Below are positions 1-64,000 of a stretch of DNA of 64,000 nucleotides, in pieces. Where the stretch lies: NCBI GenBank assembly GCA_043776915.1, contig JAYVQT010000003.1, positions 26,187 through 90,186 of the forward strand. The letters run 5' to 3'. The DNA comes from Minisyncoccota bacterium. GTDB taxonomy: Bacteria > Patescibacteriota > Minisyncoccia > Phycocordibacterales > UBA9973. Position 1 is the stretch's first letter, and every line of letters starts with the position of its first letter. The notes under the pieces were generated by a model. That model did no database searches and was not told where the DNA came from. It worked only from the letters and a program-made list of their open reading frames with translations. A program made the translations under genes and the position numbers.

Positions 1-1220
1 GCATTAGCATACTCAATATCGCGTGGACTTTCCAAGTTCTTAATAAGTCCCGATGTTTCATTTGGCAGATCAATGCCAGTTTTCTCACCAACACCGTACG
101 CTTTCATATATGCACGCATATTATCGTGGCCAAGTTTATTTTCCACAAAGACCATACCTGTGTTAAGCGATTGATCAAGAACAGTTTGCATTGTTGAAAG
201 ACCACGACCCTTTAGATCGAAGTTATTTATTTTCTTCGTATTCACAATAACAAAACCACTATCCATATATGTCGTCTCAGGTGTGACAACATTCTTATCA
301 AGTGCGGCTGCCATAACGAGGGGCTTAATAACGGAACCAAATTCAAAGACATTTTCAACAAGTGGATTGCGGTAGACATCAGTATTTTCGACACTTCCAA
401 AATCATTTATATCAAAATCAGGAAACCCGGCAATCGCATAAATCTCCCCTGTCTGCGGGTTAATAATAATACCTCCTGCTTGATCAGCATGCCACAATCT
501 AAGAGTATTTTGTAATTCAGACTCAAGCGTATGTTGTGTTGAAGGCTCGATCGTTGTCACAATATCACCTTGATTACTATTTGTGTCCGAAATACTATTA
601 CGTAGATTTGAAAATACTTCAGCAAAAAAGTTTATATAAGCTTCGTCTTTTGGCTTCGAAAGACTCAAGTTATAAAAGCGCTCCAACCCATACTGGCCAA
701 CCTTATCATTATCTTTATAGGCAAGGAATCCAAGTGTTTGTGAAGCTAAACTTCCTCCAGGATAGAAGCGCCAATTATCTTTATATATCGAGACTCCTTT
801 AATATGAAGTGCGTCAACTGCATCAGCTTGCTCTTTTGTCATATGAACCGCAATCTCTTCGTACGGATCATTCTTCTTTAAGGCATGGGACACAAATACA
901 TCATGACTCATGTCGATATATGAATCAAGGGTACTATATAATGCTTCAGCATCGGTCACTTCTTTAGGATTAATAGCAAGTTTAAATCCTGAGGAAATCG
1001 TGGCCGCCGCCACAAGTGTACTATCTTTTTTAGTAAAAAATATTGATCCACGATTAAAAATATCACCAGCGGGTGTAGCATACTGCTTGTCGGCTCGTTC
1101 AGCATATACATTCTGGTGAACAATCTGCACAAAAAAAAGCTTAACGACAAGTATGACCGCAAAGCCAAAAACAAATATGGATATAATCCTTATTCGTGAT
1201 TGGAACAATGCTGGTACCAT
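1..1220 (-). CDS. ftsI: Penicillin-binding protein, class B transpeptidase (FtsI-like); partial, C-terminus lies beyond the left window edge
   Basis: Own translation of the minus strand from the ATG at complement 1218-1220: [32 protein letters not shown]... This gives an N-terminal TM helix, a PBP dimerisation region and an SxxK motif (GSVIKP). The frame stays open to position 1. It is absent from the ORF track because it has no stop within the window. It lies directly downstream of ftsL-rsmH-mraZ. Confidence 0.8.
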
Positions 1221-1543
1221 TATCTTAAGGCTACAGTTGCAGCGTTACGTGAAGCAAAAATATTAGTATTCATATCAATAAAGCCAAGCGACAACGCATA
1301 GTTTTTATCTATCTTATTGGTACTTGCCAAATAGCGAAGTTCAAGCTCACTAATATTACTACCGAGTTCACGAACTGTTTTCTCAAGATTTTTACGCGCA
1401 AGAACATTAAATGTAATCGATCCTATTAAATATACATACACAAGTGATAATGTAATAAGTGAAGCAAGCAACACTCGGAAGATAATAAGACGAGTGCTTG
1501 TGTTTTCTATAATATTATTTTTGAGGGCTTTGGCTTTGTTCAT
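1220..1543 (-). CDS. ftsL: Cell division protein FtsL-like (single TM, coiled coil)
   Basis: 107 aa with one N-proximal TM helix. Its position between rsmH and ftsI is the canonical FtsL slot in dcw clusters. Confidence 0.5.
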
Positions 1544-1572
1544 ACTGTTTATGTCTTAATTATTAATGTATG

Positions 1573-2478
1573 TTACTTTTTTTCTATAATTCTTAGTTTA
1601 GCGCTTCGGGCTCGTGGGTTTAATTTTAATTCTTCATATGTCGGAATGATTGGCTTTTTCGTAATAATGGTTCCATACTCTTGATGTTTTAATTTAACGT
1701 ATGCCTGCTTGACGATGCGATCTTCAAGGCTATGGAATGAAATGATGGCAAGCCTACCTCCAACTGATAAGAGATTAAATCCTTTTTCAATAACTTTCTC
1801 TAAGTTACAGAGCTCATTGTTAGTTGCGATACGAAGCGCTTGGAATGTCTTGGTTGCGGGGTGGATCTTCATTTTCTTATAAGCTCGTCCGACTGACTCT
1901 TCTATAATCTTTACAAGATCAAATGTTGTCTCGATGGATTTCTTTTTACGAGACTCAATTATCGTTTTGGCAATCTTGCGAGAATACTTCTCTTCACCGA
2001 AACCATAGATGATGTCTGCGAGTGTCGTCTCTTCCCACGTATTGACGATATCTCGAGCGGTCAGATCTTCTTCGGTTGGATTCTTCTTCATCGTCATAAG
2101 AAGGGGTTCATCTTTCATAAATGAGAATCCTCGGCCTGATACTTCGAGCTGGAATGATGAGAGTCCTAAGTCAAGCATAATGCGGTCAACGTGTGGCATA
2201 TTAAGCTCGGCCAGAACTTTGTCCATATCTTGGAATCCGCAGGTACGAAACACGGCATCATGAGGAAGTTCACTAATCAAAGCTTTGGCGCGATCTATCG
2301 CATCAGCATCAAAGTCGAGTCCAATAACTTTTACCCCCGAGCCGAAGCGGCGCATGATCTCGAACGTATGCCCTCCGCCACCGAGCGTACCATCGATAAT
2401 GATGTCACCCGATCGGATGGCGAGTCCGTCAATCGTTTCATTTTTGAGTACTGGAATATGATTCATATTAAAGAACAC
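1573..2478 (-). CDS. rsmH: 16S rRNA (cytosine1402-N4)-methyltransferase RsmH/MraW
   Basis: N-terminus HIPVL...IDGTLGGGGHT and overall length fit RsmH. TAA stop verified. The 11-nt overlap with mraZ is typical. Confidence 0.9.
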   Translation of the reverse strand: MFFNMNHIPVLKNETIDGLAIRSGDIIIDGTLGGGGHTFEIMRRFGSGVKVIGLDFDADAIDRAKALISELPHDAVFRTCGFQDMDKVLAELNMPHVDRIMLDLGLSSFQLEVSGRGFSFMKDEPLLMTMKKNPTEEDLTARDIVNTWEETTLADIIYGFGEEKYSRKIAKTIIESRKKKSIETTFDLVKIIEESVGRAYKKMKIHPATKTFQALRIATNNELCNLEKVIEKGFNLLSVGGRLAIISFHSLEDRIVKQAYVKLKHQEYGTIITKKPIIPTYEELKLNPRARSAKLRIIEKK

Positions 2479-2902
2479 CTATCTGCCCTAATTTATCAGC
2501 CAGGGCGTCCGCCTGTGTTTCTACAATCTTTTTGTAGTTATTCCATGCTTTCTCGTTCCAGATTTCTGCGCGGTTCTGTACTCCGATGACAATCACTTTA
2601 CTAGTCAATCCTGAACGATTCTTTAAATTTTCCGGGATTAGTATTCGGCCGCTCGTGTCGACATCGACAACGATAGCTTGCCCAAACATAAATCTCGAGA
2701 AACTTCGATTATCTGTCGCAAGCATTGATGAGTCGGAAAGCTTACTTGAGATCTTCTCCCATTCCTTGGTGGTAAATATTGATAAACAATTATCAAGCCC
2801 AGGGGCAACAATAACACTCTTCCCCATTTCTTTTCGGAATTTTACTGGCAGTGACATTCGGTTCTTGTCGTCTAATGTGTGTGTATATTCTCCAATTAAC
2901 AT
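2468..2902 (-). CDS. mraZ: Transcriptional regulator MraZ
   Basis: MLIGEYTHTLDDKNRMSLPVKFR aligns with the MraZ N-terminus (compare B. subtilis MFMGEYQHTIDAKGRM). The start was moved to the internal Met at complement 2900-2902. The longer ORF-track start (2935) would overlap the GTGGG operator-like repeats. Confidence 0.85.
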   Translation of the reverse strand: MLIGEYTHTLDDKNRMSLPVKFRKEMGKSVIVAPGLDNCLSIFTTKEWEKISSKLSDSSMLATDNRSFSRFMFGQAIVVDVDTSGRILIPENLKNRSGLTSKVIVIGVQNRAEIWNEKAWNNYKKIVETQADALADKLGQIGVL

Positions 2903-2915
2903 AAATAATTTATTC

Positions 2916-2951
2916 GCCACTTTATCCCACAACACAAATACTCTTCCCCAC
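2916..2951 (-). promoter_or_regulatory. Three direct GTGGG/GTGGC repeats (minus-strand sense) immediately upstream of mraZ; candidate MraZ operator boxes
   Basis: The repeats are the reverse complements of plus-strand 2916-2920 (gccac), 2926-2930 (cccac) and 2947-2951 (cccac). Spacings are 10 and 21 nt, i.e. helical-turn periodicity as for E. coli MraZ boxes. Confidence 0.35.
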
Positions 2952-2981
2952 TCAAACTGTGGATAACAAAATTCCCTATAT

Positions 2982-3009
2982 TTGACATATTTAAATTAAA
3001 TGATATATT
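2982..3009 (+). promoter_or_regulatory. Sigma-70-like promoter P1 (TTGACA, 16-nt spacer, extended -10 TGaTATATT)
   Basis: TTGACA at 2982-2987, TG at 3001-3002, TATATT at 3004-3009. No coding region follows for about 280 nt. Confidence 0.4.
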
Positions 3010-3015
3010 CTAAAA

Positions 3016-3214
3016 TAGATTAATGTCATCATAGTTCTTTTAAAGTGAATATAGGTCTACTAACTATATTCCAGAATTTCAATAGGGCGACACTTGTACC
3101 GAATCACCTTAATGTTCAGGCACATGTAATACTTGTCCCCGAAAAGCTTACGTGAATTGAAATTCACAAAAGAACAGAACCATCCACTTTTAAAAGAGGG
3201 TGGTTTTTATTTTA
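3016..3214 (+). ncRNA. Candidate ~200-nt small RNA between promoter P1 and a hairpin plus U-tract
   Basis: Strong promoter P1, an internal 7-bp palindrome (gtgaatt gaa attcac near 3152-3167) and an imperfect hairpin plus T-run at about 3178-3214. No ORF longer than 30 aa. Identity unknown. Confidence 0.2.
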
Positions 3215-3243
3215 TTGACTTATATATAATTTAATAGTATAAT
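3215..3243 (+). promoter_or_regulatory. Sigma-70-like promoter P2 (TTGACT, 17-nt spacer, TATAAT) for ORF 3293-3595
   Basis: TTGACT at 3215-3220 and TATAAT at 3238-3243. Both are consensus-grade. The ORF start is about 45 nt downstream. Confidence 0.45.
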
Positions 3244-3292
3244 ACTATTAAACATAAACAAAATTTCATCTTTTCACATAAAAAACAAAAAT

Positions 3293-3595
3293 ATGTTACT
3301 CAGAAAAATGTTTAATGATTTAAATAATGTACTATTTGGCCCAATTTATGGACCACATAGATTTAAAACTCTTTACAGTGTTTTAAAAGCATATGATGCA
3401 GATAGACAGGATTTATTTGCTGAAGCTTTAAAAAAAGTAGGGACACTAGAAAAAATAAATAAAAAGCGTCTTAAATTTATTGTAGGTATGTTAAACCAGA
3501 AGTTAGATCTCCTGGTGAAAGAAAGAGAGCAGAAGTCAAAAATATTTACTGAGCTCGAAAACATAGCCATTAAAATGGTAAACGAAATTAAATAA
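3293..3595 (+). CDS. Hypothetical protein (100 aa)
   Basis: ORF with its own consensus promoter and a downstream hairpin terminator. No recognisable motif. Confidence 0.4.
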   Translation: MLLRKMFNDLNNVLFGPIYGPHRFKTLYSVLKAYDADRQDLFAEALKKVGTLEKINKKRLKFIVGMLNQKLDLLVKEREQKSKIFTELENIAIKMVNEIK

Positions 3596-3605
3596 AAAAT
3601 ACAAA

Positions 3606-3632
3606 AAGAAACCTAATCAGTTTCTTTTTTTA
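3606..3632. terminator. Bidirectional rho-independent terminator between convergent genes
   Basis: Stem agaaac(3607-3612)/gtttct(3620-3625) followed by a T-run, with an A-run before it. Confidence 0.5.
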
Positions 3633-4034
3633 TGCTGCCTCGGTATAGAATACATTATTAATTCTACTAACAAAATTTTGATTATTATCTTTGGTACACC
3701 TCTGTATCGCATTATCCATAGCTTTTTTTATCCTCGAATCATTTTTTAGGATTTCCTCGGGTACAATATGTAATTTAAGAATTCTATTGATATCATTAAA
3801 TCCTGTTTCATCATTTGCTTCAATATTCTTAAATCTCTCTTCGATATATAATTCAATATCAAGCAATAGTATTCTTTCAATTTCTTGGGTGTGGATATCT
3901 CTATAATGCTCATGTACATAATTTTCGAGATCGGTTAAGTTATCATTTTGTAAGTACTGATGAATAGCAACCATGGGACTTGGCTCTATTTCTAGTACTT
4001 TTTCTTTTTTAGTAAATTTTAAAAATTCAAGCAT
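3630..4034 (-). CDS. Hypothetical protein (134 aa)
   Basis: ORF only; acidic; no recognisable domain. Confidence 0.4.
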   Translation of the reverse strand: MLEFLKFTKKEKVLEIEPSPMVAIHQYLQNDNLTDLENYVHEHYRDIHTQEIERILLLDIELYIEERFKNIEANDETGFNDINRILKLHIVPEEILKNDSRIKKAMDNAIQRCTKDNNQNFVSRINNVFYTEAA

Positions 4035-4046
4035 AGTATAGTACTA

Positions 4047-5531
4047 TCACTCATGAGATTTTGGTTTCATTAATGGAAAGAGTTGCGTCTCACGAATTGG
4101 CTTGTCTACCATAAAGGAAAAAAGTCGCTCGCCAAAGCCGAATCCACATGTCGGTGGCATACCGTGCTCAAGCATCTCTACAAATTCCCATTCCGGTTGC
4201 ATAGCTTCTGTGTCCCCTTTCTCAATTAATCTCTGCTGTAGTTCAAAGCGGGCACGCTGATCTATCGGATCATTTAGTTCTGAGAATCCGTTACCAAGCT
4301 CTGACCCAGCTAGAAGTGGCTGGAATCTTTCAGTTAACTCTGGATTATCTTTCCTTGCTTTTGAAAGTGGTGACACAAGCTTCGGATGACCGACCAAAAA
4401 TGCGGGGCCAGCAATCTGCTTACGACAATACTTCCAGAGTGTATCAGTCAATCGCTCACGATTATCACCTTCGTAGCTGACACCAAGTTTAGTGAGCGTA
4501 TCTTTCATATCTTGCTCAGTTGCAGAAAGAACATCAATCCCTGTGACTCTTTTTACTTCATCAACATATTCAATACGTTTCCATTCGTTAGCAAGATCAA
4601 AGGTATGTCCGTGAGTTGTAAATATGGTTGTTTCGAAAACTTCTTTGGCAATCGTTCGATATAAGTCTTCGACAATTTTCATACCATCTTCATAGTTTGC
4701 ATAGGCCCAGTAGAATTCCATATTGGTAAATTCTTGCAAATGCTCGGGGCTTGTACCTTCATTTCTATACGCCCGACCGATTTCAAACGTCTTTGGGAAA
4801 CCAGCGGCCATCAAGCGCTTCTGCCAAAGCTCACCGATCGAGATGCGTAAATAGACATCAATATCAAAATCTTTGTGGTGAGTTTTAAAAGGGTTAGCCT
4901 CAGCTCCACCGGTCGTGACTTCAAGAGTTGGTGTTTCAACTTCGAGAAATCCATGTGACTTCATAAAAGTGCGAGTAACTTCCCAGAATTTTGATTTCTT
5001 AATAAAAAGCTCTTGAAGCTCAGGTGTTGTTAGAATATCTAAATATCGCTTTCGAAAACGCTCTTCGACATCTTGGAGACCATGCCATTTATCAGGAAGT
5101 GGGGCCAGGGCCTTGGTTAGGATATTCCAGTGTTTCACCAGAATTGTTTTTTGCTCTGTTTTTGTTTTAAATAGCGTGCCTGTTACTTCGATAAAATCAG
5201 CGCTATCGATGGTATCACGGAATAAATTAAAAAGAGTATCCTTGAGTTCTCCTTTTTTAATTAAACCCTGGAACTCATCTGAGCCATCGGTGAAATTAAA
5301 AAAGATTAGAGCGCCTTGCCCACGAGTCACCAGCACTCGGCCAGCAAGTGTGACTTCTTTTTGAGAATTTTCTAGAAATTCAAAACCGATAATAACTTCA
5401 CGTACGGTATGAGTACGAAAAGAGTTTGCGGTGAATGGATCCATTCCCGCCTCTTGTAATATATGCAATTTTGATAATCGAGCACTCCGTAATTCTTCAA
5501 GTGATGCCATAGGTCTATTGTATATCAACAA
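4047..5531 (-). CDS. lysS: Lysine--tRNA ligase (class II)
   Basis: Class II aaRS motifs (FRTHTV..., GRVLVTRGQGALIFF, ELGNGFSELNDP) and length 494 aa. TGA stop verified. Confidence 0.9.
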   Translation of the reverse strand: MLIYNRPMASLEELRSARLSKLHILQEAGMDPFTANSFRTHTVREVIIGFEFLENSQKEVTLAGRVLVTRGQGALIFFNFTDGSDEFQGLIKKGELKDTLFNLFRDTIDSADFIEVTGTLFKTKTEQKTILVKHWNILTKALAPLPDKWHGLQDVEERFRKRYLDILTTPELQELFIKKSKFWEVTRTFMKSHGFLEVETPTLEVTTGGAEANPFKTHHKDFDIDVYLRISIGELWQKRLMAAGFPKTFEIGRAYRNEGTSPEHLQEFTNMEFYWAYANYEDGMKIVEDLYRTIAKEVFETTIFTTHGHTFDLANEWKRIEYVDEVKRVTGIDVLSATEQDMKDTLTKLGVSYEGDNRERLTDTLWKYCRKQIAGPAFLVGHPKLVSPLSKARKDNPELTERFQPLLAGSELGNGFSELNDPIDQRARFELQQRLIEKGDTEAMQPEWEFVEMLEHGMPPTCGFGFGERLFSFMVDKPIRETQLFPLMKPKSHE

Positions 5532-5979
5532 TAGTGTATTTGACTAGTCCTTTCGGAGTTGTGATCGATACAACGTCACCTTTTGATTTACCAAAGAGTG
5601 CTTCACCAAGTGGTGACTTATTTGATATTTTATTTTTAGACATATCAGCTTCTTCCGCACCAACAATACTGTACGTGATAACATCTTTGGTATTTTCTTT
5701 TTTAACAGAGACTGTTGTACTAATTTCTACTTTGGTACTGTGATGTTTCTTCACAACAACAGCTGACTGGAGCATATACTCAATCTGCTTTATACGATCT
5801 TCAATTTTACCTTGATCTTCGCGAGCTTGATGATATTCAGCATTCTCAGAAAGGTCACCAAGAGCCTTAGCAGCTTCGAGCGCCTCAAGTATTTCCTTAC
5901 GTTTGACGTTTTTTAAATTATTTACTTCCTCAATGAAAGCTTGTTTTTTCTCTTCAGTTATGTGTTGTATTTCATCCAT
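5515..5979 (-). CDS. greA: Transcription elongation factor GreA
   Basis: An N-terminal coiled coil with the acidic tip LGDLSENAEYH, and the C-terminal FKBP-like domain. Confidence 0.85.
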   Translation of the reverse strand: MDEIQHITEEKKQAFIEEVNNLKNVKRKEILEALEAAKALGDLSENAEYHQAREDQGKIEDRIKQIEYMLQSAVVVKKHHSTKVEISTTVSVKKENTKDVITYSIVGAEEADMSKNKISNKSPLGEALFGKSKGDVVSITTPKGLVKYTIVDIQ

Positions 5980-6020
5980 AATCGAGTTAGTATACCGTTT
6001 TAAGGTAAATAAGTCAAAGG

Positions 6021-7730
6021 CTAGTTCAAGTACTCTGGTGTATATACACTCATATAGTCGACAACTTCACTCATCACTTGTGTAGCATTTCCTGAAGCTA
6101 TTTTCGGCCCTCGTTCCATGAGGACGGCAAATGTGTACTTTGGATTATCATACGGGAAAAACCCCACAATCCATGAGTTCGTATTTGTATTACCAAGGCC
6201 AATTTGGGCTGTACCAGACTTGGCAGCTACTTTAACTGATGCTAAGTTAAGCTTTGTAGCTGTTCCTCCGATTACTGTTTGGCGCATCGCTTCTTGTATA
6301 ACTTTCATTTTCTCTTGGTCAACAGGTATAATTGTCTGGGTTTTTTCAAGTTTTGTATCACCGAGCCTTACATGCGGAGTTGGAATAACTCCGAAGTTTG
6401 CAATACCAGCTACAGCTTTTGCCATTTGAAGTGGACTAACTTGGAATCCATATTGACCAATTGAAGTATTGTATGTATCACCAACTCGCCAGATATCACC
6501 TTTGAATGTTTTAGCTTTCCACTCTGGAGTCGGAATGGTCCCCTCTTTCTCACCACCCATGTCAACTCCAGTTTTTTGAGCAATACCAAACATACGTGTA
6601 TACTTATCAATATTTACAATTCCCAATCCTTTCTGATCCTGGAATCCACCACCAATTTCATAAAAATAAACGTCAGAAGAGATCGCAATTGCTTGCTTCA
6701 TATCGACATAACCGAATGAGCCATGATCTTTGAAGGTTGACTTTTTATCAGGAAAATACGGATTTGGAATAGAGATAGAACCATTTGATAAAATTTGCTT
6801 CAATGGAGAGATTATATCTTCCACAAGTGCACCATAAGCAATAAATGGCTTTACGATCGAGCCCGGTGTATATAGTCCAGCTACAGCTCGGTTAAGAAAA
6901 ACTTTTCGCTTATCAGACAGATACTCAGTAATGGTTTTCTTGTCTTCTCCTTTCGAAATAATATTCGAGTTATATTCCGGATAACTTGTTAATGCTAGTA
7001 ATTCTCCTGTTTTAATATCCATAATAACACCCGCACCACCAGAGAATGATACTCCTTGAGCCATTGATACAATAGAGTCATATAATTTCTTCTGTACACG
7101 ACTATCTATAGAAAGCTTAAGATTTTCGCCCGGCTTTGGTTGAGATACCGTATTCTCAGACTGAATCGCACCACTGACATCTGTCTCAGTAATACGAACA
7201 CCATTTTTACCAGTTAAATTTTCATTATATGATTTCTCAACACCATCTTTACCGATAAAGGCATCTTGCCAGTAATGCCCGGATGAATCTTTTGCTGGCT
7301 GGCTGACGTACCCAAGTAAAAGTCCGAACCCAGAGTCGGAAATATACGCTCTTTCAGGAGCAGAAAATTTATCGAGATCAGTTTTATCCCAGACATTCCA
7401 CGCAAGCACTGTATCTCGACGATCATAGATCATGCCTCTATCAGCAAAAATTGGTTGATTCGTTAAACTATTATTTTGACTTTTTTTATAAAATGTTTCA
7501 CCACGTACTATTTGCAAGCTTTGGAGTTGCCAGACAAATACGAATGCCATGAAGATAAAAAAGAAACCAATAATAAAAATCGAACGCTTTGGAATTGATT
7601 GCTCTAAGCGACCTTCAAACTGCTGAGTGTTAAAATGAGGTAGATTTTTTGAATCCAAGAATATTTCATCTGGATCAATATCTTGCCTGATAGATCGTTT
7701 ATGTAAATTAATATTCATTGTTATATACAA
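6021..7730 (-). CDS. Penicillin-binding protein, class B transpeptidase (PBP2/MrdA-like)
   Basis: N-terminal TM, then SxxK (GSIVKP), SxN (SSD) and KTG-like (KSGTAQ) motifs. It is distinct from the ftsI at the window edge. Confidence 0.75.
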   Translation of the reverse strand: MYITMNINLHKRSIRQDIDPDEIFLDSKNLPHFNTQQFEGRLEQSIPKRSIFIIGFFFIFMAFVFVWQLQSLQIVRGETFYKKSQNNSLTNQPIFADRGMIYDRRDTVLAWNVWDKTDLDKFSAPERAYISDSGFGLLLGYVSQPAKDSSGHYWQDAFIGKDGVEKSYNENLTGKNGVRITETDVSGAIQSENTVSQPKPGENLKLSIDSRVQKKLYDSIVSMAQGVSFSGGAGVIMDIKTGELLALTSYPEYNSNIISKGEDKKTITEYLSDKRKVFLNRAVAGLYTPGSIVKPFIAYGALVEDIISPLKQILSNGSISIPNPYFPDKKSTFKDHGSFGYVDMKQAIAISSDVYFYEIGGGFQDQKGLGIVNIDKYTRMFGIAQKTGVDMGGEKEGTIPTPEWKAKTFKGDIWRVGDTYNTSIGQYGFQVSPLQMAKAVAGIANFGVIPTPHVRLGDTKLEKTQTIIPVDQEKMKVIQEAMRQTVIGGTATKLNLASVKVAAKSGTAQIGLGNTNTNSWIVGFFPYDNPKYTFAVLMERGPKIASGNATQVMSEVVDYMSVYTPEYLN

Positions 7731-7977
7731 TCATTCGAGATCGAAATGCTTGGAGACCAATATACAGAAGACTTATACTAATCGGGAACCAAACTCGAGA
7801 TGTGATAAACCTATCACCAGGTACTGCAAACAGAGTATACATAACTATGCTTACACACAGAAACTCATAAAAATTCTTAAAAAGAAACATACCAATAAAT
7901 GCCAAAGAAACCGTTATCCACCAAGGTAGAATAAAGACTGACACAAATAACATACTATCAAACAAAAGCCGTTTCAT
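7708..7977 (-). CDS. Small membrane protein (3 predicted TM helices), hypothetical
   Basis: 89 aa, hydrophobic, immediately upstream of the PBP gene. An MreD-like role is only a positional guess. Confidence 0.3.
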   Translation of the reverse strand: MKRLLFDSMLFVSVFILPWWITVSLAFIGMFLFKNFYEFLCVSIVMYTLFAVPGDRFITSRVWFPISISLLYIGLQAFRSRMIVYNNEY

Positions 7978-8017
7978 GAGTAATATTATACCTTTTGAAA
8001 TAAGGATGACAACTATA

Positions 8018-8806
8018 CTATCTATTTCTTATTCTACGATAACATATTCGAAGAATAAGGAAGACAGTAATAAGAATAAGTCCATAGAATACTATTTGGG
8101 TACTAAAAATAAGAGATGCGATTGATAAAAGAAAAAGTTTAATATAGGCAATCGGCTTTTCTGTTACATCGAGTAATTTTTTATTTGATTGTGCGTTCTC
8201 GAGTATCGATCGAGGAGTATTAAGCATATCGATTCTCTTTTCTGTTACATCTTTATTCGTAGCTATATTTGTAGCTACAGCCATACGAAACGTATCCGTA
8301 GCATTAAAGTTACTACGCGCAGCCGTACTGACGGATGGTGGTATGATACTACGTAAGTCTGTTTTGGCTATATCAAGTTGTTTTTTAATGATAGTTCCAC
8401 TTGAAACATGTGAGTCATCAATGCCTGGAATTCCTGACACAGAACGATGATCGACAGCAGTGACACTTGTGTTACCCGATGAGACAATCTTGGCAGATAT
8501 ATCATGATCCCCTGCCGTTACTTTCCATGGTACTGATATATCTTTCAAGCTCAATGCACTCACAATAATATCTCGCGCACCAAGAATAGTACTTTTATCA
8601 TAGAATTCAACTCGAGTCGATACTGGCTTATCACTATTATTAAACACTGCCGTGTGTATCTTAATCGTATCGTCTACTTCAAGAGGTTCTTTCGAATACC
8701 AAATCTGACCAGGTAAAAAACCAACAGTCGGAACAGTCACCGCATATACAACCTGTATATTACAATATAGAAAAAGGATAATTAAAATAAGTAAATATTT
8801 TTTCAT
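8018..8806 (-). CDS. Hypothetical secreted protein with C-terminal TM anchor
   Basis: N-terminal signal peptide, an S/T-rich middle region and a C-terminal hydrophobic helix followed by basic residues. Confidence 0.4.
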   Translation of the reverse strand: MKKYLLILIILFLYCNIQVVYAVTVPTVGFLPGQIWYSKEPLEVDDTIKIHTAVFNNSDKPVSTRVEFYDKSTILGARDIIVSALSLKDISVPWKVTAGDHDISAKIVSSGNTSVTAVDHRSVSGIPGIDDSHVSSGTIIKKQLDIAKTDLRSIIPPSVSTAARSNFNATDTFRMAVATNIATNKDVTEKRIDMLNTPRSILENAQSNKKLLDVTEKPIAYIKLFLLSIASLIFSTQIVFYGLILITVFLILRICYRRIRNR

Positions 8807-8808
8807 TA

Positions 8809-9537
8809 TTACTTAAGAGAAAAAGATGCTTTGACTGTAAGCATAATATTCTTTTCAATCTTTGACGTATCGTATGAGCCGTAATCTGAGACATCAAGCG
8901 AGTTCGAAGACATGACTTGAACCACACCAGAAGATGCACTCTGTAACTGGCCAATACTTTTCCCACTTGATTCGGCAAGTTTTGAGGCGCGAGCTTTAGC
9001 ATCTTTAATAGCATCAGAGAGAAGCGCTACACGCTCTTCGGGTAGCTTGGTATAAGTATATTCAAGAGATTGTGTTGAAAAGACGACACCCTTGTCGATA
9101 AGCGGATTAATATTTTTAGCAATCTGGGTGATACCATTTACATCGGATGAATTTATATCGACAGTTTGCCTTAAGGTATATGTTTTCTCAGTATTTTGTG
9201 GTTGGTCATAATTCTGATCCATAAAGACTGGTGAGATCACTATTTGATCAGGAGTAATAGTATTACTTTTTAAAAATTCTTGAACGTTTAACACATCAGT
9301 CGCCATACTCGCATAGCCCGCTTTGAGTGTATTTGTTTTGACAATGTGATTGATAACCCCGACCCATTTGACGTGATCAGAAGTAACACGCTTTGAAGCT
9401 GATCCAGTAACGGTCAGAGTATTATCGAGCGCTCGAATGTGATAAAATGTCCATGCGCCGATAGATGTACTGAGAATAAGTGCAAGAGCAATACATATAC
9501 GAGAGTTAGACCAACTGTGTTTATGTGTGGTTTCCAT
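8809..9537 (-). CDS. SIMPL-domain (DUF541) periplasmic protein
   Basis: N-terminal TM, then LTVTGSASKRVTSDHVKWVGV..., which matches the start of the SIMPL/26-kDa periplasmic immunogenic protein family. Confidence 0.55.
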   Translation of the reverse strand: METTHKHSWSNSRICIALALILSTSIGAWTFYHIRALDNTLTVTGSASKRVTSDHVKWVGVINHIVKTNTLKAGYASMATDVLNVQEFLKSNTITPDQIVISPVFMDQNYDQPQNTEKTYTLRQTVDINSSDVNGITQIAKNINPLIDKGVVFSTQSLEYTYTKLPEERVALLSDAIKDAKARASKLAESSGKSIGQLQSASSGVVQVMSSNSLDVSDYGSYDTSKIEKNIMLTVKASFSLK

Positions 9538-9564
9538 ACTATTTATTATACCACAAAGCGCAGA

Positions 9565-10869
9565 TTATCTTTCAAGAAGTCTATCTCCTACTTTAAAGGC
9601 TTCACCAGCACCCATTGTAATAACGACATCCTGAGAAGTTAAAGATACACTCTGTACATATTTTGCAGCATCTTCAATCGAAAGCACCTGAACAGATGTA
9701 TGGTTCACACGGAGAGCCTGCGCAAGCTTGTCTGAACTAATACTACCGTCGTCAACTTCACGAGCTTTGAAAATTGGCAGGAGGACTACTTCATCCGCAT
9801 CCATAAAACATGTGACAAATTCATCAAAGAGCGCCTTGGTTCGACTGAACAAATGTGGTTGAAAAAAAACGTGAAGTGTATACTCATCTTTCGGATATTT
9901 CTCTCGAAATGCTTGTAGACTTGCTGTAACTTCGGTTGGATGATGTGCATAATCATCGTAGACTAATGCTCCAGTATTTGTCGTTCCTTTGTATTCAAAC
10001 CGACGCTCAGTTCCTATAAAACTTGCAAGGCTCTCATCAATTTTTCCTTTTTCAAAGTTAAGGAGACTACCCACAGCCGCAGCGAAACTCGCATCGACTT
10101 GCATATGACGCCCAGGGATTTTAAGTTCTCTCTCGGAAAGATACTTTTTATAGTCAACAACAGTGCACGGTGCTCCATCAATCACATCTTTAATGTCACT
10201 ATTATCTGGGTCGCAAATAACAAAACCATCAGCAGGCACTTTAGCAAGCAGTGTTTTATACGCACTTTTAATATCATCTAAATCTTTGTAGTAATCAACA
10301 TGATCAAGATCGATATTTATAATAATCAGAATATTTGGATTTACATTTAAAAAAGCCCGATAGTATTCATCAGCTTCGACGACGAAGTATGTACTCGCAC
10401 CTTGAATAAAGTTTGACTTCATGCCTTGCAAGAAACTTCCAATCACAACTGTTGGGTCAGCACCGAGCGATATCAACATATGAGCCACCATACCCGTCGT
10501 CGTCGTTTTACCATGACAACCCGACACTGCAATCGTGTACTTATTTTTCGAAACTACGCCAAGCATTTCTGGATAGACACATGAGGGTACCGAAAGTATT
10601 TTTATGTGCTTTAAGAATTCAGGCTCAAGCACCTCAATCGCCCGAGAGTAAACAATTAAGTCTGCATCTTTAGGTATGGCCTCAATGCTTTGACCAATCG
10701 TAATATCTGCACCAAGCTTTCCAAGCTCTATCGTTACCTTGGACTCTTGCATATCTTGCCCCGTCACTTTTTTCCCTTCCCCTATCATCATCCGTGCAAT
10801 TGCCGAAATACCTATTCCGCCACTACCGATAAAATGAACGTGTTTAATTGTAGATAAATCGAGATTCAT
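9565..10869 (-). CDS. murC: UDP-N-acetylmuramate--L-alanine ligase
   Basis: HFIGSGGIGISAIARMM N-terminal Rossmann motif and Mur ligase central/C-terminal domains. Confidence 0.9.
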   Translation of the reverse strand: MNLDLSTIKHVHFIGSGGIGISAIARMMIGEGKKVTGQDMQESKVTIELGKLGADITIGQSIEAIPKDADLIVYSRAIEVLEPEFLKHIKILSVPSCVYPEMLGVVSKNKYTIAVSGCHGKTTTTGMVAHMLISLGADPTVVIGSFLQGMKSNFIQGASTYFVVEADEYYRAFLNVNPNILIIINIDLDHVDYYKDLDDIKSAYKTLLAKVPADGFVICDPDNSDIKDVIDGAPCTVVDYKKYLSERELKIPGRHMQVDASFAAAVGSLLNFEKGKIDESLASFIGTERRFEYKGTTNTGALVYDDYAHHPTEVTASLQAFREKYPKDEYTLHVFFQPHLFSRTKALFDEFVTCFMDADEVVLLPIFKAREVDDGSISSDKLAQALRVNHTSVQVLSIEDAAKYVQSVSLTSQDVVITMGAGEAFKVGDRLLER

Positions 10870-10870
10870 A

Positions 10871-12199
10871 TTATTTTAATTTCCTTACTATCTTCATAAA
10901 CTGATCATTGCGGTCGTATTCATTGATAAACATACCAAATGATGCAAAGCCAGGACTCAGGAGTACTATATCTCCTTTCTTTGCAGATTGTATAGCAGTC
11001 GAAACTGCATCTTTGATATTTGCAACTATAATCGTATCTGTTTTTATTTTTTCGTTTAGAAGTTTATTGGTACCAGTACCAGCAAGTAAAACAATATATT
11101 TTGTATGCATAGTAATAGCTTTTACTAATGCACCGAGCGGCAAATTTTTATCTGATCCACCAGCGATTAAAATAATATTTTTCTTTTTACTTCCAAGTGC
11201 TTCAAGACCTGCGACAGTTGCCTCCGGGGTTGTCGCATTATTGTCGTTGTATATCTTTATGCCATGCACTTCTTTTACAAACTGCAAACGTCCTTCTAGT
11301 CCCTTAAAATCTGCTACGGCTTTCTTAATTTTCGTTAAAGGAATGTCGAATTGCTTAGCCACTTCCACTGCACAGGCAAGATTCTCACGCTGATATTCAC
11401 CTGGCACAATAAATTTCCACGAAGCAACATCTTTTTTGCTAGCAACAATAAGGTCTGCTTTAATATTTTTAGGAATAAGTTTCTGCATACCTGGGCGAAT
11501 AACAAGTACATCACCCTTTTGTTGATAATTGAAAATATTTGCTTTATCAGAAAAATACGTTTTCATATTATCTTTATAGTAATTCATATGATCTGGCATA
11601 AAGCTCGTAAATACAGAAATATCAGGCGATAATTGTATTTCGCCAAATCCTTGGAGTTGCCAGGAATCAAGTTCAAGTACTACAATGTCGCCGTCTTTTA
11701 CTTTTTTAGCCAGCGGTAATGTTGCCTTCCCGCGGATATTGCCACCGATAAATACGTTGCGGCCCAGATAACTTTCATTTGCTTTTAGTATTTCGTAGAT
11801 GAGTGTCGTCGTCATAGATTTACCACGAGTACCCGTGATACCAACAATGATTACCTCAGGGCATAATTCTACAAAAAGTGACGCGTCCATTTTAACCGGA
11901 ATATTATTTTTCTGTGCTTCTTTTATATAGATAGAGTCGAGGGGCACACCCGCAGATTTGATAATCATATCTTTATCTTTAAAATCTTTAAGATCATGTG
12001 TACCAAGTGTATACGTGATATGTTTGTATTTTGAAAGTGCGTTAATTGAAGTAGCCAATTGTTCTTTAGTTTTCAGATCAGTCACTGTTAAAATCGCTCC
12101 CTGTTCTGCAAGGAATTTTGTATACCCCAGACCTCGTCCCAAAAGCCCGAGTCCCATAATAGTAATCTTTTTATTTTTAAAATAAGTTTTGTAATTCAT
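10871..12199 (-). CDS. murD: UDP-N-acetylmuramoylalanine--D-glutamate ligase
   Basis: ITIMGLGLLGRGLGYTKFLAEQGA N-terminus and Mur ligase architecture. A 2-nt gap to murC suggests an operon. Confidence 0.85.
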   Translation of the reverse strand: MNYKTYFKNKKITIMGLGLLGRGLGYTKFLAEQGAILTVTDLKTKEQLATSINALSKYKHITYTLGTHDLKDFKDKDMIIKSAGVPLDSIYIKEAQKNNIPVKMDASLFVELCPEVIIVGITGTRGKSMTTTLIYEILKANESYLGRNVFIGGNIRGKATLPLAKKVKDGDIVVLELDSWQLQGFGEIQLSPDISVFTSFMPDHMNYYKDNMKTYFSDKANIFNYQQKGDVLVIRPGMQKLIPKNIKADLIVASKKDVASWKFIVPGEYQRENLACAVEVAKQFDIPLTKIKKAVADFKGLEGRLQFVKEVHGIKIYNDNNATTPEATVAGLEALGSKKKNIILIAGGSDKNLPLGALVKAITMHTKYIVLLAGTGTNKLLNEKIKTDTIIVANIKDAVSTAIQSAKKGDIVLLSPGFASFGMFINEYDRNDQFMKIVRKLK

Positions 12200-12201
12200 A
12201 A

Positions 12202-13965
12202 TTAAAATAGTTGCTTCTGCCAGAGTTCATAGAATCGGCCTTGTGCCTTCATAAGCTCTTCATATGACCCCATCTCAAGTATACCACCGTCTTCGATAAC
12301 AATAATCTTATCCATTTCACGAATAGTGGTGAGACGATGAGCAATAACAATCGCCGTGACATTTTCAAAAAATGTATGGAGTGAATCTTTAATCTTCTCT
12401 TCAGACTCAAGATCAAGATGCGACGTCGCCTCATCAAGAAGTAAAATTGACGGCTCTTTAAATATCGCTCGCGCAATTCCAAGTCGCTGACGTTCTCCAC
12501 CTGAGAGCTTGACTCCTCGTTCGCCGATAAGCGTATCTACACCGCCCTCAAGCTTGCCCAAGAAATCTTTGACATGACTAACCGAAAGAGATTTCTGAAA
12601 TAACTCTTCGTCTTCCGACTTTGCCGGCTGAGCAATCGTAATATTCTCTTTCAGTGAAAAGTTAAAAACTTCTGTGTCTTGTGGAACTATCGAGACATGC
12701 TTATAAAAATCACTGGCAACTATATCCTTAATATTCGTACCACCAACTTGTATCACACCGCTATAGTCGACACGCTCACGAATAAGTAACTTAAATAGCG
12801 TTGATTTACCAGCTCCCGAAAGCCCCACAATACCAACCTTCTCTCCATTTTTAACACTGAAAGAAATATTTTTAAGTGCTTCATTCTCACCATATGAGAA
12901 AGAAAGATTTTCTACTTTTAATGCATCCCAACTTTCAGGAAAAACTTCTGTTGCTTTCTCAACCGGTACATCCTTACCAATCAAATCATACATGCGAAAA
13001 ATTGATTGACGGTGCACAATCATGTCCTGGCTTGCATCAGTCAACTCCTTTACAGTCTCCCAAATATTTGCAAAATATGACCAGAAAAGAACGATTAGGC
13101 CTACCTCATACTTGCCATGAATTATATTGAACGAAATATATGCAATAGCAATGATAGAAAATAGCTGCGCATAATTTCCCATAAAACTACCTCTAAATTG
13201 GAAATTATTTATCCTTTTAGTAACTGCAAGAAGTGCTTTATCAGTAAGCAAGCCTACTCTGCGGATCATTTCACTACCTACATTTAGCACTCGTATAGTT
13301 CTTATATTACTTACCGTCTCATATACTATTCCACTGAATTGATCCTCTTCTACATTAAAATTATGTGCTGCTACAATACACCTATTTTGTAATAGTTTGG
13401 ATATATAAAAATAAGTAATTATAAAAACAACCATAAAAATACTTATGGTCAAATCGAATTTATACAAAATGAAAGTAATACCTACTATACGTGTAAATAT
13501 TTCAATATAGTTACCTATATATAAGTATAAAATTTCTTTATAAGCCTGAGAACCACGCTCAATTCTTTTTATTTTTACTCCTGAGGATTCAACTTCATGC
13601 CAAGTACTATCTTTAGAAATCAATATGCTGAGCATTTTCTTTTCAACAGTAAACCAAATATCATGTCCAGCTCGATACATGATTTTTTTACTAAAAAATA
13701 CAGTCCAGTAACGAATAAATATGCTTATGCCCCATAAAATTAATAGAGTTATAATATATTTTTTTTCTGGTTTTACTCTGGCAAGATATGTGACAAGTGT
13801 TGCAAATGCAAATGCAGGATACAAAGAAACTATGTCACTGACAAGCCTTAATAATGAACCTAGTATTAAGTATTTTCTTCTTTTACCAGAATGAATCCAG
13901 ATATCTTTTATAATATCTTTAATCTGATACTGTTTTCCTTTTTCATTTGGATCTGATATTTTCAT
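12202..13965 (-). CDS. ABC exporter, fused permease/ATPase (MsbA-like type I exporter family)
   Basis: Six-TM N-terminal half, Walker A GLSGAGKST, signature LSGGERQR, Walker B ILLLDEATS. Embedded between murD and murE. Confidence 0.85.
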   Translation of the reverse strand: MKISDPNEKGKQYQIKDIIKDIWIHSGKRRKYLILGSLLRLVSDIVSLYPAFAFATLVTYLARVKPEKKYIITLLILWGISIFIRYWTVFFSKKIMYRAGHDIWFTVEKKMLSILISKDSTWHEVESSGVKIKRIERGSQAYKEILYLYIGNYIEIFTRIVGITFILYKFDLTISIFMVVFIITYFYISKLLQNRCIVAAHNFNVEEDQFSGIVYETVSNIRTIRVLNVGSEMIRRVGLLTDKALLAVTKRINNFQFRGSFMGNYAQLFSIIAIAYISFNIIHGKYEVGLIVLFWSYFANIWETVKELTDASQDMIVHRQSIFRMYDLIGKDVPVEKATEVFPESWDALKVENLSFSYGENEALKNISFSVKNGEKVGIVGLSGAGKSTLFKLLIRERVDYSGVIQVGGTNIKDIVASDFYKHVSIVPQDTEVFNFSLKENITIAQPAKSEDEELFQKSLSVSHVKDFLGKLEGGVDTLIGERGVKLSGGERQRLGIARAIFKEPSILLLDEATSHLDLESEEKIKDSLHTFFENVTAIVIAHRLTTIREMDKIIVIEDGGILEMGSYEELMKAQGRFYELWQKQLF

Positions 13966-13966
13966 T

Positions 13967-15400
13967 TTATTTAAAATTTTTCTTTAATTCCTCCATATCA
14001 TCAAAGTGAGTTTTCAGGCCGTTCACTTCTTGATACTTCTCGTGACCTTTGCCGGCGACGAGTATATAATCCCCTTCTTTAGCAAGTTCAACTCCCTTCT
14101 TTATCGCTTCATGCCGATCAGCTATCACTAATACTTCTTTCCCACCAATTGGATTGATGGAGATACTTTCTAAACCCTTCTTCATATCTGCCAAAATAGC
14201 GAACGGGTCTTCGGTGCGAGGATTGTCGGACGTTAAAATGACAATATCACTCATATCGTAACCAATCCGTGCCATGATCGGTCTTTTCATTTTATCCCGA
14301 TCGCCACCACAACCAAATACTGAAATAACTTTTCCATCTTTTTTCATTTCGAAAATAGTTTTAAGTACATTTTCAAGCGCATCGGGAGTATGCGCATAGT
14401 CGACAATAGCTACTCTATTATCATTACTTTTTACATACTGGAATCGACCTTCGACTGGCTCAAGATTTTTCATCATATCTCGTACTTTTCCTCGATCTTC
14501 ATCAAGAAGGATAGCCGTCGCATAGACAGCAAGCACATTATACGCATTGAATTCACCAATGAGCTTTGTCTCGAACCGTTCATGAAAGCTGGCCTTGGTG
14601 GTAGCTATATCTGGATCTTCTTTTAAACTATAGAAATATTTCTTTGCCTGTGTACTTGAGAGCATATATGCACCATTTGAATCGTCACTATTCGAAAGAA
14701 CAAAGACATCTTCAGTCAGGCTATCAAAAAATACTTTCTTAGCATCACGATAATTCTCAAATGTCTGATGATAATCAAGATGATCTTGTGTTAAATTCGT
14801 AAAAACTCCGCCTGTAAAAAAGAGCCCACTAATCCGCTTCTCGACAACAGCATGTGAGCTTACTTCCATGAAGCAATAGTCACAACCCTCGTCGACCATT
14901 TGCTTAAGTAATTTATTCAAAGTTATCGAGTCAGGAGTCGTTCGCTCGGCATCCATGAGCGTATCATTCACTTTATTCACGATAGTCCCCATCATACCAA
15001 CCCTGTGACCAAGATTACGAAAAAGCTGATGGAGAAGTGTGGTAATAGTAGTCTTACCATTTGTACCCGTCACACCGACGAGCTTTAGCTTCTCTGATGG
15101 ATAATCATAAAACGCACTTGCAAGCTTACCGACCGCATCATGACTATCAGCAACTTTTATATAAGTCACACCCTCTTTGTATTCTTCAAGATCTTTCTGG
15201 TGCACGATAACATGTGCACCATGCTCTATCGCTCGGTCTATATACGTATGACCGTCAAGCAACCTACCCACGAGTGCAATAAATAATGATCCTGCCTGAA
15301 CAGTTTGAGAATTTAACGATAGAGAACTAATAGATATATCAAAATCACCTTTTGTATCTATCATGACTATCTCTTTAATTAATTCCTGGAGGCTTTTCAT
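13967..15400 (-). CDS. murE: UDP-N-acetylmuramoyl-L-alanyl-D-glutamate--2,6-diaminopimelate ligase
   Basis: VGVTGTNGKTT P-loop and a C-terminal DNPR motif, which is characteristic of meso-DAP-adding MurE. Confidence 0.85.
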   Translation of the reverse strand: MKSLQELIKEIVMIDTKGDFDISISSLSLNSQTVQAGSLFIALVGRLLDGHTYIDRAIEHGAHVIVHQKDLEEYKEGVTYIKVADSHDAVGKLASAFYDYPSEKLKLVGVTGTNGKTTITTLLHQLFRNLGHRVGMMGTIVNKVNDTLMDAERTTPDSITLNKLLKQMVDEGCDYCFMEVSSHAVVEKRISGLFFTGGVFTNLTQDHLDYHQTFENYRDAKKVFFDSLTEDVFVLSNSDDSNGAYMLSSTQAKKYFYSLKEDPDIATTKASFHERFETKLIGEFNAYNVLAVYATAILLDEDRGKVRDMMKNLEPVEGRFQYVKSNDNRVAIVDYAHTPDALENVLKTIFEMKKDGKVISVFGCGGDRDKMKRPIMARIGYDMSDIVILTSDNPRTEDPFAILADMKKGLESISINPIGGKEVLVIADRHEAIKKGVELAKEGDYILVAGKGHEKYQEVNGLKTHFDDMEELKKNFK

Positions 15401-15420
15401 TTACTCACTGTAACATAAGA

Positions 15421-15461
15421 TTTTACCAAAAGAAAACAAACGTCTCAAGATTAAGACGTTT
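15421..15461 (-). terminator. Rho-independent terminator downstream of cmk (minus strand)
   Basis: 8-bp stem aaacgtct/agacgttt (15438-15461). On the minus strand it is followed by gttttcttttgg. Confidence 0.5.
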
Positions 15462-15473
15462 GAATAAATAGTG

Positions 15474-16055
15474 CTATTCTTTAAGCCATTTTTTGTAAGC
15501 ATCAGAGATAATCTGAGGTACTCTTTCCTTTGTATTTTCTGGAAGAGTGTTATCTATGACTAAATCATAATGAGCGGGTGATGTATGATCCTCAATACCA
15601 TATAATTCTTTATACCTTTTTCTTTCACTTTCTAATCGTCGAGTAATTGATTCAACAATTTTTTCAACTGTATCGAACCCTTGCCTTGATTCATTATGAC
15701 GACTAGCGTTAACTTTCGCATCTTCCATGATTCTTTTAGCTGCAGTTTTAGCATCACAGTAAAGAAATACTTTAAATGCTTCCGGTATGAAATAAAATCC
15801 CAAACGGGAATCAAGTACAATATCTTTTTTCTTACCAATTTCTAAATTATAATCATCAAGTTCTTTATCAATCAAAGGATCAGTTTCGGCTCTTTCACTT
15901 AACTCGTTCAGCGTAATCCCTCTTTTCTCTGCCATGGATCTCATAAAATCTCCTGTTGATTTTTTCTCATACCCTAAAACAAGAGCAGTACCGCTTGAAG
16001 CAGAAGATTTACCTCCACCGTTATTTCCAGCAATTGTAATTATATATTTTTTCAT
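15474..16055 (-). CDS. cmk: Cytidylate kinase-family protein
   Basis: P-loop ITIAGNNGGGKSS, LID-like region and overall pattern of the (d)CMP kinase family. Divergent. Confidence 0.6.
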   Translation of the reverse strand: MKKYIITIAGNNGGGKSSASSGTALVLGYEKKSTGDFMRSMAEKRGITLNELSERAETDPLIDKELDDYNLEIGKKKDIVLDSRLGFYFIPEAFKVFLYCDAKTAAKRIMEDAKVNASRHNESRQGFDTVEKIVESITRRLESERKRYKELYGIEDHTSPAHYDLVIDNTLPENTKERVPQIISDAYKKWLKE

Positions 16056-16130
16056 ATATTGTATTTTTACAGTATACTACAATATTTATATATGATAGTC
16101 AAAAGAGGCTTTCTTTGCTAGAATAGTCGC

Positions 16131-17270
16131 ATGAAAATCCTTGCTATTGAGACAAGTTGCGACGATACTTGTATCGCTATTATTGAAGTAAAAGAATTAC
16201 AGAAAAAAACTTCTTTTACAATACTTTCGAATGTCGTCCACACACAACTCATTCATAATCAATATGGAGGTGTCTTCCCTGCTATGGCCAAGCGTGAGCA
16301 TATCAAAAATATCAATAGTGTCTATGAACATGCGATGAATGAGGCAAAAAATCCAAATATTGATATTATTGCGGTGACCGTTGGTCCTGGGCTTGAGCCA
16401 GCCCTCTGGGTTGGAATTACCTTTGCTGAAGAACTTGCAAAAAAGTGGAGTATTCCTATCATTCCCGTCAACCACATGGAAGGGCATATCCTTTCAATAT
16501 TTCCAAACAAAACTAACAGGTTCAGTATAGACAAAAATAAAAAAATATTTCCCCTGCTGTCACTTCTCGTTTCTGGTGGGCATACTGAAATAATTTTAAT
16601 AAAAAAATGGCAGGAGTACACACTGATCGGCCAGACGCGCGACGATGCCGCAGGTGAAGCATTTGACAAAGTCGCTCGCATGCTCGGACTTCCCTACCCA
16701 GGCGGACCGGAAATTTCAAGATTAGCACAAGCTGAGCGAAAGAATAGTGCGGTGAGAAGCCTAGAGAGCACGGTAGCGAGAGCTCGAGGTATTTTTCAGC
16801 AGAAAAATACCCGTGGTTCTCAGAGTACTATTTCGAGTGAAGTAACCCTCCCTCGCCCGATGATACATTCAAAAGACTATGATTTTTCTTTTTCTGGACT
16901 GAAAACAGCGGTGCTGTATTATATCCGTGACCATGGACCACTTACTGAAAAAATGAAATCAGAAATCGCTCGAGAATTTGAAGATGCCGCTATCGAAGTA
17001 CTGGTCTCGAAGACAGTTCGCGCCTTACAAGAATTCAAAACAAAAACCCTGATCATTGGCGGCGGAGTCTCCGCCAACTCATATCTGCAAAAAGTTTTTA
17101 AAAAGGCCATTAAAAAATTAGACCCTAAAGTAATCATTCACTTCCCCACCCAAAAACTCACCGGCGACAATGCCCTCATGATCGCGATCGCCGGATATTT
17201 TAAATATAAAAATAAAAAATATTCAAAGAATCCAGATAACATTGTAGCCAATGGAAATCTATCTTTATAA
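16131..17270 (+). CDS. tsaD: tRNA N6-adenosine threonylcarbamoyltransferase TsaD (Kae1/Gcp family), with a ~28-aa internal insertion
   Basis: MKILAIETSCDDT, HMEGH and VSGGH motifs. The insertion is discussed in findings. Confidence 0.9.
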   Translation: MKILAIETSCDDTCIAIIEVKELQKKTSFTILSNVVHTQLIHNQYGGVFPAMAKREHIKNINSVYEHAMNEAKNPNIDIIAVTVGPGLEPALWVGITFAEELAKKWSIPIIPVNHMEGHILSIFPNKTNRFSIDKNKKIFPLLSLLVSGGHTEIILIKKWQEYTLIGQTRDDAAGEAFDKVARMLGLPYPGGPEISRLAQAERKNSAVRSLESTVARARGIFQQKNTRGSQSTISSEVTLPRPMIHSKDYDFSFSGLKTAVLYYIRDHGPLTEKMKSEIAREFEDAAIEVLVSKTVRALQEFKTKTLIIGGGVSANSYLQKVFKKAIKKLDPKVIIHFPTQKLTGDNALMIAIAGYFKYKNKKYSKNPDNIVANGNLSL

Positions 17271-17306
17271 TTTTGGAAAAAAACTCTAAAATGCTATATT
17301 TCCTAT

Positions 17307-19508
17307 ATGAATGATGACCTTCCCAATATCGACCCTCGACTCTTAAAACCATATGACCCGGCGGAAACTGAAAACCGCATATATAAGCTTTGGGAAGAAA
17401 GCGGCTTTTTTAATCCTGATACGTGTATTGAAAAAGGAATCACGAAAGAAGATGCAGAACCTTTCTCTATCATTATGCCTCCACCAAATGCAACAGGTGT
17501 TCTTCATATGGGCCATGCCCTCATGCTTACGATTGAAGATATCATGATCCGCTATAAACGCATGCAAGGGTTCAAGACACTCTGGATCCCTGGTACCGAT
17601 CATGCGGCTATCGCGACTCAGTCAAAAGTAGAAAAAGAAATTAGTAAGAAAGAAGGTAAATCTCGTCACGATCTCGGACGGACAGAATTACTCAAACGCA
17701 TCGATTCATTCGTGACAGAGAATCGTTCGACAATGACAAACCAAATGAAAGTTATGGGTGCATCATGCGACTGGTCACGTGAAGCCTTTACTCTCGATGA
17801 TGCTCGCACGAAAGCAGTTCGGACACTATTTAAAATGATGTATGATGATGGTCTTATTTATCAAGGAAATCGTATTGTGAACTGGGATCCAAAAGGTCAA
17901 ACAACTATTTCTGATGATGAAATAGTTTACGAAGAGCGAAAATCTAAACTCTACACATTTAAGTACTCCAAAGATTTTCCAATAGCTATTTCAACAACTC
18001 GTCCAGAAACAAAAGTCGGTGATGTGGCAGTAGCAGTCCATCCTGAAGATATACGCTATACGACATTTATCGGTAAAGAGTATGATGCAGTGTTTTGTGG
18101 TGTACCAATTCATATAAAAATAATTGCTGATACTGCCGTAGAAAAAGAATTCGGCACAGGAGCACTTGGAGTGACACCTGCGCATAGTATGATCGACTGG
18201 GACATTGCCATACGCCACGAACTTCCCCATAGACAAGTTATTAATGAGTATGCCAAAATGTCTGTTGGTGACGAACGTATCATTGGCAAGAAAACAACTG
18301 AAGCCAGAGACATCATCGTCGAATGGCTTCGTACTGAAAATTTACTAGAAAAAGAAGAAGAAGTGACCCAAAATATTGCCACAGCAGAACGTACAAGTGG
18401 TATCATTGAACCATTACCCAAATTACAATGGTTTATCGATGTACATAAGCCAATACCAGCACGACACAATAAAACTCTCAAAGATCTTATGCGCGAGCCA
18501 GTATATGACAAGAGCATTATGATCATGCCTGATTATTTCTCAAAGACGTACTTTCACTGGATTGATAATCTTCGTGACTGGTGTATTTCCAGACAAATCT
18601 GGTACGGACACCGTATTCCAGTCTGGTATCGAAACAAAGAAATCTATACTGGCATCAATGCTCCCGAAGGAGATGATTGGGAACAGGATCCTGATACACT
18701 CGATACGTGGTTCTCAGCTGCCCTCTGGACATTCTCGACGCTTGGCTGGCCAAACCAAACAAAGGAGTTAGCACTCTATCATCCAACAGATGTCTTAGAA
18801 ACAGGATATGAAATTTTATTTTTCTGGGTCGCTCGTATGATCCTCATGAGTCAATATGCACTTGATGAAATTCCATTTAAGACTATATATCTGCATGGTA
18901 CCGTTCGTGATAGTAAAGGAGAAAAAATGTCCAAATCTCTCGGTAATGGGATTGATCCTATTGATATTAAAGACAAATATGGGATCGATGCTGGTCGTAT
19001 GGCACTTATCGTCGGCACTACGCCTGGCACAGATACCAAAATTTCTGAGGACAAAATTAAAGGCTATAAAAACTTTGCCAATAAACTTTGGAATATTACT
19101 CGATTCGTTCTTTCCTCAACTGGTGAGAGAACATATGACACTGTATTTAATACTTATACCGAAAAAGATCGCGAGCTCATGCAGGAACGCGATACCATGA
19201 TCGCTATCATCACGAAAGAAATGGATGAATACAAATTCTATTTAGTCAGCGAGAAAATATACCACTATACTTGGACACGATTAGCCGATAGTATCCTTGA
19301 GGAAAGTAAAGTACTATTAGCTGGTACTGACAGTAAAGCGATAGATTCTCGAATTCAATTTCTGCTTGATACACTGATAAAAATCATAATAATCCTTCAC
19401 CCATTCATGCCATTTGTTACTGAAGAAATTTGGTCAATGCTTCCTATTAAAGATAGAAATTTATTACTAGTAACAACTTGGCCGAAAGCACATGATGGAA
19501 CTCTTTAA
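17307..19508 (+). CDS. valS: Valine--tRNA ligase (short form, 733 aa)
   Basis: PPPNATGVLHMGHA (HIGH), GTDHAAIATQ, KMSKSLGN. It lacks a long C-terminal coiled coil. Confidence 0.85.
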   Translation: MNDDLPNIDPRLLKPYDPAETENRIYKLWEESGFFNPDTCIEKGITKEDAEPFSIIMPPPNATGVLHMGHALMLTIEDIMIRYKRMQGFKTLWIPGTDHAAIATQSKVEKEISKKEGKSRHDLGRTELLKRIDSFVTENRSTMTNQMKVMGASCDWSREAFTLDDARTKAVRTLFKMMYDDGLIYQGNRIVNWDPKGQTTISDDEIVYEERKSKLYTFKYSKDFPIAISTTRPETKVGDVAVAVHPEDIRYTTFIGKEYDAVFCGVPIHIKIIADTAVEKEFGTGALGVTPAHSMIDWDIAIRHELPHRQVINEYAKMSVGDERIIGKKTTEARDIIVEWLRTENLLEKEEEVTQNIATAERTSGIIEPLPKLQWFIDVHKPIPARHNKTLKDLMREPVYDKSIMIMPDYFSKTYFHWIDNLRDWCISRQIWYGHRIPVWYRNKEIYTGINAPEGDDWEQDPDTLDTWFSAALWTFSTLGWPNQTKELALYHPTDVLETGYEILFFWVARMILMSQYALDEIPFKTIYLHGTVRDSKGEKMSKSLGNGIDPIDIKDKYGIDAGRMALIVGTTPGTDTKISEDKIKGYKNFANKLWNITRFVLSSTGERTYDTVFNTYTEKDRELMQERDTMIAIITKEMDEYKFYLVSEKIYHYTWTRLADSILEESKVLLAGTDSKAIDSRIQFLLDTLIKIIIILHPFMPFVTEEIWSMLPIKDRNLLLVTTWPKAHDGTL

Positions 19509-20199
19509 AGATCCTCGAACATTTATCTATGCTATCTTAAGTGGCGCGATTCCTGCTATATTCTGGCTGTGGTTCTGGCTTCAAGAAGAAGATAGCGAGA
19601 AAACTGAGCCTCGTGGACTCATCGCTCTTGCGTTTATACTAGGAGCAGTCGTCGTGATGTTCGCTATCTGGATAGAAAAGTTTACCGTACCATACTTATC
19701 TGATCATACACTTCAAGTAGTAGCCTGGGCAGCCATTGAAGAGCTACTCAAACTTGGAGCAGTCGCTCTTATTATCTGGAATAGCAACGCTGTTGATAAG
19801 CCTATTGACTACCCCATGTACTTCATCGCCACTGCCCTTGGATTTGCAGCACTTGAGAATGTACTCTACTTACTACACCCACTTGATGCAAGTGGCACTA
19901 TTGTCGGACTCCTAACGGGTAATTTGCGATTCTTAGGTTCAACATTACTCCATGCAATTGCAAGTAGTATGATCGGGAGTGCACTTGGGTTGGCATTTTT
20001 TAGAAATGAATTCAGAAATGTGTACTTACTCTGTGGCATAGTATGCGCTATCCTCTTGCATAGTATTTTTAATTTTTTTATAATGGAAGGTAGTGGTGAG
20101 AATTTCTTAAGTGTGTTTGGATTCTTATGGGTCGTGGCAATTATTAATATACTTATATTTGAAAAACTAAAGCGTATGGGCAAGTATAGTGCTCTATAA
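19492..20199 (+). CDS. PrsW-family intramembrane protease-like membrane protein
   Basis: Multi-TM protein carrying an EExxK-like motif (AAIEELLKLG), FAALENVLY and HAIASS, which resemble PrsW conserved motifs. Confidence 0.55.
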   Translation: MMELFKDPRTFIYAILSGAIPAIFWLWFWLQEEDSEKTEPRGLIALAFILGAVVVMFAIWIEKFTVPYLSDHTLQVVAWAAIEELLKLGAVALIIWNSNAVDKPIDYPMYFIATALGFAALENVLYLLHPLDASGTIVGLLTGNLRFLGSTLLHAIASSMIGSALGLAFFRNEFRNVYLLCGIVCAILLHSIFNFFIMEGSGENFLSVFGFLWVVAIINILIFEKLKRMGKYSAL

Positions 20200-20216
20200 A
20201 AACGCTACAACATTAT

Positions 20217-20723
20217 ATGCTAAAAAAGAAATCATTTTTTGAACGACTGACAGGCGGCATGCGTTTTGATGATGAAAAAGAAGATAGCACGACCGAAGGA
20301 AGTGTAAATAAAAAAGACTACGGAATAGATAAAAATACGATTAACCAAGTAAGTAAAGATCCTAAAAAAGAATCAAAATGGGAAGAAGAAGAGGAAGCTC
20401 AGCTGTCTGTCGATTTGTATCAAACGGCAAGTGACATTATCATCCAAACTATGATTGCTGGAGTTATACCTGATAATCTTTCAATTACTATTACACGCGA
20501 CATGGTCGTCATCCGTGGCAAGCGCGAAGGTAATCGCTCTATTAATAGTGATAGCTACTTCATCCAAGAGCTCTACTGGGGAGGATTTACACGAACTATT
20601 TCTCTTCCAGAAGAAGTTGATCCTGAAGAATCTGAAGCCATCGAAAAGCATGGGCTCCTCATTATTACCCTTCCCAAGATAAATAAAGATAAAAAAACAA
20701 CACTGAAAGTTAAATCTATGTAA
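20217..20723 (+). CDS. Hsp20/alpha-crystallin family small heat-shock protein
   Basis: ACD-like core (LSVDLYQT...VIRGKRE...GGFTRTISLPEEVD...ITLPK). Confidence 0.8.
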   Translation: MLKKKSFFERLTGGMRFDDEKEDSTTEGSVNKKDYGIDKNTINQVSKDPKKESKWEEEEEAQLSVDLYQTASDIIIQTMIAGVIPDNLSITITRDMVVIRGKREGNRSINSDSYFIQELYWGGFTRTISLPEEVDPEESEAIEKHGLLIITLPKINKDKKTTLKVKSM

Positions 20724-20742
20724 TTCTCAAAGTGACCATACT

Positions 20743-20768
20743 AAAAATCCGCATTAATGCGGATTTTT
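20743..20768. terminator. Perfect palindromic hairpin terminator (aaaaatccgca ttaa tgcggattttt)
   Basis: 11-bp stem with A/T-runs on both sides, between hsp20 (+) and tRNA-Phe (-). Confidence 0.55.
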
Positions 20769-20772
20769 AGTA

Positions 20773-20848
20773 TGGTGCCGAGGACCAGAGTTGAACTGGT
20801 GACATCTCCCTCTTCAGGGGAGCGCTCTACCAACTGAGCTACCTCGGC
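20773..20848 (-). tRNA. tRNA-Phe (anticodon GAA), CCA encoded
   Basis: Manual fold: acceptor GCCGAGG/CCTCGGC, D-arm GCTC-AGTTGGTA-GAGC, anticodon loop CTGAAGA, T-arm ACCAG-TTCAACT-CTGGT. Confidence 0.9.
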
Positions 20849-20853
20849 ATATT

Positions 20854-21153
20854 CTATTTCATTGCTTTCAAGAAATCTTCTACTTGCTGCTTGTTGTTAT
20901 TTAAATTCTTCGTGACATCACTATAATTATTGATACCCGAAACACCGTAGACATTCAATAGGTTACCTAGAAACGGTTGTATAAAGAAGTAGGCTCCAAT
21001 TGAGGAAAAAATAATAATTCCCCAATAGACTACCCTATAGATAGTGTTCCACTTCTGGATACGAACTAGCTTGCCGAGCATCAGATTATTATCTTTCGCT
21101 ACAGCCAAATTCTCTTCTAAGAGCTTCTTTGTATCCGAATCCATAATGTGCAC
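20854..21153 (-). CDS. Hypothetical membrane protein (99 aa)
   Basis: One TM helix; lies between two tRNA genes. Confidence 0.35.
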   Translation of the reverse strand: MHIMDSDTKKLLEENLAVAKDNNLMLGKLVRIQKWNTIYRVVYWGIIIFSSIGAYFFIQPFLGNLLNVYGVSGINNYSDVTKNLNNNKQQVEDFLKAMK

Positions 21154-21184
21154 TTTACCATAATTGAAGTAAAAATAAAAGCTG

Positions 21185-21259
21185 TGGTGCCCTCGGCGGG
21201 AATCGAACCTACATCTATTCCTTAGGACGGAACTGTTCTATCCATTGAACTACGAGGGC
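21185..21259 (-). tRNA. tRNA-Arg (anticodon CCT), CCA encoded
   Basis: Manual fold: acceptor GCCCTCG/CGAGGGC, D-stem GTTC/GAAC, anticodon loop GTCCTAA, T-loop TTCGATT with one A-C mismatch in the T-stem. Confidence 0.75.
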
Positions 21260-21314
21260 ATTATAAAAGCAGCATTTCTGGTCCTTTTATAATACGTCAA
21301 AATACAAGAAATTG

Positions 21315-21554
21315 CTATAGAGTTATACCTAGCAATTCGATGATTTTAGGTTTATTAAAGCCAACGATGATTTTGTCACCAATAATAATAACTGGTACAC
21401 CCATCTGGCCACTCTTAGTAATCATTTCCTTTCTTTTTTCCTGATCACTAGCAACGTCAAAATCCTCGAACTCGACATTCTTCTCTTTAAAGAAATCTTT
21501 GGCCATGTGACAGAAGTGGCAGGAAGGTGTGCTATATATTATTACTTTGTTCAT
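21315..21554 (-). CDS. Glutaredoxin-like protein (NrdH/Grx fold, CxxC)
   Basis: 79 aa with a CHFC active-site motif and GVPVIIIG. Confidence 0.75.
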   Translation of the reverse strand: MNKVIIYSTPSCHFCHMAKDFFKEKNVEFEDFDVASDQEKRKEMITKSGQMGVPVIIIGDKIIVGFNKPKIIELLGITL

Positions 21555-21638
21555 AGTGTTTAGCCGAAATTCGGCAACTATTTATAATGGACTAGTAGTA
21601 TATCACAATTGTAAAATGCGCAATACTTGACATCTATG

Positions 21639-21712
21639 TGGTGCGGGATACGAGAATCGAACTCGTGTCTCAACCTTGGGAAGGTCGCATGCTGCCACTA
21701 TACCAATCCCGC
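21639..21712 (-). tRNA. tRNA-Gly (anticodon CCC), CCA encoded
   Basis: Manual fold: acceptor GCGGGAT/ATCCCGC, anticodon stem CGACC/GGTTG, loop TTCCCAA, T-arm ACGAG-TTCGATT-CTCGT. Confidence 0.85.
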
Positions 21713-21721
21713 AATAGTATA

Positions 21722-22102
21722 TTATTTTCGAAACATTCTTTTAATAAAGCCCCAAAAACTATGATCAGTGGTTATCTCTTCTGTTGTATTTTTCTTAGTA
21801 TTAGGATCGACAATAACCACCATCTTCTCTCCGGGTTTCACCACTTGAAATTTATCTCTCACTGTTTCTTCAACTCCTTCTTCTGTGTTCAAAGAATCAA
21901 TATCTTTCGTCAAAGCCATCTGACGTTTGCGTAATTCATCGATCTTATTGAGCTCTGAAATTTTATTTTTATTTGTTTCACGTTCTTTTTGTATAATACC
22001 AAATATATTATAAGCAAAAAGGATACTAATACAAAAAAGGATACTAAGCACGGGCGGCGAGTACCAGAAATTATATTTACTTTTCTGCTTGAATTGTGCC
22101 AT
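21722..22102 (-). CDS. ftsB: Septum formation initiator FtsB/DivIC-like
   Basis: N-terminal TM, a coiled coil, and a C-terminal EETVRDKFQVVKPGEKMVVI motif resembling the FtsB C-terminal region. Confidence 0.6.
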   Translation of the reverse strand: MAQFKQKSKYNFWYSPPVLSILFCISILFAYNIFGIIQKERETNKNKISELNKIDELRKRQMALTKDIDSLNTEEGVEETVRDKFQVVKPGEKMVVIVDPNTKKNTTEEITTDHSFWGFIKRMFRK

Positions 22103-22245
22103 AGAATATGTATAATTATATCATGATTTTCAGCACGAAAGGCCAAAAAAGAATGAGGACTGCTTTCACTATCATTTCAGTTATCGTTATACTGAGTATG
22201 ATCGCGCTCTATCTTCCTATTCTTCGCTAAACGAGTAGGGGGGGG

Positions 22246-24045
22246 TTAATTATCCCCACTTCTCATCATCTTTAAGAACACCTCGTGTGAGATGTTTATT
22301 TTCCCACGTCCGGCCATCTTTTTCTTGCCTTTCTTTTGCTTCTCTCGAAGTTTCATTTTACGAGTAATATCACCCCCATACATATGCTGCGTCACATCTT
22401 TCATAAATGCACTGACTGATTCTGATGAGATTATCCTTCCAAGTGCTTTACCTTGAATCTTGAAGGCAAACTGCTGACGAGGAATAACCTTTTTTAGTTT
22501 CTCAACTTGGCTCTTGGCGTCCTCTTCTACGCGCCGCCTGGAAACTACTCGAGTAAATGCGACCATTGGTTCATCAGCTACGAGGATATCCAAGCGAACT
22601 ACATCAGCATCATGGTACTCACCTATTTCATATGAAATGGAGGCATAGCCTTGAGTTATACTTTTTAAAGTATCAAAAAAGTCACGCATGAGTTCACGAA
22701 GTGGCATCTCGAGGTTTATGGACGAGCGATTATCTCCAAAGTTATCGGTCATCTTTATCTCTGCCTCATGTTCGTAGAAAAATGGCATAAGTATGCTCAC
22801 ATATCTCGTCGGAACAATAATCTTAACATCAACCCATGGTTCGAAAACTTTTGTAATATTCCCATCATCAGGAAACAAGTGCGGCGAATAGACCATCTGC
22901 TCTTTCCCACTTTTTAACACTACTTTGTATGTAATAGATGGCATGGTCACCACAAGCTCCAAATCAAACTCACGATTTAGACGCTCGGTCACTATTTCTA
23001 AATGAAGCATTCCGAGAAATCCACAGCGAAATCCTCGACCTAGACTGCCTGAGGTTTCCTCTTCGTATGAAAACGAAGAATCAGATAATTTTAATTTAGA
23101 GAGTGCTGCCTTGAGCTCGGGGAAATCATCTGCCGATTCCGGATAGACAGAAGCCCAGACTACTGGCGATGGGTTCATGTATCCTGGAAGTGCTGGTAAA
23201 GGCATCTTGACATAGGTGATGGTGTCTCCGACCGATGCAATACCGGGCTTTTTAATACCAGTGACAATATACCCTATTTCTCCACCACTGATTGTAGATC
23301 GAGGAAATTCTTCGGGAGAAAAAGTTCCAACTTCGAGTGATATAAATCTCTCATTTGAAATTGCAAAAAGGAGTGATTCTCCTTTTTTGAAACTTCCATC
23401 TATCACACGCACATATATTATGACTCCGCGGTGATTATCATACTTGAAATCAAAAACAAGAGCTCGCCCTGAAGTATTCTCTTCTTGCACATGTGGTGAT
23501 GGAATTCTTTTTACAAGTTCTGACAAAAGCTCGCTCACTCCTTGACCAGTTTTTCCCGACACTTCTAGGATTGTATCTGGGTCAATATCAAGAAGCAGAG
23601 CAAGCTCCATCTTTACTTCGTCTATGCGCGCAAGTGGTGAGTCTACTTTGGAAAGTACGGGGATAATGACGAGGCCGGATTCTCGTGCCATACCAAGAGT
23701 AGTAAGAGTCTGAGCTTGCACCCCTTGAGTACAGTCAACAAGTAAAATAGAACCTTCGACAGCTTTAAGTGCTCGAGAAACTTCGTACGAGAAGTCGATA
23801 TGCCCAGGAGTATCAATCAAGTTCAAAACATACATATGTCCATTTACAGAGTACTCCATACGCACTGGTTGCATTTTGATAGTAATACCACGCTCACGCT
23901 CAAGCTCCATTGAGTCGAGAACTTGGTCTTTCATCTTACGCTTCTCGATTGTACCCGTCACTTCAAGCATCCGGTCAGCGAGAGTACTTTTACCATGGTC
24001 AATATGAGCAATAATTGAGAAGTTTCTAATAGATTTTATATCCAT
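22246..24045 (-). CDS. lepA: Elongation factor 4 (LepA)
   Basis: NFSIIAHIDHGKSTLADRMLE G-domain and the LepA-specific C-terminal region; 599 aa. Confidence 0.9.
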   Translation of the reverse strand: MDIKSIRNFSIIAHIDHGKSTLADRMLEVTGTIEKRKMKDQVLDSMELERERGITIKMQPVRMEYSVNGHMYVLNLIDTPGHIDFSYEVSRALKAVEGSILLVDCTQGVQAQTLTTLGMARESGLVIIPVLSKVDSPLARIDEVKMELALLLDIDPDTILEVSGKTGQGVSELLSELVKRIPSPHVQEENTSGRALVFDFKYDNHRGVIIYVRVIDGSFKKGESLLFAISNERFISLEVGTFSPEEFPRSTISGGEIGYIVTGIKKPGIASVGDTITYVKMPLPALPGYMNPSPVVWASVYPESADDFPELKAALSKLKLSDSSFSYEEETSGSLGRGFRCGFLGMLHLEIVTERLNREFDLELVVTMPSITYKVVLKSGKEQMVYSPHLFPDDGNITKVFEPWVDVKIIVPTRYVSILMPFFYEHEAEIKMTDNFGDNRSSINLEMPLRELMRDFFDTLKSITQGYASISYEIGEYHDADVVRLDILVADEPMVAFTRVVSRRRVEEDAKSQVEKLKKVIPRQQFAFKIQGKALGRIISSESVSAFMKDVTQHMYGGDITRKMKLREKQKKGKKKMAGRGKINISHEVFLKMMRSGDN

Positions 24046-24085
24046 AGCCCTATCCTACCAGAAAAAGGCTTTAAAATAAAGGTGA

Positions 24086-25774
24086 TTACAGTTCTTTCTG
24101 TTCGGGGGCGACGACGCGGTTGCGCCAGAATTTATGACTGAGGGCCCGCGCAAGATCAGCCAGTTCCCTATTCTTCATAAGTGCCAGAGCACAGACGCCA
24201 AAGCTAATACCAATCACGCCGGATAGTAATCCTTGCAAGAATATTCCACGGCCAGTTGTCAATCCAAAGATATCATCAAATATCCCGAGACAAATATAGG
24301 CTACCGTACCCATAATTAGCGAACTAAAAACACTTTGAATAAATGTAGTCCATAGCTTAGATGAACCAAAGTTTAGAAAATCTTTTTTAAATAAATACCA
24401 TATTAAGAAGAAGTTCAGAAGCGAACCACACGCATAGGCAAGTGGAAGCGCAAGCATAAGAGTCCCTGGCACATGAGATACACGCAATATTGATTCAAGA
24501 TTTAAAAGAATATATGGATACGTCCGAAAGATATATATATAACTATAGGCAAAAACAATCATCATACATGAGGAGAAAATATTTATCACAAGAGGCTTGC
24601 GAGTATTCGATGCAGCATAGTAACCACGAACAAAAAGAAGCACGAGGCTCTGTGAGGCGAGTGATACTACAAAAAGTGCGGCTGAAGCAGCTGTTAAACG
24701 TGTATCAGCCCAAGAAAATGTGGTTGAACCAAGTACCACACGCACAATCTGCGCACGAAGCACAATCATAAGCACAATAACGGGTAATGACCAAAATATT
24801 ATTTGTCGGGCTGCACCAAGGATATGTGTCACGAAGCTTTCCATATCTTTCATTGAAAATGACCGGACGAGTATAGGAAACGCTGCCACGGAATATGAGA
24901 TACCAATAATCCCGACAGGCACTGACTGTAAGTTGTACGAAAATGTAAACAATGATATCGAACCAGACTTGAGCGTCGAAGCCATAGCTATAAAAGCCAT
25001 AAATGCAATGCTATTACATGAAAGTGCCAGTGTTCGTGGAGCTGAAAGCTTAACAACTTGCAACACTTCCATCCATGAAATACGAGATGTAAGCTTCGGT
25101 AGAAAGCCATGAGAAGCGACAACTGGTACTTGAATAAGGAAGTGAAGAGCTGCACCAATGATGACACCCAGCGCCAATCCATAAATACCCATCAATGGAT
25201 ATAGCACAATAATTCCGACTAAAATTCCCACATTATAAAATATCGGGGAGAGTGAAAATACGAAGAAGTTCTTAAATAGCTGAGTGATAGTGCCAATCAA
25301 ATTTGAAAGACCGATAAATATAGGAGAGAAAAGCATGATCCGGCTCATCATGACAAGTAAGATTGTTTGAGATTCAGAAAATCCTGGTGCAATAAAATGT
25401 GCAATATATGGCATAAGAATAGCAACTAGCACACTAGCAACGATCATGAAAAGCATATACGCACTAAAGATATTATTAATGAATTTTCGAGCACTCTCAG
25501 CACCATCACCATTCTTATTGATCTTATCCATCAAAAATGGCATGAGCACTGTAATCGAAGCAAGTGAAGCAATCGAAATATACAGAAAGTCTGGAATACG
25601 AAAAGCTGCATAGTACACGTCGAGTACCGGCCCGGCACCGACGACGTGCGCAAGTGTTCGATCACGAACGAGCCCGAGCAATTGAGATAAAAAAGCAAAT
25701 GAGCCCAGGAGAAGAGCCGCCTCATTGACTCCATGAAATTCTTTATTAATGAATGTCAGAATGCGCTTAACCAT
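24086..25774 (-). CDS. murJ: Lipid II flippase MurJ (MviN family)
   Basis: About 14 TM segments, the N-terminal LGLVRDRTLAHVVGAG and DVYYAAFRIPDFLY region typical of MurJ. Confidence 0.85.
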   Translation of the reverse strand: MVKRILTFINKEFHGVNEAALLLGSFAFLSQLLGLVRDRTLAHVVGAGPVLDVYYAAFRIPDFLYISIASLASITVLMPFLMDKINKNGDGAESARKFINNIFSAYMLFMIVASVLVAILMPYIAHFIAPGFSESQTILLVMMSRIMLFSPIFIGLSNLIGTITQLFKNFFVFSLSPIFYNVGILVGIIVLYPLMGIYGLALGVIIGAALHFLIQVPVVASHGFLPKLTSRISWMEVLQVVKLSAPRTLALSCNSIAFMAFIAMASTLKSGSISLFTFSYNLQSVPVGIIGISYSVAAFPILVRSFSMKDMESFVTHILGAARQIIFWSLPVIVLMIVLRAQIVRVVLGSTTFSWADTRLTAASAALFVVSLASQSLVLLFVRGYYAASNTRKPLVINIFSSCMMIVFAYSYIYIFRTYPYILLNLESILRVSHVPGTLMLALPLAYACGSLLNFFLIWYLFKKDFLNFGSSKLWTTFIQSVFSSLIMGTVAYICLGIFDDIFGLTTGRGIFLQGLLSGVIGISFGVCALALMKNRELADLARALSHKFWRNRVVAPEQKEL

Positions 25775-25791
25775 TACAAACTATACACCTC

Positions 25792-28143
25792 TTATTGTCC
25801 TCCTGTAGTTTTAGCTGGCTTGGTTGGTGTTTTTGTCGGTGATGGAGTTGTAGGTACTGGAGCTGTAAATGTTTGAGAAAGTGAGCTCAGAGCATCTTTA
25901 ACATCCTGATTGTTTGGTAGACGCTTAGTAAGTGCATTAAACATATCCCTTGCTTCATCGATACGACCAGCTTTCTTATATGATTGGCCGAGTAAAAATG
26001 CCGCATCAAGATATTGAGAATTAAGTTTTAGCGCTTGCTGGAATGCATTAATCGAACCCTGATAATCAGCGTTATTATATTTGAGTAAGCCAAGCTTAAA
26101 GAAAACAGTAGAATCATTCGGAGCGACTATACTTGCTTTTTCAGCTTGCTTTATAGCTTCTGACATATTACCTTCACTAATATTTATTTGAGCAAGAAGG
26201 AATAGTGCATCAGTATAATCAGACTTTAGAAGTAACGCTTGATCTATAAACTTCTTTGCCTCGTCATTATTCTTATGAGCAACTTCAAGACTCGCACGAG
26301 ATAAAAGTATTGATGGATTATTTGGAGCGAGGGCGCGTGCTTTTTCATAAGCAACAACGGCACTTTCATAACTACTCCTCACAGCAAGAGGTACAAGTGA
26401 ACTATAGAGATTACCAAGATTCATGTAATTAAGATACTGTTTAGGATTCTGACTAATAGCAGATTTGGCAGATGATTCAGCAAGACTAATGAGTCTTTCC
26501 ACATCAGGCTTGAGTGAATCAGCAGATCGTGTCTTGTCATTTATAATAATACCAATATCAGCAAGGTAAACCTGGGAAAGGGTACGGTAATATACATCAT
26601 TTTGATCGAGTAATAATGCATTTGAAAGATGTCTCTCTGATTGGGCTAAGGATTCTATAGTATTCGTACTTACTTGACCTTTTGAAAAATAAATAAGTGA
26701 AGCGAACTTTTCTGCATATACATAAGTTGTCGACAGTGTTACAATCATCAGAATCATAAGAATAAGTATTGAGAAGAAGCTTGCTCGAGGATCATGAAGA
26801 AATGAGAATTCTCGCACATGCACTGATTGATTCATTACCAGAAGAGCTACGAGCATACCACTTGATACAAAGGCACATGCAAACATTGTGAAGTTTGGTG
26901 TGTAGAAAATAATAGTAGCCCATGAGTAGATAGTAACGATGAGGGTGCTCATTGTGAAGTAATTAGAAACATGAGCATGAAGTACCTTCTGTATAGATGT
27001 AATAATTTTCTTAATAACAGCATAGAGGAAAAGGAGCCATGCGAAGATACCAAGGAGACCGGTCGTAACAACAAAAGTCATAAGGGAGCTGTAACCATTC
27101 ACAAAATCTACATTCCAAAATACAGACTGTGCAACCTCCTTTGGTTGCCAAAGCGCCCAATCCATAACAAACGTATTTGGACCAGTACCAAAGAGTGGAT
27201 TATGACGAATAGCTTTATACGCAATTTGTAGAGTTGTAGACGCTCCAGGATGGACATCAACATTATATACACTCAAATTTCTTGAAATCAGATTTCCGAT
27301 TGAATTATTACCAATCAAGAAAATAAGACAAATGAAAATCATCACAAGAGAAACAAATGGAAACTTTTTCTTTTCGTGAGCTGCCTCATCTTCTCTAATT
27401 CTAGCTTGCTGAATAGATATCGTATAGACAAAAATAATAATAGAAAAAAGTCCAACAAGAATCCAAACAAGTGGTACATTTACAATAATAAGAAAAAATA
27501 CACCAGAGATCAGTAAGAAATACTGCATAGCCATGAATAAACCCTTTGTTTTTAATAATTCAATCGTTGCTATACAAAGTAGAATAATGAGGCCAAATAA
27601 GAGAGCGAAATCATTCCAGTTACCAACCAAGTTTCCCGAAGAAATACCCTTTAAGAATCCTGGTAGAAAATGCTCAACACTCACAACAATATTGATAATT
27701 TGAAATACAGCTACCATAGTCGCTCCAATAAAGAGTGCCTGGTAAAAGGACCAAAGACGCTCTTCTTTTTGAAAATGCATTATCGAGAGGAAAAAAAGAA
27801 TAAACAAAACCAACATGGATCCGAAGGTTCCTAGTTCAAAACCACTTCCCAATATCGATACATACGAAGAAGAAGAGAAAAATGAAGAAATTAGAAATAC
27901 AACAGGAATAGCGAGGGCAAAGAGTATAATTTTATCTTTAGGAATCAAGAACTTTCCTTCACCGAGCCTTGCAATAAGCCAGAAGAATAGCGAGAGTGTC
28001 GTCCCGACAGATATTAAAAAACCTTTATTTGCCTCGAGAGTTACTGATACATATGGAAGAAAGAAAAATAATGACAGGAATAAAGTTGCCAGAAGTGTCA
28101 AAAACGATACCGTATTGAAAAATTCAATTTTTTTAGATTCCAT
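25792..28143 (-). CDS. O-antigen ligase (Wzy_C)-like polytopic membrane domain fused to C-terminal TPR repeats, with a Pro/Thr-rich tail
   Basis: About 12 TM helices in the N-terminal 450 aa, TPR-like repeats (AxxxxxKAxxL periodicity) and a low-complexity tail TAPVPTTPSPTKTPTKPAKTTGGQ. Confidence 0.55.
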   Translation of the reverse strand: MESKKIEFFNTVSFLTLLATLFLSLFFFLPYVSVTLEANKGFLISVGTTLSLFFWLIARLGEGKFLIPKDKIILFALAIPVVFLISSFFSSSSYVSILGSGFELGTFGSMLVLFILFFLSIMHFQKEERLWSFYQALFIGATMVAVFQIINIVVSVEHFLPGFLKGISSGNLVGNWNDFALLFGLIILLCIATIELLKTKGLFMAMQYFLLISGVFFLIIVNVPLVWILVGLFSIIIFVYTISIQQARIREDEAAHEKKKFPFVSLVMIFICLIFLIGNNSIGNLISRNLSVYNVDVHPGASTTLQIAYKAIRHNPLFGTGPNTFVMDWALWQPKEVAQSVFWNVDFVNGYSSLMTFVVTTGLLGIFAWLLFLYAVIKKIITSIQKVLHAHVSNYFTMSTLIVTIYSWATIIFYTPNFTMFACAFVSSGMLVALLVMNQSVHVREFSFLHDPRASFFSILILMILMIVTLSTTYVYAEKFASLIYFSKGQVSTNTIESLAQSERHLSNALLLDQNDVYYRTLSQVYLADIGIIINDKTRSADSLKPDVERLISLAESSAKSAISQNPKQYLNYMNLGNLYSSLVPLAVRSSYESAVVAYEKARALAPNNPSILLSRASLEVAHKNNDEAKKFIDQALLLKSDYTDALFLLAQINISEGNMSEAIKQAEKASIVAPNDSTVFFKLGLLKYNNADYQGSINAFQQALKLNSQYLDAAFLLGQSYKKAGRIDEARDMFNALTKRLPNNQDVKDALSSLSQTFTAPVPTTPSPTKTPTKPAKTTGGQ

Positions 28144-28198
28144 AGTTTATATATTAAAGCGAATAAGAATTAATTATACATAATTTCGACTCATAAGA

Positions 28199-30622
28199 CT
28201 ACACAACTATGTTAACAAGCCTGTCCTTAATGTAAATAAAGCGCTTTATATCCTTCCCTACTGTCCAGCCTATAATAGCCTTATTTTCTAATGCACACTT
28301 CTTGACATCTTCCTCATCTATATCTCGATGTACCATCATTTCAGCTCGAACTTTACCATTCACTTGAATGATTATCTTTAGCACATCAGTAATAATTTTC
28401 TCTGGATCCCACTTCGGCCAGGCACTGAGATGAATAGATTTCTTCTCATCAAGTCCTCGCCAGAGCTCTTCAGTGATGTGTGGAGCAAATGGTGCGAGGA
28501 TTTGCAAAAAAAACTTAAAATCTTTTTTAGAGATTGTTTTTACTTTTTCAATTTCATTTACAAGAACCATCGTCGATGAGATTGCGGTATTGAAGCTCAT
28601 AGACTCTATATCTTCAGTTACTTTTTTTATCGTCTTATGTAAGATTGTTTTGAGCTTTGTGGAAGAAACTTTCTGAGTAGAGGTCATCGCATCAACATAT
28701 TCCAAACTTTTCCAAACCTTTTCCAAAAACCGTCGTGAGCCAATAATGCTTTGTGTATTCCACGCCACAGCTTGATCAAAAGGACCCATGAACATTTCAT
28801 AGATGCGAAGAGTATCGGCGCCATATGTCTTTACAATATCTTTAGGATCAACTGTATTACCAATTGATTTGGACATTTTGACTCCACCTTCGGCCAAAAT
28901 CATACCGTGACTCGTCCGCTTGGTATACGGCTCACTCGTTGGTACAAGCTTTAAATCGTATAAAAATTTATGCCAAAAGCGTGAATAGAGTAAGTGAAGA
29001 GTGGTGTGTTCCATCCCACCATTATACCAGTCGACAGGCGTCCAGTATTTTAAATTCTTTTTTGAAGCAAATTCTTTTTGATTCTTTGGGTCAGCATAGC
29101 GAAGATAGTACCACGAGCTTCCCGCCCAATTTGGCATAGTATCAGTCTCACGAGTAGCTTTGCCTTTACAGATCGGACACTTTACATTGACCCATTTGTC
29201 AATAATGGCAAGCGGGCTCTCGCCAGTATCAGTCGGCACATATGACTTTACTTTTGGTAGTGTCACTGGCAGATCTTTCTCGGGAACAGGGACATAACCA
29301 CACGTTGCGCAGTGAATAATCGGAATCGGCTCACCCCAATAACGCTGTCGAGAGAAAACCCAGTCGCGAAGCTTATACTTGGTCACCATCTTCCCCCCGA
29401 TTGCTTCCGTGATTTTTATGCGAGCTTCTTCAGAATTCATACCAGAAAATTCTCCAGAATCAGTCAAAATTCCTTCGCCTGTATAAAAAGAGTCTTTCGT
29501 ATTAAGAATAGGTACACCCTGAACAACTGACTTACTACCTACATGATACTTCTTAGCAAATTCAAAATCACGTTCATCGTGCGCTGGCACAGCCATGATG
29601 GCACCTGTACCATACTGAAGCAGAACATGGTCGCCAATAAAGAGAGGTATCTCTTCACCACTGGCCGGATTCAGAGCTTTTATTCCTTTTAGTTCTACTC
29701 CAGTTTTTTCCTTATCATCTGTTGTTCGCTCAATTTCATCTTTTTCTTTTGTCTTTTGAATATAGGCTTTAACTTCATCCTTATTCTCAAAGATATCGAG
29801 GTTTCTTGTCACCCAGGGATGCTCCGGAGCAAAAACCATGTACGTTGCACCATATATCGTATCAGCTCGCGTAGTAAAAATTTTAATACTCTCTTTACTA
29901 TTTTTTATCAGAAAGTCTATCTCACTCCCCTCGCTTTTGCCGATCCAGTTACGTTGCTGAGTTTTTATTTTAGGAAGGTAGTCAACAGTATCAAGATCAG
30001 CATCGAGCCTGTCCGCATACTTGGTAATGGCGAGCATCCACTGCTCCTTCTCGCGCTTTACAACCGGAGTATCGCAGCGTTCACAACAACCGTTAACTAC
30101 TTCTTCGTTGGCAAGGCCTATCTTATCCTTCGGGCACCAGTTTATAATACTCTTGGCTTTATATGCCAAACCTTTCTTGTACAACTGCAAGAATATCCAC
30201 TGCGTCCATTTGTAATATGTCGGATCAGTCGTATTTACCTCTCGAGACCAATCAAAGCCGAAACCGATTTCTTTTAATTGTTTACGAAACGTATCAGTAT
30301 TCTGCTTGGTCACCTTCTCTGGTTGAATACCAGTCTTAATAGCATAGTTCTCGGTCGGTAGACCAAAGGCGTCCCAACCAATCGGAAAAAGCACGTTATA
30401 CCCTTCCATTCGACGCTTACGAGTAATAATATCCATAGCCGTATTTGAGCGAATATGGCCAACATGAAGCCCAGCTCCGGATGGGTACGGGAACTCAATC
30501 AAGCCGTAAAACTTTTTGCGCTTAGATAGAACTTTGGTTCCATTCTTAACCTGGTAAATCTTTTTAGTATCCCAGTCTTTCTGCCATTTTTTTTCTATTT
30601 TCGTATGGTCGTACTTTTTCAT
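28199..30622 (-). CDS. leuS: Leucine--tRNA ligase
   Basis: FPYPSGAGLHVGH (HIGH), KMSKSIGN and CP1 editing-domain length; 807 aa. Confidence 0.9.
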   Translation of the reverse strand: MKKYDHTKIEKKWQKDWDTKKIYQVKNGTKVLSKRKKFYGLIEFPYPSGAGLHVGHIRSNTAMDIITRKRRMEGYNVLFPIGWDAFGLPTENYAIKTGIQPEKVTKQNTDTFRKQLKEIGFGFDWSREVNTTDPTYYKWTQWIFLQLYKKGLAYKAKSIINWCPKDKIGLANEEVVNGCCERCDTPVVKREKEQWMLAITKYADRLDADLDTVDYLPKIKTQQRNWIGKSEGSEIDFLIKNSKESIKIFTTRADTIYGATYMVFAPEHPWVTRNLDIFENKDEVKAYIQKTKEKDEIERTTDDKEKTGVELKGIKALNPASGEEIPLFIGDHVLLQYGTGAIMAVPAHDERDFEFAKKYHVGSKSVVQGVPILNTKDSFYTGEGILTDSGEFSGMNSEEARIKITEAIGGKMVTKYKLRDWVFSRQRYWGEPIPIIHCATCGYVPVPEKDLPVTLPKVKSYVPTDTGESPLAIIDKWVNVKCPICKGKATRETDTMPNWAGSSWYYLRYADPKNQKEFASKKNLKYWTPVDWYNGGMEHTTLHLLYSRFWHKFLYDLKLVPTSEPYTKRTSHGMILAEGGVKMSKSIGNTVDPKDIVKTYGADTLRIYEMFMGPFDQAVAWNTQSIIGSRRFLEKVWKSLEYVDAMTSTQKVSSTKLKTILHKTIKKVTEDIESMSFNTAISSTMVLVNEIEKVKTISKKDFKFFLQILAPFAPHITEELWRGLDEKKSIHLSAWPKWDPEKIITDVLKIIIQVNGKVRAEMMVHRDIDEEDVKKCALENKAIIGWTVGKDIKRFIYIKDRLVNIVV

Positions 30623-30631
30623 CCTGAATAG

Positions 30632-31243
30632 TTATTTCGAAAACTTCTTAACTGCAAGCCAGACAAGGGCCGCAAGAGCTACCCCAAGAATAATAACTCT
30701 TATAATACTATCCGCGCTGCCCCAGTAGCGCATTGAAGCGATAATTAGTGACAGTACACCACTCCACGAAAAAGCCATGGACAAAAGTGGTAGCCCCACA
30801 AATGCTCCAAGTATGAGGACGATAACGCCGAGAGAAACAAGAATGATGAAAATATTACGATTGTACAATTTCTGTGTAGCATCAAATTTCTTCTGGCAAG
30901 TATAGGTCGCATTACAATAACCCGTCACTTGCGTCTTAGTTGGGGATGAGATTTTAGGCCCTTCGACTGGTACGACTTGCTCACTCCACATACCACCATT
31001 CTCTAAGCACTGACCCTTATTATCATATGCTTTATTTATAATATCAACAGGACAAAACCCCTCAAACGTTGGTTCAGTATAGACAAGTGATGTTGCATAA
31101 TTAAAAAATAAATTTGTCACAATGACAATAGCAACAACCAGTGACCACATAAGTGCTTTTGGCTTCTTTACTTCCTCTCCATGTAGACTATTATTATTTT
31201 CCATAATAATTATAGTATACCAGAATTGTGGTAGAGACGACAA
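30632..31243 (-). CDS. Hypothetical membrane protein
   Basis: N- and C-terminal TM helices flanking a Cys-containing extracytoplasmic segment. Confidence 0.35.
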   Translation of the reverse strand: MSSLPQFWYTIIIMENNNSLHGEEVKKPKALMWSLVVAIVIVTNLFFNYATSLVYTEPTFEGFCPVDIINKAYDNKGQCLENGGMWSEQVVPVEGPKISSPTKTQVTGYCNATYTCQKKFDATQKLYNRNIFIILVSLGVIVLILGAFVGLPLLSMAFSWSGVLSLIIASMRYWGSADSIIRVIILGVALAALVWLAVKKFSK

Positions 31244-31263
31244 ACTACTGTATACACCAGTTT

Positions 31264-31839
31264 TTATACTGTTATTTCCACTGCCCCTTGTCGCAGAATT
31301 TTTACTGTTTCATGTTGAAACTCAATCAATGTTGAAGCTTTCGATTCTTTGGTCCCTCCGTTAATATACATATCGACACGTTCATGAAAATATTTTCTAG
31401 CCTCTGTGATATTTCGTGCTGGCACAAGCCCTTGCGGATTAGCACTCGGAGCAACAAGTGGTCCAATGTTTTGTAGAAGTGTATAGAGATTTTTATTTTG
31501 TGGTCCAACCATTCTAAAAGCAATTGTCTTAGTTCCCCGATGAAGATACGAGAACTGCTTACTTATGCATGGCATGACGACGCTCACCTTTCCTGGCCAT
31601 ACAGCACCCAGTAATGTACTCTGCTTTTGGTCTAATGAAACACCAAAATCCTGAAGTTGAGAATAAGAAGAAATAAGAACAATGCATGGCTTACCTTTAT
31701 CACGACCGCGGACTTTGTATATACGCTCCACTGCCCTTTTCGATAACGCACTCCCGACAACACCATAAATAGTATCAGTCGGAAGCACGACAACTCCATC
31801 ATTCTTTAAAATAACTATGGCTTTCGTCCAATTATTCAT
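31264..31839 (-). CDS. tsaC: L-threonylcarbamoyladenylate synthase (TsaC/YrdC/Sua5 family)
   Basis: VVLPTDTIYGVVGSA YrdC signature. The start was set at the internal Met (complement 31837-31839) to avoid a 100-nt overlap with the upstream gene. Confidence 0.75.
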   Translation of the reverse strand: MNNWTKAIVILKNDGVVVLPTDTIYGVVGSALSKRAVERIYKVRGRDKGKPCIVLISSYSQLQDFGVSLDQKQSTLLGAVWPGKVSVVMPCISKQFSYLHRGTKTIAFRMVGPQNKNLYTLLQNIGPLVAPSANPQGLVPARNITEARKYFHERVDMYINGGTKESKASTLIEFQHETVKILRQGAVEITV

Positions 31840-32179
31840 CACCAAAACTTGAGACATCGATATCAATCTTCGCTGCCACAATAAAATCATTCTGCGATAA
31901 TCCGCGAATAGCATGGGTAGAGAGAATAATTTCGACATGTTTGTAATCGGTCAGGTGAATATCTGGATGATGGTGTTCGTCTTCAGCTGTTATTCCAACC
32001 TTATTCACAAAGTCTAATGCTTCCTTAAAATTTCCAAATGTGTACTGCTTACTAATGGACTTACCATCATAAGAAAGTTCCCAGTATGGTATCTGGGCAA
32101 GTAAGACTGTCGCTTCTTCTTTGTCGTATGGAATGACATTGCCTTCGCAGGCCACACACTTTTGTTCGGTTAGATTCAT
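31832..32179 (-). CDS. Pterin-4a-carbinolamine dehydratase (PCD/DCoH)
   Basis: EHHHPDI catalytic motif and a size of about 110 aa. Confidence 0.8.
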   Translation of the reverse strand: MNLTEQKCVACEGNVIPYDKEEATVLLAQIPYWELSYDGKSISKQYTFGNFKEALDFVNKVGITAEDEHHHPDIHLTDYKHVEIILSTHAIRGLSQNDFIVAAKIDIDVSSFGDE

Positions 32180-32206
32180 ATATGTATTTTAGCACATATA
32201 GATAGT

Positions 32207-32235
32207 TTGACAAAGGTAATAAGTTATATTAATAT
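32207..32235 (+). promoter_or_regulatory. Sigma-70-like promoter (TTGACA, 17-nt spacer, TAATAT) upstream of the sigma-factor gene
   Basis: TTGACA at 32207-32212 and TAATAT at 32230-32235. The sigma-gene ATG is 40 nt downstream. Confidence 0.5.
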
Positions 32236-32274
32236 ATTAAAAAATCTTTATCTAATCTTTTAAAACCTATATAT

Positions 32275-33129
32275 ATGAGACAATTAAAAATTGTAACACA
32301 GATTACTGACCGTGATTCCCAGGCAGTGGAAAAATACCTTCAAGAAATATCAAAGATATCTATGATTACTCCAGAGGAAGAGCCCATTCTGGCTGAGAAA
32401 ATAAAGACGGGTGATCAACAAGCATTGAATAGATTAGTGAATGCTAATCTTCGTTTCGTAGTCTCGGTCGCCAAGCAGTACCAATACCAAGGATTAACTT
32501 TACCGGATCTGATTAATGAAGGCAACCTGGGGTTAATAAAGGCTGCCCAAAGATTTGATGAAACACGGGGGTTTAAATTCATTTCGTACGCTGTGTGGTG
32601 GATTCGTCAATCTATTTTACAATCTTTAGCCGAGCAAGGCAGGTTAGTGCGTATACCACAAAATAAAATTGGTGCTTATAATAAAGCTCATAAGGCTTAT
32701 ATGTCTTTTGAGCAACAATATGAAAGAGAACCTTCAACCGAGGAATTAGCGGAATTACTGGAAATAAGTGAAACTAAAGTTAATACCATTTTCCAAGGTA
32801 GATCTCATCATACTTCTCTTGATTCCCCTATAAATGAAGAGGGAGATACGAATCTAGGTGATTTACTGCGAAGTGATGACAAAGCCGACGAAGATGTAAT
32901 GCACAACTCATTAAAAGATGAAATCCAGCGAGTTTTGAAATCATTAAGCCCACGAGAAGCAGATATAGTAAATGCTTACTTTGGATTAGATGGAGACGTT
33001 TTGACTCCTGAGCAGATTGGTATAAAATATAATTTGACAAAGGAGCGTGTCCGTCAGATTAAAGAAAGAGCTATCAATCGCCTGAAAAAAGCAGGGTACA
33101 GTAATACTTTAAAAGCATACTTGGGGTAA
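32275..33129 (+). CDS. RNA polymerase sigma-70 family factor (compact; regions 2, 3 and 4 present)
   Basis: Region 2 (LRFVVSVAKQYQYQGLTLPDLINEGNLGLIKAAQRFD...FISYAVWWIRQSI) and a region 4 HTH (TKERVRQIKERAINRLKK). Confidence 0.85.
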   Translation: MRQLKIVTQITDRDSQAVEKYLQEISKISMITPEEEPILAEKIKTGDQQALNRLVNANLRFVVSVAKQYQYQGLTLPDLINEGNLGLIKAAQRFDETRGFKFISYAVWWIRQSILQSLAEQGRLVRIPQNKIGAYNKAHKAYMSFEQQYEREPSTEELAELLEISETKVNTIFQGRSHHTSLDSPINEEGDTNLGDLLRSDDKADEDVMHNSLKDEIQRVLKSLSPREADIVNAYFGLDGDVLTPEQIGIKYNLTKERVRQIKERAINRLKKAGYSNTLKAYLG

Positions 33130-33143
33130 TATCAAAATTTTCA

Positions 33144-33176
33144 AGATATGATGTAGAAATACTCATATCTTTTTTT
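33144..33176 (+). terminator. Rho-independent terminator after the sigma-factor gene
   Basis: Stem agatatga(33144-33151)/tcatatct(33163-33170) followed by a T-run. Confidence 0.6.
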
Positions 33177-34284
33177 ATATCTTAAACTCAATGACATCAC
33201 CATCTTTTACAATATATCCCTTCCCTTCGGTACGCACTTTACCTTTCGAACGAGCTTCACTGTAGGATCCAGCTTTCAGTAGATCACTCCAGAATACAAC
33301 TTCAGCGCGGATAAATTTATCTTTAAAGTCTGTATGAATAGCTGTACCGGCAATAGGTGCAGTGGAGTTATGTTTAATTGTCCAGGCACGAGTCTCATCT
33401 TCACCTGTAGTGAAATAAGTATCAAGACCAAGCAACGTATAACCTTCCGTAATCAAGCGATTAATACCATCATCTTCTCCACCGAGCTCTTTACGGAATA
33501 CTTCTTTCTCTTCTCCTTCAAAATCTTTCAATTCTTCTTCAATCTTGGCATCAAGGACAACATAACACGAACCAGTACTCTCGATATAGTCAGTTAACTC
33601 TTTAAATATTTCTGGATTCATGTCATCCAGATTTTTAGCTCCCCCACGCTTGTTGAGCCCGTAGATAAATGGCTTGAGCGTTAAAAGATTTAGCATTTTA
33701 ATTTTCTCTAATTCCTTTTCATCAAGCTCAACGGTATTAGCAAGCGTACCTTTTTCAAATGCTTGCTCGAGTTTTACTAGTGCACCTTCTTCAAGAATTG
33801 CTTCTTTATCGCCTTTCTTTATATCTTTCTGTAAATTATTCTTCCGCTTCGATACCGTCTCCATATCAGCTAAGATAAGCTCAAGGTTGATGACTTCAAT
33901 ATCACGCAGTGGATCGATATCACCATAGACATGGAGAATCTCATTACCCTTGTCGTTCTTAAGTGGAAAAATACGGACCATTTCAAATATGGCATCAACT
34001 TCGCGAATATTAGCCAGAAACTTATTACCCAGCCCTTCACCTTTCGAAGCGCCAGCCACCAGGCCAGCAATGTCGACAAACTCTATAACTGCTGGAATAG
34101 TTTTTACTGACTTTGAAAATTCTGATAGCTTCCAGAGTCGGGTGTCAGGTACAGGAACAATCCCAACCGCTGGATCAATGGTACAAAATGGGTAATTCTC
34201 AGCCGGTACGCCCTTCTTGGTAAGTGCATTAAAAAGCGTCGATTTACCGACGTTCGGGAGACCTACAATTCCGATACTTAGCAT
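33175..34284 (-). CDS. ychF: Ribosome-binding ATPase YchF (Obg family)
   Basis: GIVGLPNVGKSTLFNALT G1 motif, TGS-like C-terminal domain; 369 aa. Confidence 0.9.
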   Translation of the reverse strand: MLSIGIVGLPNVGKSTLFNALTKKGVPAENYPFCTIDPAVGIVPVPDTRLWKLSEFSKSVKTIPAVIEFVDIAGLVAGASKGEGLGNKFLANIREVDAIFEMVRIFPLKNDKGNEILHVYGDIDPLRDIEVINLELILADMETVSKRKNNLQKDIKKGDKEAILEEGALVKLEQAFEKGTLANTVELDEKELEKIKMLNLLTLKPFIYGLNKRGGAKNLDDMNPEIFKELTDYIESTGSCYVVLDAKIEEELKDFEGEEKEVFRKELGGEDDGINRLITEGYTLLGLDTYFTTGEDETRAWTIKHNSTAPIAGTAIHTDFKDKFIRAEVVFWSDLLKAGSYSEARSKGKVRTEGKGYIVKDGDVIEFKI

Positions 34285-34342
34285 TTTGTGAATATACCAA
34301 AATTTATACTAAAAATCTACTAAAAGTAGAGTACAGTCTGTG

Positions 34343-34381
34343 ATCTAAATAAAACCCTCGCTTTGAATACCAAAGAGAGGG
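34343..34381 (-). terminator. Hairpin plus U-tract on the minus strand in the ychF leader region (possible attenuator)
   Basis: Stem ccctcgctttg/caaagagaggg (34355-34381) with one mismatch. On the minus strand it is followed by ttttattt. It is preceded by a 25-codon ORF (complement 34401-34478). Confidence 0.35.
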
Positions 34382-34517
34382 TGTAATGGTGCGTAACACA
34401 TTATGTATTAAGCGCGTTTAGATCGATCATAATTTCTAAGAAAATTAAATCAGGATCGTTTTCTTTTTCATTAACCATGATAAATTATTTTGTTTAACCA
34501 CATGCGAATATACACAT

Positions 34518-34547
34518 TTACAACAAGATATCACACTTATCTATAAT
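34518..34547 (+). promoter_or_regulatory. Candidate promoter (TTACAA, 18-nt spacer, TATAAT) for the carotenoid-cluster plus-strand genes
   Basis: TTACAA at 34518-34523 and TATAAT at 34542-34547. Confidence 0.35.
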
Positions 34548-34560
34548 ATTCAATACTCAA

Positions 34561-35319
34561 GTGTTATACTATGCGTCTATGAAGAAAAGTATACTCATAT
34601 TCTATAGTGTCTTTATAGTTTGTAGTAGTCTATCACTAGTCTACATACCTCATGTATTTTCCTATCGATATGCATCTGAAATATCAATTATACTTATTCT
34701 TTTTCCATTATTCGTCACGTTACAGCGAGAGTTCGGTATCTACAAAACTATCATACACATCGTCGTGCTTTCAAGTATCTCATTATTCATTGAATACAGA
34801 GGACTCATCACCGGTATGCCGTATGGATTCTTTTCGTACAATACTGCTATACCGAATCAAATACAGCATATTCTCCCATGGACTGTTGGATTATCGTATA
34901 TACCACTCCTCTATGGAGCAGTTGGCTCTGCCTATTATTTTTCTAAAAAACCTTTCCAGGTGCTTTTACTTTCTGTTACCTTTTTACTGATCATCGATAT
35001 CGTTATAGATCCTGCTGCTGTGTCCATCGGCATGTGGACGTACGCTACACATGGATGGTACTACGGAGTACCGTTCCAAAACTTTATCGGATGGATAGTT
35101 TCTAGCACAATTACATCAAGTATCCTCGTACTCCTTATGCGTTCATATCCAAAAGATCATACGATAGCACTAACCTCGAGTATGTATATCAGTCTTGCAT
35201 TATGGGTATATATCGCTCTTATTAAAAATCTGTGGATCCCCGCATGTATAGGCATAGCAGTACTTGGATATCTATTAATGATATACTCAAGAAATGAAAG
35301 AAACACTCAGACAAAGTAG
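34561..35319 (+). CDS. Polytopic membrane protein resembling the carotenoid biosynthesis protein family (CruF-type carotenoid 1,2-hydratase family); putative
   Basis: About 7 TM helices, and a conserved-looking GMWTYATHGWYYGVPFQNFIGW segment similar to the family motif. Directly adjacent to UbiA, crtI, crtB and crtE homologs. Confidence 0.4.
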   Translation: MLYYASMKKSILIFYSVFIVCSSLSLVYIPHVFSYRYASEISIILILFPLFVTLQREFGIYKTIIHIVVLSSISLFIEYRGLITGMPYGFFSYNTAIPNQIQHILPWTVGLSYIPLLYGAVGSAYYFSKKPFQVLLLSVTFLLIIDIVIDPAAVSIGMWTYATHGWYYGVPFQNFIGWIVSSTITSSILVLLMRSYPKDHTIALTSSMYISLALWVYIALIKNLWIPACIGIAVLGYLLMIYSRNERNTQTK

Positions 35320-36121
35320 GCCACGATTCTGGATCTATGTATTTGGGCCATTTATACTCCCCCTTGCGACACTTCACTCACTTCATGAACTATCATTTTC
35401 TATCATTCTTCTTGGTCTGTACTTTACATTTCCTGCCAATATATTTATATATGGCATCAATGATATATATGATAAAGCAACGGACATACTGAATGAAAAA
35501 AAGAAATCATATGAAACAGAAATTTCTCAACAGGCCGAAAGAAAAGTAAAAATCATATTACTCGTTAGCACACTTGCTATTCTTTTGTATAGTATATTTT
35601 TTCTGACTCTTGTCACCACAAGTTCTTTAATTTTTTTTCTTATCTGTGCACATCAATACTCAGCACCTCCACTACGAGCAAAGGCAGTTCCCTTCCTTGA
35701 TAGTATTGTAAGTGGTATCTTGTACACTATTCCGGCATTCATATCTTGGAGTATGATACATACAACTATGCCACCCGTGTGGCCATTTGTGGCTTCATGT
35801 ATATGGTCTATGAGTATGCATGCCTACTCAGCCGTGCCTGATATTGAAGCTGATACACAAGCCCATATACAGACTAGTGCCACACTACTCGGTAAAAACG
35901 TAATGCTTGTGTGTTGTGGAGTATTATTTATAATTGCTACATTACTTGCAGTCCCCTATCTTGGATTTTTTGCATATGGAGCAGGATTAATATATCTTGT
36001 ACTTATTGGAGTATCTCTCGCTACAAACACATCGGGAGCAACATTATACTATTACAAAATGTTTCCACTTGTAAACACTCTTACTGGCTTTGGTATGTTT
36101 ATAACAATGTTATTATCGTAA
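35294..36121 (+). CDS. UbiA-family prenyltransferase (lycopene elongase-like by context)
   Basis: Multi-TM protein with a UbiA-type Asp-rich motif NDIYDKATD and a second Asp-rich region. Sits between the CruF-like and crtI genes. Confidence 0.6.
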   Translation: MKETLRQSRPRFWIYVFGPFILPLATLHSLHELSFSIILLGLYFTFPANIFIYGINDIYDKATDILNEKKKSYETEISQQAERKVKIILLVSTLAILLYSIFFLTLVTTSSLIFFLICAHQYSAPPLRAKAVPFLDSIVSGILYTIPAFISWSMIHTTMPPVWPFVASCIWSMSMHAYSAVPDIEADTQAHIQTSATLLGKNVMLVCCGVLFIIATLLAVPYLGFFAYGAGLIYLVLIGVSLATNTSGATLYYYKMFPLVNTLTGFGMFITMLLS

Positions 36122-37642
36122 CTGATCTTCTGTAAGTGGTTCTGCTGTTTTAATATTCTCAATTCTCTTATACACTAACTCTGCAGATATTAAACATATG
36201 GGCATACCGATACCCGGGTTTGTGCCTGCGCCGGTAAAGTATAAATTCTTTATTTTTTTAGATACATTGTTTGGACGAAATAGTGATGTTTGCATCAGTG
36301 TATGTGCAAGCCCTAATGCTGTGCCTTTAAATGCGTTATAATCTTTTTTAAAATCTTCAACACTATATATTTCTTTAACCAAGATACGCTCGCGTAGATG
36401 TGGGATGTTGCATTCTTTGGCTATCATATCAAGTATCTTATCAGCATATGCTTCTTTGCCAACAACACTTGTATCAAGATCTGACGCAATAGGAACAAGC
36501 ACAAAAAGATTCTCGGTACCTACTGGAGCAATCGTACTATCAGTTTTTGATGGTGCACAAATATAAAATGCTGGGTAGTCAGGCCACTTCGGTTTCTTAA
36601 AAATAGTATCAAAATTTTCCTTCCATGCATCTGGGAAAAAAAGATTGTGATGTGAGAGTGTCGGAATAGTACCCTCAACACCCAAATATAATATAAATGC
36701 ACTTGGAGCGAGTGTTCTCTTATTCCACCATTTCTGTGTGTGTGTACGATATTTTTCTTCAATCAAATTCATCTCTGTATGCTCATAATCCGCATTTGAA
36801 ATTACAATATCAGCATATACTTCAGTATCGTCAGCGAGGACACACCCATATGCAGTACCATCTCTAATAAGAATACGTTTGACCTCTGTATTCAAGTGAA
36901 TAATCGTCCCCTGTTTGGTAGCAATAAGAGCGAGGGCTTTGGGAACTTCATAAATACCACCCTCGGGATACCATACTCCTAAACCGAAGTCGACATAATT
37001 CATAAGTGTATAGATTCCCGGTGTATCAAACGGTGATGTCCCCAGAAGCACTGTTTGATATTGCATCACTTTACGCAACAATTCATTAGTGAATAATTTG
37101 TTAACAATCGTACTTTGTTTTTGAAGTAAGGGAAGCTCACGACCAAGCGTCGCAGTACGCTTGTTCAAAAAGTCAAAAATAGAATCAACATTTTTATACA
37201 TGAATTCATTCTTAGCAATATCATACTGGTATTTTGTTTGTGCAAGAAATTTCTCAAGCACAGCACCTGAACCTTTTTCAAGTGATTCAAATGTATGTTT
37301 ATTTTTTGCCAAGTCTGCATAAAAATCATATGAAGGCTTGCCACCTTGTTGGAAAATACGATATGACGGAGACAGAAGAGACAGCTTCAAGTACTTATGT
37401 ATATCTTCACCGAGAATGGCAAAGAAATCAGCAAAGACATCAGGCATCATATACCAGCTCGGACCTTTATCGAAAATAAAAGTACCTTTGGTTGATTTTT
37501 TTGTAAGTAAACTTGCTCGTCCACCAACCATGTCATTCTTATCATAAAGAGTGACCTCATATCCTTTTTTTGAAAGTAAAGATGCACTTGCAAGTGATGC
37601 AAGTCCTGCTCCGATAATAATAACTGATTTTTTTTTATTTTC
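36113..37642 (-). CDS. crtI: Phytoene desaturase-family FAD-dependent oxidoreductase (CrtI/CrtN-like)
   Basis: N-terminal dinucleotide-binding motif SVIIIGAGLASLASASLL...VGGRA and a C-terminal CrtI-family motif NLYFTGAGTNPGIGMP. The start was set at the internal Met (MENKKKS), giving an 8-nt overlap with crtB. Confidence 0.8.
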   Translation of the reverse strand, partial: ENKKKSVIIIGAGLASLASASLLSKKGYEVTLYDKNDMVGGRASLLTKKSTKGTFIFDKGPSWYMMPDVFADFFAILGEDIHKYLKLSLLSPSYRIFQQGGKPSYDFYADLAKNKHTFESLEKGSGAVLEKFLAQTKYQYDIAKNEFMYKNVDSIFDFLNKRTATLGRELPLLQKQSTIVNKLFTNELLRKVMQYQTVLLGTSPFDTPGIYTLMNYVDFGLGVWYPEGGIYEVPKALALIATKQGTIIHLNTEVKRILIRDGTAYGCVLADDTEVYADIVISNADYEHTEMNLIEEKYRTHTQKWWNKRTLAPSAFILYLGVEGTIPTLSHHNLFFPDAWKENFDTIFKKPKWPDYPAFYICAPSKTDSTIAPVGTENLFVLVPIASDLDTSVVGKEAYADKILDMIAKECNIPHLRERILVKEIYSVEDFKKDYNAFKGTALGLAHTLMQTSLFRPNNVSKKIKNLYFTGAGTNPGIGMPICLISAELVYKRIENIKTAEPLTEDQLR

Positions 37643-38573
37643 CATTTTGTTTTTTGTAAATCCTATTAAATTCATATACTGCACATACCAGATACCATAG
37701 TTTATGAAACGTATTCTCAGATTTCCATATAAATGGATTAAAGTGATTCTGCTCGATACGATCCAATATTCGCTCATACATCCGACCTGCTACGTATACT
37801 GCTAATCGTGTATCTTTTGAAAGAAAACCAAGACCTCTATAGCCCTGTCTATACAATGCCCTTGTTTTACTAACTTCATATTTCATAAGTTCGACAAGTT
37901 CTGAAGTACACTGTTTGTGTGCGATCATATCCATAGTAACATGATATCGATTCATATCTTCATCGGGAATATAGATACGATGTCGTATGGCGTAATCTTC
38001 TTGTATATCACGCAGAAAATTGGTCATCTGCATCCCGTACGCAAGTGATGTCGCATACGTAAGTGCACCATCAGTAAATCCAAAAAAATACGTGAGCATA
38101 TATCCTACTACACCTGCTGAACCATGCATGTAGCCTTCAAGTTCATGATAAGTCGCATAACGAGTGACATGGCTATCTGTTTTCATTGCATACATAAAAT
38201 CGATCGTATATACAAAGGGTATGCGATATTTTTTACACATATCTCTAAAAGTAGACAAAAAGGGAGAATCATTTTGATCTGTATTCCAAATATCTACCCA
38301 CTCCATCTCAAATGCTTTCAGGGCACACAATCCTCCATCTGTATCAGTACTGTATTCTGTATCAATAATTTCATCAGGAATACGAACAAATGCATACAAG
38401 TATTCTACTTCTGTACGAATACGTTTCGGAAGTAATCGGGTTGCTAGAAAGTACCGCATGCTATATTTCTTTTGAAAAAGCTTCGGATTCGCATATGCAT
38501 GCTCTAAATTATTTTGTGCGGTTATAGATAAATTCACAAATGTCATACCATTTCTTTTTCCTTTTAATATCAA
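37635..38573 (-). CDS. crtB: Phytoene/squalene synthase family (CrtB/CrtM-like)
   Basis: Asp-rich motifs YAFVRIPDEIID and NFLRDIQEDYAIRHRIYIPDED. The start may be an internal Met, as the ORF overlaps the crtE 3' end. Confidence 0.8.
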   Translation of the reverse strand: MILKGKRNGMTFVNLSITAQNNLEHAYANPKLFQKKYSMRYFLATRLLPKRIRTEVEYLYAFVRIPDEIIDTEYSTDTDGGLCALKAFEMEWVDIWNTDQNDSPFLSTFRDMCKKYRIPFVYTIDFMYAMKTDSHVTRYATYHELEGYMHGSAGVVGYMLTYFFGFTDGALTYATSLAYGMQMTNFLRDIQEDYAIRHRIYIPDEDMNRYHVTMDMIAHKQCTSELVELMKYEVSKTRALYRQGYRGLGFLSKDTRLAVYVAGRMYERILDRIEQNHFNPFIWKSENTFHKLWYLVCAVYEFNRIYKKQNGK

Positions 38574-39534
38574 TAGGTAATCTCATAATTTGCTTTTGGG
38601 CTTTGGTATAGAGATTCAATTTACGTTCCTCGATATAGGAACATAACCCACTTGCGTATATAACTTCTTGTACCCATGGGAAATCAGCTTCTGTTAAATC
38701 CGCGCCCCACATTCTTTTCATAAATATATTTCTATATTTATGAGGAGCCTGAGTGGTCATATACCATGAGAGTGGTGTATGCTGTTTTTCATTAAAATCC
38801 TGGAAAATATTTTTACCAAGATCTACCGTTCTTGTCGTCACATCAATAAAGTCATCTCCGAGCTGAAATAACTCTCCGAGTATTTCCCCGAGGGCAACGT
38901 ATGCCTTACATGCTTTTGTATCGAGTTTACTAGAGAGAGCCCCAAGCACCATCGGTCGTGCAAATGTATACCTCCCACTTTTTATTTTATTCTTCTCTGA
39001 CACAAGAGTATCATCGATATGAGAACGACGAGGCATATCCGTATCAAGCATTTGGCCGACTGCAAGTTCTGAGACCAGCGTAAAATACGCTAATCCAAGG
39101 GAGTAATTATCTTTACTTGCTTTATATACATGTTCACTTGCCCAGTTAAAGACTAAGTCACCTATCAGTATAGTCTGGTGCAATGCTTGATCTCTACTTA
39201 ATCCATAGGTAGTCTGTAGGTACATCTGTGTCGTAGGTATCCCATGGCGCAATGATGCTTGATCAATAATATCATCATGAATTAAGGCAAATAAATGCAA
39301 GTATTCAATACCAAGCAACAGTTCAGTCGATGCTTTCTTGTTGTGATCAGTACACACCATACTAATAACATATGGGCGAATACGCTTACCATGAGTGGCA
39401 ATTATCTTGATATAATCGATATAATGATGAATAGTAGGATCTGAAGTATATTTTTTTGATCGAGTAATGTTACGCTCGAGTGATGATACAAAAGAGATAT
39501 TAAATTTTTTCTGAAATAGAATTAAATCATGCAT
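38509..39534 (-). CDS. crtE: Polyprenyl diphosphate synthase (GGPP/FPP synthase, CrtE/IdsA-like)
   Basis: FARM LIHDDIID and SARM GDDFID motifs. Confidence 0.8.
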   Translation of the reverse strand: MHDLILFQKKFNISFVSSLERNITRSKKYTSDPTIHHYIDYIKIIATHGKRIRPYVISMVCTDHNKKASTELLLGIEYLHLFALIHDDIIDQASLRHGIPTTQMYLQTTYGLSRDQALHQTILIGDLVFNWASEHVYKASKDNYSLGLAYFTLVSELAVGQMLDTDMPRRSHIDDTLVSEKNKIKSGRYTFARPMVLGALSSKLDTKACKAYVALGEILGELFQLGDDFIDVTTRTVDLGKNIFQDFNEKQHTPLSWYMTTQAPHKYRNIFMKRMWGADLTEADFPWVQEVIYASGLCSYIEERKLNLYTKAQKQIMRLPIDIKRKKKWYDICEFIYNRTK

Positions 39535-39569
39535 ACAATAAAATTGAATATATCACTTTTTACACTTTT

Positions 39570-41402
39570 TTACACCAGTCGATCCTTATACTTAACATAT
39601 GCAAAGGAAGCAGCAAGCGCAATAATACCAAAAACGATAAATGATACAATACGGTACAATTGCCCAAGATTCCACACATCAGTCACGACTTTAATTGCAG
39701 TGATGACAAAGAGTATGAGACCAAATTTTCGTATAAGTGAAATTCTTCGAATGAAACCGATAGCTGTTAGAATGGCCGCATAAATAGCCCATAGGATTGA
39801 GATCGTAATATTAGCAGTATTCTGAATATCAACATTCGTATAATTATATTGCGTATGTGCAATCATATCGATTGCATTATAGTATGAGTATATTTGTAAA
39901 CTCAATGCAAAGAGAGTGAGAATATTTGCAATAACAACATAGACCGTTATACCCGTTTGCTGAATACCAGTCGTGACACTACCATATCTTTTGTAAAAAT
40001 ATGCGATCAGATATGCAGCTATAATCGCGACAACAAAGATATAGAATGTTGAGTTAAAGATCGGTACGAATGACGTCTTCATATCAGTTTGAATATTCCA
40101 CAAGAAAAGATTAAGCCCACCCAAGATGTATACAATAATTCCCATAATTTGGAATCCACGATTATTCATCTTAGATGCGATATAGTAAAGCACACATGAC
40201 TCGACAAACCACAAAGTGGCAATCCATGGACCGGAGAGATGAATGGGAATAGCCACCGAAAAGAAAACCGTAGTTAACCCGGGTAAGAATATATTGAGTG
40301 CAGTATCGGATGGATTCCATATGTGGACAAAGTACGAGAAGATACCGTAAGTGATACCAAGTAAAACTGCTACAAGTCCAATACTATTATGATGCATCGG
40401 CTCAAGAATGATATAGAGTATAAATCCATACATAAGCGCATTGAGTCCAATAATAAAATAGTCACCTTCTTTAGCATTTGTTTTGAGAATCATCAATCTT
40501 GCAACACTCGCTATAAGAAAAATAATAAATGAAACAGTCAGGAATAAAAGAGTCGGACTCAAAAGATCTGGAGTGTAGTGGTTCATATACCAGACAATAA
40601 AATTCATAGCGGTCCCAACAAGAGCAAGTACCGTTACATTGGGCCACTTCTTAAAGAATGAAATAGCAAGAACACCAATATTAAGAATAGTCAGATACAT
40701 AAACAAAGTTCCCATCATATCTATTGGAGATATTAGTAAAAATGGTGTTGCAAATCCACCAACAACGGCAATCATCGAAAGCGTTGTATCTTCATTCCGC
40801 AAACTAAGAACAAAAGCAAGGATGGTCACAAGAAACATCAATACTCCAGTCAGAAACATATCAGTCAGATTATAAAATGAATATGCAGCAAAAAATGAAA
40901 GATAGAGTACTGCTACTCCACCACCCATTAAAAGCTCGGCATATGTCAGGTATTTCCTACGCATATACTGCCCGAGAACCAAGAGTCCGATACCTAGGAA
41001 CACACCTACCATGACTCGCCCAGCGGGACCAATCCAATTATTATCAAACGCATACTTAAGGAAAAAAGCCATACCGACAATAACGGCTCCGATACCAATT
41101 CGACCGAGTAATTGACCAGATACTTCTTCTTGTATTTTTGGTCCCTCCGTCTGAGATATCGATGGCATAGCCGCATTTGGAGTCTGCACTGAAGGTCCGA
41201 CTTGATGGACTGGTATAGTGCTCACAGGAGTTTGCACCGTTGCCACAGGCGCAGGGGGCACTTGTGATGAAGTTGCTTGAACGGATGACTTGTATCCCTC
41301 CGCAACCATATTATTTATTTTTTTTTCTAGATTGGTAATCCGATTACTCTGACCTCTGACAATAATAATGAGAATAATAAGAAGAATGACATCAAATATC
41401 AT
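39570..41402 (-). CDS. Large polytopic membrane protein (about 18 TM), hypothetical (DUF2339-like architecture)
   Basis: 610 aa. N-terminal TM, then a Pro/Val/Thr-rich linker, then many TM helices. Confidence 0.45.
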   Translation of the reverse strand: MIFDVILLIILIIIVRGQSNRITNLEKKINNMVAEGYKSSVQATSSQVPPAPVATVQTPVSTIPVHQVGPSVQTPNAAMPSISQTEGPKIQEEVSGQLLGRIGIGAVIVGMAFFLKYAFDNNWIGPAGRVMVGVFLGIGLLVLGQYMRRKYLTYAELLMGGGVAVLYLSFFAAYSFYNLTDMFLTGVLMFLVTILAFVLSLRNEDTTLSMIAVVGGFATPFLLISPIDMMGTLFMYLTILNIGVLAISFFKKWPNVTVLALVGTAMNFIVWYMNHYTPDLLSPTLLFLTVSFIIFLIASVARLMILKTNAKEGDYFIIGLNALMYGFILYIILEPMHHNSIGLVAVLLGITYGIFSYFVHIWNPSDTALNIFLPGLTTVFFSVAIPIHLSGPWIATLWFVESCVLYYIASKMNNRGFQIMGIIVYILGGLNLFLWNIQTDMKTSFVPIFNSTFYIFVVAIIAAYLIAYFYKRYGSVTTGIQQTGITVYVVIANILTLFALSLQIYSYYNAIDMIAHTQYNYTNVDIQNTANITISILWAIYAAILTAIGFIRRISLIRKFGLILFVITAIKVVTDVWNLGQLYRIVSFIVFGIIALAASFAYVKYKDRLV

Positions 41403-41529
41403 AAAGTATGCGACTGATTAATTATATATACTAGTATATCACAACTATTTTTTATAAACTCTTAATTGTACTAACTGCGACGCCATTAGCCTGGGCCTGA
41501 ATTTTTCTTTATAAGTAAATCAGCGATAG

Positions 41530-41997
41530 CTATTTTATGATCATATCGGGGTTGAATAGGGATTGCTCTTTTTTACATACAGATTTCTCTGGGTCATCAT
41601 AATTCTCACATTGTGAAAAACGAAGAGTAAATACCGTTTGGGTTGTATTGGTTCTATATGTATATGTCGTATACGTACTTCCGGCCGCACCTTCATTTCG
41701 TGTCGTTACACAGTAATGCTTGCCGTGAATGGTCCGCTCAATAGTACGTCCTGTCCCTTCAATCACAGACCCACTAGGCGTACAAGAAAATGCTCTAGTA
41801 AGCGCGGTCACTAGCGGCGGCCAACCCTCTGTGCTCGTTCTGATATATTTTGTATTTAAAAATTTTGAGATAAGTACCACATCACCTTTGACAGGTTCCT
41901 TTACAACCACAGGCGTAAGTTTCCTAGATTGATTAAAAAAGAAAATTCCGACAATAACAACAATCAAAATCCCTATTAAAATTAAAGTTTTTTTCAT
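41530..41997 (-). CDS. Hypothetical secreted/anchored protein
   Basis: N-terminal signal-anchor helix followed by a Cys-containing domain. Confidence 0.35.
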   Translation of the reverse strand: MKKTLILIGILIVVIVGIFFFNQSRKLTPVVVKEPVKGDVVLISKFLNTKYIRTSTEGWPPLVTALTRAFSCTPSGSVIEGTGRTIERTIHGKHYCVTTRNEGAAGSTYTTYTYRTNTTQTVFTLRFSQCENYDDPEKSVCKKEQSLFNPDMIIK

Positions 41998-42023
41998 GTG
42001 TGTTTTAAGAGTTCTTGTCTATT

Positions 42024-42485
42024 TTATCTATTCAAATACGTAATAGTAATCTGCAATACTGTCGCAAATGTTACCCAAATGAGGTATGGAATATTAGCAT
42101 AGATGATCCAAGTAAGACTTGGGGCGCCAGTAGAGATGTGGTTGGTAAGTGAAAATTGATAGAGAGAAAATAATGCCCAGATGAGAGTGATAAGGATGAG
42201 GATGATGTCGATTGATGCGAGGAGGTTATTCTTGAGGCCGAATTGAAAATAAGTAAAAGAGAAATTAAAAATGAGGTTAAGAATAAATGGAAGTGCCACA
42301 ATAACTGGAAGTTCTTTTGTATAGACTTTATAGAACACTGTTCCGAAAGTTACAAATAGTATTGCATAAAGTACAGTCCACACTGGCCCAAAAAGCCATG
42401 AAGGTGGTGCCCAAGATGGCTTAAGGAGAATAGAGTACCAATTGTAAGAATTAGACATAATCAAATAATGCCATACATTAAGCAT
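42024..42485 (-). CDS. tspO: TspO/MBR family (tryptophan-rich sensory protein)
   Basis: KPSWAPPSWLFGPVWTVLY signature and 5 TM helices. Confidence 0.8.
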   Translation of the reverse strand: MLNVWHYLIMSNSYNWYSILLKPSWAPPSWLFGPVWTVLYAILFVTFGTVFYKVYTKELPVIVALPFILNLIFNFSFTYFQFGLKNNLLASIDIILILITLIWALFSLYQFSLTNHISTGAPSLTWIIYANIPYLIWVTFATVLQITITYLNR

Positions 42486-42489
42486 TTTT

Positions 42490-42972
42490 TCAAGATACCG
42501 AAATTATTTGCATTGACTTGAGGCTTTTGCGTATGTCTTTATAATCCGGAATAGTATGTGCAACGAGATCCCAAAAAGCTTGAGAGTGATTGAACTGCCC
42601 AAGGTGACAAAGCTCATGGATGATGATGTAATCGATTTGCTTCTCCGATAGAAATACGATCTTGTAGTTAAAATTTAAATTGCTTTTTTTTGAGCAGCTT
42701 CCCCAGCGAGTCTTGGTGTCACGAATAGCCACACGCCTATAAGTGAAATTATAAGCTTGATTCCAGAACTCAAGCTTGGCGTATACGAGGGTTCGAGCCT
42801 GCTCCTTGTGCTTCATATACCGCGCATTTGGCTTACGAGCCTTCTTTTTTCTTCTTATATTTTTTACTCTCTTTCTAAGAGTACGATAGACGACCGGTTG
42901 GCCATTCAATATCCTTTGAATTGTACCAAGTATACTGTGATGATTTTTCATTCGTTTGATTATAGCAAACAT
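42490..42972 (-). CDS. YgjP-like metal-dependent hydrolase (DUF45, HExxH)
   Basis: IIHELCHL HExxH motif with the downstream FW..V context typical of DUF45/YgjP. Confidence 0.6.
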   Translation of the reverse strand: MFAIIKRMKNHHSILGTIQRILNGQPVVYRTLRKRVKNIRRKKKARKPNARYMKHKEQARTLVYAKLEFWNQAYNFTYRRVAIRDTKTRWGSCSKKSNLNFNYKIVFLSEKQIDYIIIHELCHLGQFNHSQAFWDLVAHTIPDYKDIRKSLKSMQIISVS

Positions 42973-43039
42973 ACGGATATGTTAATAAGAATATTGACTT
43001 TAGTAGATAAATAAGAGATACTAGATTCTAATTTAAGTA

Positions 43040-43288
43040 TTGTTATTTTTAACCAAAAAAACAGGTAGTGCTATGTGTAAATTAAAAAACCCAGAAATTG
43101 AAAAACTCGAAAAGCAAAAAGAAAGCTTACAAAGATCCTTTAGAAATGCCTATGGCCAAACTAGAAAAGATTTACAGCATGAAATAGATGCTGTAAAAGA
43201 AAAAATTCTTAAAGTAAAAACTATCCCCATTCACCCTGTCAACTTTGGTCAGTATCACCAGGGTATTGCATCTATGAGAGCATTTTAG
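43040..43288 (+). CDS. Hypothetical small protein (coiled-coil-like)
   Basis: ORF followed by a strong terminator. The start may be at the internal Met. Confidence 0.35.
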   Translation: MLFLTKKTGSAMCKLKNPEIEKLEKQKESLQRSFRNAYGQTRKDLQHEIDAVKEKILKVKTIPIHPVNFGQYHQGIASMRAF

Positions 43289-43311
43289 TTATCGTGGGAT
43301 TCCAATTTAGG

Positions 43312-43349
43312 GGCGTTCGTTTCATTTGAAACGAACGCCTTTTATATTT
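43312..43349 (+). terminator. Strong rho-independent terminator
   Basis: 13-bp stem ggcgttcgtttca/tgaaacgaacgcc followed by ttttatattt. Confidence 0.65.
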
Positions 43350-43414
43350 GTGTATATAGTAAAATTTTGTAATATATGTAATCGATCGGATAATATTAAT
43401 GATGCTTCACCTAT

Positions 43415-44014
43415 TTGAGTAATTTGCGGTATACTCAAGAAATGAAAATCAGATCAGCCATATTTGTGCGTGGGGTAACAGATGACGACAATCTAATTCG
43501 CGACGGACTACCACAAGTAGCTTTTATCGGGCGCTCAAATGTTGGTAAATCAAGTCTCATAAATACTCTCGTCGGTAATGCTAAACTTGCGCGGTCAAGC
43601 GCTACAGCCGGCCGAACCCAAGAAATCAATTTCTTCTTACTCAATAACTCATTCTACCTCGTCGACCTGCCTGGTTATGGCTACGCTCGTGGCTCATTTG
43701 AAACACGTGGGCTTATCTATGAGCGAATCGAGGGCTACTTATTCAAATCACGTATCAAGCACTATCGTATTGTACTCCTCATTGATGCTAAAGCTGGCAT
43801 GACTGATGCAGATCGCGAAATGTTCAAAGAGCTGACACACTATAAAAAGAATCTCATCGTTGTTATTAATAAAATTGACAAAGTAAACCAAAGTGAAAAA
43901 CAGAAGAATATAAAAGCAATTCAGGAATTCATCGGTAACTACCCTCTTGTAATATGTTCGTCGCAAAAGAAAATTGGCGTCGACGAACTAGCCACCTTGA
44001 TACTTCCTCAGTAA
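43415..44014 (+). CDS. engB: Ribosome biogenesis GTPase EngB/YihA
   Basis: VAFIGRSNVGKSSLIN G1 motif, DLPGYGYA G3 and NKIDK G4 motifs. Confidence 0.85.
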   Translation: MSNLRYTQEMKIRSAIFVRGVTDDDNLIRDGLPQVAFIGRSNVGKSSLINTLVGNAKLARSSATAGRTQEINFFLLNNSFYLVDLPGYGYARGSFETRGLIYERIEGYLFKSRIKHYRIVLLIDAKAGMTDADREMFKELTHYKKNLIVVINKIDKVNQSEKQKNIKAIQEFIGNYPLVICSSQKKIGVDELATLILPQ

Positions 44015-44059
44015 CTTTACCACTATAAACTACGAGGGAATACCTTTCATACTCAAGAG

Positions 44060-44812
44060 CTACTTACTAATTTTAAAATTTTTAATTGCAACTGCGTATG
44101 TATCTTTATTAAATAGATAGGTAAATGTTGCCTTACTTTTCACATGACCATCTTCATAGACAACCATACCTGTATCAGCATTGGGATTTGTATCGATAGT
44201 TGTAACGTACCATGCACCACCAAGAGTAGGTTTAATAATCGACAGAGTCCCAATCGCACTACGAACGTATTCTTCAACAGTTAGAATTTTAACAAGCTGT
44301 CCGCAATCAATCTGTGGCATAGTAATTCCTGGGGTAAGCTTCGTTTGATCTTTATAGACATAGACGCCATCACCGCGATTTACCATTTCACCAAAGAGTG
44401 CCGCTGCGCTCCCTTGACCAAAGTTAATATGCAACTCTTGTTTTGTTGTCATACCTTCGGCTAATGCCATCCACCATACACGTGCAGTGCGACTCGTAGT
44501 CATCTTATTAGTTACACCGATGCTCCCCTCAAATACTCCAGTCATTTTGTCTTTGTCAGCTGGTAAGTTACGATACTCACCTTTTACATTCGTACCTATA
44601 ATACTCATCTTCACCCACGCGCGATCAACATACTCGCTCGTTGTAGCTTTCGAATAGTAATAACACATGCCAATGGGCTGCGTGCTTTGAATTGTTGTTT
44701 GTTGCTCATCATGAGTTGGAGCGATAGCTACTTTAGCATTTTTGGAACTAACAATCACAACGCCGATAGTAATAAGGACGAACATGCTTATAATAATTAC
44801 TATTTTCTTCAT
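44060..44812 (-). CDS. Hypothetical secreted protein
   Basis: N-terminal signal-anchor; no recognisable domain. Confidence 0.4.
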   Translation of the reverse strand: MKKIVIIISMFVLITIGVVIVSSKNAKVAIAPTHDEQQTTIQSTQPIGMCYYYSKATTSEYVDRAWVKMSIIGTNVKGEYRNLPADKDKMTGVFEGSIGVTNKMTTSRTARVWWMALAEGMTTKQELHINFGQGSAAALFGEMVNRGDGVYVYKDQTKLTPGITMPQIDCGQLVKILTVEEYVRSAIGTLSIIKPTLGGAWYVTTIDTNPNADTGMVVYEDGHVKSKATFTYLFNKDTYAVAIKNFKISK

Positions 44813-44828
44813 ATATCAATTCTAACAT

Positions 44829-44852
44829 AAAAATCCCCATAAGGGGATTTTT
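44829..44852. terminator. Perfect hairpin terminator aaaaatcccc ataa ggggattttt
   Basis: 10-bp stem flanked by A- and T-runs. Lies 10 nt downstream of the small acidic ORF on the minus strand. Confidence 0.6.
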
Positions 44853-44861
44853 ATGTTAGAA

Positions 44862-45014
44862 TTATACAGCTAGTTCTGCTTCGGGAAGATCTTCTGCTGG
44901 CATATGTTCTCCGGCAGGCATTTCCTCTGGGGATTCAGTTCCAACTTCTTCCGGCATTATCACTGGAGAGGCTGTGACTTCATTACTTTCTACTTTTATT
45001 TCTTCATCTGACAT
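44862..45014 (-). CDS. Small highly acidic protein (50 aa), not in the ORF track
   Basis: Own translation: MSDEEIKVESNEVTASPVIMPEEVGTESPEEMPAGEHMPAEDLPEAELAV; terminator immediately downstream. Confidence 0.4.
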   Translation of the reverse strand: MSDEEIKVESNEVTASPVIMPEEVGTESPEEMPAGEHMPAEDLPEAELAV

Positions 45015-45287
45015 AGAGATATATCTACTTATGGATAAGCTCTTATAGTAGCACAGATACGTGATTTACAGTATACTAAGAATATCTTATTAATAATACA
45101 AAAAAAAGCCGCGTTTAAATCAATAATGACGCGACACAATTTTGCAAAATCGCATGGCCAAAAGAAATACAACACTAAGCCCAAAAAAGAAATCACGACA
45201 CTCTCACAAAACACAAAAGAGATTAGCTGTAAAAAAAGTAATGCTTGCAACAAAGTCTGCTCGCAGAAAGACAAAGATGAAGTAAAT

Positions 45288-45330
45288 AAAATCCCCGCCA
45301 CAACGTTTAGATATTGGCGGGGATTTTATT
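45288..45330. terminator. Bidirectional terminator hairpin (aaaatccccgcc ... ggcggggatttt)
   Basis: 12-bp stem (45288-45299 / 45316-45327) with a 16-nt loop and flanking A/T-runs. Confidence 0.55.
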
Positions 45331-45560
45331 TACTGGCCCATAGCTCTCTTGATCTCAGCTTGGTGGATCCGCATGACTTGCATAGTAGCGGTCATCTCAC
45401 TCATACCACCTTTAGTCAGTTTTTTGACTTCGTCACCAATTTTTTGAAACAGCTCCGGATTTTCATTAATAAGCTTAATAAACATATCTTGCTGGGTTTT
45501 TGGCAAGTTTTTCATCTTGGCACGTATTAATTTTTCAGTTAAAAAACTTTTGATTGACAT
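45330..45560 (-). CDS. Hypothetical small protein (76 aa)
   Basis: ORF with the start taken at the internal Met (MSIKSFLTEK...) and a terminator at its 3' end. Helical, with no recognised family. Confidence 0.35.
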   Translation of the reverse strand: MSIKSFLTEKLIRAKMKNLPKTQQDMFIKLINENPELFQKIGDEVKKLTKGGMSEMTATMQVMRIHQAEIKRAMGQ

Positions 45561-45603
45561 GTCGAAACTATAGCAAAAAAAGCGCCAGTATGCCAGTATA
45601 GAG

Positions 45604-46521
45604 ATGGTGGAAAGCGACAATAAGATACAATCTAAAATCATCATCATCCTCGGTCAGACCTCAACCGGTAAGAGTGACTTTGCTGTCGAAGTCTCTCGAC
45701 GAATCGGCGGTGAAGTCATCTCGGCCGACTCTCGTCAAGTTTACAAAGGGATGAATCTCGGTACGGGGAAAATTACAAAGAAAGAAATGAAAAGCGTACC
45801 ACACCACCTCCTTGACGTCATCTCACCCAAGAAAATCTATACCGTCAGTGAGTATAAAAAACAGGCTGACAGAAAAATAAAAGAAATTATTAGACGAGGT
45901 AAAACACCTATCATTGTAGGTGGTACGGGGTTCTATATAGATGCAGTAGTCGATGGAATTGTATTACCCGAAGTCGCACCCAATACTACACTCCGCGCAC
46001 ACCTTGCCAAAAAAACTACACCACAACTCTACACCATGCTCCACAAACTCGACTCGCGTCGCGCAGAAACTATTGATGCCAATAATCCTGTCCGTCTGAT
46101 CCGCGCAATCGAGATAGCAAAAAGCGAGGGCTTAGTTCCTGCTCTGTCTCATTCGTCACCATACCGAGTATTCAAAATTGGTCTTACTCTCCCTGATGAA
46201 GTATTGAAAGAAAAGATAAAAGTCCGCCTGATATCTCGCATCAAAAAAAGAATGCTCAGAGAAATTAAAGACTTGCACACGCAAGGAATTTCCTGGAAGC
46301 GTATGGAGATTCTCGGCCTCGAGTATCGCTATGGAGCCCTATATCTACAAAAGAAAATTACCAAAGATGAAATGATTAAAAAAATATGCACCGAAACATG
46401 GCATTACGCCAAGCGTCAAAAGACATGGTTTAAAAAAGATACGAGTATTATCTGGATAGATCCACGTGAAATACACGAGCAAGTAAAAGCTCTTAAAGCA
46501 ATTAAAGACTTTTTGACATAA
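45604..46521 (+). CDS. miaA: tRNA dimethylallyltransferase
   Basis: P-loop ILGQTSTGKSDFAV and DSRQVYKGMNLGTGK motifs. Confidence 0.9.
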   Translation: MVESDNKIQSKIIIILGQTSTGKSDFAVEVSRRIGGEVISADSRQVYKGMNLGTGKITKKEMKSVPHHLLDVISPKKIYTVSEYKKQADRKIKEIIRRGKTPIIVGGTGFYIDAVVDGIVLPEVAPNTTLRAHLAKKTTPQLYTMLHKLDSRRAETIDANNPVRLIRAIEIAKSEGLVPALSHSSPYRVFKIGLTLPDEVLKEKIKVRLISRIKKRMLREIKDLHTQGISWKRMEILGLEYRYGALYLQKKITKDEMIKKICTETWHYAKRQKTWFKKDTSIIWIDPREIHEQVKALKAIKDFLT

Positions 46522-46551
46522 GGCTATTGTATAGTATACTCACAAACACAA

Positions 46552-46622
46552 GGGCGATTAGTTTAGTGGTAGAACGAAGGTCTCCAAAACCTTTGGTGGG
46601 GGTTCGATTCCTCCATCGCCCG
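46552..46622 (+). tRNA. tRNA-Trp (anticodon CCA), CCA not encoded
   Basis: Manual fold: acceptor GGGCGAT/ATCGCCC, anticodon stem AAGGT/ACCTT, loop CTCCAAA, T-loop TTCGATT. Confidence 0.85.
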
Positions 46623-46797
46623 CAAATTGGAACAACGTGAGAATTTTCGGGCGATAGCACGACAACTGCTTGTCGTGCGTGGAGGAATCGGAAAGCTTTT
46701 TCGTCTTTTGAAAATATACTCATTTGAAAAAGTGGAAAAGGTGTAATGACCCAGTAAGGGTCGATACGCGTACTCGTGGTCCTCCATCACCCGCTGT
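46623..46797 (+). ncRNA. Candidate structured non-coding RNA co-transcribed after tRNA-Trp
   Basis: 175 nt with no ORF, a perfect 9-bp hairpin (gcacgacaa ctgc ttgtcgtgc), a long-range complement tggagga/tcctcca, and an intrinsic terminator at its end. Identity unknown. Confidence 0.2.
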
Positions 46798-46829
46798 AAA
46801 AAATACCTCTAGAGGAGGTATTTTTATTT
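46798..46829. terminator. Bidirectional terminator (aaatacctc tagag gaggtattt)
   Basis: 9-bp stem with T-runs on both strands. Serves convergent rpmG and the tRNA-Trp transcript. Confidence 0.55.
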
Positions 46830-46992
46830 AACCAGTAATTTTAGCTTCTTTGTGTTTAACGTTTTTTACACAGGTTTTGCAGAATTTCTTAAGCTCGATC
46901 TTTTTTGTGACGAGTTTTTTGTTCTTGCTAGTATAATAGTTAGCGTTCTTGCAAACACTACATTTTAATCTTAAAAGTCTATCTTGTGACAT
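46828..46992 (-). CDS. rpmG: 50S ribosomal protein L33
   Basis: Own translation: MSQDRLLRLKCSVCKNANYYTSKNKKLVTKKIELKKFCKTCVKNVKHKEAKITG. It has the L33 CxxC...CxxC zinc-ribbon pattern and is 54 aa, below the ORF-track size cutoff. Confidence 0.8.
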   Translation of the reverse strand: MSQDRLLRLKCSVCKNANYYTSKNKKLVTKKIELKKFCKTCVKNVKHKEAKITG

Positions 46993-47030
46993 AGTGGGTA
47001 AAGAATACTATAGAATGCTCTAAATTGCAA

Positions 47031-48191
47031 CTATCGTACAACCTTTGAAAGTAAAGGATTTATGCGGGTCGTAATCTCATAGTGTATGGTCCCCGCTTGC
47101 TCTGCTACTTCCTCAGCTGTAATTTCCTCTTTCCCTTGTGTACCGAGTATCACTACTTCATCTTCGGGTAATACGTCGACAATACCCGACACATCAACAA
47201 CGAACATATTCATAGCTACTCGACCGAGAATCAAAGCTCGTACACCATGAATCAAGACTGCACCTTTATTCGACATAGATCTTGGTACTCCATCTGAATA
47301 GCCTTGCGGTATGACAGCAATTATTGTTGGTCTTTTTGTAAAATAAGTAAGACCATAGCCGACCGAATGACCTTTCGGTAATAGTTTCACTTGAGCGACA
47401 TGAGTGACCCATCGAGCCACTGGTAATAATGCAATCTTTTTCTTCCACATTTTTTCGAGTTCAGGACTCGGCCACATACCATAGAGACCGATACCGATGC
47501 GAACGATAGCATTGAGACCATTATTTTTTTCATATGCGAGGACTCCTGATGTTGCTGAAATATGAGTCTTGATTTTAGTATACCCATGTAATCGAAAAAT
47601 TTTAAGCACGTTTTCGTATTCTTTTATTTGCTTCTCCGCATGAGAAAAGTCAGTTGTATCTTCAATATTAGCAAAGTGAGAATACACCCCGTCAATTACA
47701 AGATTTTTCATCTTCTTGATTTCTGTAAGAAATGTATCAACCTGTGAAGAAAGTATTCCCTCTCTTCCTAAGTATGAATCGACACTTATATGTACTTTCT
47801 GCTTTTTGCCAAGGATGCGCGAACTTTCATTAATGAGAAGTATGTGATGAAAATCAAAAACTGATAAAATACACCCAAGATTTATCGCCCGAGCGATATC
47901 ATTCTTAGCTACATAACCCAACACCAGAATAGGTTTCTTTGTAACAGTGCGTACACGTGCTAACTCTTCAATACTGTTCACCTGAAAGTAGTCGACAAAG
48001 GGCGCAAGTATTGGCACAACTTCGGTATCACCATGACCGTAGGCATTCGCTTTTACCACTGCTGCAATTTTTGTCCCTTCTTTTACAATACGCCGAAACT
48101 GCGTGATGTTATGAATCAAATTTTTCTTGGAAAGTTCGATGTATGAAAGAGGAAGTGACTTAGCCATTTTTATTCTTAAAATTAGTTTCAA
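47031..48191 (-). CDS. alr: Alanine racemase
   Basis: PLP-binding AVVKANAYGHG motif and a two-domain length. The start is possibly at the internal Met. Confidence 0.85.
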   Translation of the reverse strand: MKLILRIKMAKSLPLSYIELSKKNLIHNITQFRRIVKEGTKIAAVVKANAYGHGDTEVVPILAPFVDYFQVNSIEELARVRTVTKKPILVLGYVAKNDIARAINLGCILSVFDFHHILLINESSRILGKKQKVHISVDSYLGREGILSSQVDTFLTEIKKMKNLVIDGVYSHFANIEDTTDFSHAEKQIKEYENVLKIFRLHGYTKIKTHISATSGVLAYEKNNGLNAIVRIGIGLYGMWPSPELEKMWKKKIALLPVARWVTHVAQVKLLPKGHSVGYGLTYFTKRPTIIAVIPQGYSDGVPRSMSNKGAVLIHGVRALILGRVAMNMFVVDVSGIVDVLPEDEVVILGTQGKEEITAEEVAEQAGTIHYEITTRINPLLSKVVR

Positions 48192-48927
48192 CTAATATCT
48201 CAGCTAATTTCTTTACATCCTCCCGTGCTTCATTGATTTTATCTTGAGAGTATATTGTCTTCTCACCTAAAACATTCTCAGGTAATTTTATGTCTGAAAC
48301 ATGTTGATTAGCATGAGACGAAAGTACATCCCCATAATTTTTCAATACTCCAGACAAATTAGGTTGATGGAAAATTTCGGGTTTGCCAAAAGATCCAAAA
48401 TAAATATGGTCTTTTACTTCTGGGGTATATTCAAATTCTTTTTCATTGTAAATAGCGCAACTTGCTATATCGTACTCTATATCGTTATTTTTTAGAGCAT
48501 TACAAATTGCGCTTATTGAACCTCCCGTTTCGACGAAATCAGTCACTATCAATGCTTTTTTCTTACCCGAGGCATTCATTTTTACATATTCAGTAAATTC
48601 TCTAGATATCTTACTGTTACCATATTTATATCTGGCCCCGGCCATGAATAACAGCTTTGGGTTTTCTTCTCCGTACACCTTTTTAAAAATCTGATCGAAA
48701 ACAAGGGCAGGGATTCTACCCGAAGCATCTTCGCCGATAAGAAGATCGTACTCATGATTTTCTATTTTCTGCTCTATCCCCTTTTCAAGTATTTTAGAAA
48801 TGGGTTTAAAAAGATGGGTTATCTCAATATTTTTTATCGTATCAAGTCTTGCATTGATTTGATTAATTTCTTCTTGTTTCAGGTTCAGATTTAGATTTAG
48901 CTCGAAGTTAATTTTAGGCTCTGACAT
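48160..48927 (-). CDS. Phosphoribosyltransferase-domain protein (type I PRTase fold), hypothetical function
   Basis: PRPP-binding-like motif KKKALIVTDFVETGGSI. Confidence 0.5.
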   Translation of the reverse strand: MSEPKINFELNLNLNLKQEEINQINARLDTIKNIEITHLFKPISKILEKGIEQKIENHEYDLLIGEDASGRIPALVFDQIFKKVYGEENPKLLFMAGARYKYGNSKISREFTEYVKMNASGKKKALIVTDFVETGGSISAICNALKNNDIEYDIASCAIYNEKEFEYTPEVKDHIYFGSFGKPEIFHQPNLSGVLKNYGDVLSSHANQHVSDIKLPENVLGEKTIYSQDKINEAREDVKKLAEILVETNFKNKNG

Positions 48928-48977
48928 AAGACCATTCTAGCATTTTACGTATAGTTTGGTATACTAGCCGAGTAAAT

Positions 48978-49059
48978 GCCAGAGTGGCGAAATTGGTAAC
49001 CGCAATCGACTCAAAATCGATCGTCGCAAGACTTGGGAGTTCGAGTCTCCCCTCTGGCA
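48978..49059 (+). tRNA. tRNA-Leu (anticodon CAA), long variable arm
   Basis: Manual fold: acceptor GCCAGAG/CTCTGGC, anticodon stem ATCGA/TCGAT, loop CTCAAAA, variable arm, T-arm GGAGT-TCGAGTC-TCC. Confidence 0.85.
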
Positions 49060-49068
49060 CATATGTAT

Positions 49069-50091
49069 TTAGACAAACTCAGGTTCAGCTTCAAGTAAGA
49101 TGCCAAATTTATCAAATACAATTTTGATGATTTCATCACGGGTGTTCTCCACATCGCTTCGTGTGGCACCACCAGTGTTTATAAGTACCATAGCGTTATT
49201 TACATACGAAGAAATAGTACCAAATTTTTTACCTTTTAATCCCGCAGTTTCAATAAGAAAGCCTGCGGGTACCTTCGTGTGAGTTTTATCAACAGAGAAT
49301 GTTATCATAGTAGGATATAACTCCATAAGCTTTTTTGCTGTTTCATTCTGAACAATCGGATTCTTAAAAAATGAGCCTACATTTGAGATCTCTTTGGGAT
49401 TGGGTAATTTTATACTACGAATAGCTATAATTGCGCTGCGAATTTCTTGAAGTGTTGGATTAGTAATCTTTTTCTCATCAAAATATTTCTTTACCTCTGG
49501 ATACTGAGGAATCGTAGGCACTACCTTTAACAGGCGTAGAATTGTACTTGTAATTACATATCGTCGTTTTTCTTTTCCTTTAAAAATACTATTTCTATAT
49601 GAAAACTCACACTCGGCATTTGTAAATGTTTTCCATACGTTCTTCGTCGTATCAAATACCTCTAAGGATACTAGTGTATCCTTAATCTCTTGTCCGTATG
49701 CGCCAACGTTCTGTACAGGAGTCGCACCAGTTGTGCCAGGAATTGCTGAAAGCGCTTCAATACCTGATAGATTCATAGCAACTGTACGGGCAACAACAGA
49801 ATCCCAATTCTCTCCAGCGCCAATTTTTATATCAGTATAATTTTCTTCGTCATGTATAATTTCAAAACCTTCAAATTGAATATGGACTACAACTTTCTCA
49901 AACACTCCATCAGGAAAAACTATATTTGAGCCTCCACCAAGAATATGCACCGGTATATTTTTCTCTTGTGCAAATTGGTAGAGTGCTGGCAACTCAGCCA
50001 CATCATGTACTTCGGTAAAATAGCGACACTGCCCTCCAACTTTGAAAGTGCAATAGTTCTTGATATCCACATATTCTTTGATAGCTAACAT
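49069..50091 (-). CDS. murB: UDP-N-acetylenolpyruvoylglucosamine reductase
   Basis: FAD-binding N-terminal KVGGQCRYF...ILGGGSNIVF and MurB C-terminal domain. Confidence 0.85.
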   Translation of the reverse strand: MLAIKEYVDIKNYCTFKVGGQCRYFTEVHDVAELPALYQFAQEKNIPVHILGGGSNIVFPDGVFEKVVVHIQFEGFEIIHDEENYTDIKIGAGENWDSVVARTVAMNLSGIEALSAIPGTTGATPVQNVGAYGQEIKDTLVSLEVFDTTKNVWKTFTNAECEFSYRNSIFKGKEKRRYVITSTILRLLKVVPTIPQYPEVKKYFDEKKITNPTLQEIRSAIIAIRSIKLPNPKEISNVGSFFKNPIVQNETAKKLMELYPTMITFSVDKTHTKVPAGFLIETAGLKGKKFGTISSYVNNAMVLINTGGATRSDVENTRDEIIKIVFDKFGILLEAEPEFV

Positions 50092-50093
50092 AT

Positions 50094-50121
50094 TGCTATT
50101 ATATCATATATGATATACAAT
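50094..50121 (+). promoter_or_regulatory. Candidate promoter (TTGCTA, 17-nt spacer, TACAAT) for murA, overlapping the murB start region
   Basis: TTGCTA at 50093-50098 and TACAAT at 50116-50121. This places the -10 inside the ORF-track N-terminal extension and supports the 50146 start. Confidence 0.4.
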
Positions 50122-50145
50122 AATCAAATAACAATATATTCAGAT

Positions 50146-51654
50146 ATGAAAAAAACACAAACACAGAAAATAGGCTTCTTTATCAGAGAGTTGCGAGAAA
50201 AGAAAAAGCTGACTCAAGAGGCATTTGCCCAAGAACTTGGCACATCTCAATCAGCTGTCGCCCGAATGGAGAAAGGCGAGCAAAACTTCACTACCGAATT
50301 ACTTTCTAAAATAAGTGGAATACTCGAGCATCAAATTGTATCTATAAATAAATCTATGGATTTTCAAGTAGTTGGTGGTAAGAAATTACACGGCAGTATC
50401 ACGACGACATTTTCCAAAAATGGTTCTGTTGGTTTACTGTGCGCTACACTTTTAAACAAAGGAACCACAACACTCCACGGCATTGCTCGAATCGAAGAAG
50501 TCTATCGTGTGATTGAAATACTCGAAAGTATTGGTGTCGAAATAAAATGGACAGCTCCCAATACCGTCGTCGTCACACCACCCAAAATATTTACACTGAG
50601 TTCACTCAATGTGGAATCAGCAATTAAAACCCGATCAATCATAATGCTGATTGGTCCGTTAATCCATATATTACCTTCATTCTCTATCCCTCACGCTCAA
50701 GGATGCAAGCTCGGCAAGCGCACGATCTCAGCTCATACATACGCACTCGAAGAGCTTGGTGTTAAAATTAAAACCACAAATACTACATATGAAGTACATA
50801 TGACGAAGCTTAAGTCCTCTGATATTATCATGTACGAATCAGGCGACACTGCCTGCGAAAATATCCTCATGGCTGCGTCAAAAATTGAAGGAACCACAAC
50901 TATTGAATGTGCGAGTGGTAACTATATGGTTCAGGAAGTCGGCTTCTTTCTTCAAGCACTCGGCGTAAAAATCGAAGGTATCGGCTCAGGCACGCTTATC
51001 GTTCACGGAGTAAAAGATATACATATAAATCTTGAATACCATAATAGTGAAGACCCTATTGAATCGATGATGTTCATCTCCGCTGCGATAGCAACAGATT
51101 CCGAGCTTACTATACATCGTTGCCCGATAGATTTTCTAACACTTGAACTGTATCGACTCAAGAAAATGGGATTAAAATACAAAGTCCTTAAAAAATACGT
51201 TTCTAGGAATGAAAAAACAAAACTCGTCGATATACAAATTATGCCGAGTATTCTAAAAGCCCCATATGATAAAATTCATGCAAATCCATATCCTGGAATC
51301 AACATCGATAATCTTCCCTTCTTTGTGCCAATCGCTATACGAGCCCAAGGTACAACACTTATTCATGATTGGTTCTATGAGAATCGTGCAATTTATGCGA
51401 CCGAACTCAATAGGCTCGGAGCCAACGTTACTCTCGTCGATGCTCATCGTGTCTATATCACAGGAGGCACACCTCTTACTGCTGCCCAAGTCGTCTGCCC
51501 GCCAGCACTTCGCCCTTCTATGGTTATCCTGATATCAATGCTCGCTGCCGAAGGCACTTCTATACTTCGCAATGTCTATATGATAAAACGAGGCTATGAG
51601 GACGTCGCTGAGCGCTTGAACTCCATCGGTGCAGAGATTACCATACTGAAATAA
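50146..51654 (+). CDS. murA: UDP-N-acetylglucosamine 1-carboxyvinyltransferase (MurA) with N-terminal XRE-type HTH domain fusion
   Basis: Residues ~10-65 form an HTH_XRE-like domain (LRELREKKKLTQEAFAQELGTSQSAVARMEKGEQNFTTELLSKI). The EPT-fold MurA body follows, with the active-site Cys loop AQGCKLGKR. The ORF-track start at 50110 is also possible. Confidence 0.85.
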   Translation: MKKTQTQKIGFFIRELREKKKLTQEAFAQELGTSQSAVARMEKGEQNFTTELLSKISGILEHQIVSINKSMDFQVVGGKKLHGSITTTFSKNGSVGLLCATLLNKGTTTLHGIARIEEVYRVIEILESIGVEIKWTAPNTVVVTPPKIFTLSSLNVESAIKTRSIIMLIGPLIHILPSFSIPHAQGCKLGKRTISAHTYALEELGVKIKTTNTTYEVHMTKLKSSDIIMYESGDTACENILMAASKIEGTTTIECASGNYMVQEVGFFLQALGVKIEGIGSGTLIVHGVKDIHINLEYHNSEDPIESMMFISAAIATDSELTIHRCPIDFLTLELYRLKKMGLKYKVLKKYVSRNEKTKLVDIQIMPSILKAPYDKIHANPYPGINIDNLPFFVPIAIRAQGTTLIHDWFYENRAIYATELNRLGANVTLVDAHRVYITGGTPLTAAQVVCPPALRPSMVILISMLAAEGTSILRNVYMIKRGYEDVAERLNSIGAEITILK

Positions 51655-51703
51655 TACCCTAAAATTTAGACAAGAATAATAAAATATTTACTAGCTTTTG
51701 GTT

Positions 51704-52486
51704 TTATATTTTCTTAACCTCAAAACACATAAAGAGTGGAATCTCTTTGCGAGCTATATCTTCTGCTTTTTGGCGAGGTCCATTCTGGCTTTGCTTGTGG
51801 GAAATCCACTCTTCGAGGCGAGAAACGGCAAAGCCATTCTTGGCAAATAACTTTACATAGTACTGAAGTGGTCGGTGAAATGAAATTGTTTTAATTTTCT
51901 TTTTAATATCTTTCTCGCCCGGCGTCATATCGATCGATACTTTTGTTTCAGAAAGATATTTGCCGATAATCCGATACTGTGTCCCATCTTTAAAATACCA
52001 GTCGCTTCCTTGTGGTACACGAAAACTTGGGTGATTCAATACGAAGACAATCCTACCAGTCTTTTTTAAAATACGCTTGCACTCCATGAGTACTTCATTC
52101 ACATTCTCAATATTCTGAATTGAAAGAATAATAGTAATAACATCAATTGAATTATCTTTCAGAAATAGCGCCTTATGAGCTGGTGTAGTATAAAATTTTA
52201 TATCTTTTGGAGAATTCTTTATAGCTGCCTCAATCAACTTCTTTGATAAGTCAGAAGCGGTGATGGTCGCACCACTTTTGTAAAATAGATTTGTGAAATA
52301 ACCCTGTCCGCATGCTAGATCGTACACCTGCTCACCTTTCTTTAAATCAAGTACACGAAGTAAGTTCGGTGCAATAACTTTCGACTGATAGCTATCAGTG
52401 TCATTCTTTAAAAGGTCATCGTACCAGTTGGCAACGTTGTTCCATGAAGTATCTTTTAGTTTCTTATGCAAAGGATTATTATTCAT
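51704..52486 (-). CDS. Class I SAM-dependent methyltransferase
   Basis: Motif I VYDLACGQGYF and a Rossmann-fold pattern. Confidence 0.7.
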   Translation of the reverse strand: MNNNPLHKKLKDTSWNNVANWYDDLLKNDTDSYQSKVIAPNLLRVLDLKKGEQVYDLACGQGYFTNLFYKSGATITASDLSKKLIEAAIKNSPKDIKFYTTPAHKALFLKDNSIDVITIILSIQNIENVNEVLMECKRILKKTGRIVFVLNHPSFRVPQGSDWYFKDGTQYRIIGKYLSETKVSIDMTPGEKDIKKKIKTISFHRPLQYYVKLFAKNGFAVSRLEEWISHKQSQNGPRQKAEDIARKEIPLFMCFEVKKI

Positions 52487-52542
52487 GTGCCTAGTATAGC
52501 AAAAATTCTTTAAAAACCTGCTTCCTCGACAGTATGTAAAAA

Positions 52543-54009
52543 CTATTCAATAATAGTCATGTCTGATGCGGTAAGTCCTTTATCTAAGTCATCATGAGTG
52601 GAAGTTTTCTTACGGAGAAGAATGACACTTGCAATTGCAATAATTATAATAAAAATAAGTCCTATCTCAGTCAACATATTGTTTGATATTTTCACCTTTG
52701 CATTATCAGCGCTTGCCCCGAGAGTATTTAGGTCGATAACTCCGGGTTCTGCCATTTTTATCTTTTCTAGTTGCATCATCTCTTCTGTATTTGGTATTGA
52801 TTGTATTTTATTTTCAACTGATGCGCTGTGCTGTATGGGAACTTTTATTTTCGAAAGAGTCGGAGTAGTCAGTGGATAAAAGGCTGTATTTTCCCTATAT
52901 GGATTTTGAAGTGTAACTGATTTTAAATCTTCTGCTATAAAACCTGTTCGTCGTGGTGAGAATTTTAATTTATTTTTGGGTAACATTATTGTATTACCCG
53001 GAATAGTAAAACTATGAGTAACTCCTTGTACAGTCCAGTTAGAAATATCTATCTCATAGCCGGATTTATTCTCGAGCTCGATATATGGATCGGTCTCAGC
53101 ACCAACAGAGCTAATAGAAATCTCAGGTGAAACAACTTTTATAATCATTCGATCGGTTGCATCGGGGTGACTTACCCAATAATTGGAATAATATGAAAGA
53201 GACAAAACGTAGTCACCGGGATAATCATATGTGTAGGTGAATTCTTTCTGTTCACTAAGAGTAGTTATCATACCGTCACCGAAATTCCAGACAAATTTTC
53301 CTCGTGTGAGTGGCTCTTTACTGAGGCCGAGCGTTTGGGCGTCAACAGTAAAAGACAAACCTGAAAACACAATATTCTTCGAAAGAATATTGGTGGTGAT
53401 TTTTGGTATCTCAACTTCTTTTTTTATGACTGGTTTTATTGACACAGAAGTACTCGCTCCTCCACCTCCAGCAGAAGTCATAGTCACTCCATTAGTACTT
53501 CCTGGTTGATTATCCTTACCAGGAGTAGGAGGAGCGCCTGACCACGATCCATTCAAAAATTGAAGTGAATTCCCATCCCCTGCTGCTCCTTGGCTTGAAG
53601 CAAAGATAACTGAGCTCACAATATTTTGATCAGGATCTTTCAGTGCAATCGTCTCACTATCATTATTAAACCCCGTCCAACTACTATCAAACAAGAGCCC
53701 AGAATAATGTGACCAATCAGCTTTAAATTTGGGAGTATTTTGTGCAATGACTGCATAACCACCAGCCGGTACTTCGGACAATCCTTGTGGTACGAGCGCA
53801 TGCTTAGTATTGTCTGAGAAAAAATACCACTTAGAAAGATCAGCAGGAGCAGTACTTGTATTATGCACTTCAATCCATTCACGATTCGTATCAGTTCCCT
53901 CAAGATCATACATAATCTCTGAAATTTCAAAGCTCGCTACTACCAAATGAGGCAACAAGAAAAGGACTAGTAGTAAAGCCAGATGTAGTTTTATTATTTT
54001 CTGAGACAT
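52543..54009 (-). CDS. Cell-surface protein with lamin-tail domain (LTD) and C-terminal TM anchor
   Basis: Signal peptide, LTD signature EIMYDLEGTDTNREWIEVHN and a C-terminal hydrophobic helix. Confidence 0.65.
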   Translation of the reverse strand: MSQKIIKLHLALLLVLFLLPHLVVASFEISEIMYDLEGTDTNREWIEVHNTSTAPADLSKWYFFSDNTKHALVPQGLSEVPAGGYAVIAQNTPKFKADWSHYSGLLFDSSWTGFNNDSETIALKDPDQNIVSSVIFASSQGAAGDGNSLQFLNGSWSGAPPTPGKDNQPGSTNGVTMTSAGGGGASTSVSIKPVIKKEVEIPKITTNILSKNIVFSGLSFTVDAQTLGLSKEPLTRGKFVWNFGDGMITTLSEQKEFTYTYDYPGDYVLSLSYYSNYWVSHPDATDRMIIKVVSPEISISSVGAETDPYIELENKSGYEIDISNWTVQGVTHSFTIPGNTIMLPKNKLKFSPRRTGFIAEDLKSVTLQNPYRENTAFYPLTTPTLSKIKVPIQHSASVENKIQSIPNTEEMMQLEKIKMAEPGVIDLNTLGASADNAKVKISNNMLTEIGLIFIIIIAIASVILLRKKTSTHDDLDKGLTASDMTIIE

Positions 54010-54021
54010 AGAGTGAGGATA

Positions 54022-56322
54022 TTATTCTAGTACTTTGAGTAATACTTCTTCAGGAACCTCTTTTCCGGCCACACGTTTCTGCCATTGACTACGTGGGATA
54101 TTTTGATTAGATTGATTCGTTTGTACAGAAGGACGTGATACTGCCTCCGGTTCAGATTTTGTTTCTACCGGATCAGGTTTCGGCATTGTAACTGATACGT
54201 TGGTATGAACCGTCACATTATGAATTGGCGTCGGCGCCACTGCTTCTGGTTCTGGTTCTGGAATCGGAATTGCCAGGCGCGTAACTGGAATTTCAACTTT
54301 TAGTGGAACTGGTTCTACGGCCGGTACGGGATGAGCTATTGCTTTCATTAAAAGTTCTTTCAGTGATGCTTTCTTATCTTCGGATGCTTCTTTAGTTGGA
54401 AGATGTATCGCGGTAGTATGATGAGACTTTTTTAATGTCGAAAGAGATACTGGAACAGCTGTAGCAGCTTTGACTGGAATTGCCTGTGGTGAAATTTTCG
54501 GCGCTGACTTTTTATGATCATCTTCAATTTTTTCAAGTAAACCTTTTAAAAGTGGCGATGGACCTACATGCTTACGCTCAACTGGCGTATACGTTGGACG
54601 ATTATTTTGTATTGATGCTCGTGGAGCCGAAGAATTGGTAGTTTTATTTTGTGTTTGCGGCAAAGGATTTAGGGGTACTGAACGCGGAGAACTTGTTGGA
54701 TATTTTTGCTGAATTTGTTGGATAGGTTGAGCGTCTCTGATCGGTCGCTGCGATAGAGCGCTCGGGGCTTTTGCTCCAGTATCAGCAAATTCAATACCAA
54801 GCATTGCAAGCGGTGCAGTTGAATTCTTTTCATCTTGGCGAGCTGAACGCGTAGCCACAAAGCCAGTCTGAGGCTTGAGCTCTCCGCTCTTAATCTTAAA
54901 CATACAATCTTTACAATAGACTGGTCGGCCCTCTTTCGGCTCGAATGGCACCATGGTTACTTTACCGCAGTTTGAGCAGTCAGCTTTAAACTTCGCCGCT
55001 TCATCACCAACTTGGAGCATACCGCTCCACTTTGATATTTCATTTTCAACTTCTTCACGGGGTCGAGCATAAAGCGAACGTGACATATCTATAATCTTTT
55101 CTTTGACTCCAGCTGATGGATCAATCGTCATCGGTGGAAGAGTGCTTGCCGAGAATGGTCGACTGGTTACGCCGTCAATCATGAGCTTCAAGTAGACGTG
55201 GTAGTTCGGCAAATTCACTAAGTCTTGCGCCGTAAACTCAGGCTCAAATTCTTTCTCAATAAATTCGGCATCATCGGCACCAACGCGGAAGATAACCATC
55301 GTGCCGACGTTACCAAAAACAGCATCACGGACTGCTGTACCATTTTCATTCGATAGTTGAGCTGTATACTGGTGAGCAATAATTAAATTGAGGCGATACT
55401 TACGAGCCTCAGAGAGAATGTTGGCAAATGAATCGGTCGCGAAGTTCTGGAATTCGTCAACATAGAGATAGAAATCTTTACGCTCATCTTCGGGAATACG
55501 CACGCGCTCCATGGCGGCGAGCTGAATTTTCGTAATAATCATACCTCCAAGAAGTGCTGAGTTATCTTCACCGACGCGCCCTTTTGAAACGTTCACGAGA
55601 AATATCTTCCCTTCGTTCATGATTTTAAATATATCAATCGTCGACTTTGACTGCCCGACAACATTACGAATAATAGATGTTGAGAGGAATTGGCCAACTT
55701 TGTTCTGAATTGGGGCAATGGCTTCATTACGGAATTGCTCACGCCACTGCTCGTACTCATGAACCCAGAAAGCTTTGACCACTGGATCTTTCAAGTTGCC
55801 GATAATCATCTGGCGATAATCTTTGTCGACAAGCAGACGCGGAATACCAAGGAGTGTCGTACCAGGAGTGTCGAGAAGTGCTAAGATAGCATTATTGAGA
55901 ATGTACTCCATACGAGAACTCCAGGCATTGGCCCAAATCTTTGTAAAAATTCCCATCAATCCTGAAGCGACCAAGTGCTTATACTTTGGATCATCGAGCG
56001 CAATGACATTGAATCCGACATTAAAATCAACATCAGCAGGATTAAAGTAGATGACATCTTTGGCACGATGATCAGGAATCAGATGAAGAATTTCTTCCAC
56101 AAGCTCACCGTGCGGATCCACCACACAAACACCCTCGCCATTATTGATATTCTGAACAATCAGATTTGAAAGGAGGACTGACTTACCTGTACCTGACTTT
56201 CCAAGTACATACATATGCTGACGACGATCGCGTCTCTTGATCCCAAAGGCATTCTTGGTGTTACGAAAATTCGTCCGACCGAAGTAAGTGATGTCTCGAT
56301 TTTGTGGGATATCGTTGTTCAT
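54022..56322 (-). CDS. VirD4/TraG-like (type IV coupling protein-like) P-loop ATPase lacking N-terminal TM, with long disordered C-terminal tail containing a CxxC...CxxC zinc ribbon
   Basis: Walker A VLGKSGTGKS and Walker B plus downstream YLYVDEFQNF...NLIIAHQYTAQL, which match the T4CP family pattern. Paralog of 62397-63875. Tail of about 330 aa rich in P/S/T/K. Confidence 0.6.
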   Translation of the reverse strand: MNNDIPQNRDITYFGRTNFRNTKNAFGIKRRDRRQHMYVLGKSGTGKSVLLSNLIVQNINNGEGVCVVDPHGELVEEILHLIPDHRAKDVIYFNPADVDFNVGFNVIALDDPKYKHLVASGLMGIFTKIWANAWSSRMEYILNNAILALLDTPGTTLLGIPRLLVDKDYRQMIIGNLKDPVVKAFWVHEYEQWREQFRNEAIAPIQNKVGQFLSTSIIRNVVGQSKSTIDIFKIMNEGKIFLVNVSKGRVGEDNSALLGGMIITKIQLAAMERVRIPEDERKDFYLYVDEFQNFATDSFANILSEARKYRLNLIIAHQYTAQLSNENGTAVRDAVFGNVGTMVIFRVGADDAEFIEKEFEPEFTAQDLVNLPNYHVYLKLMIDGVTSRPFSASTLPPMTIDPSAGVKEKIIDMSRSLYARPREEVENEISKWSGMLQVGDEAAKFKADCSNCGKVTMVPFEPKEGRPVYCKDCMFKIKSGELKPQTGFVATRSARQDEKNSTAPLAMLGIEFADTGAKAPSALSQRPIRDAQPIQQIQQKYPTSSPRSVPLNPLPQTQNKTTNSSAPRASIQNNRPTYTPVERKHVGPSPLLKGLLEKIEDDHKKSAPKISPQAIPVKAATAVPVSLSTLKKSHHTTAIHLPTKEASEDKKASLKELLMKAIAHPVPAVEPVPLKVEIPVTRLAIPIPEPEPEAVAPTPIHNVTVHTNVSVTMPKPDPVETKSEPEAVSRPSVQTNQSNQNIPRSQWQKRVAGKEVPEEVLLKVLE

Positions 56323-56368
56323 AGATTGATCTTATTATACAACAACATGTATCGTTTAAAAAGGGAAA

Positions 56369-56911
56369 TTAAATATACTTCTTCATTGCATTCATTAATT
56401 CAGGAAAAGTATCTTGCGGATAGAAGTGACCTTGGGTGAGCTCACGGTAATCACTTTTTAATTTTACACTTATAAACTGAGCTTCCTCTATTGGAATGAA
56501 TTCATCATCCACCGAACTAAATTGAATAATCCATCTTTGATTTTGTTTTATAGCATTCCAGTCCCATGATCCATCATAGTAGCCACTGACTTTCTCGCTG
56601 TCCAAACCAAGATCAGTATGGCATGGCGCAACCAAAACAGAACCTAAGAGTGTATGGTTCTCAGCATACCGCATAGCCGCTACTGCTCCAGATGAGTGCC
56701 CTATCAGAATAGTATTTTCATTTGTCCCTAAGCTTTCCAGAAACGGTAGCCAGTATGATCGGCGTGCAAGTGCTCCATCGGGGAATGTAGGAGTCAGCAC
56801 TTCGAGCCCTAACTTCTCAAGTTCTATCTTCGCATAAGAAAACCAACCATAGAGTGTATTCCCATCTCCCCCATTCCCTGGTAGAAATATAACTTTAGTA
56901 GTATTTTTCAT
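56369..56911 (-). CDS. Alpha/beta-fold serine hydrolase (YdeN/RBBP9-like, GHSxG)
   Basis: 180 aa with the nucleophile elbow LIGHSSGAV. Confidence 0.6.
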   Translation of the reverse strand: MKNTTKVIFLPGNGGDGNTLYGWFSYAKIELEKLGLEVLTPTFPDGALARRSYWLPFLESLGTNENTILIGHSSGAVAAMRYAENHTLLGSVLVAPCHTDLGLDSEKVSGYYDGSWDWNAIKQNQRWIIQFSSVDDEFIPIEEAQFISVKLKSDYRELTQGHFYPQDTFPELMNAMKKYI

Positions 56912-56929
56912 ATTTTTATAATTAGCTGT

Positions 56930-56965
56930 GTTTACATTTTTTGACAGCCGTCAAAAAATGTAAAC
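56930..56965. repeat. Perfect 16-bp inverted repeat with 4-nt spacer (gtttacattttttgac agcc gtcaaaaaatgtaaac)
   Basis: Read directly. It lies 1 nt after the stop of the upstream minus-strand gene and about 18 nt before the hydrolase start codon. Confidence 0.7.
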
Positions 56966-56966
56966 G

Positions 56967-57542
56967 TTATGTAGTATGTGTGAGCTTATAGTCAACAATT
57001 TGGCTGACCAGAATACCCCCGAAGCAAATAAGAATATAGCCAGTCATGGCTTCAAGATATGACAGAGGAATGTGGCCAAGCATGCCGAGCACAAAAGCTG
57101 AAAGCCACGACGCCAAAGACACCGAACCAAATGCAAAAGACATCTTGCGAATTTTTACATATTTATGACTCATATTAACGTCAGTAAAGTTAATCTTACG
57201 TAGGGCCGGATGAATGAGTTTTTGAAAAAGATAGCCGTTCACAATAATGACTCCCACAATACTCATTTTCACCAAGAATTTTGGCGAGTGAATATAGCTA
57301 TTCGGATCAGAGAGAAAAAGCGCAAGACCTGACAGAACAATGAAGAATAAACTAGTCCAGACAATGGTTGAGAGTGTACTGAGCGTTCGATCTTCGTTCG
57401 GTTGAATTTTCTTGTCCTTAATATACACATTAAATAAAATATCAGATATCAGCGCTGCGCCCATACCCACAACCACCGAGAGCACGTGAATAATAACTGA
57501 GATATATTTGTAATTACTAAAAAATTCTATTATGTCCTCCAT
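56967..57542 (-). CDS. Hypothetical membrane protein (about 5 TM)
   Basis: 191 aa, hydrophobic. Confidence 0.4.
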   Translation of the reverse strand: MEDIIEFFSNYKYISVIIHVLSVVVGMGAALISDILFNVYIKDKKIQPNEDRTLSTLSTIVWTSLFFIVLSGLALFLSDPNSYIHSPKFLVKMSIVGVIIVNGYLFQKLIHPALRKINFTDVNMSHKYVKIRKMSFAFGSVSLASWLSAFVLGMLGHIPLSYLEAMTGYILICFGGILVSQIVDYKLTHTT

Positions 57543-57569
57543 ATGAAAGTATTATACACGAATATACTA

Positions 57570-57950
57570 TTAATTCACTTCCTGCTGATAACACGACTCG
57601 CAATACACAATATCAGGTCGGTCAGATGCATAGGAGGTCTCGAATTTTTTTTGACATATACCTGAATGCTCATGGTTTTCCTGTGTACACATACATGAAC
57701 GATTAAATAGATTTCTCTCGGGTCTAAATTTAATACGTTTCTCGTAACGACAGTTGGGGCAAAAACGTGGAATAGGAATAACGTGCTCTCTATAGAATTT
57801 CAATTCTTCAGATACAATATTGTAATTCCGCTCACAACCTATACATTTTAGTACCTCACTGGTAATACTATCACTAATATCAAGAATACTATCAATTACA
57901 TTTTCTGGTGCTATGGTTTCTTTTCCTTTTCTTACGGGTATATCATCTTG
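57570..57950 (-). pseudogene. C-terminal portion of a split Cys-rich modular protein gene: in frame with upstream CDS 57951-59261, separated only by a single TAG
   Basis: The 126 codons after the TAG stop of 57951-59261 translate to QDDIPVRKGKETIAPENVIDSILDISDSITSEVLKCIGCERNYNIVSEELKFYREHVIPIPRFCPNCRYEKR...CESCYQQEVN, which is colinear with the C-terminus of paralog 59736-61454. There is no in-frame ATG. The ORF-track 77-aa call begins at a TTG. Confidence 0.5.
57613..57703. repeat. 91-nt segment with 1 mismatch to 59779-59869 (3' ends of the Cys-rich paralog genes)
   Basis: Direct comparison shows 90/91 identical. Flanks are more diverged. Confidence 0.8.
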
Positions 57951-59261
57951 CTATGTAAATCCTCCAGCAAGGGCTTGTTCTTTTGAAAGTGGCATAAATA
58001 TTTGGCCTTGTGTTTCGTTATATCCAAAAGGAGAAAGTAGTGAAGGAAAAAATTCGCCATATTCAGATGTTTTTTTCATATGTTCAATTAATTTATTTTT
58101 GAGTAACTCATACTCATCTTTTTCGTACGGTCTATTTAAAATACAATAATTTGATTTTTTTAACCCAACACAACCAAAAAGATTTTGAGAATTATGGCAT
58201 GAATCACAATATTCAATAAAAATATCGTCCCATGAAAGATGCGAGAACTTAGTATAGGATGAATTAGACATTGCATGAGATTCATAAATCATCATCCCTA
58301 TGCCTACACTAAATATATCCATAGCGTCTTTCACTTCTGCAGTTGCTACTGAATACTTAATAGTATCAGAAGCAAAGATATCAAAATCATTATGACAATT
58401 CTTTGAATTATATATTACATCACCAGAAACATTTACAGACCTTTCTATTTGACCATAGCGATGCAACGCGTTAGTTTTTAACATTTCTTTCCATTGAGCA
58501 TATAGACTACTTCTTGTTTGGAAAGAATCTAAGTTGTATTTTTCCATACGTACCATATATTCTTCTTTTGTGTATTGCGTATTTAAAATACAGTATTTTT
58601 TATTACGCAAATTATATGACATAAAGCAATCTGAACAATTTCTACAATCGTAACAGTATGAGCAATTTATAGAATCATGTGTCAGGAGACAAAACTGACA
58701 ATTATAATCTCTATCGCAAGAAATACATTCATAAAGGAAGGTTCCCTTATCGATAATCATATTGCAATCACATGATTCACTTACATGATTCCAACAATTA
58801 CTTGAATAAAGAACATTCTCACTATTAAAAACATCAAAGCATAAATAACAATTTTTGTTATCTTGGGAATGATTAGTGTATTCACTTTGTATTGAATTTT
58901 TAGATAATAATGCAACACGAGGAACTTTTAATTGTAACTCTAAAAACTGCTCAAAAAATGGGCGAGAAAAATCTATTTCTTGTGCAAAATCTTTTGCATC
59001 CCAACTATCACCCCACCAACAAGCTGAACAATACACTTTAAACGGAGACAGAGGATTATAAATAGTGACAGTTGATTTAGTACATAAATCACAATTCCTT
59101 CGATATAAAGTCCTTTCATTACGCCAAGAATAGCGACGGCGTTGCCTGCAGTCCGGGCAAAATGTCGGTGGTGGTACCTTCATCTTCTCGTAAAAACCGA
59201 AGTCATCCGGTTCGATTGTGAAGTCTTTTTTGCAGTTTTGGCAGGTTTTTGTTTCTTGCAT
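57951..59261 (-). CDS. Cys-rich modular protein (N-terminal zinc ribbon plus internal tandem CxxC-type repeats); N-terminal 436-aa part of a gene split by an in-frame TAG
   Basis: N-terminal CQNCKKDFTIEPDDFGFYEKMKVPPPTFCPDCR. Repeats such as NCWNHVSESCDCN, ECISCDRDYNCQFC and CSYCYDCRNCSDC. The N-terminus is near-identical to paralog 59736-61454. Confidence 0.55.
   Translation of the reverse strand: MQETKTCQNCKKDFTIEPDDFGFYEKMKVPPPTFCPDCRQRRRYSWRNERTLYRRNCDLCTKSTVTIYNPLSPFKVYCSACWWGDSWDAKDFAQEIDFSRPFFEQFLELQLKVPRVALLSKNSIQSEYTNHSQDNKNCYLCFDVFNSENVLYSSNCWNHVSESCDCNMIIDKGTFLYECISCDRDYNCQFCLLTHDSINCSYCYDCRNCSDCFMSYNLRNKKYCILNTQYTKEEYMVRMEKYNLDSFQTRSSLYAQWKEMLKTNALHRYGQIERSVNVSGDVIYNSKNCHNDFDIFASDTIKYSVATAEVKDAMDIFSVGIGMMIYESHAMSNSSYTKFSHLSWDDIFIEYCDSCHNSQNLFGCVGLKKSNYCILNRPYEKDEYELLKNKLIEHMKKTSEYGEFFPSLLSPFGYNETQGQIFMPLSKEQALAGGFT
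59164..59244. repeat. 81-nt segment identical to 61360-61440 (5' ends of the two Cys-rich paralog genes)
   Basis: Character-by-character comparison shows 81/81 identical. Confidence 0.85.
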
Positions 59262-59318
59262 AAAATTATGTGTATGATATACTTTAGTAGTAAATGCTTC
59301 TCTTGTCAGAAGCTCCGA

Positions 59319-59345
59319 GAAAACCCCGAAAGGGGTTTTTGTTTT
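59319..59345. terminator. Hairpin terminator gaaaacccc gaaa ggggttttt
   Basis: 9-bp stem immediately downstream (on the minus strand) of the MazF-like gene stop. Confidence 0.5.
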
Positions 59346-59721
59346 ATATTATAAGACGTATCTTTTCTTTTAATCTATTTAATTCAGTTGATTCTACCTT
59401 TCCTACAAAACGTAGCAATCTTTTAGCATCAAATAATCGTACTTGCGAAAGTATAACGGTAGATCTATGAAATGATTCTAATGTAAAATAATATTTACCA
59501 ATCTTCGGCTGGCTCGTCAGAGGCACACCCATAAATATATGGTTGTTAAATTTTCTGGTAATCAAAACAGGTCTTTCAAAATTCTTATTTTTTCCATCTT
59601 CTTCATCTCCAATATTTTTACCCATATGTAAAAACCACACTTCTCCTTTACCAAAGAAAATTCTCTCATTCATTGAAATTTTCTTTTTTAAACTATTCCA
59701 TATGTCAAAATCTTCTTTCAT
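59344..59721 (-). CDS. PemK/MazF-like toxin-fold protein (putative)
   Basis: GEVWFLHMGKNIGDEEDGKNKNFERPVLITRKF...FMGVPLTSQPK resembles the MazF/PemK pattern (G.vw.v.f....G.E..k.RPvlv....VvPlTs). Start set at the internal Met to avoid overlap with the upstream gene. Confidence 0.45.
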   Translation of the reverse strand: MKEDFDIWNSLKKKISMNERIFFGKGEVWFLHMGKNIGDEEDGKNKNFERPVLITRKFNNHIFMGVPLTSQPKIGKYYFTLESFHRSTVILSQVRLFDAKRLLRFVGKVESTELNRLKEKIRLII

Positions 59722-59735
59722 ATTCAAATTATAAT

Positions 59736-61454
59736 CTAATTCACCTCTTTTTGATAACAACTTTCGCAATAAATAATTTCAGGTCGGTCAGATGCATAGG
59801 AGGTCTCGAATTTGTTTTGACATATACCTGAATGCTCATGGTTTTCCTGTGTACACATACATGAACGATGGAAAAGTTTTGGTTGATTTATAAATTGTAG
59901 GCGATTAAGAAATCTACAATTATGACAAGTATGAGGAAGTGGTAATCCTACACGTTGATAAAACTGCAACTCTGCTGGTATGATACGATATGCACGTTTA
60001 CAATTCTCACACGCAATTACTTCTTTTGTAATATCATCAGAAACATCTTGCAACAAATCAGGTACACCTGAACCATCTAATGTTGTCTGAAATTCTTTTG
60101 CACTTGGTTCACGCCATGTAAACCCTTGATCAAGGGCTTCTTCTTTACGTATTGGTACATAATCTTGTGCCAAACTCTCATTGTAAGCCAAAGGTGAAAA
60201 AGAAAATGGGAAAAAGTCGCCATATGTATACACTCTCCCTTGTTCATCGACATACGGCATATCTTTCATATGTTGTATTATTTTAGGAACAAGTATTTCG
60301 TATTCTTCTTTTGAATATTGTTTATTTAAAATACAATATTTATTCTTCTTCATACTTACACATCCAAAACAATATGACGTACCAAAACAATACCCACAAT
60401 ACTCTATCTCACGAACATTACCGAATGAATTAAAACAACATTTTAGTCCATATGCTCCATCTCCACAAGTCATACACTCGTATGCATTTTCTATATTCAT
60501 AAAAAGCTGACAGGAGTCATATGAATTTGCTGCTTTTAATACACTAATCTGTACATATCGTAGATTCTCGCCATTTTCAACAGAAAAGGAATCACGTACA
60601 TTTTTTGAATCACTAATTCTATCACCGGTACAATTAAGATTTCGCGTACCATGATAATATTTAACTGGGAACTGTTGCCAAAACTCCAAAACTTTTTCTC
60701 GAATATGCACGATGGATTGGTATGAAGATAGATTCATCTCAAATATCCTTCTCTCATATTCTTCTTTAGAAAGTGGTTCATTGAAAAAATAGTATGATTT
60801 ACCACGAAGATTTACACACCCGAAACAATTCGTACAACCACGAAGTCCTTTACTAAACCACACATCTACACAACTTTCACAATCAACAGAAAAGAACGTC
60901 TGGTACGACTTATATACCATGACACATTCGTAGCACAATTCATCATCTATTAATTCATGAGAATCAAATGAATTTTTTACATTAGTAACTTTTACAAGAT
61001 ACGCCGAGTCTTCGATAAAATCTGCATCGAAACACAAATATGCATTTTTAAGTCTCCCTGCCTCATTGCAGTAGTCAGAATTAATCATAAACCCAGCAGA
61101 AGACTTTGCCATAATAGGTACTCTCTTAAACAATTCCAAAAATTGCTCAAAAAACGGCCGTGAAAAATCATACTCTACACCATACTCTAACGCATCCCAC
61201 TCATCACTATACCAATATGTTGTTTCGTATGTTTGTATTGATGATTCAGGAGGAATACCTGAAAATGAATCCTTCCCAGTATGAGCATCTGTTCTACGAA
61301 AAAGATTACGTTCGTTTCTCCATGCTAATCGACGTACCATCCGACACTCTGGACACCACGTCGGTGGTGGTACCTTCATCTTCTCGTAAAAACCGAAGTC
61401 ATCCGGTTCGATTGTGAAGTCTTTTTTGCAGTTTTGGCAGTTGCGGGTTTCCAT
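59736..61454 (-). CDS. Cys-rich modular protein, intact 572-aa paralog (zinc-ribbon module at both ends, internal CxxC repeats, duplicated KYCILN.QYSKEEYE segments)
   Basis: N-terminal CQNCKKDFTIEPDDFGFYEKMKVPPPTWCPECR and C-terminal CENCKRAYRIIPAELQFYQRVGLPLPHTCHNCR...SCMCTQENHEHSGICQ...CESCYQKEVN. Confidence 0.6.
   Translation of the reverse strand: METRNCQNCKKDFTIEPDDFGFYEKMKVPPPTWCPECRMVRRLAWRNERNLFRRTDAHTGKDSFSGIPPESSIQTYETTYWYSDEWDALEYGVEYDFSRPFFEQFLELFKRVPIMAKSSAGFMINSDYCNEAGRLKNAYLCFDADFIEDSAYLVKVTNVKNSFDSHELIDDELCYECVMVYKSYQTFFSVDCESCVDVWFSKGLRGCTNCFGCVNLRGKSYYFFNEPLSKEEYERRIFEMNLSSYQSIVHIREKVLEFWQQFPVKYYHGTRNLNCTGDRISDSKNVRDSFSVENGENLRYVQISVLKAANSYDSCQLFMNIENAYECMTCGDGAYGLKCCFNSFGNVREIEYCGYCFGTSYCFGCVSMKKNKYCILNKQYSKEEYEILVPKIIQHMKDMPYVDEQGRVYTYGDFFPFSFSPLAYNESLAQDYVPIRKEEALDQGFTWREPSAKEFQTTLDGSGVPDLLQDVSDDITKEVIACENCKRAYRIIPAELQFYQRVGLPLPHTCHNCRFLNRLQFINQPKLFHRSCMCTQENHEHSGICQNKFETSYASDRPEIIYCESCYQKEVN
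59779..59869. repeat. 91-nt segment with 1 mismatch to 57613-57703
   Basis: See partner copy. Confidence 0.8.
61360..61440. repeat. 81-nt segment identical to 59164-59244
   Basis: See partner copy. Confidence 0.85.
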
Positions 61455-61455
61455 A

Positions 61456-61941
61456 TTATTTAATCAATTGAGTAAACTGATCGAGTTGTCGACTTTTAAT
61501 AGTACTTTGTATAAAACCAAGGGTTGTTTGTAATTCTTTAATGGTATTTTGGTTTGATTCTGCGAGACGTTTTTGATTCAATACATACCCTTTGATTACA
61601 TAGTGGCGAAGCGTTTTTGTAGCCCATTGTCGAAAAATAATTGCCTTGCTTGAATTTGTTTTATATCCCACAGCCAGAACAACATCCAGAGAATATAGTG
61701 AAACTGGTTTATCTGAATTTGCAATGTGCATTTTTTGCACATTGTTTTTTGTATCAACTTCTTTTGATCTCAAGAGATTATGTATATGTTTAGTGATAAC
61801 TGAACGCTCAATGCCAAAAAGCTGAGCAATTTGGATTTGTGTTGCCCAAATAGTTTCCTTTGAAATATCAGCGTGAAATTCGATATTCCCTTTTTTGTCT
61901 TTATAGATAGCGAGGTTATTTTTTAAATCATTTTTAGTCAT
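61456..61941 (-). CDS. RhuM-family protein (virulence-protein RhuM / Fic-DOC-associated family)
   Basis: KGNIEFHADISKETIWATQIQIAQLFGIERSVITKHIHNL matches the RhuM family N-terminal core. Confidence 0.55.
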   Translation of the reverse strand: MTKNDLKNNLAIYKDKKGNIEFHADISKETIWATQIQIAQLFGIERSVITKHIHNLLRSKEVDTKNNVQKMHIANSDKPVSLYSLDVVLAVGYKTNSSKAIIFRQWATKTLRHYVIKGYVLNQKRLAESNQNTIKELQTTLGFIQSTIKSRQLDQFTQLIK

Positions 61942-62369
61942 ATGGATTTTGTGTTGAGCAGTGATGAATGGTGTGTATCTGGCTTGTACGGCGTGCCGAT
62001 TTTAATTTCTACATTTTTGATAATTTCTTTTTTAATTGCTTTTTTAATATTAGACAGGAGTGATGCTTGATCATAGCCAAGAAATAGTAAAGATGGGTTG
62101 ACTTCTTTGAGGGTATTATACGAACCTTCATCGAGGTCGCCAAGAAGCACACGATCGATCTCGGGAACTTGTAAAAGACTTTCAATACGGGATGCTTCAG
62201 TATAAATTGGTATTTTGCCTTTTAACTTTTCTACCATACTATCACGTGCCACAATAGCTACGAGATGTTCCCCTTGAGCTTTTGCTTCTTTAATAAATTC
62301 ACGATGACCATCATGAATCCCATCAAACACTCCAAAAATTATAACGGTTCGCGATTTCATAAAATTCAA
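61938..62369 (-). CDS. Small cytidylyltransferase-like nucleotidyltransferase (HxGH motif; TagD/RibL/FAD-synthetase-like)
   Basis: FGVFDGIHDGHREFIKEAK is a nucleotidyltransferase (H/T)xGH signature; 143 aa. Confidence 0.6.
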   Translation of the reverse strand: MNFMKSRTVIIFGVFDGIHDGHREFIKEAKAQGEHLVAIVARDSMVEKLKGKIPIYTEASRIESLLQVPEIDRVLLGDLDEGSYNTLKEVNPSLLFLGYDQASLLSNIKKAIKKEIIKNVEIKIGTPYKPDTHHSSLLNTKSI

Positions 62370-62396
62370 TGTATTATTATAATTGGTAATCAGTAA

Positions 62397-63875
62397 TTAA
62401 ATAAGGGGTTCACTGTTTTTTTCTTCTATGGCTACTAGATTTGTAAATTCATCGTTTGTCGAATTAGTATTTCGAGTAATGGCCGCTTTCTCTTGAGCTG
62501 AGCGAATAATGGTCGACTCTTCTTCGGCAATGAGCTTCTGAGCTTCACCGGCTGGAATAGCGTACTGGCGACGAGAAGCTTCGATAATGCGTGTACGATA
62601 TGAGGGGTGAGTTGCTGGAAGCACACGCAATGTCTCCGCTGAGAATGGGTCATAGCTTTCACCATCAATCGTCATCTTAATATAAAATTCTCCCACTCCA
62701 AGATTGATCATATCTTTGACATCAAAGATCGGTGCGAACTCTGGCTTGAGCTTGACTGCATCGTCACCACCGACACGGAATGAGATAATCGAACCAATGT
62801 TTCCAAGTACTGCTTGCTGAACTTTCGGCAAAAGCTGACCGACATACTGGTGAGCTACAATCAGATTCAGTCCATACTTACGGGCCTCTGACAAAATATT
62901 CTCAAACGTATCAGTCACGATGTTCTGGAACTCATCGACGTACAAATAAAAGTCAGCACGATCTTTCGGCTCAAGCTTGGCGCGTGCCATACCGGCTTGC
63001 TTGATCTTAGTCAAGAACATGGCTCCAAAGAACGATGAATTCTCTTCACCAATTTTTCCTTTCGAGAGATTGATGAGCAAAATTTTCTGTTGATTCATGA
63101 GCACTTCGATATCAATCTTATTCTGCTTCTGGCCGAAAATATTACGGAGCATCGGATCAGACAAGAATTGCCCGAGCTTGTTTACAAGCGGAATGATCGC
63201 ATCAGTATCGAACTTCTCGGACCAGTCGGCGAATTCGATAGCCCAGAATCGTTTGACCATGTCGTCCTCAATATACTCGACAACTTTCTGACGATAGTTA
63301 CGGTCGGTCAGCATAGAGATCATACCGCGCATCGTCGCGTATGGATAGTCGAGAAGCGCAAGGACGGTGAAGCGAAAGACGTGCTCCAAGCGTGGCGTCC
63401 AGTTTGCACCGAACTGCTTACGCAACACTTCGATTAAGCCTTGGGTTAGTTGGTGCTTAAATGTCGGGTCAATATTAGCAAGTGGATTAAATGATGACGG
63501 AAAGTCAACATCACCCGGATCAATAATGCAGACGTCATTAATACGATCTTCGGGAATAAAATTCAAGATGTCATCGATCAGTTCACCATGAGGATCAATA
63601 ATACAAACACCTTGACCGTATGCAATATCTTGACGAATCATCAACTCTTGGAGTTTCGATTTACCTACGCCAGACTTACCGATAATATACATGTGTCGTC
63701 TACGATCAACACGCTTGATACCAAAAACGAATTTCTTTTCTTCAAGTGAAGCTACGTAATTCGTCCGACCGATAAAGCAGACTTCGGCAGGATCAGACTG
63801 ACCAAGAGTTGGTAAATCTGGTGGAGGTGGAGCGTACTTTATGATTTGAATTTTATTTGGTTTGTTGAGCGCCAT
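62397..63875 (-). CDS. VirD4/TraG-like (T4CP-like) P-loop ATPase, paralog of 54022-56322, lacking the C-terminal tail
   Basis: IIGKSGVGKS Walker A and YLYVDEFQNIVTDTFENILSEARKYGLNLIVAHQYVGQL. High identity blocks with the other copy throughout the ATPase core. Confidence 0.6.
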   Translation of the reverse strand: MALNKPNKIQIIKYAPPPPDLPTLGQSDPAEVCFIGRTNYVASLEEKKFVFGIKRVDRRRHMYIIGKSGVGKSKLQELMIRQDIAYGQGVCIIDPHGELIDDILNFIPEDRINDVCIIDPGDVDFPSSFNPLANIDPTFKHQLTQGLIEVLRKQFGANWTPRLEHVFRFTVLALLDYPYATMRGMISMLTDRNYRQKVVEYIEDDMVKRFWAIEFADWSEKFDTDAIIPLVNKLGQFLSDPMLRNIFGQKQNKIDIEVLMNQQKILLINLSKGKIGEENSSFFGAMFLTKIKQAGMARAKLEPKDRADFYLYVDEFQNIVTDTFENILSEARKYGLNLIVAHQYVGQLLPKVQQAVLGNIGSIISFRVGGDDAVKLKPEFAPIFDVKDMINLGVGEFYIKMTIDGESYDPFSAETLRVLPATHPSYRTRIIEASRRQYAIPAGEAQKLIAEEESTIIRSAQEKAAITRNTNSTNDEFTNLVAIEEKNSEPLI

Positions 63876-63924
63876 GTGTGTTAAATTGTATCAAATTACA
63901 ATAAAATAGTATAATAATTCCATC

Positions 63925-64000
63925 TATGGATGACACTAAAAAGTTTTTACTCGAGGATGGCAAAGATTATATTAAGAAGTTGGGGCCCGGCCTTATTACT
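63925..64000 (+). CDS. Start of an unknown gene (partial, continues beyond right edge)
   Basis: ATG at 63925 followed by an open frame MDDTKKFLLEDGKDYIKKLGPGLIT to the window end. Confidence 0.25.

Follow-up and report, generated by a model that had tools for sequence, protein, structure and literature searches.

The window, the 64-kb stretch of DNA (64,000 nucleotides) that was analysed, carries five co-directional minus-strand ORFs, each of which was present where the sequence-only reading had placed it, with gene spacings of 27 nt, a 4-nt overlap, 1 nt and 14 nt as described there. The family assignments of the five products were likewise upheld by Pfam, the Cys-rich protein being without any Pfam family (Table 1). 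That reading also closed the operon with a hairpin terminator at 59319-59345; the minus strand, however, goes on downstream with a second Cys-rich gene and a second ATPase gene, each paralogous to one of the five. Beyond this region, the remainder of the window comprises housekeeping genes.

Table 1. Features of the locus, in positions of the window.
Feature	Position	Strand	Remark
VirD4/TraD-like ATPase492, 492 aa	62397-63875	-	ORF
HxGH nucleotidyltransferase, 143 aa	61938-62369	-	ORF; TTG start
RhuM-like protein, 161 aa	61456-61941	-	ORF
Cys-rich protein, 572 aa	59736-61454	-	ORF
Candidate mazF promoter	59728-59757	-	consensus scan
MazF-like protein, 125 aa counted from ATG	59344-59721	-	ORF
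Predicted small RNA, ~55 nt, convergent to mazF	59290-59345	+	covariance model R1
Small-RNA promoter (predicted)	59256-59283	+	-35 TTGCAT, 59256-59261; extended -10 TG-A-TATACT, 59275-59283
Second Cys-rich paralogue, 563 codons	57570-59261	-	same strand, downstream of mazF
Second ATPase, ATPase766	54022-56322	-	same strand, downstream
LTD/PKD protein	52543-54009		usually next after ATPase766, then methyltransferase

ATPases bracketing an array of Cys-rich proteins

Comparative genomics showed the region to be part of a conserved chromosomal locus of the Paceibacteria (Patescibacteria) in which two paralogous VirD4/TraD-like ATPases, predicted to be soluble, bracket a tandem array of Cys-rich proteins of ~570 aa. 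In the window, this backbone extends from 63875 down to ~52500 (52.5-63.9 kb), beyond the five genes first described. Among 80 Cys-rich-anchored loci, all 284 ORFs of the Cys-rich family and 57 of 58 ATPase ORFs were co-directional, and 64 of the loci held 2-11 copies of the Cys-rich gene. An ATPase gene was found in 37 of these 80 loci, a nucleotidyltransferase in nine, MazF in four and RhuM in two; among the 34 loci longer than 20 kb, an ATPase was found in 22 and both ATPases in 18. The first ATPase gene of the backbone is often followed by that of a RibL-like nucleotidyltransferase, and the closest genomes (L002 and L003) have the order ATPase, nucleotidyltransferase, three Cys-rich proteins, DUF2214, ATPase, LTD/PKD protein and methyltransferase, with neither MazF nor RhuM in the locus.

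The Pfam domains of ATPase492 (TrwB_AAD_bind, T4SS-DNA_transf, TraG-D_C and DUF87) all scored above the gathering score, and its 90%-identity cluster includes 71 members named as T4SS DNA-binding or TraD domain proteins. ATPase766 is 44% identical to it and has a C-terminal CxxC-x17-CxxC treble-clef finger (profile matches to Pfam zf_Tbcl_2 and TIGR04272) as well as a long low-complexity tail. Homologues of ATPase492 and ATPase766 adjoin Cys-rich arrays in 36 and 37 of the 80 loci, respectively. Orphan VirD4-like homologues of type IV coupling proteins (T4CP) are widespread in the Patescibacteria, where 5,713 were counted in 2,918 genomes with only 148 near virB4, exaptation to a different role being suggested as a possibility (PMC12102498). 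Both ATPases of the window resemble these orphans in having T4CP Pfam domains; whereas that account names no partner, the ATPases of the Paceibacteria bracket Cys-rich arrays, and neither of the two in the window has a predicted transmembrane anchor. Our guess would be that the ATPases act on, or jointly with, the Cys-rich proteins, and the ATPase/Cys-rich array is a more novel item than the cassette of MazF and small RNA described below.

The 572-aa Cys-rich protein has zinc-ribbon or treble-clef domains at its N- and C-termini and, between them, two Cys-rich modules that were modelled as a beta-solenoid with a core of low confidence. Its second paralogue is 41% identical and reads in a single frame through one in-frame TAG (57951-57953) at the codon for the conserved Trp447 of the family; the best relatives of this paralogue (57%) were found in arrays of Staskawiczbacteria and not in the syntenic genomes.

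The nucleotidyltransferase, RhuM and MazF genes

The nucleotidyltransferase (Pfam CTP_transf_like, 3e-13; TIGR00125 above cut-off; best solved relative 3GLV, E 3e-18) looks like a cytidylyltransferase of the RibL/FAD-synthetase type and resembles a cofactor enzyme. The RhuM-like protein matched only positions 9-76 of the 252 of Pfam Virulence_RhuM (3e-19) and aligned with residues 29-181 of a 355-aa homologue, while full-length copies of RhuM lie inside three other arrays (L024, L037 and L091). Judged by these alignments, the RhuM of the window is an N-terminal half only, a truncated accessory gene inserted sporadically, as mazF also is.

The toxin-family identity of the MazF-like protein was borne out. 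It matched Pfam PemK_toxin (3e-10), the catalytic residues R29 and T52 of E. coli are invariant here, as R50 and T69, and the top 50 PDB matches of its AF2 model (pLDDT 82) were all MazF toxins with a probability of 1.00. It belongs to a clade with a conserved additional N-terminal helix, bearing a DFDxWNxxKK motif, and a 5-residue insert, both of which are missing in classical MazF. As had been noted, the gene is without the usual small antitoxin gene; no protein antitoxin ORF was found, and no protein neighbour was conserved beside the homologues. Homologues occur after rpoC, after the gene of the hibernation factor HPF, before polA, and before Cys-rich, ATPase and murC-like genes, as well as on plasmids and prophages.

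The sequence-only reading saw in the five genes a possible single module for defence or addiction, in which the Cys-rich protein supplied a substitute antitoxin through its zinc-ribbon C-terminus, consistent with their tight, co-directional packing, the matches of RhuM to the PADLOC candidates PDC-S05/S23 (E 1e-40 or better) and of ATPase492, weakly, to the mad8/HerA models. MazF and RhuM also occur in or beside arrays above chance: 15 of the 80 MazF-anchored loci contain a Cys-rich or ATPase gene, an enrichment that leaves room for MazF and the array being functionally linked in some way, and L091 has the order Cys-RhuM-MazF. However, the five families were never found together in the 80 Cys-rich-anchored or the 80 MazF-anchored loci (0/160), by which the single system is largely refuted. 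MazF and RhuM are missing from the nearest syntenic genomes; the place of MazF varies (before the array, inside it or before ATPase766), and most of its homologues are in unrelated operons. PADLOC matched none of the Cys-rich protein, nucleotidyltransferase and MazF, and, as noted above, RhuM is truncated and the nucleotidyltransferase is cofactor-enzyme-like. The zinc ribbon is not a replacement antitoxin because it is invariant across thousands of members of the family, nearly all of them without a neighbouring MazF. A single five-gene system is therefore considered highly improbable.

A predicted small RNA convergent with mazF

The sole companion of the MazF homologues is a predicted convergent small-RNA gene. 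The hairpin that had been read as the terminator of the operon is real (59319-59340), but its better T-tail is on the plus strand and it constitutes the 3' hairpin of this RNA. The predicted transcript consists of a 5' GUAAAUG, hairpin A (59296-59313), a UCCGAGA linker and hairpin T, the latter with a GAAA loop and a U-tail that abuts the stop codon of mazF (59344-59346); its fold had a z-score of -4.1. A conserved element lies directly 3' of the mazF stop codon in nearly all MazF loci. Within its stems, 13 of 15 pairs covary and 99.2% of cells are paired, a level reached by none of 500 shuffles. The covariance model R1 had a single full match in the window (59289-59344, plus strand, 79.5 bits) and, across 1.3 Mb of array loci, matched only beside the MazF of L040; its 33 matches with E <1e-6 were all antisense and all adjoined MazF genes. 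No Rfam family was found for the RNA. From its stems, loops, promoters and covariance model, the RNA is tied exclusively to this MazF subfamily.

Alternatively, the element could act in cis as a stabiliser or terminator in the 3'-UTR of mazF, or it could work as DNA, being a site of recombination or insertion that mobilises the cassette. In the window, neither strand is favoured in the folding of the hairpins, and the element marks the boundary of the cassette, its distal end (ATGTCAAG) meeting the start codon of the following gene, which suggests site-specific insertion. Nevertheless, neither repeats nor target duplications were found, nor any linkage to a transposase, and several features distinguish the antisense strand of the element. 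Of 104 tetraloops, 77 were GNRA or UNCG (UUCG included) on that strand against one on the mazF strand, and G.U pairs in two loci (L087 and L110) are valid on it only. Of 69 MazF loci, counted without redundancy, 49 carry a promoter of the form TTGACA-16/17-(TGn)TATACT at the homologous position, compared with 2.5% of random 130-nt windows; by strand, the stringent test gave 49/69 antisense against 9/69, with ~20 of the 69 failing it. Exact TTGACA was present in 32 of the antisense promoters, TATACT in 27 and the extended TG in 37. In the window itself, the putative sigma-70 promoter rests on its extended -10, the -35 being weak; this -35 coincides in part with the start codon of the following, minus-strand gene. 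Also weighing against the RNA gene, no U-tail accompanies the 3' hairpin on either strand in divergent relatives.

[quoted passage not shown] A transcription start site (TSS) was mapped there at 31119 (-) with a read height of 16164, compared with 28 for the toxin's own TSS (PMC3656092, Tables S5 and S12), and CJpv3, spanning 31119-31043, is a 77-nt sRNA verified by Northern blot (Dugar et al., 2013; PMC3656092). Its 3' end is 5 nt from the stop codon of CJJ81176_pVir0047, a PemK/MazF-family protein with 38.6% identity to the MazF of the window and the same FDxWNxxKK helix, and prediction from sequence placed the TSS within 2 nt of that mapped. As in the window, a convergent hairpin RNA ends by the stop codon of a toxin of this subfamily, the promoter has an extended -10 (TG-A-TATAAT) in the same layout, and no protein antitoxin is annotated. 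Nonetheless, CJpv3 is not alignable with the small RNA of the window, model R1 finding nothing in it; it has three hairpins in 77 nt rather than two in ~55 nt, and it is encoded on a plasmid of the Campylobacterota rather than a chromosome of the Patescibacteria. The literature covered does not link CJpv3 with MazF. A plasmid homologue from Nitratiruptor has the same layout of mazF and convergent small RNA. The cjrA/cjpT pair, reportedly described as a type I toxin-antitoxin system by Shen et al. in 2016, is possibly that of CJpv3 and pVir0047. Among type I antitoxins with experimental validation, PMC7826846 lists cjrA, an RNA of pVir. Taken together, the cis-acting and the DNA-level interpretations are considered quite unlikely.

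Proposed neutralisation of MazF and known toxin-antitoxin systems

The preferred reading, to which we assign a probability of about 0.65, is that three layers make up a mosaic here, namely the backbone, the truncated RhuM and a cassette of mazF and small RNA, with MazF neutralised by RNA. Self-contained at ~0.5 kb and found in many unrelated gene contexts, the cassette is most likely a two-part toxin-antitoxin module, in which we infer the RNA to be the antitoxin. MazF would be an active sequence-specific endoribonuclease, and its gene would be expressed at a low level, either through read-through or from a weak promoter of its own. A candidate promoter (TTATCA-18-TATAAT, 10 of 12 consensus matches) ends 7 nt before the ATG, possibly giving a leaderless mRNA, and a -10 box lies 5-9 nt upstream of the ATG in 28/67 MazF loci versus 35/181 starts of Cys-rich genes, which weakly suggests that mazF has a promoter of its own. 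The small RNA would be made from its near-consensus promoter and end at the hairpin in which the mazF transcript also terminates. Neutralisation could then proceed by base pairing between the RNA and the mazF mRNA, whose 3' end is complementary to it, on the pattern of type I systems with 3' overlap. Alternatively, the single-stranded motifs GUAAAUG, CUUGUC and UCCGAGA of the RNA could be bound by MazF itself, on the type III pattern; in either case, loss of a labile RNA would free the toxin. Conservation of these motifs, together with the strong conservation of the structure, hints that the RNA binds the protein and does not act by pairing alone.

A lesser possibility is that the RNA is real without being an antitoxin: a domesticated MazF may process it or be guided by it or, in another form, the RNA may be a regulator of targets in trans or of the gene downstream, while toxicity is kept in check by other means, such as the N-terminal helix. 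That helix and the 5-residue insert set the clade apart from classical MazF, cassettes within essential operons such as rpoBC would be odd for a poison, the RNA promoter extends into the start codon of the following gene, and no extra complementarity of the RNA to the 5' region of mazF was found. Yet the catalytic residues are intact, plasmids and prophages are typical sites of addiction modules, and the asymmetry of the pVir promoters is the classical signature of a strong antitoxin and weak toxin; the listing of cjrA as a validated antitoxin also argues against both forms, its identity with CJpv3 being a possibility only. Taken jointly, they are thought unlikely, and RNA-mediated neutralisation is preferred.

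As such a cassette, the pair bears comparison with three classes of system. It shares with type II MazEF/PemIK the toxin fold, the catalytic Arg/Thr and the nature of a small autonomous mobile module, but has the additional N-terminal helix, and its partner is a convergent RNA gene where a protein such as MazE or PemI would be expected, no conserved protein partner having been found. Among type I systems, the antitoxin RNA is convergent and overlaps the 3' end of the toxin transcript in txpA/RatA and bsrG/SR4 of B. subtilis and par RNAI/RNAII of E. faecalis; their toxin and sRNA genes converge on a common hairpin that terminates transcription in both directions, a strong promoter drives the sRNA and the toxins are small hydrophobic peptides. 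The cassette has the same convergence, common hairpin and strong predicted sRNA promoter, whereas its toxin is a 125-aa soluble RNase. With the type III systems ToxIN, CptIN and TenpIN it has in common an endoribonuclease toxin of Kid/MazF-like fold and a structured, here putative, RNA antitoxin; type III antitoxins, however, are tandem repeat arrays encoded upstream on the same strand and processed by the toxin, while the RNA of the window is single-copy and free of repeats, and its gene lies convergent and downstream.

Composition of the locus

The five packed minus-strand genes that a sequence-only reading had proposed as a single defence or addiction module, encoding an ATPase, a nucleotidyltransferase, a RhuM-like protein, a Cys-rich protein and a MazF-like protein, were all recovered by ORF calling at the coordinates and spacings proposed, and the five family assignments were borne out by Pfam. 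The grouping itself was not upheld; all five families were found together in 0 of 160 loci obtained by comparative searches (80 anchored on the Cys-rich family and 80 on MazF), and a PADLOC-style scan for a described defence system (PADLOC-DB v2) returned none with all of its components. Matches in that database were limited to the single-gene candidates PDC-S05/S23 and generic ATPase similarity (mad8, HerA), with none for the Cys-rich protein, the nucleotidyltransferase or MazF. The hairpin at 59319-59340 that had been taken for the terminator of the minus-strand operon does exist; a consensus scan scored it as a plus-strand terminator followed by TTTTTGTTTTAT (the minus-strand tail after it is TTTTCTCGG); it is the 3' hairpin (hairpin T) of a predicted small RNA. 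In streamlined CPR genomes, genes can be packed tightly in one direction without forming a functional operon, and what looks like a "terminator" hairpin can be part of a gene of the opposite strand. In the window, a conserved, ATPase-bracketed array of Cys-rich genes harbours a truncated RhuM gene and a cassette of MazF with its predicted convergent sRNA.

Features of the array locus and of the predicted small RNA, in window numbering
Feature	Position	Strand	Remarks
ATPase492	62397-63875	-	ORF and Pfam
Nucleotidyltransferase	61938-62369	-	TTG start; 27 nt past ATPase492 stop
RhuM-like	61456-61941	-	4-nt overlap with nucleotidyltransferase
Cys-rich	59736-61454	-	1-nt gap after RhuM-like
MazF-like	59344-59721	-	125 aa; 14-nt gap, measured from ATG
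Hairpin T (predicted sRNA)	59319-59340	+
Hairpin A (predicted sRNA)	59296-59313	+
Predicted sRNA start	near 59290	+
sRNA extended -10, TG-A-TATACT	59275-59283	+
sRNA -35, TTGCAT	59256-59261	+	CAT complementary to start codon of following gene
Second Cys-rich gene	57570-59261	-	41% identical to first copy
DUF2214 membrane protein and small hydrolase		-	downstream of second Cys-rich gene
ATPase766, T4CP-like	54022-56322	-	44% identical to ATPase492
Lamin-tail/PKD protein, then methyltransferase		-	downstream, same strand as array (domain scans)

Two readings of this arrangement are offered. By the first, a clade of MazF proteins found across the Patescibacteria and Campylobacterota could be under the control of a convergent, structured sRNA and not of MazE; the archetypal type II toxin would then have a branch with RNA antitoxins, missing from Rfam and from catalogues of defence and toxin-antitoxin (TA) systems, whose cassettes could insert at the very start codon of a host gene. 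By the second, the pair of "orphan T4CP" ATPases of the Paceibacteria and the tandem arrays of ~570-aa zinc-ribbon/beta-solenoid Cys-rich proteins bracketed by them could be an undescribed, lineage-wide machine; diversified cargo proteins might be loaded, translocated or remodelled by the ATPases in the service of an episymbiotic lifestyle. Both could be true, and they are put forward tentatively, one probability of about 0.35 being given for the two. The array locus is the more novel lead, since the MazF-sRNA cassette varies a known TA logic and has a precedent, if a little-noticed one.

The nucleotidyltransferase is, to judge from its sequence, a cytidylyltransferase-like HxGH enzyme with an FDGIHDGH motif (CTP_transf_like, 50.6 bits; TIGR00125, 52.8 bits against a cut-off of 27.7), and its closest solved relative is 3GLV, a 143-aa Thermoplasma protein (E 3e-18). 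It presumably resembles the archaeal RibL FAD synthetase in sequence, and by this resemblance it would be a cofactor enzyme and not a signalling nucleotidyltransferase. The RhuM-like protein matched PF13310 at profile positions 9-76 of 252 only and, since it aligns solely to residues 29-181 of a 355-aa homologue with the C-terminal half absent, it is truncated; the family norm is a two-part, full-length protein of about 330 aa, and full-length RhuM is present inside other arrays (L024, L037, L091).

The remainder of the window is ordinary chromosome, with genes for Mur ligases, a PBP, MurJ, aminoacyl-tRNA synthetases, LepA and YchF. To judge by the names of homologues, the organism belongs to the Patescibacteria/Paceibacteria and is Nomurabacteria-like. 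The G+C content falls to 0.32 over 58001-60000, which spans mazF and the second Cys-rich gene, compared to 0.36-0.41 elsewhere in the window, consistent with a foreign origin of this segment. An unusual fusion was observed at 50110-51654 (+), a MurA-like enzyme of the EPSP_synthase fold with an N-terminal Xre-type HTH (residues 22-72).

The MazF-like protein and its genomic contexts

The 125-aa protein is a bona fide member of the MazF family. It scored 40.6 bits against PF02452 (PemK_toxin; cut-off 23.1), the 50 best PDB matches to its AF2 model (pLDDT 82) were all MazF toxins (probability 1.00, TM 0.6-0.67), and its catalytic residues, identified as R50 and T69, did not vary when 20 homologues were aligned with the MazF proteins of E. 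coli and B. subtilis. In these references the catalytic Arg and Thr/Ser are R29/T52 (E. coli) and R25/T48 (B. subtilis). The clade is marked by an additional N-terminal helix bearing a DFDxWNxxKK motif, and the window protein is soluble, its highest 19-aa hydropathy being 0.74. Some homologues are 194 aa long with a conserved 68-aa N-terminal extension (P0203, P0214, P0225; L105 4849-5433, L115 3195-3779); these also carry a convergent sRNA, at 76-78 bits.

MazF is the textbook toxin with a protein antitoxin (type II). In type II MazEF systems, the small antitoxin (MazE/PemI, of the AbrB or RHH fold) is encoded adjacent to the toxin and co-transcribed with it, whereas the mazF of the window lacks such a companion. 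The sequence-only reading was correct on this point: with 14 nt between the upstream stop codon and the ATG, and 82 nt downstream, the window has no room for one. No conserved protein neighbour emerged when all ORFs <=700 nt from 93 MazF loci were clustered, and the window MazF has no protein antitoxin. The small "ORF families" that the clustering placed beside MazF proved to be translations of a conserved RNA element. The idea of a leaderless mazF mRNA drew weak enrichment only (42% vs 19%). If the first reading is true, the "orphan" MazF genes of genome surveys are not orphans.

The cassette occupies a variety of positions: directly after rpoC (12 loci), after a ribosome hibernation factor gene, and before polA-, murC- and pyrG-like genes. 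One Patescibacterium locus (L084) has two MazF paralogues (2834-3298 and 7001-7381) flanking rpoC within an rpoB-rpoC-dnaG-sigma70 string, each followed by an antisense sRNA match (29.8 and 84.2 bits). A Cys-rich gene or ATPase766 was found near MazF in 15 of 80 metagenome loci, which is well above chance if such genes make up roughly 1% of a genome, by our own estimate; the place of MazF relative to the array is variable. The complement of the sRNA promoter -35 (ATGTCAAG or ATGCAAG) is also the start codon (MSS... or MQ...) of the downstream gene in the window (59256-59261) and in L064, L081, L092, L105, L120, L153, L157, L164, L090 and L171, the genes concerned being Cys-rich, polA-, murC- and pyrG-like, with an RHH-like ORF in Nitratiruptor. 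The cassette thus adjoins host start codons precisely.

A convergent structured element linked exclusively to MazF

In nearly every locus, the mazF stop codon is immediately followed by a conserved non-coding element, which several comparisons mark as an RNA gene of the antisense strand; its layout, strand, structure and exclusive linkage to MazF are shown by them. Read opposite to mazF, it begins with a promoter (TTGACA, 16-17 nt, usually TGn-TATACT), followed about 7 nt on by GUAAAUG, a 6-bp hairpin whose loop is CUUGUC, a UCCGAGA linker, a second hairpin rich in GC and capped by a GNRA loop, and a U-rich tail that reaches the mazF stop codon. By a stringent test (-35 with <=1 mismatch, spacer of 16-18, TAnnnT with <=2 mismatches), a promoter was present on the antisense strand of 49 of 69 non-redundant MazF loci, at a fixed 50-65 nt from the mazF stop; the mazF strand passed the test in 9 of 69, and random windows of 130 nt in 2.5% of cases. 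Tetraloop hairpins (n=104) pointed to the same strand, with 51 GNRA and 26 UNCG loops on the antisense and 1 qualifying loop on the mazF strand, and two loci, L087 and L110, have G.U pairs that can form only if the element is read antisense. The stems covary: 13 of 15 base pairs were altered on both sides with 99.2% of cells paired, and 0 of 500 shuffles and no slid register came close, though the alignment was fitted to the covariance model R1, which favours the result somewhat.

Built from 14 sequences, R1 matched in full at a single place of the 64-kb window (59289-59344 +, 79.5 bits). Searches of the MazF-anchored loci gave 33 matches with E <1e-6, every one of them antisense and directly next to a MazF stop codon, including those of the second MazF paralogues in L084 and L092. 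Over 1.31 Mb of Cys-array loci, the best match (E 0.09) adjoined the MazF of L040, and four further matches were weak (E 0.37-0.48). Rfam has no family for the element. With at least 50 covarying members, it is ready to be entered there as an RNA family and to be used in tools that search for TA and defence systems.

Other identities for the element were considered and rejected. A small antisense ORF could start at the AUG within GUAAAUG; this AUG is missing in about one third of divergent loci (CGTTTGT variants), and the compensatory changes in the stems would cause non-conservative amino-acid changes. The motifs of an IS200/605-like (TTAC...TCAA) or attC-like element are not conserved across the family.

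Among the TA classes, type I has a cis-encoded RNA opposite to and overlapping the toxin transcript, and the layout, promoter, loops and covariation seen here would fit that arrangement. The toxins of type I systems are small hydrophobic membrane peptides, however, while the window MazF has a 125-aa soluble fold. In type III, the antitoxin is a tandem array of RNA repeats that precedes the toxin gene on its own strand, whereas the present element is single-copy, downstream and convergent, and no tandem repeats were found around mazF. The predicted sRNA would neutralise MazF, and two routes may be envisaged. By one, it would pair as an antisense RNA with the shared 3' hairpin or the 3' UTR, the mode of type I systems whose transcripts overlap at their 3' ends; pairing with the mazF 5' region gave no signal (mean z 0.25). 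By the other, its conserved single-stranded motifs would bind the toxin directly, as in type III, a route suggested by the conservation of these motifs across covarying stems. If the first reading is true, a broad MazF clade with a convergent sRNA would blur the boundaries between types I, II and III.

Homologues of the same MazF subfamily were detected by tblastn in cultured Campylobacterota, on pVir, on Nitratiruptor and Helicobacter plasmids, and in Campylobacter prophages. That of C. jejuni 81-176, pVir0047 (30634-31038), is 38.6% identical to the window MazF, and a convergent promoter (TTGATT-17-TG-A-TATAAT) with a start near 31117 was predicted from the pVir sequence alone. Differential RNA-seq had placed a transcription start site (TSS) at 31119 (-) with a height of 16164, compared to 28 for the toxin's own TSS, and had yielded a Northern-verified 77-nt sRNA candidate, CJpv3 (31119-31043), between pVir0047 and pVir0048 (Dugar et al. 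2013, PMC3656092). The 3' end of CJpv3 lies 5 nt from the pVir0047 stop codon, and the asymmetry of a strong RNA promoter and a weak toxin promoter is a classical TA signature. Transcription of the convergent RNA is known in this C. jejuni homologue, while the sRNA of the window is predicted. The Nitratiruptor homologue has the two-hairpin layout, a TTGCAT -35 and an AUAAAU 5' end. R1 gave no match at the Campylobacter or Nitratiruptor homologues, so the comparison with these is one of architecture only.

Directly after the MazF-sRNA unit of a Nitratiruptor plasmid (L171, 1055-1243) is a 62-aa, ribbon-helix-helix-like ORF (MQDKRMTQKTIRVEDDLWDKFKKIAKYKDS...), which could serve that lineage as a regulator or antitoxin of protein type. 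A secondary source also lists for pVir an RNA, cjrA, as a type I antitoxin with experimental validation (PMC7826846); cjrA is not equated here with CJpv3, nor its partner cjpT with pVir0047.

Cys-rich arrays and the VirD4-like ATPase pair

The Cys-rich protein has 33 Cys residues and 12 CxxC motifs, with near-identical zinc-ribbon/treble-clef and basic-helix motifs at both ends. No Pfam, NCBIfam or PADLOC model describes it; its termini gave only sub-threshold zinc-ribbon/treble-clef matches in Pfam at E up to 10, and a profile search of PDB sequences only marginal LIM-finger matches. In its AF2 model (pLDDT 72), a low-confidence Cys-rich core weakly resembles beta-solenoids. The locus flags a very large, uniformly built family that is without annotation: at least 7980 relatives were found in 90% clusters, and a limit of E 1e-3 gave 4699 clusters at 50% identity, almost all of 550-600 aa, with no relative in IMG/VR viral contigs. 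The N-terminus gave a sub-threshold match to zf_Tbcl, a model related to the finger of ATPase766.

A survey of one genome per species confirmed at least 549 loci of the family, the best 80 of which were analysed with 10-kb flanks by BLAST of the window proteins against six-frame ORFs. Among these 80, 64 held 2-11 Cys-rich copies in co-directional tandem arrays, 284 of 284 Cys-rich ORFs lay on one strand, and paralogues were 30-50% identical. At least one of the two ATPases accompanied the array in 37 of the best 80 and both did so in 21, typically at its two ends (e.g., L038, L075, L022; window 52543-63875); for those loci longer than 20 kb (n=34), the counts were 22 and 18. Of the other families, the nucleotidyltransferase was present in 9 of the same 80 loci, MazF in 4 and RhuM in 2. 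The closest relatives (L002 and L003; 80% and 77% identity) read ATPase492-NTase-Cys-Cys-Cys-DUF2214-ATPase766-LTD/PKD-methyltransferase, with neither MazF nor RhuM.

Both ATPases matched TrwB_AAD_bind, T4SS-DNA_transf and TraG-D_C above gathering scores and fell far below the cut-off of every NCBIfam equivalog (e.g., 50 vs 366 bits). Their highest 19-residue Kyte-Doolittle hydropathies of 1.03 and 1.23 indicate that neither has a transmembrane segment, and hence no N-terminal anchor. No linkage to VirB4, mating-pair formation or relaxase genes was found among 40 window ORFs scanned, which gave housekeeping genes only. A 2025 survey of 2,918 Patescibacteria genomes counted 5,713 VirD4-like proteins, of which just 148 lay close to virB4, and its authors suggested exaptation for another function (PMC12102498). 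If the second reading is true, it would explain what exapted T4CPs do. With the array, the orphan T4CP-like ATPases, of which a Patescibacteria genome has roughly two, gain their first genomic partner.

Several further features of these loci were observed. After its ATPase domain, ATPase766 (residues ~445-766) carries a CxxC-x17-CxxC treble-clef finger (zf_Tbcl_2/TIGR04272) and a Pro/Gln/Ser/Thr-rich low-complexity tail of ~290 aa, and its gene is often followed by those for a lamin-tail/PKD protein and a methyltransferase. In the second Cys-rich gene, ORFs of 436 and 77 aa make up one 563-codon paralogue interrupted by a single in-frame TAG (57951-57953) that falls exactly at the nearly invariant Trp447 codon of the family (TGG to TAG). 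Possible explanations are a recent nonsense mutation or pseudogene, an error of sequencing, and read-through of the codon. The best relatives of this copy (57%) occur in Staskawiczbacteria arrays and not in the syntenic genomes, a pattern suggestive of exchange from one array to another. The commonest non-Cys ORF in or beside arrays (16 of 80 loci, e.g., L038 854-1180), absent from the window, encodes a ~102-aa protein identified by eye from its sequence as CutA1-like (divalent-cation tolerance); with DUF2214 and the Cys richness, it hints at a metal connection of the arrays.
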